A stretch of DNA of 64,000 nt from Pecten maximus (lineage: Eukaryota). The notes under the pieces were generated by a model. That model was not told where the DNA came from. It saw only the letters and a list, made by a program, of their open reading frames with translations, and did not search any database. The translations under genes and the position numbers were made by a program. Position 1 is the first letter of the stretch, and each line of letters opens with the position of its first letter. Below are positions 1-64,000 of the stretch, in pieces. Where the stretch lies: the NCBI RefSeq assembly GCF_902652985.1, contig NC_047019.1, forward strand, positions 31,868,001 through 31,932,000, given 5' to 3'.

Positions 1-3000
1 TCACTGTCATAGTAACCCACGTTACAGGTACACACATTATTGGTACACACAGAGTTGTCCTTACATGCATTTGTTGGTGATGAAGGGCATGTCACTCCCG
101 GATTTAATCCTGATTAGAAATAATTTTGTTTAATGCAATCAGGCAAAAGTGACATAGAGTGATCACAGCATGTTGCATCAATCTTATTATGAAATTATAT
201 TAAATACCATTAAATCATTGATGTTATGAATTCATTGTGATGTGACCATTTAATAAGTGGTTTACATCATATATACTAGTAATTATGTGACTGTAGTAAA
301 ATGAGAAAGAGATACAATGACACAAAATTATTCTTAAAATTTCACTTTTAAAAGTGCAAATGTTAATATACATGTTCAATGATTTATAAAACCTTTAAAC
401 ACCTAGAGCTAACAAATAAGGTTCCTAGTGAAGTACCATTACAGTGTCATGATAACTTACTTGATTGACATGTAGAGCCACTGTCATAGTAACCAGTGTT
501 ACAGGTACATATACTACCACTACAGGTAGATAGGTCTGTACATTCATTGACCACATTGTTACAGGACTCTCCAGGAAGGATTTCTGATTGTATAATAAAC
601 AAAAGTATCAAACACAAAGTAAATTAAGTAAACAGTATCACATGCAGTCTGGTGCTTGCTAATCATTATAAAAAATACTTGATAAAATAAACAAGTTCAA
701 TACATGTACAGTACGTATAGAGTACCTGAAAACAAAATGACACATTTATCATAAATAGTTGCTTGTAAATATAAATCGGTAATGATGAAAGTCTCAGCTC
801 TCGGAACATATGACATCAGGTGAGTAGATTTCTGACTAATGGACGTTTTAAATTCAGTATGACATGTGCTTTTATCAACCATCATATAATACACTGTCTT
901 CATTGTTCAAATGATTATGCCTGATAATTCCATCCTAACATTTTCGTTCGATTCTTTGGGAACTGTTACCCTAACATTTAGTAGACTTTGCCTATACCTA
1001 CAGGTCTATATAGGAAGGATTAATCAAAGATTGTGGTGTATATTAATTTAGAAAAATATATTTCTATTGACAGACTTCTAATGAAGTCAAAAAATATCTG
1101 TCATTACTCAAAAGTGTAAATATCTAACTTACTTGCAGTACATATCCCATTATTGGCTGACGGACCATCACTGTCATAGTAACCCGAGTTACAGGTACAC
1201 ACATTATTGGTACACACCGAGTTGTCCTTACATGCATTTGTTGGTGATATAGGGCATGTCACTCCCGGATTTAATCCTGATTAGAAATAATTTTGTTTCA
1301 TGCAATCAGGCAAAAGTGACATAGAGTGATGTTGCATAATTTTGATTATGATATTATATAAAATACAATCAAATCTTAATGTCATGAAATGATTGTGATG
1401 TGACCATTTAAATGGTTTCCATCATACACTACTAATGTGACTGTAGTAAAATGAGAATGACAGATACAATGACACAAAATTATATTAAAAACTTCACTTT
1501 TAAAAGTTCAATATTTTAATGTTATTGTACATGCTCAATGATTTCAAAATCTTTAAACACCTAGAGCTAACAAATAAGGTTCCTAGTGAAGTACCATTAC
1601 AGTGTCATGATAACTTACTTAACTGACATGTAGAGCCACTGTCATAGTAACCAGTGATACAGGTACATTTACCACCAGTACAGGTAGACAAGTCGGTACA
1701 TTCATTGGCTACGTTGTTACAGGACTCTCCAGGAAGAATTTCTGATTGTATGAAAAACAAAAGTATCAAACATAACACTAAGTACCAAAAGGTTATCAAG
1801 AATATCACATGTAGTTTGGTGATTGTTAATCACTATAAATAATCTTGACAAAATAAACCAGATCAATACCTCAGCACGAAATGCCACATTTATAGCTGTT
1901 TATTGACAACTGTGTCAGTTTTAACAGCTGAATAGTCTAAGAGCTAATGTTATTTTGTTTTTACCATATACCATCATTAAATAAACTTGATTTGATTTGA
2001 TCTTAAATTGATACTTAACATTAAATATTGATCTACTTTTACTATCTATAAAATGATGAAGGTCACAATTCTTGGTATGACATCAGGTGAGTAGATTTCT
2101 GACTAATGGACATTTTAAATTCAGTATGACATGTGTTTCTGTCAACCATCATATAATACACTGTCTTCATTGTTCAAATGATTATGCCTCATAATTCCAT
2201 CCTAAAATTTCCGTTCGATTCTTTGGGAACTGTTACCCTAACATTTAGTAGACTTTGCCTATACCTACAGGTCTATATAGGAAGGATTTATCAGCATCAT
2301 ATAAAGATTGTGGTGTATATTTATTTAGAAAAATATATTTCTATTGACAGACTTCTAATGAAGTCAAAATATCTTTCATTACTCAAAAGTGTAAACATCT
2401 AACTTACTTGCAGTACATATCCCATTACTGAATGAAGGACCATCACTGTCATAGTAACCCACGTTACAGGTACACACATTATTGGTACACACAGAGTTGT
2501 CCTTACATGCATTTGTTGGTGATGAAGGGCATGTCACTCCCGGATTTAATCCTGATTAGAAATAATTTTGTTTAATGCAATCAGGCAAAAGTGACATAGA
2601 GTGATCACAGCATGTTGCATCAATCTTATTATGAAATTATATTAAATACCATTAAATCATTGATGTTATGAATTCATTGTGATGTGACCATTTAATAAGT
2701 GGTTTACATCATATATACTAGTAATTATGTGACTGTAGTAAAATGAGAAAGAGATACAATGACACAAAATTATTCTTAAAATTTCACTTTTAAAAGTGCA
2801 AATGTTAATATACATGTTCAATGATTTATAAAACCTTTAAACACCTAGAGCTAACAAATAAGGTTCCTAGTGAAGTACCATTACAGTGTCATGATAACTT
2901 ACTTGATTGACATGTAGAGCCACTGTCATAGTAACCAGTGTTACAGGTACATATACTACCACTACAGGTAGATAGGTCTGTACATTCATTGACCACATTG

Positions 3001-6000
3001 TTACAGGACTCTCCAGGAAGGATTTCTGATTGTATAATAAACAAAAGTATCAAACACAAAGTAAATTAAGTAAACAGTATCACATGCAGTCTGGTGCTTG
3101 CTAATCATTATAAAAAATACTTGATAAAATAAACAAGTTCAATACATGTACAGTACGTATAGAGTACCTGAAAACAAAATGACACATTATCATAAATAGT
3201 TGCTTGTAAATATAAATCGGTAATGATGAAAGTCTCAGCTCTCGGAACATATGACATCAGGTGAGTAGATTTCTGACTAATGGACGTTTTAAATTCAGTA
3301 TGACATGTGCTTTTATCAACCATCATATAATACACTGTCTTCATTGTTCAAATGATTATGCCTGATAATTCCATCCTAACATTTTCGTTCGATTCTTTGG
3401 GAACTGTTACCCTAACATTTAGTAGACTTTGCCTATACCTACAGGTCTATATAGGAAGGATTAATCAAAGATTGTGGTGTATATTAATTTAGAAAAATAT
3501 ATTTCTATTGACAGACTTCTAATGAAGTCAAAAATATCTGTCATTACTCAAAAGTGTAAATATCTAACTTACTTGCAGTACATATCCCATTATTGGCTGA
3601 CGGACCATCACTGTCATAGTAACCCGAGTTACAGGTACACACATTATTGGTACACACCGAGTTGTCCTTACATGCATTTGTTGGTGATATAGGGCATGTC
3701 ACTCCCGGATTTAGTCCTGATTAGAAATAATTTTGTTTCATGCAATCAGGCAAAAGTGACATAGAGTGATGTTGCATAATTTTGATTATGATATTATATA
3801 AAATACAATCAAATCTTAATGTCATGAAATGATTGTGATGTGACCATTTAAATGGTTTCCATCATACACTACTAATGTGACTGTAGTAAAATGAGAATGA
3901 CAGATACAATGACACAAAATTATATTAAAAACTTCACTTTTAAAAGTTCAATATTTTAATGTTATTGTACATGCTCAATGATTTCAAAATCTTTAAACAC
4001 CTAGAGCTAACAAATAAGGTTCCTAGTGAAGTACCATTACAGTGTCATGATAACTTACTTAACTGACATGTAGAGCCACTGTCATAGTAACCAGTGATAC
4101 AGGTACATTTACCACCAGTACAGGTAGACAAGTCGGTACATTCATTGGCTACGTTGTTACAGGACTCTCCAGGAAGAATTTCTGATTGTATGAAAAACAA
4201 AAGTATCAAACATAACACTAAGTACCAAAGGTTATCAAGAATATCACATGTAGTTTGGTGATTGTTAATCACTATAAATAATCTTGACAAAATAAACCAG
4301 ATCAATACCTCAGCACGAAATGCCACATTTATAGCTGTTTATTGACAACTGTGTCAGTTTTAAACAGCTGAATAGTCTAAGAGCTAATGTTATTTTGTTT
4401 TTACCATATACCATCATTAAATAAACTTGATTTGATTTGATCTTAAATTGATACTTAACATTAAATATTGATCTACTTTTACTATCTATAAAATGATGAA
4501 GGTCACAATTCTTGGTATGACATCAGGTGAGTAGATTTCTGACTAATGGACATTTTAAATTCAGTATGACATGTGTTTCTATCAACCATCATATAATACA
4601 CTGTCTTCATTGTTCAAATGATTATGCCTCATAATTCCATCCTAAAATTTCCGTTCGATTCTTTGGGAACTGTTACCCTAACATTTAGTAGACTTTGCCT
4701 ATACCTACAGGTCTATATAGGAAGGATTTATCAGCATCATATAAAGATTGTGGTGTATATTTATTTAGAAAAATATATTTCTATTGACAGACTTCTAATG
4801 AAGTCAAAATATCTTTCATTACTCAAAAGTGTAAACATCTAACTTACTTGCAGTACATATCCCATTACTGAATGAAGGACCATCACTGTCATAGTAACCC
4901 ACGTTACAGGTACACACATTATTGGTACACACAGAGTTGTCCTTACATGCATTTGTTGGTGATGAAGGGCATGTCACTCCCGGATTTAATCCTGATTAGA
5001 AATAATTTTGTTTAATGCAATCAGGCAAAAGTGACATAGAGTGATCACAGCATGTTGCATCAATCTTATTATGAAATTATATTAAATACCATTAAATCAT
5101 TGATGTTATGAATTCATTGTGATGTGACCATTTAATAAGTGGTTTACATCATATATACTAGTAATTATGTGACTGTAGTAAAATGAGAAAGAGATACAAT
5201 GACACAAAATTATTCTTAAAATTTCACTTTTAAAAGTGCAAATGTTAATATACATGTTCAATGATTTATAAAACCTTTAAACACCTAGAGCTAACAAATA
5301 AGGTTCCTAGTGAAGTACCATTACAGTGTCATGATAACTTACTTGATTGACATGTAGAGCCACTGTCATAGTAACCAGTGTTACAGGTACATATACTACC
5401 ACTACAGGTAGATAGGTCTGTACATTCATTGACCACATTGTTACAGGACTCTCCAGGAAGGATTTCTGATTGTATAATAAACAAAAGTATCAAACACAAA
5501 GTAAATTAAGTAAACAGTATCACATGCAGTCTGGTGCTTGCTAATCATTATGAAAAATACTTGATAAAATAAACAAGTTCAATACATGTACAGTACGTAT
5601 AGAGTACCTGAAAACAAAATGACACATTTATCATAAATAGTTGCTTGTAAATATAAATCGGTAATGATGAAAGTCTCAGCTCTGGGAACATATGACATCA
5701 GGTGAGTAGATTTCTGACTAATGGACGTTTTAAATTCAGTATGACATGTGCTTTTATCAACCATCATATAATACACTGTCTTCATTGTTCAAATGATTAT
5801 GCCTGATAATTCCATCCTAACATTTTCGTTCGATTCTTTGGGAACTGTTACCCTAACATTTAGTAGACTTTGCCTATACCTACAGGTCTATATAGGAAGG
5901 ATTAATCAAAGATTGTGGTGTATATTTATTTAGAAAAATACATTTCACTTGACAGACTTCTAATGAAGTGAAAAATATCTTTCATTACTCAAAAGTGTAA

Positions 6001-9000
6001 ATATCTAACTTACTTGCAGTACATATCCCATTATTGGCTGAAGGACTATCACTGTCATAGTAACCCGAGTTACAGGTACACACATTATTGGTACACACCG
6101 AGTTGTCCTTACATGCATTTGTTGGTGATATAGGGCATGTCACTCCCGGATTTAGTCCTGATTAGAAATAATTTTGTTTCATGCAATCAGGCAAAAGTGA
6201 CATAGAGTGATGTTGCATAAATTTTATTATGATATTATATAAAATACAATCAAATCTTAATGTCATGAAATGATTGTGATGTGACCATTTAAATGGTTTC
6301 CATCATACACTACTAATGTGACTGTAGTAAAATGAGAATGACAGATACAATGACACAAAATTATATTAAAAACTTCACTTTTAAAAGTTCAATATTTTAA
6401 TGTTATTGTACATGCTCAATGATTTCAAAATCTTTAAACACCTAGAGCTAACAAATAAGGTTCCTAGTGAAGTACCATTACAGTGTCATGATAACTTACT
6501 TAACTGACATGTAGAGCCACTGTCATAGTAACCAGTGATACAGGTACATTTACCACCAGTACAGGTAGACAAGTCGGTACATTCATTGGCTACGTTGTTA
6601 CAGGACTCTCCAGGAAGAATTTCTGATTGTATGAAAAACAAAAGTATCAAACAGAACACTAAATACCAAAGGTTATCAAGAATATCACATGTAGTTTGGT
6701 GATTGTTAATCACTATAAATAATCTTGACAAAATAAACCAGATCAATACCTCAGCACGAAATGCCACATTTATAGCTGTTTGTTGACAACTGTGTCAGTT
6801 TTAACAGCTGAATAGTCTAAGAGCTAATGTTATTTTGTTTTTACCATATACCATCATTAAATAAACTTGATTTGATTTGATCTTAAATTGATACTTAACA
6901 TTAAATATTGATCTACTTTTACTATCTATAAAATGATGAAGGTCACAATTCTTGGTATGACATCAGGTGAGTAGATTTCTGACTAATGGACATTTTAAAT
7001 TCAGTATGACATGTGTTTCTATCAACCATCATATAATACACTGTCTTCATTGTTCAAATGATTATGCCTCATAATTCCATCCTAAAATTTCCGTTCGATT
7101 CTTTGGGAACTGTTACCCTAACATTTAGTAGACTTTGCCTATACCTACAGGTCTATATAGGAAAGATTTATCAGCATCATATAAAGATTGTGGTGTATAT
7201 TTATTTAGAAAAATATATTTCTATTGACAGACTTCTAATGAAGTCAAAATATCTTTCATTACTCAAAAGTGTAAACATCTAACTTACTTGCAGTACATAT
7301 CCCATTACTGAATGAAGGACCATCACTGTCATAGTAACCCACGTTACAGGTACACACATTATTGGTACACACAGAGTTGTCCTTACATGCATTTGTTGGT
7401 GATGAAGGGCATGTCACTCCCGGATTTAATCCTGATTAGAAATAATTTTGTTTAATGCAATCAGGCAAAAGTGACATAGAGTGATCACAGCATGTTGCAT
7501 CAATCTTATTATGAAATTATATTAAATACCATTAAATCATTGATGTTATGAATTCATTGTGATGTGACCATTTAATAAGTGGTTTACATCATATATACTA
7601 GTAATTATGTGACTGTAGTAAAATGAGAAAGAGATACAATGACACAAAATTATTCTTAAAATTTCACTTTTAAAAGTGCAAATGTTAATATACATGTTCA
7701 ATGATTTATAAAACCTTTAAACACCTAGAGCTAACAAATAAGGTTCCTAGTGAAGTACCATTACAGTGTCATGATAACTTACTTGATTGACATGTAGAGC
7801 CACTGTCATAGTAACCAGTGTTACAGGTACATATACTACCACTACAGGTAGATAGGTCTGTACATTCATTGACCACATTGCTACAGGACTCTCCAGGAAG
7901 GATTTCTGATTGTATAATAAACAAAAGTATCAAACACAAAGTAAATTAAGTAAACAGTATCACATGCAGTCTGGTGCTTGCTAATCATTATAAAAAATAC
8001 TTGATAAAATAAACAAGTTCAATACATGTACAGTACGTATAGAGTACCTGAAAACAAAATGACACATTTATCATAAATAGTTGCTTGTAAATATAAATCG
8101 GTAATGATGAAAGTCTCAGCTCTCGGAACATATGACATCAGGTGAGTAGATTTCTGACTAATGGACGTTTTAAATTCAGTATGACATGTGCTTTTATCAA
8201 CCATCATATAATACACTGTCTTCATTGTTCAAATGATTATGCCTGATAATTCCATCCTAACATTTTCGTTCGATTCTTTGGGAACTGTTACCCTAACATT
8301 TAGTAGACTTTGCCTATACCTACAGGTCTATATAGGAAGGATTAATCAAAGATTGTGGTGTATATTTATTTAGAAAAATACATTTCACTTGACAGACTTC
8401 TAATGAAGTGAAAAATATCTTTCATTACTCAAAAGTGTAAATATCTAACTTACTTGCAGTACATATCCCATTATTGGCTGAAGGACCATCACTGTCATAG
8501 TAACCCGAGTTACAGGTACACACATTATTGGTACACACCGAGTTGTCCTTACATGCATTTGTTGGTGATATAGGGCATGTCACTCCCGGATTTAGTCCTG
8601 ATTTGGAATAATTTTGTTTCATGCAATCAGGCAAAAGTGACATAGAGTGATGTTGCATAAATTTTATTATGATATTATATAAAATACAATCAAATCTTAA
8701 TGTCATGAAATGATTGTGATGTGACCATTTAAATGGTTTCCATCATACACTACTAATGTGACTGTAGTAAAATGAGAATGACAGATACAATGACACAAAA
8801 TTATATTAAAAACTTCACTTTTAAAAGTTCAATATTTTAATGTTATTGTACATGCTCAATGATTTCAAAATCTTTAAACACCTAGAGCTAACAAATAAGG
8901 TTCCTAGTGAAGTACCATTACAGTGTCATGATAACTTACTTAACTGACATGTAGAGCCACTGTCATAGTAACCAGTGATACAGGTACATATACCACCACT

Positions 9001-12000
9001 ACAGGTAGACAAGTCGGTACATTCATTGGCTACGTTGTTACAGGACTCTCCAGGAAGGATTTCTGATTGTATGAAAAACAAAAGTATCAAACAGAACACT
9101 AAATACCAAAGGTTATCAAGAATATCACATGTAGTTTGGTGATTGTTAATCACTATAAATAATCTTGACAAAATAAACCAGATCAATACCTCAGCACGAA
9201 ATGCCACATTTATAGTTGTTTGTTGACAACTGTGTCAGTTTTAACAGCTGAATAGTCTAAGAGCTACTGTTATTTTGTTTTCACCGTATACCATCATTAA
9301 AAAAACTTCATTTGATTTGATCTTAAATTGATACTTAACATTAAATATTGATCTACTTTTACTATCTATAAAATGATGAAGGTCACAATTCTTGGTATGA
9401 CATCAGATGAGTAGATTTCTGACTAATGGACATTTTAAATTCAGTATGACATGTGTTTCTATCAACCATCATATAATACACTGTCTTCATTGTTCAAATG
9501 ATTATGCCTCATAATTCCATCCTAAAATTTCCGTTCGATTCTTTGGGAACTGTTACCCTAACATTTAGTAGACTTTGCCTATACCTACAGGTCTATATAG
9601 GAAGGATTTATCAGCATCATATAAAGATTGTGGTGTATATTTATTTAGAAAAATATATTTCTATTGACAGACTTCTAATGAAGTGAAAAAATATCTTTCA
9701 TTACTCAAAAGTGTAAATATCTAACTTACTTGCAGTACATATCCCATTATTGGTTGAAGGACCATCACTGTCATAGTAACCCGAGTTACAGGTACACACA
9801 TTATTGGTACACACAGAGTTGTCCTTACATGCATTTGTTGGTGATGAAGGGCATGTCACTCCCGGATTTAGTCCTGATTTGGAATAATTTTGTTTAATGC
9901 AATCAGGCAAAAGTGATATAGAGTGATCGCAACATGTTGCATCAATCTTATTATGATATTACATAAAATACAAATAAATCATTGATGTCATAAAATGATT
10001 GTGATGTGACCATTTAATAAGTGGTTTACATCAGATACTAGTAATTATGTGACTGTAGTAAAATGAGAAAGAGATACAATGACACAAAATTATTCTTAAA
10101 ATTTCACTTTTAAAAGTGCAAATGTTAATATACATGCTCAATGATTTCAAAATCTTTAAACACCTAGAGCTAACAAATAATGTTCCTAGTGAAGTACCAT
10201 TACAGTGTTATAATAACTTACTTAATTGACATGTAGATCCACTGTCGTAGTAACCAGTGTTACAGGTACATATACCACCACTACAGCTAGACAAGTCGGT
10301 ACATTCATTGGCCACATTGTTACAGGACTCTCCAGGAAGGATTTCTGATTGTATAATTACACCAAGATATACCAAAGTATCAAAGATAACACTAAGTACC
10401 AAAGGTTATCATAAATATCACATGGAGTTTGGTGTTTGTTAATCACTATAAATAATCTTGACAAAATAAACCAGATCAATACCTCAGCACGAAATGCCAC
10501 ATTTATAGTTGTTTGTTGACAACTGTGTCAGTTTTAACAGCTGAATAGTCTAAGAGCTAATGTTATTTTGTTTTTACCATATACCATCATTAAATAAACT
10601 TAATTTGATTTGATCTGAAATTGATACTTAACATTAAATATTGATCTACTTTTACTATCTATAAAATGATGAAGGTCACAATTCTTGGTATGATATCAGG
10701 TGAGTAGATTTCTGACTAATGGACGTTTTAAATTCAGTATGACATGTGTTTCTATCAACCATCATATAATACACTGTCTTCATTGTTCAAATGATTATGC
10801 CTGATAATTCCATCCTAACATTTTCGTTCGATTCTTTGGGAACTGTTACCCTAACATTTAGTAGACTTTGCCTATACCTACAGGTCTATATAGGAAGGAT
10901 TAATCAAAGATTGTGGTGTATATTTATTTAGAAAAATACATTTCACTTGACAGACTTCTAATGAAGTGAAAAATATCTTTTATTACTCAAAAGTGTAAAT
11001 ATCTAACTTACTTGCAGTACATATCCCATTATTGGCTGAAGGACCATCACTGTCATAGTAACCCGAGTTACAGGTACACACATTATTGGTACACACCGAG
11101 TTGTCCTTACATGCATTTGTTGGTGATATAGGGCATGTCACTCCCGGATTTAGTCCTGATTTGGAATAAGTTTGTTTCATGCAATCAGGCAAAAGTGACA
11201 TAGAGTGATGTTGCATAAATTTTATTATGATATTATATAAAATACAATCAAATCTTAATGTCATGAAATGATTGTGATGTGACCATTTAAATGGTTTCCA
11301 TCATACACTACTAATGTGACTGTAGTAAAATGAGAATGACAGATACAATGACACAAAATTATATTAAAAACTTCACTTTTAAAAGTTCAATATTTTAATG
11401 TTATTGTACATGCTCAATGATTTCAAAATCTTTAAACACCTAGAGCTAACAAATAAGGTTCCTAGTGAAGTACCATTACAGTGTCATGATAACTTACTTA
11501 ACTGACATGTAGAGCCACTGTCATAGTAACCAGTGATACAGGTACATATACCACCACTACAGGTAGACAAGTCGGTACATTCATTGGCTACGTTGTTACA
11601 GGACTCTCCAGGAAGGATTTCTGATTGTATGAAAAACAAAAGTATCAAACAGAACACTAAATACCAAAGGTTATCAAGAATATCACATGTAGTTTGGTGA
11701 TTGTTAATCACTATAAATAATCTTGACAAAATAAACCAGATCAATACCTCAGCACGAAATGCCACATTTATAGCTGTTTGTTGACAACTGTGTCAGTTTT
11801 AACAGCTGAATAGTCTAAGAGCTAATGTTATTTTGTTTTTACCGTATACCATCATTAAATAAACTTGATTTGATTTGATCTTAAATTGATACTTAACATT
11901 AAATATTGATCTACTTTTACTATCTATAAAATGATGAAGGTCACAATTCTTGGTATGACATCAGATGAGTAGATTTCTGACTAATGGACATTTTAAATTC

Positions 12001-13850
12001 AGTATGACATGTGTTTCTATCAACCATCATATAATACACTGTCTTCATTGTTCAAATGATTATGCCTCATAATTCCATCCTAAAATTTCCGTTCGATTCT
12101 TTGGGAACTGTTACCCTAACATTTAGTAGACTTTGCCTATACCTACAGGTCTATATAGGAAGGATTTATCAGCATCATATAAAGATTGTGGTGTATATTT
12201 ATTTAGAAAAATATATTTCTATTGACAGACTTCTAATGAAGTGAAAAAATATCTTTCATTACTCAAAAGTGTAAATATCTAACTTACTTGCAGTACATAT
12301 CCCATTATTGGTTGAAGGACCATCACTGTCATAGTAACCCGAGTTACAGGTACACACATTATTGGTACACACAGAGTTGTCCTTACATGCATTTGTTGGT
12401 GATGAAGGGCATGTCACTCCCGGATTTAGTCCTGATTAGAATTGATTTTGTTTAATGCAATCAGGCAAAAGTGATATAGAGTGATCGCAACATGTTGCAT
12501 CAATCTTATTATGATATTACATAAAATACAAATAAATCATTGATGTCATAAAATGATTGTGATGTGACCATTTAATAAGTGGTTTACATCAGATACTAGT
12601 AATTATGTGACTGTAGTAAAATGAGAAAGAGATACAATGACACAAAATTATTCTTAAAATTTCACTTTTAAAAGTGCAAATGTTAATATACATGCTCAAT
12701 GATTTCAAAATCTTTAAACACCTAGAGCTAACAAATAATGTTCCTAGTGAAGTACCATTACAGTGTTATAATAACTTACTTAATTGACATGTAGATCCAC
12801 TGTCGTAGTAACCAGTGTTACAGGTACATATACCACCACTACAGCTAGACAAGTCGGTACATTCATTGGCCACATTGTTACAGGACTCTCCAGGAAGGAT
12901 TTCTGATTGTATAATTACACCAAGATATACCAAAGTATCAAAGATAACACTAAGTACCAAAGGTTATCATAAATATCACATGGAGTTTGGTGATTGTTAA
13001 TCACTATAAATAATCTTGACAAAATAAACCAGATCAATACCTCAGCACGAAATGCCACATTTATAGCTGTTTGTTGACAACTGTGTCAGTTTTAACAGCT
13101 GAATAGTCTAAGAGCTAATGTTATTTTGTTTTTACCGTATACCATCATTAAATAAACTTGATTTGATTTGATCTGAAATTGATACTTAACATTAAATATT
13201 GATCTACTTTTACTATCTATAAAATGATGAAGGTCACAATTCTTGGTATGATATCAGGTGAGTAGATTTCTGACTAATGGACGTTTTAAATTCAGTATGA
13301 CATGTGTTTCTATCAACCATCATATAATACACTGTCTTCATTGTTCAAATGATTATGCCTGATAATTCCATCCTAACATTTTCGTTCGATTCTTTGGGAA
13401 CTGTTACCCTAACATTTAGTAGACTTTGCCTATACCTACAGGTCTATATAGGAAGGATTAATCAAAGATTGTGGTGTATATTTATTTAGAAAAATACATT
13501 TCATTTGACAGACTTCTAATGAAGTCAAAAAATATCTTTCATTACTCAAAAGTGTTAACATCTAACTTACTTGCAGTACATATCCCATTATTGGTTGAAG
13601 GACCATCACTGTCATAGTAACCCGAGTTACAGGTACACACAGTATTGGTACACACAGAGTTGTCCATACATGCATTTGTTGGTGATATAGGGCATGTCAC
13701 TCCCGGATTCAGTCCTGATTAGAAATAATTTTGTTTAATGCAATCAGGCAAAAGTGATATAGAGTGATCGCAGCATGTTGCATCAATCTTATTATGATAT
13801 TACATAAAATACAAATAAATCATTGATGTCATGAAATGATTGTGATGTGA
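1..13850. repeat. Exon+intron tandem array, monomers of 1165-1283 bp organised as 2440-bp and 2558-bp higher-order dimers
   Basis: A-exon starts at 1133, 2408, 3573, 4848, 6014, 7288, 8454, 9730, 11012, 12288, 13571 give spacings 1275/1165/1275/1166/1274/1166/1276/1282/1276/1283. Introns are almost identical between same-type copies. Homology stops abruptly at 13850. Confidence 0.97.
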
Positions 13851-16800
13851 ATTTAACTCAATTTCCGCTATTGGGCCCAACAACTCTGGCCACAGGAATA
13901 CCATACCCTCCGTTTATATAACATAAGTTCTCCTTTGTCAAATTATCATCTCCAGGTCAAATTTCATCAAAATCCATTCAGCTCCAAGGAAGCCACTTCT
14001 TCCCTTTATACAACATTAGTTCTCCTTTGCCTAATTATTCTTCAGGCCAAATTTCATCAAAATCCATTCAGGCATTCAGGACTAGTAGGGATATACAGGA
14101 TTTACCTCGATTTCCCCTATTGCACCCCATGCCTTCAGCCCCAAGGGGGCCACATCTTCCCTTTATACAACATTAGTTCTCCTTTGCCTAATTATGCTTC
14201 AGACCAAATTTCATCAAAATCCATTCAGGCATTCAGGACTAGTAGGGATTTACAGGATTTACCTCAATTTCTCCTTTGGGCACTACTCCTTCAGCCCCCA
14301 AGGGAGCCACACCTTCTGTTTATAAAACATTAGTTCTCCTTTGTCCAATAATGCTTCAAACTGAATTTCATCAAAATCCATCCAGGCATTTAGGACAAGT
14401 AGGAAATGTTGAAATTCTGATATCTCAATCACTTAACTATATATTAATGTTCATTCATTTAACATGTACTAGTATAGCCGATAATTAATTGCAGCCATGT
14501 TTGCAGTGACATGATACACTGAAACACCAAAATTGGACAATTTAGTTCTTTCAATGATGTTTTCCAACAGTAAAGTTCAACGTGAATAGAAATTGATATT
14601 TACATTTCAAACTTTCAGAAGCCTGTAATATCAAAAACCAGATTTCAACATTGTGTTTATCATGTTGTACCAAACAGGTATACCAATTTCCATGAAAATC
14701 AGACGTGTAAATTTTGACAAATCTGAAGTAGGACCACTGGACGGCCATTTAGTGGACAATGGCCTTTTTTGTGCTTCATCTTATAAATTAGAGTGTGTCT
14801 AATACTTATCTCTGCAAAGAAGAAAAAGAATAATCCGGTTAAAAACAATAACTCCCCAAACTTTGTCTTGTTGATCACCAGACAAAAATAAAATACTGAA
14901 TACTCAAAGGACAATAACTTTTGCAAAATGTTTTGAATTAAAATGTCGCTTGTTGAAACATAAAAACATATCATGATCATACATAAAACCCACGAAGTTT
15001 CAAAGTGACTCGTTAAAAACTGTAGGAGATCTCCAGACATAGATACAACTCCATACCAAATCATTTCTATCCAATTCTGATGAGTGAGAGTGCATGCAAT
15101 GTTCAACTTTAACAAAATTTTAAATATAAGATCACAATTTAACGTGGAAATCTTAACCTTCATTTACAGAATACTACCAATAATCCATGGTGCAGTAACT
15201 GGAAATTAGGAATGTTATTGATATAACTGGACATATTTGATAGAAAACAATTTCAAAATGCTATTCTTTTTTTTCTCAAAGTACCATGATTAGTTTAAGC
15301 ATTACTAGTCCCAAAGGAGAACTACTGTCATAGTAGCCTTTGTTACAGACACATTTGTTTTGTGTGTTGATAAGGCAGTATATATATATGTATTGGCTGT
15401 ACTATTACAAGGTACAAATATATATAACATATGCTATGTCGATAGTGACCAAATTCTGGTAGGCCTGACAATCTGTACTCTCCATAAATCAATATGTCCA
15501 TTCATCTCACTGGTATACCATCCCGATACATTAGTCACAGCCTTGTTTGTAGTGTCCTAATACACTAACAAGATTTCACCATAATATTAATTGTGTTTAT
15601 CATGTTATATCAAATTAATTATACTAATGTCAATGAAAATCAGGTATAAATATAGGTATAGTCTGCTGTCTTACCCATTTGTATAAAATGTGTTAAAATA
15701 TAAGAAGAAGAATCGGGATAAAAAATAACTCCTCAAAACTTTTTTTCACACATCTCCAAGACAAAAATCAAATACTAGTTGTTATGAAATTATCATTAAT
15801 CAAAGGGTAATAACTTTTGCAAAATGTTTTAAATCAAAATGTCGTTTATTGAAACATCAATACATATCATGATCTTAAAGCCCACATTTCAAAGTGATTA
15901 TTTAAAAAAAAATGTAGGAGATTTCCAGACAAAGAGACAATGCAGTGTTTTTGTTCGGACTTCCAATTATTGTTCAGCCTCCCATGGTTTCTGGATTGGG
16001 AAAGTAAAAGATCAACAAGTTCCTTTAAATTAGTCAACGAAAGCTCCTTGTTCAAGTGGCAAATCCTGGTTAGAACGAATATTCATACCCTGCCTACACT
16101 GCTCTCCAACAGGGTATAAAATCCCTCCCACTGCTGATAGCAAAGTGTAGCAAGCCCCACACCGGATGAGTTTATGTCCAAAAAAATAATATTCCTAGAT
16201 ACATACACGGTAATTAAAGGTCCATACCAGCCTAGGTTGAAAATCTTTACTCGCATGAGTAGAAGGATAACAAGTTTTCCATTAAAATTTCCAAAAACCT
16301 TACCAAAAATAGGCAAATTCTTTAATTCAAATCCTTTGTGTCCCCATGTTATGATTAATTGTAATAAGTTACAGCCTCATATGTATAAAATGTACTTGGC
16401 AAATTACATATATACACTTCAAAATGTAGATGATTTAATATATAGAAACTTTGTATATTTGCATTACTGTCACTATGCTTTGTATCAAAAGGAAAATTTT
16501 GAGTAGAATATACATAGGAATTTATGACTTTCATAATTACTGTTGATATATTTGATCAAATGTTGTTAATTTGATAATGGTGTTTTGTAACCTTGATGAA
16601 CTTACATGTACACACATCGTTATCATTCCTACAGTGTAACTCTTTTGTACCCTGGGTAACAAAATTATTCTTCTCAACTGTACGCCATTACAGACATGTG
16701 TTTGCACACTCTGTGAATTAGAACCCGCCTGCTAAACAATTACTATCAACATACTATTGCATCACTAATTCGTACAAGACCTTGAACATGTATTTTTAGT

Positions 16801-19800
16801 CAGTCGTTTTGCGTATAGTATTTGGTAATATTTAAAACATGTTTTTTTTCAATGTCTGCATCATTTTAGCACTTGAAATATTCTATGATGTAACCTGTTT
16901 GAAGTGATAACGTTCATAATTAGGTTAAACAAAATACTTTATGACAAGAAAATCGTGACGCTATCATCTACAAAATGTGAGAGATGCAGGTAAATTTTTT
17001 TTTGATAATCAACTTTATTATTTGGGAACCTTTATTGAAATTTTGGGGAAAACGTAACATTTTTGGCATAGAAGAAATATGTACAAATGTACAGTTGATA
17101 TTTGGCGGTAAAATGGGCCAAACAAAAACACTGCAATGTCATACCATTAATATTTCTCTTAAAGTTTGATTTGTCAGTGTGCATTTATAATGTTCAACTT
17201 AAGCAAACTTGGCGAACTTGAGATCACGAAGTGGAAATCTTAATTAGCATAACCTTCATTTGCGGAATATCACCAATTATATCTGGACTTAGTTTTGTGT
17301 TTAGCTCAGTTTCTCAATGCATGCAGACTTATTTAATGTTAAATGAAATGATCAGTTTAAGCATTAGTCCAAAACGAGACACTGTTCCTTTTTGTGTTAG
17401 TGGAGCTGAACTACAAACTTACTTGCAGAACAGACATCACCACTGTCATAGTAGCCTTCGTTACAAACACATACCCGTATTTGACCTAATAAGGGCGCCT
17501 GACTTAATAAGGGCGCCCTACTTTTTTTCAAGGAAATAAATCTTTGACTGAGTGTCAAAATGGTGTTCAAAAGTAATAATTCATGTGAAATGTTTTACTA
17601 CTTATGTGTTCAGTTTTCTTCAGCAAATTAAGTAACTAGAACACATGTTTTCGCCACATTTTGTGTATTCCTACAGGCTACAGATGACATGTCAGTGCAA
17701 AGAGCACCCAAAACTAACACACATACAAATAATAACTTACCATCTTTATTTGAAGATAGAGTAAAAGACTTCATTCTTGTTGATAAATGACTTTTGTTCA
17801 GAACAGAAAGCTAGTAAAAGACATTGTAAATCAATTATTAGGTAAACGAAAACGATGTCTGATATGATCTGGGAAATCACCTGTTTCTATAAATAGAACA
17901 CAAAAGAATTCCATTTGAACTTAAATGGTGGAACACACGTTCTCTGGTCTAAAGATCAGCTGGCATGGTTTACAAGTTTACAGGAGTATTCAAGTGATGT
18001 TTAAGCTTAATATATGATAATGAATAGATATCTTCATCTGGAATATTTTTTATGACTGAATATTTTACCGTTTCCACAATCTTGGGTATTCTGCTATAAG
18101 GTATAGTCTATTTCATAAAACTTCAGAATAACTAATCTTAATAAGGGCGCCCCACTGTCAATTACCCGCGCCCTGCGCCCTTATTAGGTCAAATACGGTA
18201 TGTTTCCAGTACAGGTTGACATGGCAGTACATGCATCTGCTATACCACTACAGCCTGTATCCCCAGCCCGGATTTTTAGTTGTACAGTATATACACATTA
18301 CAACATTATACATGTACATGAATACATCATGAACAAACTCAAAGCACATTGTATAACAAGACATTATATCTCAAGTGAATAACATTGATTCAAAATTGAC
18401 CAATATGCAATGAATGATGGCAAGCAACTATGATAAGCATTTTCTTATCACAAAGCTGCAATAATAAATGTAAGATTTAAAGTAATAAAACTTTTATCGT
18501 ATACCATGTAATTGCAGAAGTTGCTAAAGTGATGATGATGAAAATTTTATTAATAGTAAGGGTGAGTAGTACAGAACTGTGTGAAGTTTTAAGATGTTCA
18601 GATATAAAGTATAAAGTTGGTAGAGTGAGCTAGGGCATCAAACATCTAGATATTTATAACGGCAGACTATAGCTAGTTTATAAATACCTCAATTTTGAAC
18701 CCAGGATATTGAAACCTAAATCTAACTAATAAATGCATGAAAGTTGGTGAGCAAGTCTATGGAACTCAAGGAGTATAAAAAACTATATCTTGTACTAGCG
18801 ATGATATCTTAATTAAGTTTATGATCAAGACAATCACAGGTTATTCAAGTCTATTGAGCATGATATCAATTTGACCCATGCAGGTGGTTGAAATGTAATT
18901 TCGTACAAGAGATATATAGTTGTGAGTAATTTTAATAAGTGTATGAATTTTCGGGGAAAATGGAACATTAATGAAGTTGGTAAAGCATAAGGGTGAAAAT
19001 CTATTTTTAGTAACAATGGCATCATTTTAGAACCCATGTCGTTGAAACATGCGCTTGTACAAGAGATGCTGGTTTCAGCAAGTGTATGAAATTTCAAGAC
19101 TGGATCATTAAAGAAGGTAGAGTGCTAGCGTACAGTTTCCATAACAATCTGTGTAATTTACACACTTTTACATTTACATTTAATTTATGCACCATAAAAA
19201 TCACCTTGAAACAGCTAAAAAAACCGACTATAGATCGATCTACCAGTGTAATTTACACACAAAAAAAGAGAAAGAAATGAACACTCTATGATACTGGAAG
19301 ATCTTTGTACCAATGTAATCACTGCACCCCAACTTCAACAGCAATTTTAACCCCAAAAATGTGTGTAAATTACAGGGTTTTTTAAAAAGTATATAAAGTC
19401 CCTAAAATATCCCTTATGTACTTTGCACGATACAGGCACTTTCCCAGAACTCAGTAGAAAAGATTTACACTCACTGGCATCTCTAATGAGTTTCTCGTTA
19501 CTTAACAATTCTCTTTTAATTACAAAACAGATACAACAGGAACAACAACTCCTTGTTTATGATGTCAATCATCTTTAATGACTTATATATTTACAGGTGT
19601 TACAATTCATATCTACTCTAATCAGTTGCCTTCCGTTAGATGAGATCTTGTTTGTTGATTACCAAACATATAAATGCCAGTAAATTCACTTTAGGATCTC
19701 TAACTGTGAATATGAAACTAATCTTAGTTACAGGGATGCTAAAGTCTCAAGCATTAACCACTGAACCCTCATTATCACCTAAACTCTTTCAAACAAGAGG

Positions 19801-20324
19801 TCCAAGAGGAATCTCAATGCCCACCATATATTGTAGAACAGTCCATATTTGGTCTATCTATATAAGATATGTAAGGCTATCCTCTTCACTGTTTGATCTT
19901 TTTAATCATTTAAAAACAAAGGAAACCTAGGACTACACAGTCAAAATTCAAAAAGTGGCCATTTTGTCTTCTGATCAATCTCAAAATTCAATATGTACAT
20001 ACAATGAGTTCAAGTCTTGTTTAATAGAATGCCAAGTGTAGGATATTGCCCAAAAAAATGCAAATGCCGAACAGTTCAAACAAACATCAAGAGAAATCAT
20101 GTGTTCTACATATACCCTGATAAAAGTAAATTCAAATGCAAAAAAAATCAGTAATCTCTGCACTTACTTTCCAGACAGGTTGATCCACTTTGGTAATGAG
20201 TTGCTGTATTACAGGCACACAATCCACCACTACAGATCTCCCCTGTAGTACAGTAACTAGTACCATCATTGGTACAGGCTGTACCAACATCTGCTTTACA
20301 TCCTCCATTGTATAACAAGACCAT
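1..20324 (-). CDS. Secreted Cys-rich tandem EB-module/EGF-like repeat protein (multi-exon; 3' end runs off the window, extreme 5' exon not located)
   Basis: Exons in transcription order, all bounded by AG acceptors and GTAAG donors: 20324-20168 (MVLLYNGGCKA/DVGTACTNDGTSYCTTGEICSGGLCACNTATHYQSGSTCLE). Then alternating type A (144 nt): 13714-13571, 12431-12288, 11155-11012, 9873-9730, 8597-8454, 7431-7288, 6157-6014, 4991-4848, 3716-3573, 2551-2408, 1276-1133, 109-1 (partial). Type B (123 nt): 12902-12780, 11620-11498, 10344-10222, 9062-8940, 7905-7783, 6622-6500, 5465-5343, 4181-4059, 3025-2903, 1741-1619, 583-461. A = (R)LNPGVTCP[S/I]SPTNACKDNSVCTNNVCTCN[V/S]GYYDSDGPSxxNGICTA. B = (K)ILPGESCNNV[V/A]NECTDLS[T/S]C[S/T]GxxCTC[N/I]TGYYDSGSTCQ[S/L]. 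All are phase 1-1 and stop-free, giving >1050 aa within the window. The Cys spacing C-x6/7-C-x5-C-x4-C-x-C-x10/16-C resembles the EB module. Confidence 0.9.
13851..14410. repeat. Degenerate repeat with an AAATTTCATCAAAATCCATTC core (possible non-autonomous Helentron/HINE-like element)
   Basis: Four copies of caaatttcatcaaaatccattca(ggcattcaggactagtaggg) and of tatacaacattagttctcctttg at about 13915-14400. The family assignment is inference. Confidence 0.5.
14845..15040. repeat. Interspersed repeat copy 1 (paralog at about 15720-15930)
   Basis: Shared aataactcc...caaagg..aataacttttgcaaaatgtttt.aat.aaaatgtcg.tt.ttgaaacat.aa.acatatcatgatc...tttcaaagtga...tgtaggagat.tccagaca. Confidence 0.7.
15321..15360 (-). 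pseudogene. Decayed remnant of an EB-module exon (pseudo-exon)
   Basis: Minus-strand translation NKCVCNKGYYDSS matches the module core. The splice donor is deleted. The flank 15090-15320 is homologous to the flank 17178-17385 of the interrupted exon. Confidence 0.65.
15720..15930. repeat. Interspersed repeat copy 2 (paralog of 14845-15040)
   Basis: Direct similarity to 14845-15040. Confidence 0.7.
17423..18275 (-). pseudogene. Dead type-B EB-module exon interrupted by a MITE and lacking its splice acceptor
   Basis: Removing 17474-18198 and one TA restores a 126-nt phase 1-1 exon, (K)IRAGDTGCSGIADACTAMSTCTGNICVCNEGYYDSGDVCSA. The donor GTAAGT is intact at 17422-17417. The acceptor reads caactAA instead of AG at 18277-18276. 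Confidence 0.9.
17474..18198. mobile_element. Non-autonomous Tc1/mariner-superfamily (Tc2-like) MITE, ~725 bp
   Basis: Perfect 24-bp TIR CCGTATTTGACCTAATAAGGGCGC (17475-17498 / 18175-18198), TA on both sides (17472-17473, 18199-18200), and subterminal TAATAAGGGCGCC repeats. CCGTA termini are typical of Tc2-type elements. Confidence 0.9.
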
Positions 20325-20915
20325 CTGTAGACAAAAAATGCAATTACACCTTTAAAATAAAAAATAAATATAACAAAAAGCAAATTTAACCAGTGTTTAT
20401 AATCGTTTTCATAGCAAGACGTTACATGTCGTAAATACACTAACTAGTTAAATTCATAGGAATATATGATTGCTTGTTTAGATTTAGTTTGCCAATACAC
20501 AATGGCAGCTTAACTGAGGTCTTGAATATTTGCATATCTGAAAATAAATATGTATATGTATAAGTATAGAAATGACCTCTCTGAGCTCTAATTTATAAGC
20601 ACTAAAACATTGATTCTATAAACACTATTTTTACCACATTCCGAGATGATATGCAATTGGTGACATTTTTACCCTTCCCTCCAGTTTTTTAACATTAGCC
20701 AACCTATACATGTGTATGTGATATATGTGATCAAAGACTTACGTTCATATACAAAAAAAGTAAAAGTAACAATATATTGATGTTGTTATTTCTGAATCAC
20801 AACAACGATATTCAATACCAAATATAGTAAAAAAATCCGTGTAGTTGCTTTCTGATAATGTTTGACACATGTATACAATCTATCGAGTATTTAATTGCTT
20901 TTTATATATGAACTA

Positions 20916-21732
20916 CGAGGATTGATACATTGTAGATAAATTGTGAGCCTCATATTGAAATATTTGAATTTTGCCGGACATATTCTATTATTTTTCAACA
21001 TACACCATTCAGTATCTTTACACGCCAGCAGTGTTTTAGGGCCTCAATACCACTTTTATAGAGCTCCTTTTCTGGGCTTTTTAAAAATGCATCCACTGTA
21101 TGTATGACGTCATCATCGGACTGAAAGTGGGTAAGAAATAGCTGTTTAAGGCGAATGTTTAATCGATTTAAAACCACAATCGTAACTGACAACCATAACA
21201 ATGACAGGCTTGTGGACAGGAGCATTGACCTGATGAAATAACACACCTTCAGTGAGCTTTCCGCGGCGCTTAAGTTTAATATTTCTCCGTAACTGCCTCA
21301 GAAATGAAGCATAGTATATGACATTGATTGTTCGTCCATTTTCGAGATATTCTATCAGCAGAATACCATCTGTCTCAGAAAACCGAGGCCATAACCTTCC
21401 CAGCTGATGGAACAATACGTGTCTTCTTTAGCAGGGGAGAGCCAAGGTGCTTCAAGTCTTTCAAATTTTGCTTGGCCCCTGAGGTAATATGATGAACCCA
21501 TGTTTCATCCATATGTCCAAATATTGGATCACTGTTTTTCATCAATTTTGTCTATTTTGCAAAAGCCGGTTGTTTTGTTTATGTTTCGGTGCAACCTCGT
21601 CGATATGAACTAACCAAATGAGACCAGCCCTTGGGTACACGGCCCTATATAGTCAGAGAATAGTAGGACTTAAAAGAACATCCCTGTGTACTTCCTTCAA
21701 TACGAGGCTCATAACATATCAGTCATCTCTCG
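20916..21732 (-). mobile_element. Degenerate, internally deleted mariner (DD34D) transposon
   Basis: Frameshifted transposase fragments DETWVHH (~21490-21510), GILLIEYLENGRTIN..YYASFLRQLR..KRRGKL..GVLFHQVNAPVH (catalytic D changed to V) and HFQSDDDVI...YKSGIEALKHCW. Degenerate TIRs TA|CGAG...TGAGCCTC.TATTGAA at both ends. Confidence 0.85.
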
Positions 21733-22379
21733 TACGATACAAAATTTGAATCTTTATCCTTCGAATCGACGACATAAAGTGCATACATCGTGTTGATAAT
21801 TAGATATAACACATAGTTCACAAATGACAAAGGAAGACAATTTTATGACTCGTGTCCTCAAACCTACGATCTACGACTTCTCATCTAGCCAGAAATATCC
21901 GCAGTGCTTATGACTGCGACGCAACCACGTTCCTTCAACGCTTACAATGAAAGTTTAGGCGACGAGACAGAGATGGTCGGCTTGTTACCCCGACATGAAC
22001 ATAGTGACAAATCGTCTATTGTAGATGATATCAATACATGGATTACATAGATGCGAATGGTACACATATATATTCAACGCCGTACAATTTCGATAGAAAA
22101 TTTAAATCTTTATCCTCCCTATCAACATAATATACTATAAAAACAAGATATATAACATAGTAACACAAACATGGTTCCAAATGGTCACTTTTACGTGTGC
22201 ATGCGTTCATCGATCGTTGCATTAAATGAGCCATTTGAGAATTGATTATAAAAGACGGATAAAACACCATTGAAATGAAATACATGTGCTTATGATAAAT
22301 AGATATTAACGAAAACATCTGCATCACTTACATATTATCACTTTACTCATTATCGTTTACATTTTGCTAACGTGTGGCT

Positions 22380-22809
22380 CACCATTTACACACCATCACA
22401 TATAGTCCATCATTTACACATCATTAACACATTCTTCATCATTCACATATTATCACATATAGTTCATCATTTATATATTATCACTTTCATTTCATCATTT
22501 AGACATTATCACATACAGTTCATCATTTAGACATTATCACATACAGTTCATCATTTACACATTATCACATACAGTTCATCATTTGTACATTATCACTTAC
22601 AGTTCATCATTTACACATTATCACATACAGTTCATCATTTACACATCATTAACACATTCTTCATCATTTACACATTATCACATATAGTTCATCATTTATA
22701 TATTATCACTTTCAGTTCATCATTTAGACATTATCACATACAGTTCATCATTTACACATCATCACATTCAGTTCATCATTTACACATCATCACATTCAGT
22801 TCATCATTT
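22380..22809. repeat. 28-bp minisatellite abutting the assembly gap
   Basis: Unit tcatcattta(g/c)acattatcacatacagt, about 15 copies. Confidence 0.9.
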
Positions 22810-22909
22810 NNNNNNNNNNNNNNNNNNNNNNNNNNNNNNNNNNNNNNNNNNNNNNNNNNNNNNNNNNNNNNNNNNNNNNNNNNNNNNNNNNNNNNNNNNN
22901 NNNNNNNNN
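22810..22909. other. Scaffold gap (100 N)
   Basis: Run of exactly 100 N, typical of a placeholder for a gap of unknown size. Confidence 1.
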
Positions 22910-23727
22910 TAGAATAGGTATTCACTTTAAAAACTTTATATTTTTCCTTAATAATTGACAGGTTTTTAACTTTTCGAATCTGATAGAATGTGTATCTAAA
23001 GCGAACCCTATATGCTGCTAATTTGTCGACAACAGATGCCAGTGCCGTTTCATGTTATACGTTACATGTATTAGTATCACTCTATTCACGTTAAAATCGC
23101 GCATTCTTATTCATGTTGTGTTTCTGTCTTGTTCTCATTGTATGTGTTAACCTTGTAAGAGTTAATTCCCTTGTATCATGTACCATACATAATGAAACAA
23201 TTTTTGGGTAGTTGCATTTAGAAGAAGAGAAAAAAAGAATAAAGCTGTCAAATTCTTAATGTTTATATGTTAATACTTTTTATTTTCATATTTCATCTTA
23301 CTACGCAAAGTATTACGCTGGACTTAGGGACCCTCACTTGGCATGGTCGAGACTAAATCTGGACATAGATACTAATTAACATGAGGTAAAGACCGTTTAA
23401 GAACTTAGAATTAACCTGCCTATCAATTAACTATGTCTATATTATATGACCGAGGAAATTACATTTATTAATTGTTTGATGACGGTACACGGACTTACAA
23501 AATTGAATAACGAAAGGACGATGATGATGTATTCAGAATATTTTATAATTGGTTGATTGCAGAGAATTCAAATTTAAACGCGTGTATCACAACATAATAT
23601 AGACGAGACAGTAAATTATCTTGCTGATATTTTTATCAAAACGACGAGGAATATGCCAGGGACTACCGAAGCTTGTAACAGTAAGAAAGTATCTACATCA
23701 GTAGTAACACAACCTTGGTTGAAGTCA

Positions 23728-23859
23728 TACAAAAGCTTATATGTATCATCTTGACTTTTTCGTGTCTCGTTATAACAAGATAGATATATCATTATAAAGC
23801 TATCTTGTTATAACGAGATAAGAAAAAGAAGTTCAAGTTGACACGTATAGGTTTCCGTA
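23728..23859. mobile_element. Small palindromic MITE-like element
   Basis: tctcgttataacaagatag pairs perfectly with ctatcttgttataacgaga. The outer arms tacaaaagcttatatgtatcatcttga / tcaagttgacacgtataggtttccgta pair imperfectly. Confidence 0.6.
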
Positions 23860-24560
23860 AACTCATGTGCTGGAATTTCAAGACGCAAAGAAATATTTCA
23901 AGAATAGAAGAAAATAAATAAATAAATACTGTAAATAAAAATGAAAAATGAAATCACATGAATGAATAGAAAAATAAAGTTTAATGGAAAAATGATTACT
24001 GCTTCCAGAAAATATATGTTAACAGCTAACGTGAGACAATTAATATTGTCATATCAAAACCGGACACATCTGTGTTATGAATCTGTTAAGAAAATAAAAT
24101 ACGTTTTTGATTGCAAATTTGAATTATATTTTCTTTATCATTAACAGATTTATATATTGTATATATAAATTATATCTGTATGTACATGTAACTCCATAAC
24201 CATGTATAATTGCATTTACAATTTATTTATACCAATTATTGACAGTATTTTCTAAAGAGTACCAAACTCAATCCTTTATCTAACTTAGGATTATAAACCT
24301 AAGATTAGAAAAGGCTTCATATCCGTAGTAAAGTCCATTATTCGAAGTGCATCAGGAAAATATCTGTTTAGTTAAATAAAATATGTATACACGCTCTATA
24401 TAAATATGTATACATACTTTTTATTGATACTTATACTTACTATATACTTGATACGACATGTGATAATTGTTTTCCACAATGATACGTAGAACATGTTGTC
24501 ATATACAATGTAAGTCTACGTAGTTCACCGTAACAGATTGAGGACAACCCATATTTAATA

Positions 24561-24727
24561 TGAGTCACCTAAATATATATATATACACATTACAGCATAC
24601 CGCTCCCTTAACTATATTCAAAGGAAATCCCTGAATTTCCGGGGAAATACCAGGAGTTCAAGTATAGTTGGCACGTGTATATCGGTGTGTATTTCAAGGA
24701 ACTTCCCCTGGAGAGCGAACTGTAAGT
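24561..24727 (+). promoter_or_regulatory. Putative immune-inducible promoter and non-coding first exon of the CARD-CARD-TPR gene
   Basis: AP-1 TGAGTCA 24561-24567. TA-rich stretch 24574-24585. TTC-N4-GAA at 24617-24626 and 24637-24646, TTC-N3-GAA (GAS) at 24693-24701. kB-like GGAAATCCC 24623-24631, GGGAAATACC 24642-24651 and GGAACTTCCCC 24698-24708 (GGGAAGTTCC on the minus strand). E-box CACGTG 24672-24677. Donor GTAAGT 24722-24727. Confidence 0.55.
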
Positions 24728-25459
24728 TGGTTTTGTTAATGCATGTTATATGATAACAGAAAATCTCTCGTTGTAACATTTTACATGTGGATACATACGG
24801 TGATACACGATGATACGTTATTGCTTACGGAATAACAGTTTACTTATATATCTATCGTATGGTGACTGATACGTACTTCACCAATGTAGTATGTTTGATA
24901 TAAACTGGTATGAACATATTAGACGATAGGTTCGATCTACGTAATAATTACAATGTATAGATGTCTACATTTATATGATGTTTACAAAATGGAATCTTAA
25001 TACATGTATGCTTGATGTATTATGTAGATCAACGAAAGCCTTAGGGTGTGCCGCCGTGTCCTGCTTTACTGACAATCATCACTTTATTATATACAGTAGA
25101 TGGTTTGATTTCTGGAAGGAATAATCATTTTCACACTACCTTTTCCGTATAGCTACAGTTTAACTCATAGAATCCATATTAATTCACTACAGACATGTAA
25201 ACCACTGACATCTACATGGCTCAGTGAACTTGTACTGGTGTAAATAGTGTGTACGAGGTCATTCACCGATCGCGTGTTTCCCCCGGACTTTCACACCACA
25301 CACTGTACAAGTGTCACTTAATGTTGTCGACGTTATTATACATATATATGTTTTTAGTTAACTCCATATGGACAGCTGAGTACAGTCCAGTAAGAGTAAA
25401 GAGGCTTATAATGTTTGGCAATATTTCACTAATTATAAAAAGGACCAATTAATTTTGAA

Positions 25460-25620
25460 CTGTACTGGTATTTCACTAACTATTAGTACCAATATTTCAC
25501 TAACTGTTAATACCGGTATTTCACTAATTATTAGTACAGACATTTCACAAATTATCAATACTGATATTTAAGTAACTATTAGTACAAATATTTCACTCAA
25601 TATCCATACCAGTATTTCAT
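25460..25620. repeat. Degenerate 24-bp minisatellite (same family as 26415-27730)
   Basis: tatttcactaactattagtacc(aa/gg) units. Confidence 0.75.
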
Positions 25621-26414
25621 GTATATTTATACTTGTACAATCTGACCATGGGTTTATTTGATTCTAGCCAATAATTTGTATTTGTTTATTATACCCTATG
25701 TGGCCTAACCTTATTCTTGTTTCCTAACAAAGTATATATATATACCGGTATATATATATATTTGTATGTGCCTTCATATTATTCTTGTTACAAAACAAAA
25801 TATAAAGATGTTAATACATATAAGTAGCACATGTATATTTATACTTGTTTTACCTGATTTTTACAATTTTTATTTTATTCTATGTGACTTGATGTTATTC
25901 CTGATTCCTAACAAAATAAATATAAAGTTAAAAGATATATGTAGCACGTGTATAGTTATACTTGTGTATCTGGCCATGGATTTATTTCATTCTAGCCAAT
26001 ATATTTGAATTTGTTTATTTCATCCTATGCCTTGATCCTGTTTTTGTTTCCTAACAAAGTATAAAGATGTTGATAAAACTATGTAGCACAAATTAGTATA
26101 TTTATACTTGTGTATGACATGAGCTTACTTTGTGCCTGGGTGTTTTTTTTTCTTCAGAAAACTGTTTGCTACTTATCATGTATTGTTAGACTGGATGAGA
26201 TCATGAGTCTAAATAGTTTGTGTTATTGTTATGTGGTAATTTAAGTGTGAGAGTATAAGATGTGTAGCATGTGTGTCAGTGGTGTGACGAGTGAGAGCCC
26301 CGGTGTGTAGGGACATTGTTTATATCTTGAAGGCTGACCCCAAGGCCCCAACCTTGGCAGCCTTCCAACGTATACATGTTCTGGGGGATTAAATGTTTGT
26401 GTAAAAAAAATTAC

Positions 26415-27730
26415 TCACTATTAGTACCAATATTTCACTAACCATTAATACCAGTATTTTACTAACTATTGGTACCAATATATTTCACTTACTATCAATA
26501 CCGGTATTTCACTAGCAATCAGTACAGATTTTTCATTAACTATCAATAACGGTATTTCACTAACTATCCACACAGATTTTTTTACTAACTATCTGCACCG
26601 GTATTTCATTAACTATCAATACCCGCATTTCACTAGCTATCAAGACAGATTTTTTCACTAACTATCTGCACCGGTATTTCATTAACTATCAATAACGGTA
26701 TTTCACTAGCTATCAAGACAGATTTTTTCACTAACTATCTGCACCGGTATTTCATTAACTATCAATAACGGTATTTCACTAGCTATCAAGACAGATTTTT
26801 TCACTAACTATCTGCACCGGTATTTCATTAACTATCAAATCCCGCATTTAGATCACTTTCACAACCGGTATTTCACTAACTATCTGTACCTGTATTTCAC
26901 TAACTATCAGTACCGGTATTCCAGTAACTATCAGTACACTATCAGAACTGGTATTTCTCAAATGTACCAGAAAAGGTATTTCACTAACTACCAGTTCCGG
27001 TATTTCACCAACTACCAATACAGTATCAGTACATGTATTTCACTAACTATTAGTTCCAATATTTGACTAACAAAATTTCACTCACTATCAATACCGGTAT
27101 TTCACTAATTATCAGTACATGTATTTAAACTAACTGTAAGTACCAATATTTCACTAACTAAAAGTAAAAATATTTGACTAACTATCAGTACCAATATTTG
27201 ACTAACTACCAGTACCAATATTTGACTAACTATCAGTACCAATATTTGACTAACCATCAGTACCGGTATTTCACTAACTATCAGTACCAATGTTTGACTA
27301 ACTACCAGTACCAATGTTTGACTAACTACCAGTACCAATATTTGACTAACTATCAGTACCAATATTTGACTAACTACCAGTACCAATATTTGACTAACTA
27401 CCAGTATCAATATTTGACTAACTATCAGTACCAATATATGACTAACTACCAGTATCAATATTTGACTAACTATCAGTACCAATATTTGACTAACTACCAG
27501 TACCAATATTTGACTAACTACCAGTACCAATGTTTGACTAACTACCAGTACCAATATTTCACCAACTATCAGTACCGGTATTTCACTAACTATCAGTACC
27601 AATGTTTGACTAACTACCAGTACCAATATTTGACTTACTACCAGTACCAATAGTTCACCAACTATCAGTACCGGTATTTCACTGACTATTAGGACCGATA
27701 TTTCACCAACTCTCAGTACCGATATTTCAT
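26415..27730. repeat. 24-bp minisatellite in the presumed first intron of the CARD gene
   Basis: Unit actaacta(t/c)cagtaccaatatttg, about 50 copies, homogeneous at 27170-27650 and degenerate on the left. It produces the spurious TNYQYQYL / VLVVSQIL ORFs. Confidence 0.95.
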
Positions 27731-28235
27731 TGACTAAATTGGCAAAGCTGTTTTGCTTGTTTGTCGTATATCACTAATTACAGAAAGGGTTCAATGAATG
27801 TTGGGTAGCGCTTTTGGTCTGATTGAAAGATATAATATTATGTTTGCTACTCTTTCACTGTATCAAATATATTTTGTAATACCGTACTTTGCTACTAATA
27901 AAATGGTCCGAGACGATGTCTGACAGTATTTCACCTATGTATAGAAGTGATAAAGCTATTGTTTGGAGGTATATGCTTATTGAAAGGAATCTGATTATGA
28001 GCGAGATCAGTCTAATACAGAAATAAGTTGGTTTTAGACGGCAGTATTTCATTACAGAAGGGACCCAGCCAGTGATTTGATTAATGCACACATATTTCTT
28101 GATATTGGTCATCATGTTATAGCGGGATAATATCTATACATCTACAATTAAAATATTTCATTTTAATAATATTTGTGTTTGTTTTCATAAAAAAACTAAC
28201 TATTTTTACTTCTCCCACAGGATGTAAACGTAACT

Positions 28236-30398
28236 ATGGAAACAATACAAGAACATACCCTCCGAAGAAACCAGGTACAGTTCGTTGATGACCTTGACCC
28301 AAAAGATGTCCTTGACGTTTTATTAGATGACGGAATCCTCACAGAGAATGACTATGAACGTGTGAGTTCAGGTAAATCAAGGAAAGAACGATGTCGGATT
28401 CTTTTAGCTTTGCTTCCAACACGTGGCCCTACGGCGTATGGTTCGTTCCAACGAGCACTGAAGCAAAGTATTTACCCACATTTGGCTGAACTGATGCATA
28501 CTGATACATTAAGTAATAATGATCAACAGCATCTTAACATGACAGGTCGCGGGAGTAAGGATGGACTGAGGCATTCTAGCGTATGTTCTAAATGCGAGCC
28601 ACTTTTCCCAAGTAAATTTTCAGATCCGGAGCTTGCAGTGACACTGAGGAAAAACTGTTGTTTACTAATGGGAAATATTGAACCAAATGATATATTAGAC
28701 TGGCATTACCAGGAGTTTGTGTTGGGTAGGGATGAATGTGACAGAATCAGATCCGGAAAAACAAGAAAGGAAAGATTTGTCTTATTTCTGGAAGAAATTT
28801 CGAAATGCCAAAATAATAATGTATTATCTGTATTTAAGATGTCATTAGAAAAGAAATATGGTTTCATTGTGGTAAAATTGGACAATAATGCTGCAGAAAC
28901 CATTCCGACAGACGCCGTCTCTAGATTGACGGGACCTGTTCAACACGACTCGGAAAATAATGGAACTGGACGCTCGACTTCAGATTGTGCTTTAAGAGAA
29001 GAAGGTGATTATTTTAGTCTCCGTATACAACAGGGAACAAATGTCATCGAAGATAAAACAGGTAGCGATATTACATCAACGTATTGTCCTACAACAGTTG
29101 TAAAACACACGAAAAATACGATAAAACGTCATTGTGATTTTGAGTCCGTGTCGTCTGATATGGGACTGTCTCAAGCAGACTGTGCATTTATACCGAACCA
29201 GCATTTGCTTCCCATGACTGAATCTAATATGCAAAAATCCAAACGACGAACGATTCCACAGTATTCAACCGATTCCGAAGACGATTTCTTTTTTAATCAG
29301 GTTTACCAACGGCACCACAGGACAGGTAAAAAACATGAAGATGGCTGGTCAGAACATGCTCCGGACAAAAACGAAAAAAGTTCTGCAGACACAAGGAAGG
29401 TATCTTTCTCAGTTAATCCTGGATCCTTAAACCCGGGAAGTCTTCCCAACAGACGACTAGAGGTAGCGTTTAACCTGCTCAGCACGATGATTAACCAGGG
29501 GCAATATGAAAAGTTTGAACATTTTTCTAACGGATTAAAACAAAAATACCATCGCAATGCTGATATGATGTGTATAATTGGATATTTGAATGCCAGCAAA
29601 GACCTGTTCAAAACCAATTTTGATTCGGCGAAAAAGCATATCACTTCTGCAATGGAACTGGTTCCAAAGACAAGTAATCCTAAATATTTTACTCTTGAAT
29701 TATTCACGGCATTGACACGTATGTATATTACACGGAAGAAGCTCCAAAAACTTCAAAGAGTACTCGATGACGCAAAAATGATAATTGCGTCAGATCCGGT
29801 AGGTTGCACTGGACGAGCTGCAGGTTGGCTGTATATGAACGATGCTAGGAACATGACGGCTCTGATTGGCATGCTTAATGTACACAAACCGAACTTTATA
29901 GCTGCTTATAAAAACCTTCACGAACAGGCAAAACGAAGTTTTCGGTTGTCTCTTACAAATTTCCAAAGAGACGGTGGCAAAGATGGACCTTTTGGTTTTG
30001 GTTATGCTCTATGTAGACTAACGATATTACTACTACAGTGTGGGGATAGTGGCCTGACAATGGACGTGCTTCATCCAGATTATGACGATATAGAACTAGC
30101 TGGAGGCTACCTTCGTCAGTTAGAGAACTCAAACATTCCCATACCAAAGATTTTAGAAGTGCATTATCTCCTCGCTAAATGTGATTACCAATACCGTCGA
30201 GGAAATACTGTCAGGGCTCTTGAGTATGCTGACGCAGCACATCGTCTCGCCACGGAGATCAACATGTTAGAATTTACGGAGCATGCTCTCAATAGAGTCG
30301 TCTTCCTGAGAACTAGGACGCCTTTAGTTATCCAGACAGTGGACGAAGAAGAGGCTTCGCGGATTCTGTTTGAGGAATCTTCTGATAACAGTCACTAA
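28236..30398 (+). CDS. Tandem CARD-CARD plus C-terminal TPR-like helical domain protein (720 aa, single coding exon)
   Basis: Uninterrupted 2163-nt ORF. CARD1 aa ~1-88 (LRRNQVQFVDDLDPKDVLDVL...LTENDYERV..GKSRKERCRILLALLPTRGPTAYGSFQRALK...YPHLAELM). CARD2 aa ~130-216 (LRKNCCLLMGNIEPNDILD..YQEFVL..DECDRIRSGKTRKER..LFLEEI). S/T/D-rich linker. Helical repeats aa ~405-700 with TPR-like motifs (HYLLAKCDYQYRRGNTVRALEYADAAHRLA). Polypyrimidine/CAG acceptor ends at 28220, 15 nt before the ATG. AATAAA at 30686. Confidence 0.93.
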   Translation: METIQEHTLRRNQVQFVDDLDPKDVLDVLLDDGILTENDYERVSSGKSRKERCRILLALLPTRGPTAYGSFQRALKQSIYPHLAELMHTDTLSNNDQQHLNMTGRGSKDGLRHSSVCSKCEPLFPSKFSDPELAVTLRKNCCLLMGNIEPNDILDWHYQEFVLGRDECDRIRSGKTRKERFVLFLEEISKCQNNNVLSVFKMSLEKKYGFIVVKLDNNAAETIPTDAVSRLTGPVQHDSENNGTGRSTSDCALREEGDYFSLRIQQGTNVIEDKTGSDITSTYCPTTVVKHTKNTIKRHCDFESVSSDMGLSQADCAFIPNQHLLPMTESNMQKSKRRTIPQYSTDSEDDFFFNQVYQRHHRTGKKHEDGWSEHAPDKNEKSSADTRKVSFSVNPGSLNPGSLPNRRLEVAFNLLSTMINQGQYEKFEHFSNGLKQKYHRNADMMCIIGYLNASKDLFKTNFDSAKKHITSAMELVPKTSNPKYFTLELFTALTRMYITRKKLQKLQRVLDDAKMIIASDPVGCTGRAAGWLYMNDARNMTALIGMLNVHKPNFIAAYKNLHEQAKRSFRLSLTNFQRDGGKDGPFGFGYALCRLTILLLQCGDSGLTMDVLHPDYDDIELAGGYLRQLENSNIPIPKILEVHYLLAKCDYQYRRGNTVRALEYADAAHRLATEINMLEFTEHALNRVVFLRTRTPLVIQTVDEEEASRILFEESSDNSH

Positions 30399-30904
30399 AT
30401 GTTACTATGTAGACGTAACTACTACCTTGAAAGGTGGATATGGCAAATGAATCTCATTTTGATGGATTGCACCTCATTTTGGCAACTGCGGGCATACTAC
30501 CGTATACGTAGTCAAAATGAGGTACAATTCTTATATTTACATAAAAAAAAGTTTAAATACAGCACGAAAAAATTACAATTCAGAGTGTATTGCGACGTTG
30601 GTAACAACGGCAGCTGTGGTGGTTGCTAAGATGAAACAGTTCTAGTGAATCTACATGAAGACACCAGTATTGTTAACAAAATTAAAATAAACAGCTCAAC
30701 ATTTTTGTTTAATACCTTTTGCGTTTTTAATTAAATGACATATTCACAATCCACAAGTCCCGTTTCTGATTAACGTTGGAGTCATGTACAGCGTGTATTG
30801 ACACAGATTTAGTAGTGACATGGTCGGATGTTCTCTAGGAACTGTACACATCAGCCGTTTGTTATTACCTTACATCGTGGAGAGAAGTTAAATATGTACC
30901 TATT

Positions 30905-31075
30905 TCCGCAATATTCAGTTTAGTATTTCACAAAATACTCACTTGACGTTAGTGTTTTTTGCAGAGATCATTGGATAACAGTAGAAAACGCTAAAGTTGA
31001 GTTGATCAATCTTTTCAAAATGGCGTCGTCTAGTTGAGGTTCCGGTAACGTTACAAATAACACGTCATTATTATG
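30905..31075. repeat. Fragment of an interspersed repeat shared with 52300-52470
   Basis: acaaaatactcacttga...ataacag.agaaaac.ct...gttgatca.tc.tttcaaaatggc..cgtc.agttga.gt..gtaacgt.acaaa...acgtcatta occurs at both sites. Confidence 0.75.
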
Positions 31076-33504
31076 TTACCGATTCTCGCGCTTACTAATC
31101 CGCTGAGCCCTTTTTGTCACTGCATATACGCTTATTTATTCGCAGTCAGAGTTTACTAAGCTAAAGAAGCTCGAGATGTCAATGTATGTCTATAACCCGA
31201 AAAATCTTTTTCAGAGTCTTAAGCTTGAAAATGGTGTTAAAATTGCCGAGCTGAAAATGTTTTTTAAATGGATATCACTTAATGCACCACGTGTTCACAT
31301 ATGAATTATTTACTTGATCCACTTAACGCCAAATTTGAAATAGATTTCCACAGAACTAATCATAGTCAAAGAAAGCGAATCTAAAGGCACAACAACTATT
31401 GCTAAAGGTACCTGTAGGAGGCGGAGTGTGCCATACCTTGATCAACCAGGTCATTACCTTAAGATACCAATCATACTCATGGATATGTTTTACATATAAA
31501 TGTCATGACAAAATAAGTGAATATATTGATATGACACATTTCTACATGTCGATTGTATGCATATGATAATAAAATGTAACTTAACAGCCAGTATTGGATT
31601 TTTTGTGTGACGTTTCGGTGACTTTACTAGGTCACGTGATGCGTATGAACACTGAGGTGGAAATTGTGAATAGTCGTACCAGATCTCAGATGTAAAAGAG
31701 TTTTCAGGTCCATATTGATTTAGAACCAACACTGCTATTAGAGTGACTGCCTATTTTCATTTGCAGTAACAGCAGTAGCAAGGGAGGTAACTCGGAGTAT
31801 ATGACATATGAGGAAATAAAAACTAATCCACGAGTATACGTAATTGTTCACCGACGGTTGTCTGATGAAGGTAAACGAAGAACAGGTAGTGTCAGTTATC
31901 GGAACGTTAGATTACCTGGGCATTTTACAGGTGATTTCACTTGAATCTAAAAAGCATATAGTTTCCATGATAGAACACACAACGGAGTGTTTCTGCTATA
32001 GACAATGGGCCTGATAAAAAGGTAGGATTATTTACATATGAAATAACTGTTTATTAAGTTTCGTACATCCCCCAAAATCCTTTAAACATACAGAACAGTT
32101 GCCATGTCCTTCTAGGATAGCCAGTGATGCTTGAGCGAATAAATCCATGGAAATAAAGAAAATCGAAGAAAATGAAAATGTGGAAATAAAACTCTTTTCA
32201 GATTACACTAGGCAAGATTATGGAAGATTTTCCTGTTGCAAGATCGCCATCTTGTTCTTGTTCGTTCATCATCCAGGGACGTAACTCAGCACTCACCTAG
32301 TTGGTTCACATTCTATTTTTAGATGCTTATTGCATACTCTACTTGTGGACTGGTTGATGAAATCTCACTTTGTAAAGTTTTATATCTATACAAAAATCAT
32401 AGAAAGATTTAAAACATCAACTTGCTTTCAAATTAATATTATGTGCATTTCAGTAAGGGAGGCATGCCCTCCAAAGATTACAAGGTATGTCATCGTAGGG
32501 TTATATTTCTTATCCATGAAGATATTCTTTATGTGTTTATAACTGACTCTCACCCGTCGTCTCCCTAACATAGAGTATTTGATGGTGCCAGATGGATAGC
32601 TACTTACATATTTAGCTATATGGTTATATTTGCCACTCCAGCCAAAATTCAGCTCAGTAATGCTATGAAAGACTCGGGGAAGCTCACCGTGTATGATTAA
32701 AGGGCAAAGTGGTGACTACAGAAGTCGTCTAAAAAAGAAGATATGTTAAAGATGTTAAACTATATCAATGCTTTTTTCCGGACTATGAAATGTTTGTAAT
32801 AAATATTCATAAAATCGAGCAATTGTGAAAAGAAACAGGAAATGTGAAGGTTCATATGGAAATAAAACTTTAAAATATAACATTATGATTAATTCTGTTT
32901 TGTAAATAATAAAGAAAAAGAGCTTTCAAAGTGATTTTAAAAATAATTTTGGCTCCTGTTATGATATCAAAATATAACCGCATTTTCATTATCATTTTAT
33001 GATGTTTATCATAACACAAACAGCGATTGAAACAAAAACAATGTTTGTGAACATTCGAAAACGTGTTTATATAACAGTTTTCAGTCGCTATTTTTGTTAT
33101 ATATTGTTTGTTCGATGTTTGGTTAAGAAAAAAAGGCTTCAGCAAAATGTTTTTGCCAAACAAATGGTAATACTAAGCAAAACGGATGAATCCCAATTGT
33201 TCATTTTAGTTCATAGGGATCATCGCCGTATACCGATGGTCGATTTCACTACAGTACGCTACACCTGTAGGTCAGCTCAGTAAACAATTCTCGTTTCAAT
33301 GACGTCACTCTATTACTATAAACCAATCAACATAGACACCGAAACGCGCTTTCATCATGCTTATCTATTACTTAACTTTGATGCTGTTAACTTGTGCATC
33401 TTAAATGTGCAATCTGCGAAGGTTGAAATCGTGTTTTATTTTCGGCGGATATTGACCTGTGATTGGCATAGAAAATTAATTATCATTAGTTTTATTAGTT
33501 CGTC

Positions 33505-36000
33505 TTTGAAGAATGCTTTTATTGAGTATAGCCATTTTTTACCGGAATGTATAGTATTTCTATCGACATCCGGTGTCTACGAGGCTATTAATCATGTTAT
33601 TTAGTCATTCATTATGTTATACTGCTTAAATCACCAGCTTAAGCAGGATACCTGACTTTTGAAAGAACGTTTTACGAAAATTAGGTTTTCACAAGAATTC
33701 CATTCTAGAACTTACTTACTGATAATAGGAAACGAAATTTTGACAAAGCAGTAGTTAGCTACAACACAAAAACAAAAGCACGTGAACTGTTCATATATTT
33801 TGGTAAGGAATGAAATGTATCGTTCCCCCTTCATGTACTGCTCCGCCTATCTGAAAAGGAAAGCAGGGAATATGAGAAAATGACACTGTAATACGGGAGT
33901 TATTATTTCTTATTTTGTCTCGATTGACAGGGAGGATACACTCGTATATATACTTTTGTCGCCAGTATTTGGATATACTGAGTTATCAATCGTTGTGTGG
34001 GACGACCTAGTCACTTAACAGATACATGATCAGCATTATAAACGTAAAATCACATGTCACCTTAGATATGCAGATATCCGTTATTCCATTGCTTTTGTTT
34101 TTATTTGGTGCAAAATATTGAAATCAAAATACGAAAATAAATGAATAAAATAATATTCTAGCCTATGCAATAGTCTACTGGCATTTATATAATATATATC
34201 TGATCTTATACGTCGTTTAATAAAGCAATATCCATGTGTCGACGTTAACGAAGCGGCATCCAAAAGCAAACATGTCACACGTCTTATGCCTGCTGGTAGA
34301 TGACCCAAGAACAGTAGTTTCCCGTCCGCCAAACCATGAATATATCGAAAACGGCGACAACCATCTGATACATCCATCTTTACCAGTATTCGTGTTTTAA
34401 CCAGTTTCGACCGACCAGTCGGGCAGACAAGAGGCTCTTTTGTCAGTTTATGTAAACTGACCATCCCTTGGATAGTAATTACCCTGAATGGTCATCCGTA
34501 GAGGTCGGTCTTTTTTGTGTATTTCAATAACCCTGATTAATACGTATAACTACACATATCAAAATCCATGCATCACATAATACAACACGTAAATCAGCAT
34601 CAAGGATTTTGTGAATAGGTTTTCCGAGGAGGCATACTAACTTAGTATTATTACCTGTAACAACTCGAGTAAGTTTGAACAAAGAAGACATTAGCTGATA
34701 AATTAGAGAACTGCATCTTACGTATCTATACAGCTTTTATTCTAAAAACAATATAATACTATTCTTAATAATCAAGTTTCACGCAAAAGTATTCGATATC
34801 GACACGATAAAGTTAGTTAAATGTTATTTTAACGTGCTGTTTCTTACATGACTTAACAGTAAGAATAATTAAGATATTTAACAATAGAGAGGCTTTCCAA
34901 ATACTCGTGAAGGAATATAATAAGGTAGATGTCGATTACAGTGTTCAATCTGATATATGTAGTTAAACAATTCACATTTCTGTAGATAGACAACACAGTG
35001 TTTATGTATCGGGTCGTTTAGTATTTAGTAGATAGCAAATAATGTCAACAAGATAGGGGCAGGACCTTGACACTAAAGGGCAAGTATAGAAGACCTATGT
35101 ATGGACCTATGTATGGACTATGAAGTAAATCCAGTCAGCTGAAAAAGAATTGATCCAGAAATAACTAAGCTCCAATCATAAGACTGTGTGATATAAATTA
35201 GATTTAAGTAACACTTATACGTGCAATTTAATTAGTTATGATTACGACATGAATTAGGATGAGTTAGATTGTTTTTTAAGAATGCTTTTATAGGATAAAA
35301 ACCAATATTTTGACCGGGGATTTATAGTATTTATTTTTTTAGCTTCAGCAGAATACCTGACGTTTGAAAGAACGTTTTACGAAAATTAGATTTGTACATG
35401 AATTCCATTGTAGAAGTTGCTTACTGATAAGAAACGAAATATTGACAAACTGTATTCAGCTACAACTAAAAACCAAAAGCATGAGCTGTTCATATATTTG
35501 GGTAAGGGATGGTATTGAGATGTACTCTTCTCTCTTAATCTACTGACAGGGAGGATATATATACTTTTGTCGCCAGTGTTGGGAGATACTGAGTTTTCAA
35601 TAGTCGTGTTGGACGACCTAGTCACTTATGAGATACATGATCAGCATTATAAACGTAAAATTACATGCCACCCTAGATATGTAGACATCAGTTGTTCTAT
35701 TGCGTATGTTTTTACTTGGTGCAAAATATTGAAATAAGATGCCATTATAACACAGTGTATATGATAGATAGCAAATAATGTCAACAAGATAGGGACAGGA
35801 ACTTGACACTAAAGGGCAAGCATAGCAGACCTAAACATGAACCATCAACTGAAGTAAATCCAGTAAGCTGAAAAAAGATTTATCCAGAAATAACTAAATT
35901 CCAATCATAAGACTGTGTGATATAAATTAGATTTAAGTAACACTAACACATGTTAGTTAATTAGTTATGATTATGATATGAATGAGGATGAGATAGATAA
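33505..36000. repeat. Local diverged duplications (X 33505-34130 ~ X' 35275-35735; Y 35030-35270 ~ Y' 35764-36000)
   Basis: Examples: tttgaaagaacgttttacgaaaattag at 33658 and 35363; agatagcaaataatgtcaacaagataggg at 35030 and 35766. Confidence 0.85.
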
Positions 36001-36269
36001 TAAAAAATGAAAGAGCAGTACACGACTTGCTGGAAGGTTGATTATTGAAGAACTTATAATTCCCGGAGATCGCCATTAGCTCCCGGTGCTAGTTAAATAG
36101 GGTATAGAAGTGTTACTAAAATAGTCACCAAAGGTAAAGGTTTGTTGGTGTTTTTCTTTGCAAGGACACAGACGTATCCGTAGATGGGTTTTGCTGTCCG
36201 GATGTATCGGTCGGTGATTTTCATTTGATGGACGCATGCATCGTTGATTACAGTTCTCTAGGCGCGTAT

Positions 36270-36745
36270 GTCAATTATTTCCCTTTCTGGGAGGGTCTTA
36301 TATTGTTTAATTCCGTTCTCTAGGTGGGTCTATAAGTTGGTTATTTCCGTATTCTGGGTGGGTCTGTACTGTATGTTGGTTATTTCCGTTTTCTGGGTGG
36401 GTCTGTATGTTGTTTTTTTCGGTTTTTCTGGGTGGGTCTGTATGTTGTTTTTTTCCGGTTTTTCTGGGTGGGTCTATATGTTGGTTATTTCCGTTTTCTG
36501 GGTGAGCCTGTATATTGGTTATTTCCGATCTCTGGGTGGGTCTGTATGTTGATTATTTCCGTTTTCTGGGTGGATCTGTATATTGGTTATTTCCATTTTC
36601 TGTACGCATATGTTGACGACGTTCTTTTTCTGGACTTGAATATTAATTATTTCCATTTTCTCGATGTGTGCATTGATTTGTACCGTTTTCTGGACGTGTA
36701 CATTAATGATTTCCGTTTTCTCGACGTGTACATCAATGATTTCCG
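36270..36745. repeat. ~30-35-bp minisatellite
   Basis: gttggttatttccgttttctgggtgggtctgtat units grading into gatttccgttttctcgacgtgtacat units. Confidence 0.85.
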
Positions 36746-37304
36746 AAAGACAACAATCGGATATCGGAAAATTTTATATAGAAATCAAAAAGGAATATGA
36801 CTGCACACTATATTTCAGGAAAACAAAACTGAAACACGAATGACTTTCAAAATGACTTTGATCTGAAACAGGTTATAATGTGTTGCATTATACAAAATAT
36901 GTACATAACCTAGTATTGATAATGACGATCTCTTTTAAGCAAATTTAACGTTAATATAATACATTCTAAGACGTTTTGATGACTACACTATCAATTTCAT
37001 CAGACTAATGACCAATGTTAAGCATACTGGCACGGAAATCGATCGACTGTTAGGATGTTTCGTCTCTATCACGATCCTATTGACATAAAGTTGGGAAAAA
37101 TAAAATAGAATCAAAGAGGTGTGGAAGATGGTATGATATACTGTAGTCGAATCGGCTACGTTTTGTTTAACATTTGGTCATAGATGTACAAGAGTCTACA
37201 TCTTATCAGTATTACTATAATTATGAATAAAGATAAATCTATCTGTCACCCACATTTTTTCCATATCGTCTGTATTTGACCATTTGGTAACAGCTTAACG
37301 CTTA

Positions 37305-38037
37305 AATAGAGGGTAGAATCATGATCACTTTCGTTACATCAGTCCATAGATTTACAGAGTTATAGAGGGTTGAATCAAGATCACTCTAAAAACGCTATCC
37401 AATAGATATACATATATATAGATGATAGAATCACGATCATTCTGGTCATACAAACCCATAGATAAACATAGATATAGATGATAGAATCACGATCATTCTG
37501 GCCACACAATCCCATAGATATACATACAGATGTAGATATAGATGATAGAATAACGATCACTCTGGTTACACCATCCCATAGATATACATAGATATAGGCC
37601 TAGAGGATAGAATAACGATCACCCTAGTTACGACATCCCATAGATAAACATATGAATAAAGGGTAGAACCACGATAACTCTAAAACACCATCCCATAGAT
37701 ATACATAAATATAGAGGGCAGAATCACAATCACTCTTGTACACCATCCCATAGATATACATAGATATAGAGGGTAGAATAACGATCACTCTTGTACACCA
37801 TCCCATAGATATACATAGATATAGAGGGTAGAATCACGATCACTCTTGTACACCATCCCATAGATATACATATATATAGAGGGTAGAATCACGATCACTC
37901 TTGTACACCATCCCATAGATATACATATATATAGAGGGTAGAATCACGATCACTCTTGTACACCATCCCATAGATATACATAGATATAGGCCTAGAGTAT
38001 AGAATAACGATCACCCTAGTTACGACATCCCATAGAT
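37305..38037. repeat. 55-bp minisatellite
   Basis: Unit atcccatagatatacatagatatagagggtagaatcacgatcactcttgtacacc with exact 55-bp period at 37743-37963. Confidence 0.95.
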
Positions 38038-38502
38038 GATAAAGTTGTCATCACATAGCCTGCCAATTAATATCCCTGAATGTCTGGCTACTGGATGATC
38101 CAATCGTCATGTATATTGATGTGGGGCCTGCAAAATGATCAGTTGTCTATTTTAACTTTTAAATGACTTTTCATTTTCAAATAACGTCTTTAATAATTTT
38201 TCCAGTGACGAATAATTTGTACTTACATAATACAATATATCCAATCAGCCTCAACGTCTCGAGTAAAAGAAATTATAAACACCGATGGGGTCTGTTTTGG
38301 GGATATGGGACCATCAATTTTATTACGCTTTCTAGCAATGAAATATCGAAAATTAATCATTCCATAAAACTGATATTTTTCATTAGTGACAAAATTTACT
38401 TTTTCTGATAAAAAGTCAAAATAATCAAAACTCTGTTTAAAAACGGCAATGGAAAAAGTTAAAAGCTGATCCGGTATTGTTTGTTATAAAAATGTAACAA
38501 AC

Positions 38503-38653
38503 AGAATATCTAACAGCATCTGCAATAATAGCAAATGTATTTCACGCGTGTGGCTAATATTTTGATATTTTTCACGAGTGCGCATCTATCGAAATATTAG
38601 CCCCACTCGTAAAATATAGTTGGTATGACTGAAAACACTGTTAGATATACTCT
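38503..38653. mobile_element. ~150-bp imperfect hairpin element
   Basis: agaatatctaacag / ctgttagatatact and ggctaatattttgata / tatcgaaatattagcc form nested inverted arms. Confidence 0.6.
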
Positions 38654-38945
38654 ATGAATACATCAAGGAATTATATCTATACATTTTATAAGACCATTAG
38701 AGAAATGCTATGATGGTGTTTCAATCGGTCAACTGTTTATCTTTAAAATGAATATGACGATAATATACATGTATAATTTAATAATTTTAGCCCACGGTAC
38801 ACCCCAATACTTACTCTATACTCGATTTGTGTCCTCAGAAGTGATGAATAAACTTTGCCGCTTGTTTGTGACGGTGTTATCAAACCTTTGCTATTCGGGG
38901 TCAGCCCTGGTCATGGTGTTAGATAACGACATTCCAATGTTCTGT

Positions 38946-51600: not shown

Positions 51601-54600
51601 ATTAAGAAGAACAGAGTGAAACAGAAGGAAATTCTCAGAGGAAGAAGAAATATAAAAAAAAAATGAAAATAAGAGAGTCCGGGTTTTGCACTGCTTCTTA
51701 GAATTTGAGAGAAATTTATGATATATATAAGAATAAAAAACAAAACCCTATTTTATTTATCAGTAAGATGTTTTCGGCTTTTAACTGAAATTAATTTCAG
51801 CCATATACACATATATACTTGGGTTATAAAACATCAATCACGTCCCCCGAGAATATAGGGTATCACTCGGTTAGTTAAAGGTTTTACGTCCCCTTTTACC
51901 GCTAACATGGGCTGCGTGGAGGCAACGTGGGGTATTACCGGGGCAAAATATATTTATGTTATAGGGGATTCAAACGCATATGATCTACAATATATCCACA
52001 CAAAAATAGCATCTATCTTAATTGCTATTACTATATAACATGTAAAGTTAAAAACGTATGAAGGTTCCATTTTTATTGCATTTTTGCCAGTGAAATATAG
52101 AAAATTATTAAACTAATAAAACTTATATTTTCACTGCAGCGATGAGCAGTGAAAATATAAGATTTTGCAGTGAAAATATAAGTTTTGCAGTGAAAATATA
52201 AGGTTTTCCGTTTTTGACCAATCAGAGCGGACCTTTGTATTCACCCCGTTGAAACTTGCCGATTTTTCCAGTCGAAGCGGGTTATTTTGCTGTATTTCTG
52301 AAATTTTCAGACTAGTTTATGACAAAATACTCACTTGATTTTAGTTATTCGTGCACTGATTCTCCTATAACAGCAGAAAACTCTTAAATATTGCGTTGAT
52401 CAGTCCTTTCAAAATGGCACCGTCAAGTTGACGTGGAGTAACGTCACAAAGCGATGACGTCATTACTGATATCCGCACTTTTTGACACTATTGATTTTTC
52501 GATGTTTTTGATTTTGTTTTTTAGTTGATGAAATGCAATAAAAAGAAAATTGAATGGTTTCCCTTTAAATATAACATATATTTCATTCGTATGACAGAAT
52601 ATTTCGATATTTTTCACTCATGCTTTGCACTCGTGAAAATTTTGATATTCTCTCATACTCGTGAAATATATGTTATATTAAACGGGAAACCATTCAATAT
52701 CCTCTATATCTAAAATATTACGCTGGAAATGCAATTTTGTTTGTTGAAAATCCGTTAGTGATTGTATTCGGTACGAGAATAATGAGTTGGCGGAAAGCAA
52801 TCGCCTATATCTCCTTAGTTAGGATAATGACAGTAAAATCAGAACAATTCACATTGCAAGGTCTTTTTTTAATTTATGTATACATCTTGAAATTCGCTTT
52901 CCTACAAAAATGAACAAATATATTTTAGAAAGCAAAGTTACTATTAAACTATAATAAACTCACAGAATAAGATGGAGTTCAGACAAGGTTTAGTACAGGC
53001 ATGGTAAAATGGGCATAACTGACATGAACACCGTACAAATCAAGTATAAACTAACTGGAAATCAATAATGATACAAATAACACTTGTCAATGCCATCTGT
53101 ATAATGGATTCAGTAACAGACGCAATACATGCTGAATCGTAAAATTAAAATGTGTCTCTTAAAGCGACACAAGAAGCCAAAGTGAAAACATTAAAATACT
53201 AGAAATGTATATAAGGGAGGAAAAAGAAGATATGCTGTACGTAAAAACATCGAATTGAAATATCACTGTCTACGTCACACATAGATGGATGGTCAGTTTT
53301 CTAACAGTCTCATGCCGTAATCATATTTAAAAATTAGCTCGACATTTAATTGATTTCATTGTCACTGAATGGAACGGTACGAGCATCATCTGCCCTCCTA
53401 TTGGAGGATCACACTGTCAGGATAGATTTGATACGTAGGAGACCTAATGTTTGTTTTGTGTTTGTTTCTTTTAATTGTGTGTTGTTTTATGATGATTTTT
53501 ATTATGATTTTGTGTGGTTTACTCGATTTATTGTACTGTTTTACTGTTCTAAATCAGGATAATAATATATGTGTATATAAAAAGGTGTTTGTTGTCGATG
53601 ATATATCTAAAGGTTATTTCGACTTGTCTGTTACCGACGAGAATTACCGAATTTCAAATGATTCATTTTTATTTCAGATGTGGTGACCGTCACGCTTGCA
53701 ATGATTGGCAAACTGGGTGTTACAGTCGGTTTTTCAGTTGTATATATATGGGCAGCAGAATTGTTCCCAACCCCTCTGCGCAGCTCAGCAATGGGCCTTG
53801 GTTGTGCCTGTAGTAATATTGGATATATTATGACACCATATATAGTACAACTGGTAAGAATCAGAGGAACTAAACAAACTTTTATCTACGGATTTTTGTT
53901 GTTTATAATGTATATTTGAATATCCTATATGCCAATAAGATAACGGAATGCTCAGTAGAAAATTAGTGATTTTTAGCGTTGTCAATCCCTTTAAAATCAC
54001 CTTTACTTTTTTTTAAATTAAATATTAATAAAAGTTAAAACTATTTTTCATTAACAAGTCTGAATGGGAAAATTTGTGTAAGGAAGAGATTTCTAACTTT
54101 AAAGTCGATAATATTTAGCTACTTTTCAATTAGAAAACAACGAATGAATCCTTAATTGATAAACATATTTTTTATATCAAAATAAATATTTACTGCTATT
54201 AAATAAATTTGGCAACTCCTTATCAACACCATATATAAATATAGTAGAAGAACTTTTGAATTATAAGAAGTGTGAAACACATCACTTGATAAGGTCCTTA
54301 GATACATGTAGCATTCCAGGGGAAAAGTATGATGTAAACAAAATATGTTAACAAGCACCAACATAATTTCGCTTGCTTTGGCTCTAGACAAATTACAACT
54401 TTGACCTTATTATTGCAGACATCACGTTGTCTACGTTTTGCCTATGTTAATCGATGGACTGACACTGTGATTGTCATTCTCTACTCTTTTGTTACAGACA
54501 TCAAGTGTACCTGTCCTGGGGAAGGCTCTTCCTTTGTTGTTGTTTGGTGGGCTGGCGTTGGTAGCGTCATTCCTGACTGTTCTCCTACCCGAGACAACAA

Positions 54601-56057
54601 ATGAACATCTCCCAGAGACCCTTCAGAGTGACCATAGACAAAAGAGGTACATGACCTCATTTTAGATATAGAACAGACTGTAGAGATAGGAAGAGGTTGT
54701 AGAAACAGGTGCTAGATTGTTACATTACAGTATAGTCATCTTTTAATCCAGTATTATAACTGCTTAACAAGTTATATGTTATCAATTAAGAAAGGGTCAG
54801 ATAATGACCAGACGCTCGATAGTACATAAGCAGGAAATGACAATGGCAAATGCCAATCAGAAGTGTACTTCTATTGGAAACATTATAGACATCGGAGGTT
54901 ATAGGCTTATAGAAATCATATACTACTAGTTATAATGGCAGCAACATCGTCAATCGTTCATTATTAAGATATTGCTCAATGAATTACTCGACATGTTTAT
55001 CGGGCGACTTTATGAAGATGTGATAATTTGCTCTTGGAATACTTCATGTATACAGAGCGGTATTCTTTATCAGCTCAGAAGGAAAATTAATGCAAATTAG
55101 TTTAAGAGGGATGAAATATTCAATATCCAGGCAATGTGCTTGATATCGCGAGTTAGGCTACAATATCGCTATTTAATGAAAGGTATTTCATAATGGATAA
55201 TTAAAGACAATATATTTCGATAATTACAAATGTGGAACCTTTTCAGATGACGAAATTAAGTGCACCCCATAATATGTCGTGATAAAAATTTCGTTATATA
55301 TTTACTTGGTGAAAGAACAAGGAGTACAATGTACCTATATTAAAACATAGGCGCCTTTCTCACAAAGTGAAAAAAGGGGGCAAAAGCTATCGTTAATAAA
55401 GATTGCATGTAGATTCTTTAAAATGTTTCAGTTGAATAAGACCAGGCGTTCTTTATTTGTAAGCGTCTTCTACTTCATCGACGACACCCTCCATAGAAAT
55501 GTAGATCAAACCCTAGTTAATTCATATTCTAACAGTGAGAAGTATGGCATATCAACAAGTATCAAACACTTCATATCGTATGTATATTACTTCATCTCTA
55601 GAACCTTCCGTTTGTTAGTATTGTTCGCCGGTAGTCGCGACATCTGTCACGAAGTTCGTGATAATTGGAACAAGTCCTTATAAACATAGAATCAGATGGG
55701 ATACACAGTAGGTAGGGATGTCACGTCATGTATCTAGGAAGGGAGAACCAACTTATCATACGGCTTATATGTAGTTGTAAGCTGTCACTGTTGGTAATGC
55801 CATAAGTTAATATCGACGGAGTCGGCTTATGTTGAGGAGTTGCGTACTTTGACTATTCGGTAAAGTTGCTTGCAAAGAATTTAGATATATTTCAGTTAAT
55901 GGAATGGTCACTCTAGACCCATTTTATTTTGCTAATAATATACATGTATGTATGCTTAGTTAAAATTTGTTTTGTTGTTTATTTATCCAGTTCCGAAATC
56001 ATCACCGACGTAACCAGACAATCATTTCTTCTACAAAATGATCTTGTCTCGACATAG
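42680..56057 (+). CDS. SLC22: SLC22-family organic cation/carnitine transporter-like MFS protein (Orct-like), 10 coding exons, 538 aa
   Basis: Exons 42680-42822, 42928-43135, 44272-44375, 46161-46315, 48030-48198, 48883-49101, 51158-51384, 53678-53853, 54498-54646, 55991-56057, all GT-AG, joining in frame (1617 nt). Motifs: FDxILxxVGEFGPYQ, LVCD, SDRFGRK, EIVGPSKR, PESPRWL, VEIPA, ELFPTPLR, LPET. The last exon is less certain. The symbol is family-level only. Confidence 0.93.
44570..45480. repeat. 31-32-bp minisatellite in SLC22 intron 3
   Basis: Unit gacattcagcctaaacgtttcatagctattt(t), about 28 copies in variant blocks. Confidence 0.95.
45548..45728. repeat. 31-bp minisatellite
   Basis: agaagtgtccagaactttcataatctgtagt, about 6 copies. 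Confidence 0.85.
46615..47640 (-). mobile_element. Decayed non-LTR retrotransposon (LINE) ORF2 3' fragment in SLC22 intron 4
   Basis: Minus-strand RMRLSSNRLNVETGRYQNIDPR...CTLCYMKDIEDELDFIIMC..LR..LIKPY..SVFKLVQLL, a typical C-terminal tail of non-LTR RT ORFs. RT remnant GLF*GEVLSLILYSYYVND at ~47400-47456. A 35-bp segment is triplicated at 46819-46923. Confidence 0.8.
48335..48690. repeat. Degenerate ~35-41-bp AT-rich minisatellite in SLC22 intron 5
   Basis: aacgttttaattttagatacttactgttt units. Confidence 0.8.
50905..51020. repeat. Short ~22-bp tandem repeat
   Basis: gagttcaataaacatcta, about 5 copies. Confidence 0.75.
52057..52708. mobile_element. Non-autonomous interspersed element ending in a 150-bp hairpin
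   Basis: Near-perfect palindrome 52549-52698 (attgaatggtttccc.ttaaatataacatatatttca / tgaaatatatgttatatt.aacgggaaaccattcaat). Internal IR 52065-52083 / 52531-52547 and gcagtgaaaatataag triplet. The middle is shared with 30905-31075. Confidence 0.7.
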
Positions 56058-57054
56058 CTTCCAGGCAGAATGCAATCCAGTACGTCAACGCTTACCGGGC
56101 ATGTACCCAGGATTTCATCGTTATTAAATCATCTATTTCCTTTCACTCTATAAACATAATCTAAGTATGTTTGTGAGTGTAGGTGTTTTTAAAAGACGTG
56201 TGGCATGTACAGTGATTTGGTACATGATTATGTTTATATTTGCCCACATATATCGAAATATGTTTATATCTATAAACAAGCATTTTTTTCAAAGATATCT
56301 TTTGTTTGTTTTTACTTTAATTCTCTCTCTTATACAGCGATTTGTGTGGTCGGAAATCTACATGTATCACCTGCATACACACCATATTCTAATCCATAAT
56401 TGTGATGAATGCCGGTTATCCCTCCAAAATGTTACACGCATAGATAACTCAAATCAATTACCATATTTCGTTCAGTCTTTTTAAGGACAATTGATGTCAG
56501 AGAATGCTGATTTGATTCGATAACAAATAATAAATGTTCATATTTATCCTGTTATGTGTTAACTTTTACAGTTTACGTGGGTTATAACAGTTCTGACTAA
56601 GTGTTAATGTCCCTTACTGCTCCATCGCTTTACAAAAAGAACGAAAAGTAAGTGAAAATAAACAATGATATAATTCAAAATATAACAACAAAACAAACAA
56701 ATAACGACTCGTACATGAGATTGGGGTTGTATTTCAATTCCCCTCAATGTTGCTGAATTTGAATAATTGATATCAACTTATTCCAAATAGTTTTAATGTA
56801 TTACATAAACATTTGGCAATGATAAGTACGGAGAAAGAAGGCAATTCATTTATTATAAGGAAGCAACGAGAACGGACAATATATAGTTACAGCTAAGATG
56901 TAATCTATTTGAAAGTTAGCTAAGAGATTTCTAATAATGCGAGACATTTCAAAATATACATCGATGATTTCTCTAACCTATTCAAAGTAAATTAACGTGA
57001 GATTGATATTAAACAATATATAGTGAGAGGAACTATTCGTGGGATTGGAGCGGA

Positions 57055-60000
57055 TCAGTCGGTATGGTCACAGTAAAATTGGATGAAGTTGTAATCAGTT
57101 TTCAGTTCCGGAATATCAGTCAGACTTTGGATATTCCATGACATGCGGACGGCGTCACCATAATTCTTTCCGTACATCCACGGTGTATGTTTGGTTACCC
57201 GCACGGCCCCAGAACAGCTGTAGTAGCCCGGACGTTTTGGGTCGCTACTTCGGCAGTACGGCTTACATCGTCTTCCACATGAGTCGTACGCCGTCAATAA
57301 AACCTCTGACATCTCGTCTTCGGGGTCCTTCAGGGCGATGTAAGTCGAGGATTCGGAAAAGGCTTGGCGTAGATCGACGACAGTGTATTCTTCGTAGTTA
57401 CCATGATAGTTCAGTCCATTGGATCGGATATGAACTCGTCCGACAGTTCTGTCAGCGGCGCGTGATTTGCATGTAGTAGATAACGGCATGACTTGTTCTG
57501 AAAAGTATGGACTTATTTCTGGGTACGCTTCAGGGTCATAGATATCATAATCGCGTGATGCCTTTCCGTCAAATATAGGAAAAGCCTGAAATTTCCGGTG
57601 TTCCGGTGAACGTTTACTGATAATTTTTACAGGTATAAACACCCACTTCCGGGTATCACTGACACTATCGACTTCAAATGTGTTTTGACTGGAGAATGAC
57701 AACCAGGTTCCGGTACATGTATGTGTTCCCTTCGCAATAACCATATTTCTTGCGTTTTCTTGCAATATTTTCTTTGCCTGTGCGATATTCTGTTTGTCAA
57801 CCTGTCGCTTCCGGCGCCCAAACATCGGCATCGGCTGCCCAAACCCTGTACCCATCTGTTGACCTGCATTTTGCGCTGGTCCAAAAGCTGCTTGCCCCGG
57901 CTGCACAGGAGCGGCATTGCTCACTTCCGTGGCCGCGGGTAGACACTGTGCGATACCTTGAGAAATATCACAGCGTAGATATATTGACCCGCAGTTAGGG
58001 TTTGATATAGAACATGATGGGTTTTGTTCATACGAATAGATTTGTGATGTAAACATATCGCTCAGACCGAAAGAATTCTGCAAATCTCCGAACCCCATCC
58101 TAAAAAATGGCGAATGAGTCTGTGGTCCGAAATTTGTAGGATAGTCTCTGGTCGGGTCGATTCCCATGGCCCGCTGTCTCGTTCTGAAGATTTCCCAGAC
58201 ATAATCCACAAAGCAATGATGCATGTAGAAAAGCGGGTCGAACGCAGATGTCTCCATAGGTTCCATTTCACCGCCCAGCCAGGTGTGCACATCTCCATGG
58301 TAATTTTCCAAGTTGAACATATTATCAGCATCCGGTTCCTCTATCTCACTTAATCGCGATCTTGATAGAACAGCTAAAATTTCTTGTCTAGAGAATAAAC
58401 TACCTCCCCCTTGGCCAATATTACGGATCAGGGGTCCGAATGGAGTCTGCCAGTAGGCAAAAGGTCCCGATGTTACTAAACCATTTCCGTTTCCGGCGAA
58501 CCTCGCAGAGAAGAGAATAGACTGAGTTGGGTCCATCATAGCTTCGTCTAAGGTAGAATCCCAATATGGCAGGGCCACGGTCGGTACTTTCTGTCGCAAG
58601 GCATTCTCAAAACTGTAAAAGGCAAATGTTGCATTAATAAAGAGGACATTCACATTTACTGATCAAAGTTTATTAGTAAAGTTCGTTTCGAAAGAAGGGA
58701 AGGAAAAGTTGTCGTACAAAAGGGATTAAAATGTTAGATTGTATCTATGTATTGTTCTTTAGCTAAAACAGCATGTAGAAATATTCGTTTCTGTGGTAGA
58801 GCTGATACTTCTTGAAGACACATTTCTTACATATGAATACTTACATAGAATTTAAATCATTTTGAAATTGCCGGTTAAGAAAAGTGAAAACTGCTTCTAT
58901 TCATCTGATCATCAGATACAGTCATCCACCTGCGGCTATTAATAGGGATCAAAGAGAAAATGAGGTTCCATTAAATCCTGGCTGCTCAATTATGCAATTA
59001 AAGATTATTTCAGTGCCCCCTTTTCTGCTAGGAATACACCACAAAGACTTGAACAATATATACTATTCTGAAAGACATTGCTCTGATAATCTACGGAAAG
59101 TAAAAGCCAACGAAGAAAATGATCTTACCAACAGTTTATGCTGTATTTACTTAAATGCTAACAAAGCCTAGGGACACTTCACTACTTATATATTAATGGA
59201 GACCCTGTGTCATGGAAGAATGCTCTATTTACACCGAAATGAAGCCTCTATGTCATAAGAGAATGTACAAGTAACACGATAATGAAGCCCCTGTGTAATG
59301 AGAGAATGCACTAATAACACGGTACCGAAGCCCTTTTGTAATGAGAGAATGCACTAATAACACGGTAACGAAGCCCTTTTGTCAGGAGAGAATGCACTAA
59401 TAACACGGTAACGAAGCCCTTTTGTCAGGAGAGAATGCGCTAATAACGTGGTAGTGAAGCCCTTTTGTCAGGAGAGAATGCACTAATAACACGGTAACGA
59501 AGCCCTTTTGTCAGGAGAGAATGCGCTAATAACGTGGTAGTGAAGCCCTTGTGTAATGAGATAGTGCACTAATAACGTGATAATGAAGCCTCTGTGCCAT
59601 GAGAGAATGCGCTACTTACATGGTAATGGAGCCCTTTTGTAAAGAGAGAATACACTACTAACACGGTAATGACGCCTTGTGTCATGAGAGAATGCACTTA
59701 TTACACGGTAATGAAGCCCTTGTGCCATGGCAGAATGCGCTACTTACATGGTAATGAATACTCTGTGCCAAGGAAGGAACCCACTTCCGTGATGGATGTT
59801 ATTGACGAGCCGAAAGTGGACCAATGCCAGTGCGTCATACCTGTTAGGGCTGATGGACTGTGGATTAACAAAACATTCATTTGTTTAGTTGTCGCAGATT
59901 ATTAAACCCGTTGCAATTGAATTTTAAAATTTATAATTTTTTAAAGCTAGCTGTCCTTAGTCCTGGATATTCAAACGACCAAGGTAAAATTATCACAGAT

Positions 60001-61410
60001 GTTCCCCATTTAGGACTCTGCTCATTGCACCTAGAGTAACACTGGCCTTATACATAGAGCGTTTGATCTTCGTGATTAATATGATCTTACATTTCGTATT
60101 TTAGGGGCTTGAGGTTCATCTTTCTTGAAAGCTGATATGTTCTTAACAAAATAATTCATTCCAATATCATTGGCGAAAGGTCATTACCAATTATAATTAC
60201 ATCCGTTGATAACAGTGTATGGGTGTAGACGGAGACACTGAGGGTTCAACCAAATCGTTTATATACATAGAAACAAGTTATCTTAGGAAATTATAACAGA
60301 AGTGTTCCTCCTAATTGTAGGAGTGTCACCGTCTCCTAAAATGTTATAGGGTTTATCTTGGAAAGGACTAATGACATACATTCTAGTTTGAATTTTTTGA
60401 AAAGATTGACTTACTGTATCTGCTTTCAACATCTGCACAGCACGATGGAAATCGTTCCTCTCCTGTTCTGTGAGTCTACGATATTCTTTGCGCAGGCGCA
60501 ATGTTTGTCTGACGACGGGAGGAGCTCGGGCCGGCTGTGGCTGTGCTTGGGGTTGGGGTTGTGCCTGGGGTTGGGGTTGTGCCTGGGGCTGGGGCGGGAA
60601 TGTCTGTGCCGTTGCTCCTTGCTGCTCTTGTAGTTGGACAGAGGGAGCAGGTTGTTCTGTTGGATTAGAACTTGTCGGGACATTCTGTTGGTAGACAATG
60701 TGGGCAACTGAACTGGCAGGCATTTGTTGTCCAGTCTGTACATTTTGCTGAGGATTATTTTGCTGTTGAAAAGTTTGCGCAGGAACGTTTTGTTGTTGAG
60801 TTGGACCGCTTTGCTGTTGGAAGGTTTGCGATGGAGTGTTTTGTTGCTGGACTGTTTGGTCCAGGGGATTGAGTTGCTGCTGTGGAAGTGCTACAGGGTC
60901 ACCTCGCTGAATTTGCTGTTGGGGTACAGGCTGAAAGGTGCCCATTGATACACTTTGGAACCCCAAAGGGATGTTTCGCTGTTGGGCGAACTGTCCTACC
61001 GGCGGAGCTTGCGCTGTAGGAACAGCAGGTGGTTGCTGGACGTTTTGAAATGACGATGGTAAATCTGCACGAAGCGCCGGAACACCGATTGCTTGACGCT
61101 TGCTTCTTATCATCGCTTGCTCATGTTCATAACTTTCTACTGATGACATGCGCAGAAGTTCGTCTATCCAACTAGTCATGTCCTTTGAAACGTTGACTTG
61201 ATTTAAATATGGCCTTGCCAGGTTCATCCGGTGTCGGTTGATGCAGAAGTTGTCAATAGATTCTGCCGTTGTGGCGCTGGCGTTGCTTTTTGCAGTGTGT
61301 CGCACGAGACATTCCGAAAATTCATCCGGAAGTCGGATCTCCTCAATCAGAGCGACACCTAACGACAAGATCGTGGAAAAGATGAACACCATACATCGTC
61401 TGGACCACAT
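57055..61410 (-). CDS. TYR: Secreted tyrosinase / type-3 copper catechol oxidase, 3 coding exons, 887 aa
   Basis: Exons 61410-60415 (signal peptide MWSRRCMVFIFSTILSLGVALIEE...RLRKEYRRLTEQER...LKADT), 59857-59748 (SISPNRYDALALVHFRLVNNIHHGSGFLPWHRVFIT, the CuA site, missed by the ORF track) and 58612-57055 (FENALR...LPYWDS...ENYHGDVHTWLGGEM...SAFDPLFYMHHCFVD, the CuB site, plus a Cys-containing C-terminal domain). GT-AG junctions in phases 0 and 2 join in frame (2664 nt). The symbol is family-level only. Confidence 0.95.
59180..59772 (-). repeat. 43-bp minisatellite derived from the tyrosinase CuA exon/intron junction
   Basis: gagagaatg recurs every 43 bp (59300, 59343, 59386, 59429...), about 14 copies. 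The terminal unit on the minus strand is TGGCACAGAGTATTCATTACCAT|gtaagtagcgcattctgcca. Confidence 0.92.
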
Positions 61411-62229
61411 CTGCAAAAGAGAATGCTATAACTAAAACCCTTGATTTTCTTATTGTTCATTAACAATATCCCATATTTTGTGTATTACTTTTTTTAACTG
61501 GATATGCATCGTGTATTAACGTATAGTATGCTAAGAACGATGCACAATCGGAACGTATCTGGTCTGACTAGAGAAACGTCAGGCCTAAATCAATATAATT
61601 ATATTTTGTAGATACAATGTCTTATTTGCCTGAAATCATGTCTACAACGGAAAAGAAATTACCAACTAGTATGAATGTTTATATCAACAATAGACACGCC
61701 ATATGTTGTTTCGTTAGTAGCCACCATCAACTACAAAAAAAAATCCGATTTTAAATGTCCTGGGGCAATAAACCCAGACAGTAAACAAACGAATAGGGCA
61801 AGTAAACTATTTATACGTTGCCAGTATTTGTATATTTTGATATTTAACCGATCCGTGTGCATGCATGTCCACACTCACTCAGATATACTTATGGGTTGAA
61901 TTAACAATTTATTCCATGCGATTATCGTCGCCTAAATAAGTGTTTCTCCTCATAGTTTATCATTAAACCTATCTGCGCATGTGTTTTTTAGCGACGGGAT
62001 GAACGGAAATAGATTGTGATATCTTTATCAAAATTTAACTTGTGCGTTGTACCCCATAAGTTTACAGACAAAACGCTACATCCGCAAGTCGATCTAGGCT
62101 GTATGACCACAGATTTGGATCCTCTTTTAAAAATTTTGATTACAAAAGTCATAAAAAATCATAAACAGATCAAACGAGTAAATTAACGCCAACATTTTAC
62201 AAAATGTGTGGAATAAAAACGTGTTAAGT

Positions 62230-62770
62230 AATGTAGTAAATCAAAAACACCCGTAGTCGTGCTGCTGTAGTAAATCAAAAACACCTGAAGTCATAGTGAT
62301 GAAATAGATTTTAAAAAACACCTGTAGCCGTGGTGATAAAATAAATCAAAAACACCTGAAGTCGCTGTGCTGTAGTAAATCAAAAACACCTGAAGTCGCT
62401 GTGCTGTAGTAAATCAAAAAGTTAATAATAAAAAAAAAAAAACACCTGTAGTCGTGGTGATGAAATAAATCAAAAGCACCTGTAGTCGTGGTGCTGTAGT
62501 TAATCAAAAGCACCTGAAGTCGCTGTGCTGTAGTAAATAAAAAAAATTAACAAAACAAAACAAACAAAAAACACCTGTAGTCGTGGTGCTGTAGTTAATC
62601 AAAAACACCTGAAGTCGCTGTGCTGTAGTAAATAAAAAAAATTAACAAAAAAAAAAAAAAAAAACACCTGTAGTCGTGGTGCTGTAATAAATAAAAAAAA
62701 AAAAAACACCTGAAGTCCTAGTGCTGTTTTTAATAAAAACACCTGTATTCATGGTGATGTACTTGAAAAT
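62230..62770. repeat. ~34-bp minisatellite with poly-A interruptions, upstream of the tyrosinase CDS
   Basis: aaacacctg(t/a)agtcg(tg/ct)gtgctgtagt(a/t)aatcaaa units. Confidence 0.9.
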
Positions 62771-63056
62771 AAATGTCAAAATAATCACACATAATATCAT
62801 GACTTGTTGCTCCAAGAGAAACATATTCAAACAGAAGTATAGATTTATAGATAAACTTTATTTGTTTTACAACAATTGCGAAACGAGTTAACAGAGGTAG
62901 ATCAGGGGACAAACAGGAAAGTTGTAAGAAAAGAAAACGTCTCAAATCTTTACTGTTTTGAACTTGAGTGTACATATCTTCTCCTGCTCATTACACTATG
63001 GCCACAGCGACTGTGCGGACACGGATGTCTGCTTATTCTTAATCGCGATGACCTTC

Positions 63057-63120
63057 CTTACTTGTTAATGTATCTTCGTGCTATCATCATACTAGCTTTT
63101 GTTTCTGTCATTATATATAA
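63057..63120 (-). promoter_or_regulatory. Candidate TATA box and short non-coding first exon of tyrosinase
   Basis: TTATATATAA at 63111-63120 and a minus-strand donor AA|GTAAGG at 63062/63061. The coding exon begins with an acceptor (tcttttgcag|ATG), so an upstream exon is required. Confidence 0.4.
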
Positions 63121-64000
63121 AGTCATTCATAACACACCCATAGTAGCCACCAATCTACATTTGTAAATCATTTAGAGTTCGTTGTCTTAAAAATAGGTTA
63201 TCGCGTTTTTCGCTAGTTTTCCTTCCCCTGGAAATCTTTAAACAATTTCTATTTTTCTTGATCACGTAAGATATAATCTTTGTGTCAGTACCAAATTTGC
63301 AAAGTGGTAATTTATCTTTAATAATAATAAAAAAAAAGTTTCGACATTGATAAAGCATAATAAGTAATAATAATGTACGCTTTGTTTAATGTTTAAACTC
63401 AAAACGTTAGAATAGAAGAACTCGATTAAAATGCCTTGTTCTGTAGCAAATTAGTCCGTATCAATGTGCCTATATAATCTGTTAATTATAGCTAAAGCGG
63501 GTATTAATACTCGTTTGTGTGTGTTCAAGTGTGTTGGTCACAATTATTCCCTGAAAAAAATGTCATAATCGTTTATCCTCATTCAAGGTGTCATTCCTGT
63601 AAATAGTAAAATATGTTCATTAAGTACTGTTAAATAAAATCTATCGAGGGCTTTAAACAGTCATATAGGCACTCCGCCTCTCGAATGGGCTGAAAAAATG
63701 GCTTTGATAGTATCAGACACAAATACGGGCATACATGTATATAGCCGGAAGCGTGCAATATGCTCATACAGTGGGCATCGAAAGTTATTTCAAACATTAA
63801 ACGTTTCCGAATCTGCAGTCGATTACGGACACAAAGATCCAATTATTAAATGATATCCATTAAAGTATTAAGCAATGGTAAATATATTATATATTTCCCC
63901 AAAAAAATGGATGTCGGAATCAAATGACATAATACATTTGCGCTGATGCGTATCGGGTAACGGTCATTTGATACAAGCTGTCTGTGAGAAGTAATTGGTT

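What the first reader, a model, noticed from the sequence alone, without database searches (positions are those of the whole stretch)
1..13850. A protein encoded by a satellite-like higher-order repeat: 23 alternating one-module exons in a homogenised exon+intron array
Seen: every ~1.2-kb monomer holds one 144-nt A exon and one 123-nt B exon, each a single 6-Cys module, all phase 1-1 with intact AG/GTAAG. Introns are as conserved between copies as exons, and indels between copies fall in introns but never in the 23 exons. Inference: this is a coding macrosatellite that expands and contracts by unequal crossing-over, so protein length should be polymorphic between alleles. Because all exons are symmetric, any subset can be skipped in frame, allowing length or combinatorial isoforms of a large extracellular disulfide-rich rod.
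Basis: partly seen in the sequence, partly recalled or inferred. Interest (0 to 1): 0.8.

Follow-up and report, generated by a model that had tools for sequence, protein, structure and literature searches.

The report
Coding exon-intron macrosatellite in scallop gene
A king-scallop gene for a tenascin-like matrix protein carries a recently amplified 19-kb tandem array whose 1.2-kb units each add two small cysteine-rich modules; this is a mollusc counterpart of the human LPA kringle repeat, and related scallop genes have grown similar arrays independently.

Summary
On the minus strand, window 1-13905 holds 11 complete 144-nt A exons, one A exon cut by the window edge, and 11 123-nt B exons. All are phase 1-1 with intact AG/GTAAG and encode 6-Cys EB/EGF-like modules.

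Monomers are 1165-1285 bp, of three types. They form a 2.44-kb dimer repeat whose copies are 99-100% identical, introns included. All 23 distinct indels lie in introns.

The array runs about 5 kb past the window's left edge, giving 17 A and 16 B exons in all (about 1,470 aa). The gene continues with EB and FN3 exons.

Transcriptome contigs lie on the exons and cross two predicted introns at GT..AG. A collinear paralog 200 kb away has only 5 such exons, so the expansion is recent and gene-specific. Against an older paralog array only the exons still align, so the exons are under constraint.

Homologs in Argopecten (three 5.9-kb units) and Ylistrum (about 22 units of 1,059 bp, FN3+EB) carry independent homogenised arrays.

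Copy-number polymorphism and exon skipping remain untested here. Function is inferred: a secreted matrix or adhesive rod. It is a new member of a known kind, the multi-exon coding VNTR like LPA KIV-2.

The parts
1..13905 (-). Part of the exon+intron tandem array that lies in the window. The whole array spans window 13905 to about -5036 and continues in locus L004.
1..8597 (-). Young core of the array: 2,440-bp dimers (monomer types X and Y) 99-100% identical to each other, continuing left of the window to -3607
8598..13714 (-). Older 5' end of the array: four monomers (m1-m4; two of type Z, two early Y-type), 94-99.5% alike among themselves
13571..13714 (-). A exon 1 (144 nt, phase 1-1), positional ortholog of the first A exon of paralog g3
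12780..12902 (-). B exon 1 (123 nt, phase 1-1)
   Evidence: RNA contigs lie on it
12288..12431 (-). A exon 2
   Evidence: spliced to B exon 2 in a transcriptome contig (joint 11620/12288)
11498..11620 (-). B exon 2
11012..11155 (-). A exon 3
10222..10344 (-). B exon 3
9730..9873 (-). A exon 4
8940..9062 (-). B exon 4
   Evidence: spliced to A exon 5 (joint 8597/8940)
8454..8597 (-). A exon 5
7783..7905 (-). B exon 5
7288..7431 (-). A exon 6
6500..6622 (-). B exon 6
6014..6157 (-). A exon 7
5343..5465 (-). B exon 7
4848..4991 (-). A exon 8
4059..4181 (-). B exon 8
3573..3716 (-). A exon 9
2903..3025 (-). B exon 9
2408..2551 (-). A exon 10
1619..1741 (-). B exon 10
1133..1276 (-). A exon 11; the query used for Pfam, the protein search and the fold
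461..583 (-). B exon 11; passes the Pfam EB gathering score
1..109 (-). A exon 12, cut by the window start (the whole exon is -34..109)
20168..20324 (-). Exon upstream of the array (157 nt, phase 0 to 1), encoding the N-terminal 7-Cys EB-like module. Its last base plus GA of A exon 1 gives Arg, as in the Mizuhopecten homolog P0006.
24441..24494 (-). Tentative first coding exon: ATG plus 18 codons, then GTAAGT, phase 0. It has a weak likeness to the N-termini of homologs P0006 and P0022. Not verified.

Best explanation
The region is the 5' two-thirds of an intragenic coding macrosatellite in a Pecten maximus gene on the minus strand.

The protein. The gene encodes a scallop-lineage 'tenascin-like' protein. 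It has an N-terminal EB-like module, then 33 alternating 6-Cys EB/EGF-like modules (17 A of 48 aa and 16 B of 41 aa, about 1,470 aa, one module per exon). After these come alternating EB-like and fibronectin type III exons.

How the array arose. The repeat unit is a 1.2-kb A-exon/intron/B-exon/intron monomer. A collinear paralog still has 3 A + 2 B exons, which suggests the starting size. The interior of this gene's array was amplified recently, most likely by unequal homologous recombination between monomers. The last rounds copied a 2.44-kb dimer, so those copies are 99-100% identical in exons and introns alike.

Why it stays coding. Every exon is symmetric (phase 1-1, length a multiple of 3), so each gain or loss of units keeps the reading frame. 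Selection is seen as absence of indels and stops in exons, invariant Cys/Gly/Tyr-Asp positions, dN/dS below 1, and exon-only conservation against an older paralog array.

Expression and function. The array is transcribed and adjacent exons are spliced as predicted. The likely product is a secreted, disulfide-rich rod whose length is set by the copy number. Its role as an extracellular matrix or adhesive (byssus-type) component is inferred, not shown.
For: Shown:
- Exon structure, phases and splice sites.
- Monomer types and the dimer higher-order repeat.
- Indels only in introns, 23 events, P about 0.005.
- dN/dS 0.15-0.5, with dS close to the intron divergence.
- Run X8 contigs lie on exon bins and hardly on intron bins. 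They cross introns 8598-8939 and 11621-12287 with GT..AG on the minus strand. Runs X13 and X14 also have exon contigs, and one X14 contig joins an A exon to a B exon.
- Collinear paralog g3: flanks 95-98% identical, but a 3.3-kb array against about 30 kb here.
- Edge modules pair between g1 and g3, while the interior modules are gene-specific. The modules of a further array, g4, form their own clade with support 92/82.
- Comparing g1 with g4, only the exons (about 170 nt, 88-90% identical) still align.
- FN3 exons score above the Pfam cut-off downstream of the array. EB scores above the cut-off for the B exon.
- Homologs are all bivalve. Only 19 cluster representatives out of 1.84 billion reach E<=0.001. 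The best is Argopecten irradians 'tenascin-like', with the same B-R-A-K-B junction residues.
- Independent homogenised arrays exist in two other scallop assemblies. A. irradians has three 5.9-kb units at 99.0-99.4%. Ylistrum balloti has about 22 units of 1,059 bp (FN3+EB) at 99.1-99.4%.
- Species identity: contig C416 has the same length (30,727 bp) as the contig of a protein named Pecten maximus.
Against: - No read spans the array, so the exact copy number (31 contiguous exons) rests on the assembly alone. Three consecutive dimers are virtually identical.
- My attempt to read copy number from contig depth in DNA run X4 gave no consistent relation.
- The run types are guesses ('RNA?'). Contigs cannot show full-length transcripts, so inclusion of all 33 exons in one mRNA is not shown.
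- In X8 the first A exon (13571-13714) is hardly covered, although X13 does cover it.
- The start and end of the gene are not established. The candidate first exon is weak, and an assembly gap at -43164..-42665 lies in the 3' part.
- The module fold could not be confirmed by structure search (Foldseek E>=1.7; Z<=2.8).
- Tissue of expression and function are unknown.
Confidence: 0.8

Rival explanations
1. Assembly artefact. The locus really holds a short array (a few monomers), and the long-read assembler inflated near-identical dimers.
For: Monomers m8-m13 are 99.8-100% identical, the situation in which assemblers misjudge copy number. No spanning read was examined. The depth test was inconclusive.
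Against: - The copies carry copy-specific substitutions and indels and fall into three types in an ordered pattern.
- In DNA run X4, contigs on the array reach up to about 6-7 times the depth of contigs on the flank, which is present twice in the reference. So the sequence is multi-copy in real DNA.
- Arrays of the same kind are present in a second paralog of this genome (11 A + 11 B, 83-96% alike, hence not collapsible) and in two other species' assemblies.
Confidence: 0.1
2. The array is a pool of cassette exons rather than a constitutive rod. Only a subset of modules is included in any one mRNA, giving length or combinatorial isoforms.
For: - All exons are symmetric, so any skip stays in frame.
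- The Argopecten RefSeq isoforms X1 (625 aa) and X2 (535 aa) differ by exactly one B+A pair. Both omit a B exon whose partner A exon carries a 1-bp insertion.
- A joint 'skips 1624' appears in X8 and X13.
Against: - The 1624 joint is equally well explained by the normal adjacent junction, because the first 25 nt of the A exons are identical.
- The clear joints are those between neighbouring exons.
- RefSeq isoforms are automated models.
Confidence: 0.2
3. Neutral runaway duplication. The extra modules are tolerated but not useful, and the array is on its way to decay. Transcription and splicing simply follow from copied splice sites.
For: - The interior copies are too young for selection to be read from them. 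Within a monomer type, exons are no more conserved than introns.
- Some within-type dN/dS values are about 1, based on very few changes.
- One Argopecten copy has a frameshift.
Against: - Between monomer types dN/dS is 0.15-0.5, and no indel or stop is seen in 33 exons against 23 intronic indels.
- The older g4 array (monomers 83-96% alike) still has 22 intact exons, and only exons remain alignable to g1.
- Long arrays recur in three genera.
Confidence: 0.15

Closest known systems
[quoted passage not shown]
   Same: The tandem unit contains two whole exons plus their introns. Each unit adds an in-frame disulfide-rich module to a secreted protein. Copies are near-identical, introns included. 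[quoted passage not shown]
   Different: - Here one unit encodes two separate small modules, not one kringle split over two exons.
- The unit is 1.2 kb, organised as a 2.44-kb dimer higher-order repeat.
- Polymorphism between alleles is not yet shown.
- The host is a mollusc and the protein is unrelated.
Higher-order coding repeats such as the NBPF Olduvai (DUF1220) triplets, and multi-exon repeats in DMBT1, CR1 and nebulin (from my own knowledge, not tested here)
   Same: Domains encoded by one or two exons are amplified together with their introns as higher-order units. Interior copies are homogenised and edge copies are older.
   Different: Those are vertebrate genes with other folds. There is no sequence relation.
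Scallop byssal EGF-like proteins (Sbp9 / 'EC' family) and the foot-specific 'tenascin-like' gene of Chlamys farreri (PMC6244088, PMC9168380, PMC5700196)
   Same: These are scallop-lineage secreted proteins with long tandem runs of 6-Cys EGF-like modules (up to 49). Module number varies strongly between paralogs. The genome assembly failed across the repeats.
   Different: - The Sbp9 modules carry a PCGGPC motif with C-x3-C first spacing and are interrupted by Calx-beta domains.
- The modules here have C-x6/7-C first spacing, no such motif, and FN3 partners.
- All Calx-beta hits of this genome lie on other chromosomes, with the cluster on C15.
- Whether the C. farreri 'tenascin-like' gene belongs to this family could not be tested, because I held no sequence for it.
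Tenascins (vertebrate extracellular matrix proteins)
   Same: The order of parts is alike: a run of small EGF-type modules followed by FN3 domains. RefSeq names the Argopecten homolog 'tenascin-like'.
   Different: - No fibrinogen-like C-terminal domain was found near the locus (only 150 of 380 candidates were scored).
- EB modules alternate with the FN3 domains.
- No assembly domain was identified.
- This is a resemblance in architecture only.
Pfam EB module (PF01683), described from nematode proteins
   Same: The B exon passes the gathering score, and the spacing of the last six cysteines matches profile positions 17-52.
   Different: The modules cover only the last two-thirds of the 52-position profile. 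The A exon is just below the cut-off.

Membership tests
Multi-exon coding VNTR / macrosatellite (LPA KIV-2 type) | The tandem unit contains complete exons and introns | tested here: met
   Each 1165-1285-bp monomer holds one A and one B exon with both introns
Multi-exon coding VNTR / macrosatellite (LPA KIV-2 type) | The unit is frame-neutral, so any copy number keeps the reading frame | tested here: met
   Exons are 144 and 123 nt, all phase 1-1
Multi-exon coding VNTR / macrosatellite (LPA KIV-2 type) | Copies are near-identical in introns as well as exons | tested here: met
   Dimer copies are 99-100% identical. Intron identity within a type is 99.1-100% for the X and Y copies that form the dimers, and 96-98% for the three older Z copies
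Multi-exon coding VNTR / macrosatellite (LPA KIV-2 type) | Repeat exons are present in mature transcripts | tested here: met
   Contigs of runs X8, X13 and X14 lie on exons and cross two introns at GT..AG. Full-length inclusion is not shown.
Multi-exon coding VNTR / macrosatellite (LPA KIV-2 type) | Copy number varies between alleles or individuals | not testable with these tools
   Only short contigs of other runs were available, and depth gave no usable estimate
Higher-order repeat (satellite-type organisation) | Diverged monomers are grouped in a larger unit whose copies are far more alike than the monomers within it | tested here: met
   Monomer types X and Y are 88-89% alike, while successive X+Y dimers are 99-100% alike at a 2,440-bp period
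Pfam EB module PF01683 | Score at or above the gathering cut-off (24.3 bits) | tested here: met
   B exon scores 27.6 bits, E 3.1e-6, covering profile positions 17-52 only
Pfam EB module PF01683 | The same criterion for the A exon | tested here: not met
   23.8 bits against a cut-off of 24.3. EGF_2 and the Teneurin-like EGF model score far below their cut-offs.
EGF-like fold | Small two-stranded sheet held by three disulfides, recognisable by structure comparison | tested here: inconclusive
   The AlphaFold model of the A module has pLDDT 77 and a hairpin at residues 19-28. The best Foldseek hits are EGF domains but at E>=1.7. VIA-align gives Z<=2.8, tied between EGF domains and knottins. The profile finds no PDB relative by sequence.
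Tenascin family | EGF-type repeats followed by FN3 domains | tested here: met
   Three FN3 exons score above cut-off (34.8-43.6 bits) downstream of the array
Tenascin family | C-terminal fibrinogen-like globe | tested here: not met
   No listed PF00147 hit lies within C5:31.4-31.9 Mb (only part of the candidates was scored, and an assembly gap lies in the 3' part of the gene)
Scallop EC / Sbp9 byssal family | Calx-beta domains inserted among the EGF-like repeats, and a PCGGPC motif in the modules (PMC6244088) | tested here: not met
   There is no Calx-beta hit on C5, with all 94 candidates scored. The modules lack the motif.
Molluscan EGF-ZP shell matrix proteins (EGFZP/EGFL, PMC9290575) | Zona pellucida domain, or membership of the EGFL/EGFZP gene cluster | tested here: not met
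   No PF00100 hit on C5

The most novel reading that the evidence does not exclude
Pectinid 'tenascin-like' genes form an accordion gene family. Each lineage and each paralog repeatedly grows and shrinks exon+intron macrosatellites of whichever module pair lies at hand (A+B here and in Argopecten, FN3+EB in Ylistrum). As a result, individuals carry alleles that encode matrix or adhesive rods of different lengths. Skipping of symmetric exon pairs would add a second layer of length variation. Length would then be a fast-evolving, selectable mechanical property of a scallop extracellular fibre.
Probability: 0.3. Interest if true: 0.7.

Novelty: new member of a known kind. Interest (0 to 1): 0.5.

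Why it matters
Coding arrays in which whole exon-intron units are amplified are well studied in only a handful of human genes, LPA above all. There, copy number sets protein size and a disease-relevant phenotype.

This locus gives a clean invertebrate example with three advantages:
- An unexpanded collinear paralog sits 200 kb away and serves as an internal 'before' state.
- An older array in the same cluster gives the long-term outcome.
- Independent arrays in two other scallop genera show that the process recurs in this gene family.

That makes this locus a usable system for measuring rates of unequal exchange, homogenisation against selection, and the effect of module number on a structural protein. 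Practically, such loci are where short-read assemblies and automated gene models fail. The Argopecten RefSeq models start and end inside introns. Scallop matrix and byssus gene catalogues are therefore likely to be incomplete for this family.

Tried and rejected
- Tandem Repeats Finder missed the array because its longest period is 500. The repeat finder and my own alignments were used instead.
- Copy number from contig depth in DNA run X4 looked roughly proportional for 4 of 6 contigs on a first pass. A point-by-point test showed no correlation, so I draw only the weak conclusion that the array sequence is multi-copy.
- The 'skips 1624' joint is not accepted as evidence of exon-pair skipping.
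- Structure route: the model is moderate and both structure searches were non-significant. The profile search of PDB sequences found nothing.
- The EGF-ZP shell matrix protein idea is rejected: no ZP domain on this chromosome.
- Sbp9/EC byssal family membership is rejected: no Calx-beta on C5 and a different module motif.
- True tenascin membership is rejected or left open: no fibrinogen domain nearby.
- The signal-peptide exon was searched with crude rules. Only a weak candidate at 24441-24494 came out. A hydrophobic ORF at 21225 looks like the tail of a mariner-type transposase and was dropped.
- The word search with the Argopecten protein found no Pecten maximus model of this gene in the 344-1094 aa range. 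That says nothing about longer models.
- Literature searches for 'EB module' with bivalve, and for scallop tenascin-like tandem exon, returned nothing.
All searches used single exons by reference or database proteins. The only pooling of exons was inside a script, to count synonymous and non-synonymous differences per monomer.
- The N run at 22810-22909 and the two gaps left of the window were left untouched.
Full report
WHERE AND WHAT. The window is G000:C5:31868001-31932000. The genome is Pecten maximus. Contig C416 of G000 is 30,727 bp, the same length as the contig that carries a protein the source names 'uncharacterized protein LOC117318887 [Pecten maximus]'. The gene under study runs on the minus strand, so its 5' end is at high window coordinates.

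CHECK OF THE OBSERVATION. The repeat finder shows 11-12 copies of every 300-nt probe, with spacings alternating around 1166 and 1275 nt, and a 2,440-nt period at 98-100% identity. Pattern and translation scans found 11 complete 144-nt A exons, 11 123-nt B exons and one A exon cut by the window start. All 22 complete exons have ..ATCAG before them and GTAAGTTA after them. Both lengths are multiples of three. The frame places two bases of a split codon at the exon start and one at its end (phase 1-1). The split codons read AGA (Arg) at B-to-A junctions and AAA (Lys) at A-to-B junctions. Each exon encodes one module with six cysteines, spaced A: C-x7-C-x5-C-x4-C-x-C-x15-C and B: C-x6-C-x5-C-x4-C-x-C-x10-C. 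No exon has a stop or a frameshift.

I aligned the 15 complete monomers, including those left of the window. They fall into three types:
- X: 1165-1167 bp, 5 copies.
- Y: 1274-1276 bp, 7 copies.
- Z: 1282-1285 bp, 3 copies.
Types are 88-95% alike, whereas successive X+Y dimers are 99-100% alike. That is a genuine higher-order repeat.

Exon columns contain no gaps (0 of 267) while intron columns contain 172 of 1045. These resolve into 23 distinct indel intervals, all intronic. If placed at random, that outcome has a probability of about 0.005. The share of columns with substitutions is the same in exons (12-15%) and introns (14-16%).

EXTENT OF THE ARRAY AND THE REST OF THE GENE. I fetched 200 kb to the left of the window. 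The contiguous array continues to window coordinate about -5036, making 16 A + 15 B exons over 18.75 kb. The next intron is about 10 kb and holds two long open frames of a P-element/THAP9-type transposase (TNP-like RNase H domain). It is followed by one more B exon (-15416..-15294) and one more A exon (-15905..-15762) with intact splice sites. The total is 17 A + 16 B, or about 1,470 residues.

Further downstream lie:
- EB-like exons at about -23166, -29491, -37063 and -42168.
- Three fibronectin type III exons (34.8, 43.6 and 42.0 bits against a cut-off of 25).
- An assembly gap at -43164..-42665, beyond which I could not define the 3' end.

Upstream of the array, exon 20168-20324 encodes a 7-Cys EB-like module. 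Its final base joins the GA of A exon 1 to give Arg, exactly as in the Mizuhopecten homolog P0006. This exon begins in phase 0 and has an in-frame stop 11 codons upstream. A short first coding exon must therefore exist. The only candidate I found is 24441-24494 (ATG, 18 codons, GTAAGT), and it is weak.

EXPRESSION. One call each of the look-up of sequencing runs and read laying was available. All runs are Logan contigs, so depth is not a measure of expression. In run X8 (type guessed as RNA) the contigs lie on the bins that contain exons and almost nowhere on introns. Contigs join 8597 to 8940 (skipping exactly the 342-nt intron) and 11620 to 12288 (the 667-nt intron). The skipped stretches end CT..AC on the plus strand, which is GT..AG on the minus strand. 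Runs X13 and X14, from two other studies, also carry exon contigs, and X14 has a 247-nt contig that joins an A exon to a B exon. DNA run X4 covers introns as well and shows none of these joints. The array exons are thus transcribed and spliced as predicted.

Two cautions apply:
- A joint 'skips 1624' (B exon 3 to A exon 5) cannot be told from the normal B3-to-A4 junction. The first 25 nt of the A exons are identical, and the short side of the joint is 25-32 nt.
- A exon 1 is almost uncovered in X8, though covered in X13. The tool warns that holes prove nothing.

WHAT THE MODULES ARE. Pfam EB (PF01683) matches the B exon above its gathering score (27.6 against 24.3) and the A exon just below it (23.8). 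In both it covers only profile positions 17-50/52. EGF models score far lower. An AlphaFold model of the A module, built from a 25-row alignment of natural modules, reached pLDDT 77 with one beta hairpin. Structure searches were not significant: the best Foldseek hits were EGF domains at E>=1.7, and VIA-align gave Z<=2.8, tied with knottins. I therefore call them EB/EGF-like 6-Cys modules on sequence grounds only.

RELATIVES. A full HMMER scan of 1.84 billion cluster representatives with one A exon gave only 19 hits at E<=0.001. All of the named ones are bivalve proteins.
- The best is Argopecten irradians 'tenascin-like isoform X2' (535 aa). It is an alternation of B and A modules with the same R and K junction residues.
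- Its isoform X1 (625 aa) differs by exactly one B+A pair.
- Ylistrum balloti proteins show a different unit, FN3+EB, repeated many times almost without change.

No fibrinogen-like domain is listed near the locus, no Calx-beta domain lies on this chromosome, and no ZP domain either. The protein is therefore tenascin-like in layout only. It is not a member of the Sbp9/EC byssal family (PMC6244088) or of the EGF-ZP shell proteins (PMC9290575).

HISTORY OF THE ARRAY. A exons occur in five places, all but one on a 400-kb stretch of C5:
- This gene (g1): 17 A exons.
- g3, 190 kb to the left: 3 A + 2 B exons.
- g4, at C5:31,532,583-31,553,941: 11 A + 11 B exons.
- g5: 2 A exons.
- One hit on C416.

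g1 and g3 are collinear. Their 5' flanks are 96-98% identical and their 3' flanks 92-98%, yet g3 has a 3.3-kb array where g1 has about 30 kb. In a module tree, g1's first A pairs with g3's first, and g1's last two pair with g3's last, while the interior g1 modules are gene-specific. The g4 modules form their own clade with support 92/82 (47 columns only, so resolution is poor). The interior of g1 therefore expanded after the g1/g3 duplication (2-5% flank divergence). The last rounds copied the X+Y dimer (0-1% divergence).

The monomer types are mosaics. Z is close to Y in intron 1 (96%). It is closer to X than to Y in exon A (96% against 94%) and intron 2 (94% against 91%). This is what exchange between misaligned monomers produces. 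These are the signatures expected from unequal homologous recombination, but the mechanism itself is inferred.

IS IT UNDER SELECTION? Within a type the copies are too young to tell. Between types, dN/dS is 0.15-0.5 and dS (0.09-0.17) is about equal to the intron divergence (0.05-0.14) (only 261 coding sites, so values are rough). In the older g4 array the monomers are 83-96% alike and all 22 exons are still intact. Between g1 and g4 only stretches of about 170 nt centred on the exons still align, at 88-90%. So 'introns as conserved as exons' reflects recency or homogenisation, not lack of constraint on the exons.

THE SAME PHENOMENON ELSEWHERE.
- The genomic locus of the Argopecten protein holds three 5.9-kb units, each with two B and two A exons, 99.0-99.4% identical over exons and introns. 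One A copy there carries a 1-bp insertion, and the RefSeq models leave out that B+A pair.
- The Ylistrum locus holds about 22 copies of a 1,059-bp unit at 99.1-99.4% identity over 22 kb.

Three assemblies of three genera thus show homogenised coding arrays in this family, with different units and periods. This argues for independent, recurrent expansion and against a one-off assembly error.

WHAT IS NOT SHOWN.
- Copy number in this animal rests on the assembly. My depth test on X4 was inconclusive beyond showing that array sequence is several-fold deeper than the two-copy flank.
- Polymorphism between alleles, exon skipping, the gene's ends, tissue and function are open.
- The functional reading is a secreted rod whose length is set by copy number, possibly a matrix or byssus-type component. 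It leans on three things: the domain content, the N-terminal hydrophobic segments of homologs P0006 and P0022, and the literature on scallop byssal EGF-like and tenascin-like proteins (PMC6244088, PMC9168380, PMC5700196). It is inference only.

COMPARISON AND VERDICT. The closest known system is the human LPA KIV-2 repeat: a two-exon, 5.6-kb coding unit with 1-40 copies per allele (PMC11462820 abstract). From my own knowledge, the NBPF Olduvai triplets are a coding higher-order repeat of similar logic. The scallop array meets four of the five defining features of that kind. The fifth, allelic variation, could not be tested. I found no paper describing it. I rate it a new member of a known kind, made more interesting by the internal 'before' paralog and the recurrence across genera.

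Noticed in passing
window 13977-14403: A 157-bp tandem repeat (2.7 copies, 88% matches) sits in the intron just upstream of the array. It belongs to a high-copy dispersed family: more than 70 places genome-wide at 70-82% identity, and contig depth in the thousands in DNA and RNA runs. Repeats with a 155-157-bp offset also sit inside the introns of the Argopecten array.
   Followed up: partly
L005:7722-9191 (-) and the adjoining frame, window about -12278..-9899: Two long open frames (490 and 314 aa) of a P-element/THAP9-type transposase (Pfam TNP-like RNase H N-terminal domain, 45.6 bits) lie in the 10-kb intron that separates the last B+A pair from the rest of the array. This may be a young insertion.
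   Followed up: partly
window 28200-30395 (+): A single 732-aa open frame with two CARD domains (Pfam CARD, E 1.4e-24) and no recognised catalytic domain.
   Followed up: no
window 57058-58662 (-): A 535-aa open frame with the tyrosinase central domain (E 4.9e-25). Tyrosinases are partners of byssal and shell matrix proteins in scallops, but no link to the array gene was tested.
   Followed up: no
L030:3701-26746 (Ylistrum balloti, GCA_031769215.1): About 22 tandem copies of a 1,059-bp unit, 99.1-99.4% identical. Each unit encodes one FN3 and one EB-like module of a 4,303-aa protein. This is a second kind of coding macrosatellite in the same gene family.
   Followed up: partly
L029:13489-31361 (Argopecten irradians, GCA_041381155.1): Three 5.9-kb higher-order units (B-A-B-A each), 99.0-99.4% identical. 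The A exon copy near L029:17223-17370 has a 1-bp insertion (or an assembly error), and the RefSeq models omit that exon pair. The models also begin and end inside introns.
   Followed up: partly
G000:C5:31532583-31553941 (L024-L026): An older paralogous array of 11 B + 11 A exons, all intact, with monomer spacing of 1.1-2.2 kb and one 6-kb interruption. Monomers are 83-96% alike.
   Followed up: partly
window about -45913..-44895 (L008): A minisatellite about 1 kb long that stays open in several frames (repeated PHDHL.CIY / LPARP.ILY motifs). It lies between the last recognised exon of this gene and the next paralog. It may be non-coding.
   Followed up: no
window 13571-13714 in run X8: The first A exon of the array has almost no contig cover in X8, although the interior exons are well covered. 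X13 does cover it. This could be a filter effect, an allele difference or an alternative 5' structure.
   Followed up: no
G000:C15:8.44-8.77 Mb: A dense cluster of Calx-beta exon hits (over 30), probably the P. maximus counterpart of the scallop EGFL/Calx-beta 'EC' (Sbp9-type) byssal gene family.
   Followed up: no

What the first reader, a model, noticed from the sequence alone, without database searches (positions are those of the whole stretch)
28236..30398. Unusual innate-immune architecture: CARD-CARD-linker-TPR-like with no NTPase, helicase or protease domain
Seen: two CARD-like repeats, ~190 aa of S/T/D-rich linker and ~300 aa of amphipathic helical repeats, all in one coding exon. No Walker A, DExD/H or QACxG motif is present. 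Established: tandem N-terminal CARDs are the filament-nucleating output of RIG-I/MDA5 (with a helicase) and NOD2 (with NACHT-LRR), and TPR solenoids act as ligand sensors in IFITs and many invertebrate NLR-like proteins. Inference: a minimal sensor-adaptor in which a TPR-like domain directly gates 2xCARD signalling, or an inducible decoy of RLR/MAVS or caspase CARDs. With the STAT/kB cluster and an IFIT-like gene layout (short first exon, one large coding exon), it is the best candidate here for an uncharacterised molluscan immune system component.
Basis: partly seen in the sequence, partly recalled or inferred. Interest (0 to 1): 0.8.

Follow-up and report, generated by a model that had tools for sequence, protein, structure and literature searches.

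The report
Conserved two-CARD, TPR-like adaptor gene
This king-scallop gene is real and expressed, and it encodes a protein with two caspase-recruitment domains joined to a previously undescribed, highly conserved helical-repeat domain; named members of the family come only from molluscs, annelids and brachiopods, the animals reported to lack the usual caspase activator Apaf-1, so it is a testable candidate for how they switch on cell-death caspases.

Summary
Window 28236-30398(+) is an intact 720-aa ORF with CARD1 (aa 1-90), CARD2 (aa 117-222), a disordered S/T/D-rich linker (aa 223-402) and a 13-helix TPR-like domain (aa 403-700). It has no Walker A, helicase, caspase or transmembrane motif. 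RNA contigs show a two-exon transcript: a non-coding exon 1 ending at 24721, with the whole CDS in exon 2. It is therefore not part of a larger NLR or RLR gene. The genome is Pecten maximus.

- **Family:** an exhaustive HMMER search of 1.84 billion protein representatives found the C-terminal domain in only 85. CARD is the only Pfam family above its curated cut-off in the 40 relatives scanned; some showed none.
- **Range:** named members come from bivalves, limpet, abalone, chiton, Lingula and Capitella. The family is not mollusc-specific.
- **Constraint:** the domain is 63-69% identical across phyla and under strong purifying selection (dN/dS about 0.07). This argues against an arms-race pathogen sensor.
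- **CARD type:** both CARDs resemble Apaf-1 and RAIDD CARDs, not RIG-I, MDA5 or MAVS CARDs.

Published surveys report no Apaf-1 in molluscs, annelids and brachiopods. My best reading is an NTPase-less adaptor or regulator of CARD-caspases. Function is inferred, not shown. I found no paper describing the family.

The parts
24633..24721 (+). Exon 1, non-coding 5' UTR. The 5' end is a minimum: it is where the longest RNA contig starts.
   Evidence: Contig X3 (2407 nt) and an RNA-seq contig of X8 cover 24633/24674-24708 and then continue at 28221. The 12 'between' letters match 24710-24721 exactly. There is no ATG in this exon.
24722..28220 (+). Intron 1 (3499 nt, GT...AG). It contains a tandem repeat at about 27105-27653.
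   Evidence: Donor gtaagt at 24722. Pyrimidine tract and cag acceptor ending at 28220. The joint is seen in two runs from different studies.
28221..30539 (+). Exon 2, holding the 15-nt end of the 5' UTR, the whole CDS and at least about 140 nt of 3' UTR.
   Evidence: X3 contig positions 89-2367 lie on 28221-30499, and the contig runs about 40 nt further. The first AATAAA/ATTAAA downstream is at 30681.
28222..28227 (+). Minimal start-stop upstream ORF (ATG TAA), 8 nt before the main ATG.
   Evidence: Read directly from the sequence. It is the only upstream ATG in the spliced 5' UTR.
28236..30398 (+). Complete CDS, 720 codons plus stop.
   Evidence: The Ylistrum ortholog is 85% identical over the C-terminal domain and 67% over the full length.
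28236..28505 (+). CARD1 (aa 1-90), Apaf-1/RAIDD-like.
   Evidence: Pfam CARD 67.9 bits. Profile against PDB: RAIDD 1.5e-12, Apaf-1 1.5e-11. Block pLDDT 80-95. dN/dS 0.04-0.09.
28584..28901 (+). CARD2 (aa 117-222), with an N-terminal extension carrying a conserved four-cysteine cluster (C117, C120, C141, C142).
   Evidence: Pfam CARD 27.6 bits against a 23.9 cut-off. Seven modelled helices at aa 131-220, block pLDDT 81-94. Profile against PDB: Apaf-1 CARD 7.5e-4. The cysteines are at least 90% conserved in 30 family members. dN/dS about 0.10.
28902..29441 (+). Disordered linker (aa 223-402). It includes SQADCAFIP (aa 312-320), aligned with the family's D-x-x-D-G motif, and an acidic Ser/Thr cluster at aa 343-353.
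   Evidence: pLDDT below 50. 30% S+T+D. No Pfam match. dN/dS about 0.55. Motif statistics, positions.
29442..30335 (+). Family-specific TPR-like superhelical domain (aa 403-700). The most conserved segments are aa 520-539, 578-595 and 601-609.
   Evidence: Model pLDDT 90.9. VIA Z 15-21 to TPR proteins. No Pfam or PDB sequence family. 85 homologues in 1.84 billion representatives. dN/dS 0.06-0.08.
30336..30395 (+). Acidic C-terminal tail (aa 701-720) with a conserved ILF-acidic-Ser motif.
   Evidence: Alignment consensus. Short helix at aa 704-712 in the model. Position.

Best explanation
This is the slowly evolving, ancestral-type copy of a small family (eight intact paralogs in Pecten maximus) of cytosolic death-fold adaptors. 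Named members come only from molluscs, brachiopods and annelids.

Proposed mechanism. The C-terminal TPR-like superhelix binds a conserved endogenous partner or ligand through its invariant central loops. This localises or clusters the protein. The two Apaf-1/RAIDD-type CARDs then recruit a CARD-bearing partner by homotypic CARD-CARD assembly. The most likely partners are the CARD-caspases of these animals (caspase-2 or caspase-Y) or CRADD. The protein would thereby promote or tune caspase activation without any NTPase oligomerisation module. The flexible linker carries a D-x-x-D-G motif in many relatives, though it is degenerate in this copy. That motif may be a caspase cleavage site or a peptide that docks on the TPR domain.

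What is shown: the gene is real, spliced and transcribed; the domain architecture; the restricted family; the link between CARD and this TPR-like domain in every relative that had a Pfam hit; strong purifying selection on all three folded domains; and the Apaf-1/RAIDD-like type of the CARDs.

What is inferred: the partner, the direction of the effect (activator or brake), and any role of the linker motif.
For: - **Gene and transcript:**
- **Two CARDs above Pfam cut-off and modelled as helical bundles:**
- **CARD type:** the CARD1 profile's best solved relatives are RAIDD, Apaf-1, CARD8, CARD9, CED-3 and caspase-9, and CARD2's best is Apaf-1. No RLR or MAVS chain appears.
- **C-terminal domain:** confident TPR-like fold without a curated family. 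It occurs in only 85 of 1.84 billion representatives.
- **Partner domains:** of the 40 relatives scanned, CARD is the only Pfam family above its curated cut-off; some showed none.
- **Constraint:** the TPR-like domain is 63-69% identical to unionid, Lottia and Lingula proteins. dN/dS is 0.04-0.11 in the domains and about 0.55 in the linker.
- **Phylogeny:** the window gene sits on a short branch, sister to a pectinid-specific paralog expansion.
- **Genome context:** the genome has a CRADD-like gene with a CARD exon and a Death exon, but only weak NB-ARC matches of 37 bits or less.
- **Linker motif:** D..DG is present in 39 of 101 linkers against 7.1 expected.
Against: - There are no functional data of any kind.
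- CARD similarity does not identify a binding partner.
- Without an oligomerisation NTPase, it is unclear how proximity-induced caspase activation would be achieved.
- The complementary distribution with Apaf-1 rests on the named sequences only. Most hits come from unnamed ENA or Logan assemblies.
- Pfam's RIG-I/MAVS-type model CARD_2 matches CARD1 just below its cut-off (24 bits against 28.2), and precomputed hits list it for several relatives. An RLR/MAVS link is therefore not excluded.
- The D-x-x-D-G motif is degenerate in this very gene (SQADC).
- The in-silico test of contact between the TPR domain and the two CARDs gave no verdict.
Confidence: 0.45

Rival explanations
1. Decoy or brake. 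The protein acts like a CARD-only inhibitor (ICEBERG/COP-like). Its CARDs cap or sequester CARD-caspase or CRADD assemblies, and the TPR domain provides regulated localisation or turnover.
For: There is no oligomerisation or enzymatic module. The CARD1 profile also hits ICEBERG and a CARD-only protein. A caspase-type D-x-x-D-G motif in many linkers would allow feedback removal of the brake.
Against: CARD-only inhibitors are usually short, lineage-specific and fast-evolving. This family instead keeps two CARDs and a 300-aa domain under strong constraint across three phyla.
Confidence: 0.2
2. Antiviral or NF-kB signalling adaptor of the RLR/MAVS type. The tandem CARDs engage MAVS or RLR CARDs, and the TPR domain senses a ligand or gates the CARDs.
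For: The tandem-CARD layout resembles RIG-I and MDA5. Pfam CARD_2 gives a sub-threshold match on CARD1 and is listed for several relatives. STAT/kB-like motifs lie next to the transcript start (another note of this scan, untested). In Aplysia a two-CARD protein without a helicase is labelled IFIH1/MDA5 in RefSeq (PMC9334734); its relation to this family is untested.
Against: No RIG-I, MDA5 or MAVS chain appears among 53 solved CARD sequences matched at E<=0.01, whereas RAIDD and Apaf-1 lead the list. Purifying selection is strong, not diversifying. There is no evidence of induction.
Confidence: 0.15
3. Direct IFIT-like pathogen sensor. The TPR superhelix binds foreign RNA or another microbial molecule and releases the CARDs.
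For: The TPR-like fold matches IFIT1 and IFIT5 weakly. STAND sensor arms such as MalT domain III are among the best structural matches (Atlas rows).
Against: The matches are generic: APPBP2, APC5, Rap and LGN score as well or better. There is no sequence relation to IFITs. The domain is 63-69% identical between a scallop and a brachiopod, with dN/dS about 0.07, which is unlike known arms-race sensors. Only eight paralogs exist, so there is no large expansion.
Confidence: 0.08

Closest known systems
Apaf-1 / CED-4 / Dark (apoptosome scaffolds)
   Same: An N-terminal CARD of the same sequence type: Apaf-1 CARD is a top solved match for both CARD1 and CARD2. Both also carry a C-terminal repeat domain that could act as a sensor arm. 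Named members of this family occur in phyla reported to lack Apaf-1.
   Different: No NB-ARC/AAA+ NTPase and no Walker A. Two CARDs instead of one. TPR-like repeats instead of WD40. A 180-aa disordered linker. No detectable sequence homology outside the CARD.
CRADD/RAIDD (PIDDosome adaptor)
   Same: RAIDD CARD is the best solved match of the CARD1 profile (1.5e-12). Both are small adaptors without an enzyme, presumed to feed CARD-caspases.
   Different: RAIDD pairs one CARD with a Death domain. This protein has no Death domain, and a separate CRADD-like gene exists in the same genome (L017).
RIG-I / MDA5 and NOD2 tandem CARDs
   Same: Two consecutive N-terminal CARDs.
   Different: No helicase/CTD and no NACHT-LRR. 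The CARD sequences are not of the RLR/MAVS type by profile search.
IFIT proteins and other TPR/SUPR ligand binders (MalT domain III, Rap/NprR, LGN, APPBP2, APC subunits)
   Same: All-helical hairpin superhelix. VIA Z 15-21 over 215-277 residues. Foldseek TM about 0.45-0.54.
   Different: Only 8-14% identity to these structures. No Pfam TPR model reaches its cut-off. The family has its own invariant Gly/Cys-rich loops (aa 520-539, 578-609). It shows no closer relation to IFITs than to any other TPR protein.
CARD-only proteins (ICEBERG, CARD16-18) and CARD8
   Same: CARD proteins without an NTPase that modulate CARD-caspases. They appear among the profile hits.
   Different: They are short or carry a FIIND domain, and they are vertebrate-specific. 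This family has a large conserved TPR-like domain and is found in spiralian invertebrates.

Membership tests
CARD (death-fold superfamily) | Match to the Pfam CARD model above the curated cut-off, for each repeat | tested here: met
   CARD1 67.9 bits and CARD2 27.6 bits against a 23.9 cut-off. Whole protein E 1.3e-24 with 2 stretches.
CARD (death-fold superfamily) | Six-helix bundle fold | tested here: met
   The AlphaFold2 model shows compact helical bundles at aa 3-86 and 131-220 (DSSP splits each into seven segments), with block pLDDT mostly 81-95. This is a prediction, not a solved structure.
RIG-I-like receptors | DExD/H helicase core and RIG-I C-terminal domain after the tandem CARDs | tested here: not met
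   No helicase or CTD in Pfam. No DExD/H motif in a helicase context. The transcript ends about 140 nt or more after the stop codon.
NLR / Apaf-1 (STAND NTPases) | NACHT or NB-ARC domain with a Walker A P-loop | tested here: not met
   No NACHT or NB-ARC hit. No Walker A or B motif. The region between the CARDs and the TPR domain is predicted disordered.
MAVS | Single CARD plus a C-terminal transmembrane anchor | tested here: not met
   Two CARDs. Acidic C-terminal tail. Maximum 19-residue hydropathy 1.2, inside a TPR helix. The CARD profile does not hit MAVS at E<=0.01.
CRADD/RAIDD | CARD followed by a Death domain | tested here: not met
   No Death domain. A separate CARD-plus-Death gene lies at L017.
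TPR superfamily | Helix-turn-helix hairpin superhelix | tested here: met
   13 repeat helices, pLDDT 90.9. Z 20.8 to APPBP2, 19.2 to 4ui9_O (read as APC5), 19.0 to MalT-III, 18.5 to Rap.
TPR superfamily | Sequence match to a 34-residue TPR motif model above cut-off | tested here: inconclusive
   Window protein: TPR_2 E 0.73. Paralogs: TPR_12 best E 3.1e-5. All matches with listed scores are below the curated cut-offs.
IFIT family | Specific sequence or structural relation to IFIT1-5 beyond the generic TPR fold | tested here: not met
   No sequence hit with the profile. IFIT5 Foldseek E 7.8e-3, TM 0.32, ranked below unrelated TPR proteins. IFITs are absent from the top 50 VIA rows.

The most novel reading that the evidence does not exclude
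This CARD-CARD-TPR family is the missing CARD-caspase activation platform of molluscs, annelids and brachiopods. It would act as a functional substitute for Apaf-1. A conserved TPR-like sensor arm would respond to an intracellular death signal, and tandem Apaf-1-type CARDs would nucleate caspase-2 or caspase-Y assembly without any nucleotide-driven oligomerisation.
Probability: 0.2. Interest if true: 0.9.

Novelty: new variant of a known kind. Interest (0 to 1): 0.66.

Why it matters
Three published surveys conclude that molluscs and annelids lack a CARD-bearing Apaf-1; the 2024 survey adds brachiopods. They state that the way these animals activate CARD-caspases is unknown, and one names CRADD as the only CARD-containing activator there. 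This family is a second, overlooked CARD adaptor. Its named members come from those same phyla. Its CARDs are Apaf-1/RAIDD-like, and its partner domain has been strongly conserved for over half a billion years (the time estimate is my own knowledge). That makes the open question directly testable with a defined protein. The protein is also a clean example of a death-fold signalling architecture without an NTPase, and its conserved domain is not yet in Pfam.

Tried and rejected
- **In-silico contact test.** Complex prediction of the TPR domain (aa 403-720) against the two CARDs (aa 1-222) scored 0.00. This is no verdict, and I do not use it for or against gating.
- **Foldseek and VIA-align against PDB.** Only generic TPR/SUPR matches came back. 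No specific family could be named.
- **Profile of the C-terminal domain (A3) against all PDB sequences.** Nothing matched (best E 7, a designed repeat).
- **Pfam on the domain and its paralogs.** Only sub-threshold TPR models matched.
- **ESM Atlas.** The feature neighbours were MAU2/SCC4-like TPR clusters. The structural neighbours were TPR arms of bacterial regulators. These are leads only.
- **Taxon of the roughly 1000-aa clade (P0094 and relatives).** All sources are unnamed ENA or Logan assemblies, so the taxon stays unknown.
- **Literature.** There were no hits for 'CARD-TPR' or for six locus tags of family members. No description of the family was found.
- **NB-ARC search of the scallop genome.** Four weak exon-level hits of 37 bits or less. 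This is consistent with the reported lack of Apaf-1 but does not prove it.
- **Larger NLR/RLR gene.** Rejected on the RNA contigs.
- **Bacterial or viral origin.** I saw no sign of one: the named relatives are all animal proteins and the sequenced examples are animal-type genes.
- **No spliced model was needed for any search**, because the CDS lies in one exon. For the dN/dS script only, the Ylistrum CDS was rebuilt by removing the 150-nt segment that its RefSeq model treats as an intron. dS is above 1 and therefore saturated, so those ratios are rough.
Full report
**1. What is there**

The window holds an intact 720-codon ORF at 28236-30398 on the + strand. Local GC rises to 0.38-0.39 against about 0.32-0.34 around it.

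Pfam finds CARD twice (E 1.3e-24). Scanned separately, aa 1-95 score 67.9 bits and aa 110-225 score 27.6 bits. Both are above the 23.9-bit curated cut-off.

A full-length AlphaFold2 model built on 30 family members gives four regions:
- two helical bundles at aa 3-86 and 131-220, with block pLDDT mostly 81-95;
- disorder at aa 91-113 and 223-402, with pLDDT below 50;
- a long helical repeat at aa 406-694.

The C-terminal 326 residues, modelled with 52 relatives, reach pLDDT 90.9 and pTM 0.86. They form 13 repeat helices in hairpins plus a short terminal helix.

The linker is 30% Ser, Thr and Asp. There is no Walker A or B motif, no QACxG or SHG, and no helicase motif in context. No hydrophobic anchor is present.

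**2. Gene structure and expression**

Contigs assembled from public runs were laid on 24500-30499. Two of them join 24633/24674-24708 to 28221 onward. One is a 2407-nt contig from a run guessed to be RNA (X3). The other is a contig from a declared RNA-seq library (X8).

The 12 letters that the aligner left 'between' the two sides match 24710-24721 exactly. Exon 1 therefore ends at 24721 before a gtaagt donor. Exon 2 starts at 28221 after a pyrimidine tract and a cag acceptor.

Runs X1 and X15 cover the intron as well, so they behave like DNA.

The spliced 5' UTR has a single upstream ATG, followed at once by TAA (28222-28227). The main ATG is at 28236. The stop codon lies inside the same contig. 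The ORF is thus a complete CDS in one coding exon, not a piece of a larger NLR or RLR gene.

**3. Which genome**

The window's assembly has 918,306,378 bases in 3,983 contigs, and the longest is 60,076,705 bases. These are exactly the figures published for the Pecten maximus assembly (PMC7191990). A paralogous ORF in this genome (L004) begins with the same residues and has the same length (717 aa) and domain score as RefSeq LOC117323289 of P. maximus.

**4. The family**

A word-indexed search with aa 400-720 found 52 proteins, all carrying CARD. They are 44-85% identical over the domain. Sources include scallops, unionid mussels, clams, Dreissena, Mytilus, the limpet Lottia (65%) and the brachiopod Lingula (63%).

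The exhaustive HMMER search of 1.84 billion cluster representatives found only 85 proteins at E<=0.001. Further named members are from abalone (Haliotis), a chiton (Liolophura), Lingula and the annelid Capitella.

I ran Pfam on 40 diverse relatives. CARD was the only family found above its curated cut-off, and some relatives showed nothing. No NACHT, NB-ARC, helicase, Death, TIR or caspase domain was seen.

A divergent clade of about 1000-aa proteins comes from unnamed ENA assemblies. By Pfam it has an N-terminal CARD, a very long linker and the TPR-like domain. By eye, a second CARD-like segment sits just before that domain. Its taxon could not be determined.

P. maximus itself has eight intact paralogs and one fragment, and every match lies in an uninterrupted open frame.

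In a maximum-likelihood tree of 105 domains, the window gene sits on a short branch with its Ylistrum ortholog. It is sister to pectinid-specific duplicates on longer branches. It is closer in sequence to unionid, limpet and brachiopod proteins (63-69%) than to its own paralogs (47-55%).

Nei-Gojobori estimates against two scallop orthologs are below. dS is saturated, so the ratios are rough.

| Region | dN/dS |
|---|---|
| CARD1 | 0.04-0.09 |
| CARD2 | about 0.10 |
| TPR-like domain | 0.06-0.08 |
| Linker | about 0.55 |

**5. What the domains resemble**

*C-terminal domain.* It has no sequence relative among solved structures, even with a profile. It reaches no Pfam cut-off. Its fold is TPR-like. 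The best VIA-align matches are APPBP2 (Z 20.8), chain 4ui9_O of the human APC/C, which I read as APC5 (19.2), MalT domain III (19.0) and a phage Rap (18.5). Many other TPR proteins follow. Foldseek gives no match at E<=0.001, and IFIT5 has TM 0.32. The Atlas's structural neighbours are the TPR arms of bacterial regulators. So the fold is generic TPR/SUPR, and there is no special link to IFITs.

The most conserved segments are two Gly-rich loops and the helix between them (aa 520-539 and 578-609). This points to a defined binding site.

*CARDs.* A profile of CARD1 from the eight scallop paralogs hits RAIDD (1.5e-12), then Apaf-1 CARD (1.5e-11). After these come CARD8, CARD9, CED-3, caspase-9, ICEBERG, CARD11, CED-4, cIAP1, Dronc, NLRC4, ASC and NOD1. 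No RIG-I, MDA5 or MAVS chain appears at E<=0.01. CARD2's best hits are Apaf-1 and CED-4. Pfam's RLR/MAVS-type model CARD_2 stays just below its cut-off on CARD1.

**6. Context from the literature**

- Li et al. 2017 report that no CARD-containing Apaf-1 is known in Mollusca, and they infer a distinct caspase activation mechanism (PMC5550854).
- Krasovec et al. 2023 found no Apaf-1 in molluscs or annelids 'despite an extensive search' (PMC10959488).
- Krasovec et al. 2024 extend this to brachiopods. They find Apaf-1 in flatworms, propose CRADD as the activator, and describe it as the only CARD-containing activator in these animals (PMC11463336).

In the scallop genome the Pfam NB-ARC model gives only four weak exon hits of 37 bits or less. 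A CRADD-like gene (a CARD exon followed by a Death exon) is present.

The named members of the present family come from exactly the phyla that are said to lack Apaf-1. I found no paper that describes this family.

**7. Mechanism**

*Shown.* This is a constrained, expressed protein of two CARDs, a linker and a TPR-like domain. It has no enzyme or NTPase.

*Inferred.*
- The TPR-like domain binds a conserved endogenous partner. Strong purifying selection, cross-phylum conservation and only eight paralogs all argue against an arms-race sensor.
- The Apaf-1/RAIDD-type CARDs recruit CARD-caspases or CRADD.
- Many relatives carry a D-x-x-D-G-small-x-hydrophobic motif in the otherwise unalignable linker: 39 of 101 against 7.1 expected from shuffles. 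It occurs in heterodont clams, some unionid copies and the 1000-aa clade. Lingula and the other unionid copies keep only the [IV]-D-G core. The motif looks like a caspase cleavage site or a TPR-docking peptide. In this gene the aligned site is SQADC (aa 312-316), so the motif is degenerate here.
- Whether the protein activates or restrains caspases cannot be told from sequence.

An in-silico test for contact between the TPR domain and the CARDs gave no verdict.

**8. Verdict**

The family is a new variant of the known kind 'death-fold adaptor'. The most novel reading that is still open is a functional substitute for Apaf-1 in molluscs, annelids and brachiopods. I give that about 0.2.

Noticed in passing
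window 28222-28227: A minimal start-stop upstream ORF (ATG immediately followed by TAA) lies 8 nt before the main ATG. It is the only upstream ATG in the spliced 5' UTR and could regulate translation.
   Followed up: partly
window 27105-27653 (intron 1): A tandem repeat with an 8-codon (24-nt) period produces long periodic ORFs on both strands (TNYQYQYL-like on +, VSQILVLV-like on -). It lies inside the intron and is not covered by the RNA contig.
   Followed up: no
window 28584-28661 (aa 117-142): Four cysteines (C-x-x-C at 117/120 and C-C at 141/142) at the N-terminal edge of CARD2 are at least 90% conserved across 30 family members. They may form a zinc site that staples the N-terminal extension to the CARD. 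I know of no such feature in other CARDs (own knowledge, unchecked).
   Followed up: partly
window 29169-29195 (aa 312-320); relatives P0015, P0019, P0036, P0094 and others: A D-x-x-D-G-(A/S/C)-x-hydrophobic motif recurs in the disordered linker of 39 of 101 relatives (7.1 expected), including the most divergent clade. Potamilus P0005 carries the related NQIDGAVPIL three times. The scallop ortholog group has only SQAD(C/S/N).
   Followed up: partly
L001:6001-9294 (P0094) and P0095-P0101, P0134-P0139: A clade of 936-1187-aa proteins has an N-terminal CARD by Pfam, a linker of about 500-600 aa and the same TPR-like domain (26-28% identity). By eye, a second CARD-like segment precedes that domain. 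All come from unnamed ENA or Logan assemblies, each as a single open frame. The taxon is unknown.
   Followed up: partly
L018:6440-7615 (+) and L019:4266-6089 (-), G000 contig C1 about 39.58-39.62 Mb: Two further single-open-frame CARD proteins lie about 27 kb apart on another chromosome. One is 392 aa with two CARD stretches. The other is 608 aa with one CARD and about 500 aa without any Pfam match.
   Followed up: no
L017:5241-6676 (-), G000 contig C7 about 39.16 Mb: A CARD exon (40.6 bits) is followed by a Death-domain exon (22.7 bits). This is the scallop CRADD/RAIDD-like gene, a candidate partner of the CARDs studied here.
   Followed up: partly
(named hits): No oyster (Crassostrea, Ostrea, Saccostrea, Pinctada), heterobranch or caenogastropod snail, or cephalopod protein appears among the named relatives, although these genomes are annotated at NCBI. 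The family may be lost or strongly diverged there.
   Followed up: no
L020:5001-7268 (Ylistrum balloti ortholog): The RefSeq model removes a 150-nt segment in the linker as an intron. The segment is in frame, has no stop codon, and starts with GC rather than GT. Reading it through gives 755 aa instead of 705.
   Followed up: partly
window 24600-24660: The kB-like and STAT-like motifs noted by another first-stage finding lie directly at or just upstream of the 5' end of the longest RNA contig (24633). This is a promoter-proximal position. Their function is untested.
   Followed up: no
window 30354-30383 (aa 707-716): The acidic C-terminal tail carries a conserved hydrophobic triplet (ILF, VLF or LLF) followed by acidic and Ser residues in bivalves, Lingula and Lottia. 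It is modelled as a short helix after the last TPR hairpin and could be a docking or autoinhibitory peptide.
   Followed up: no
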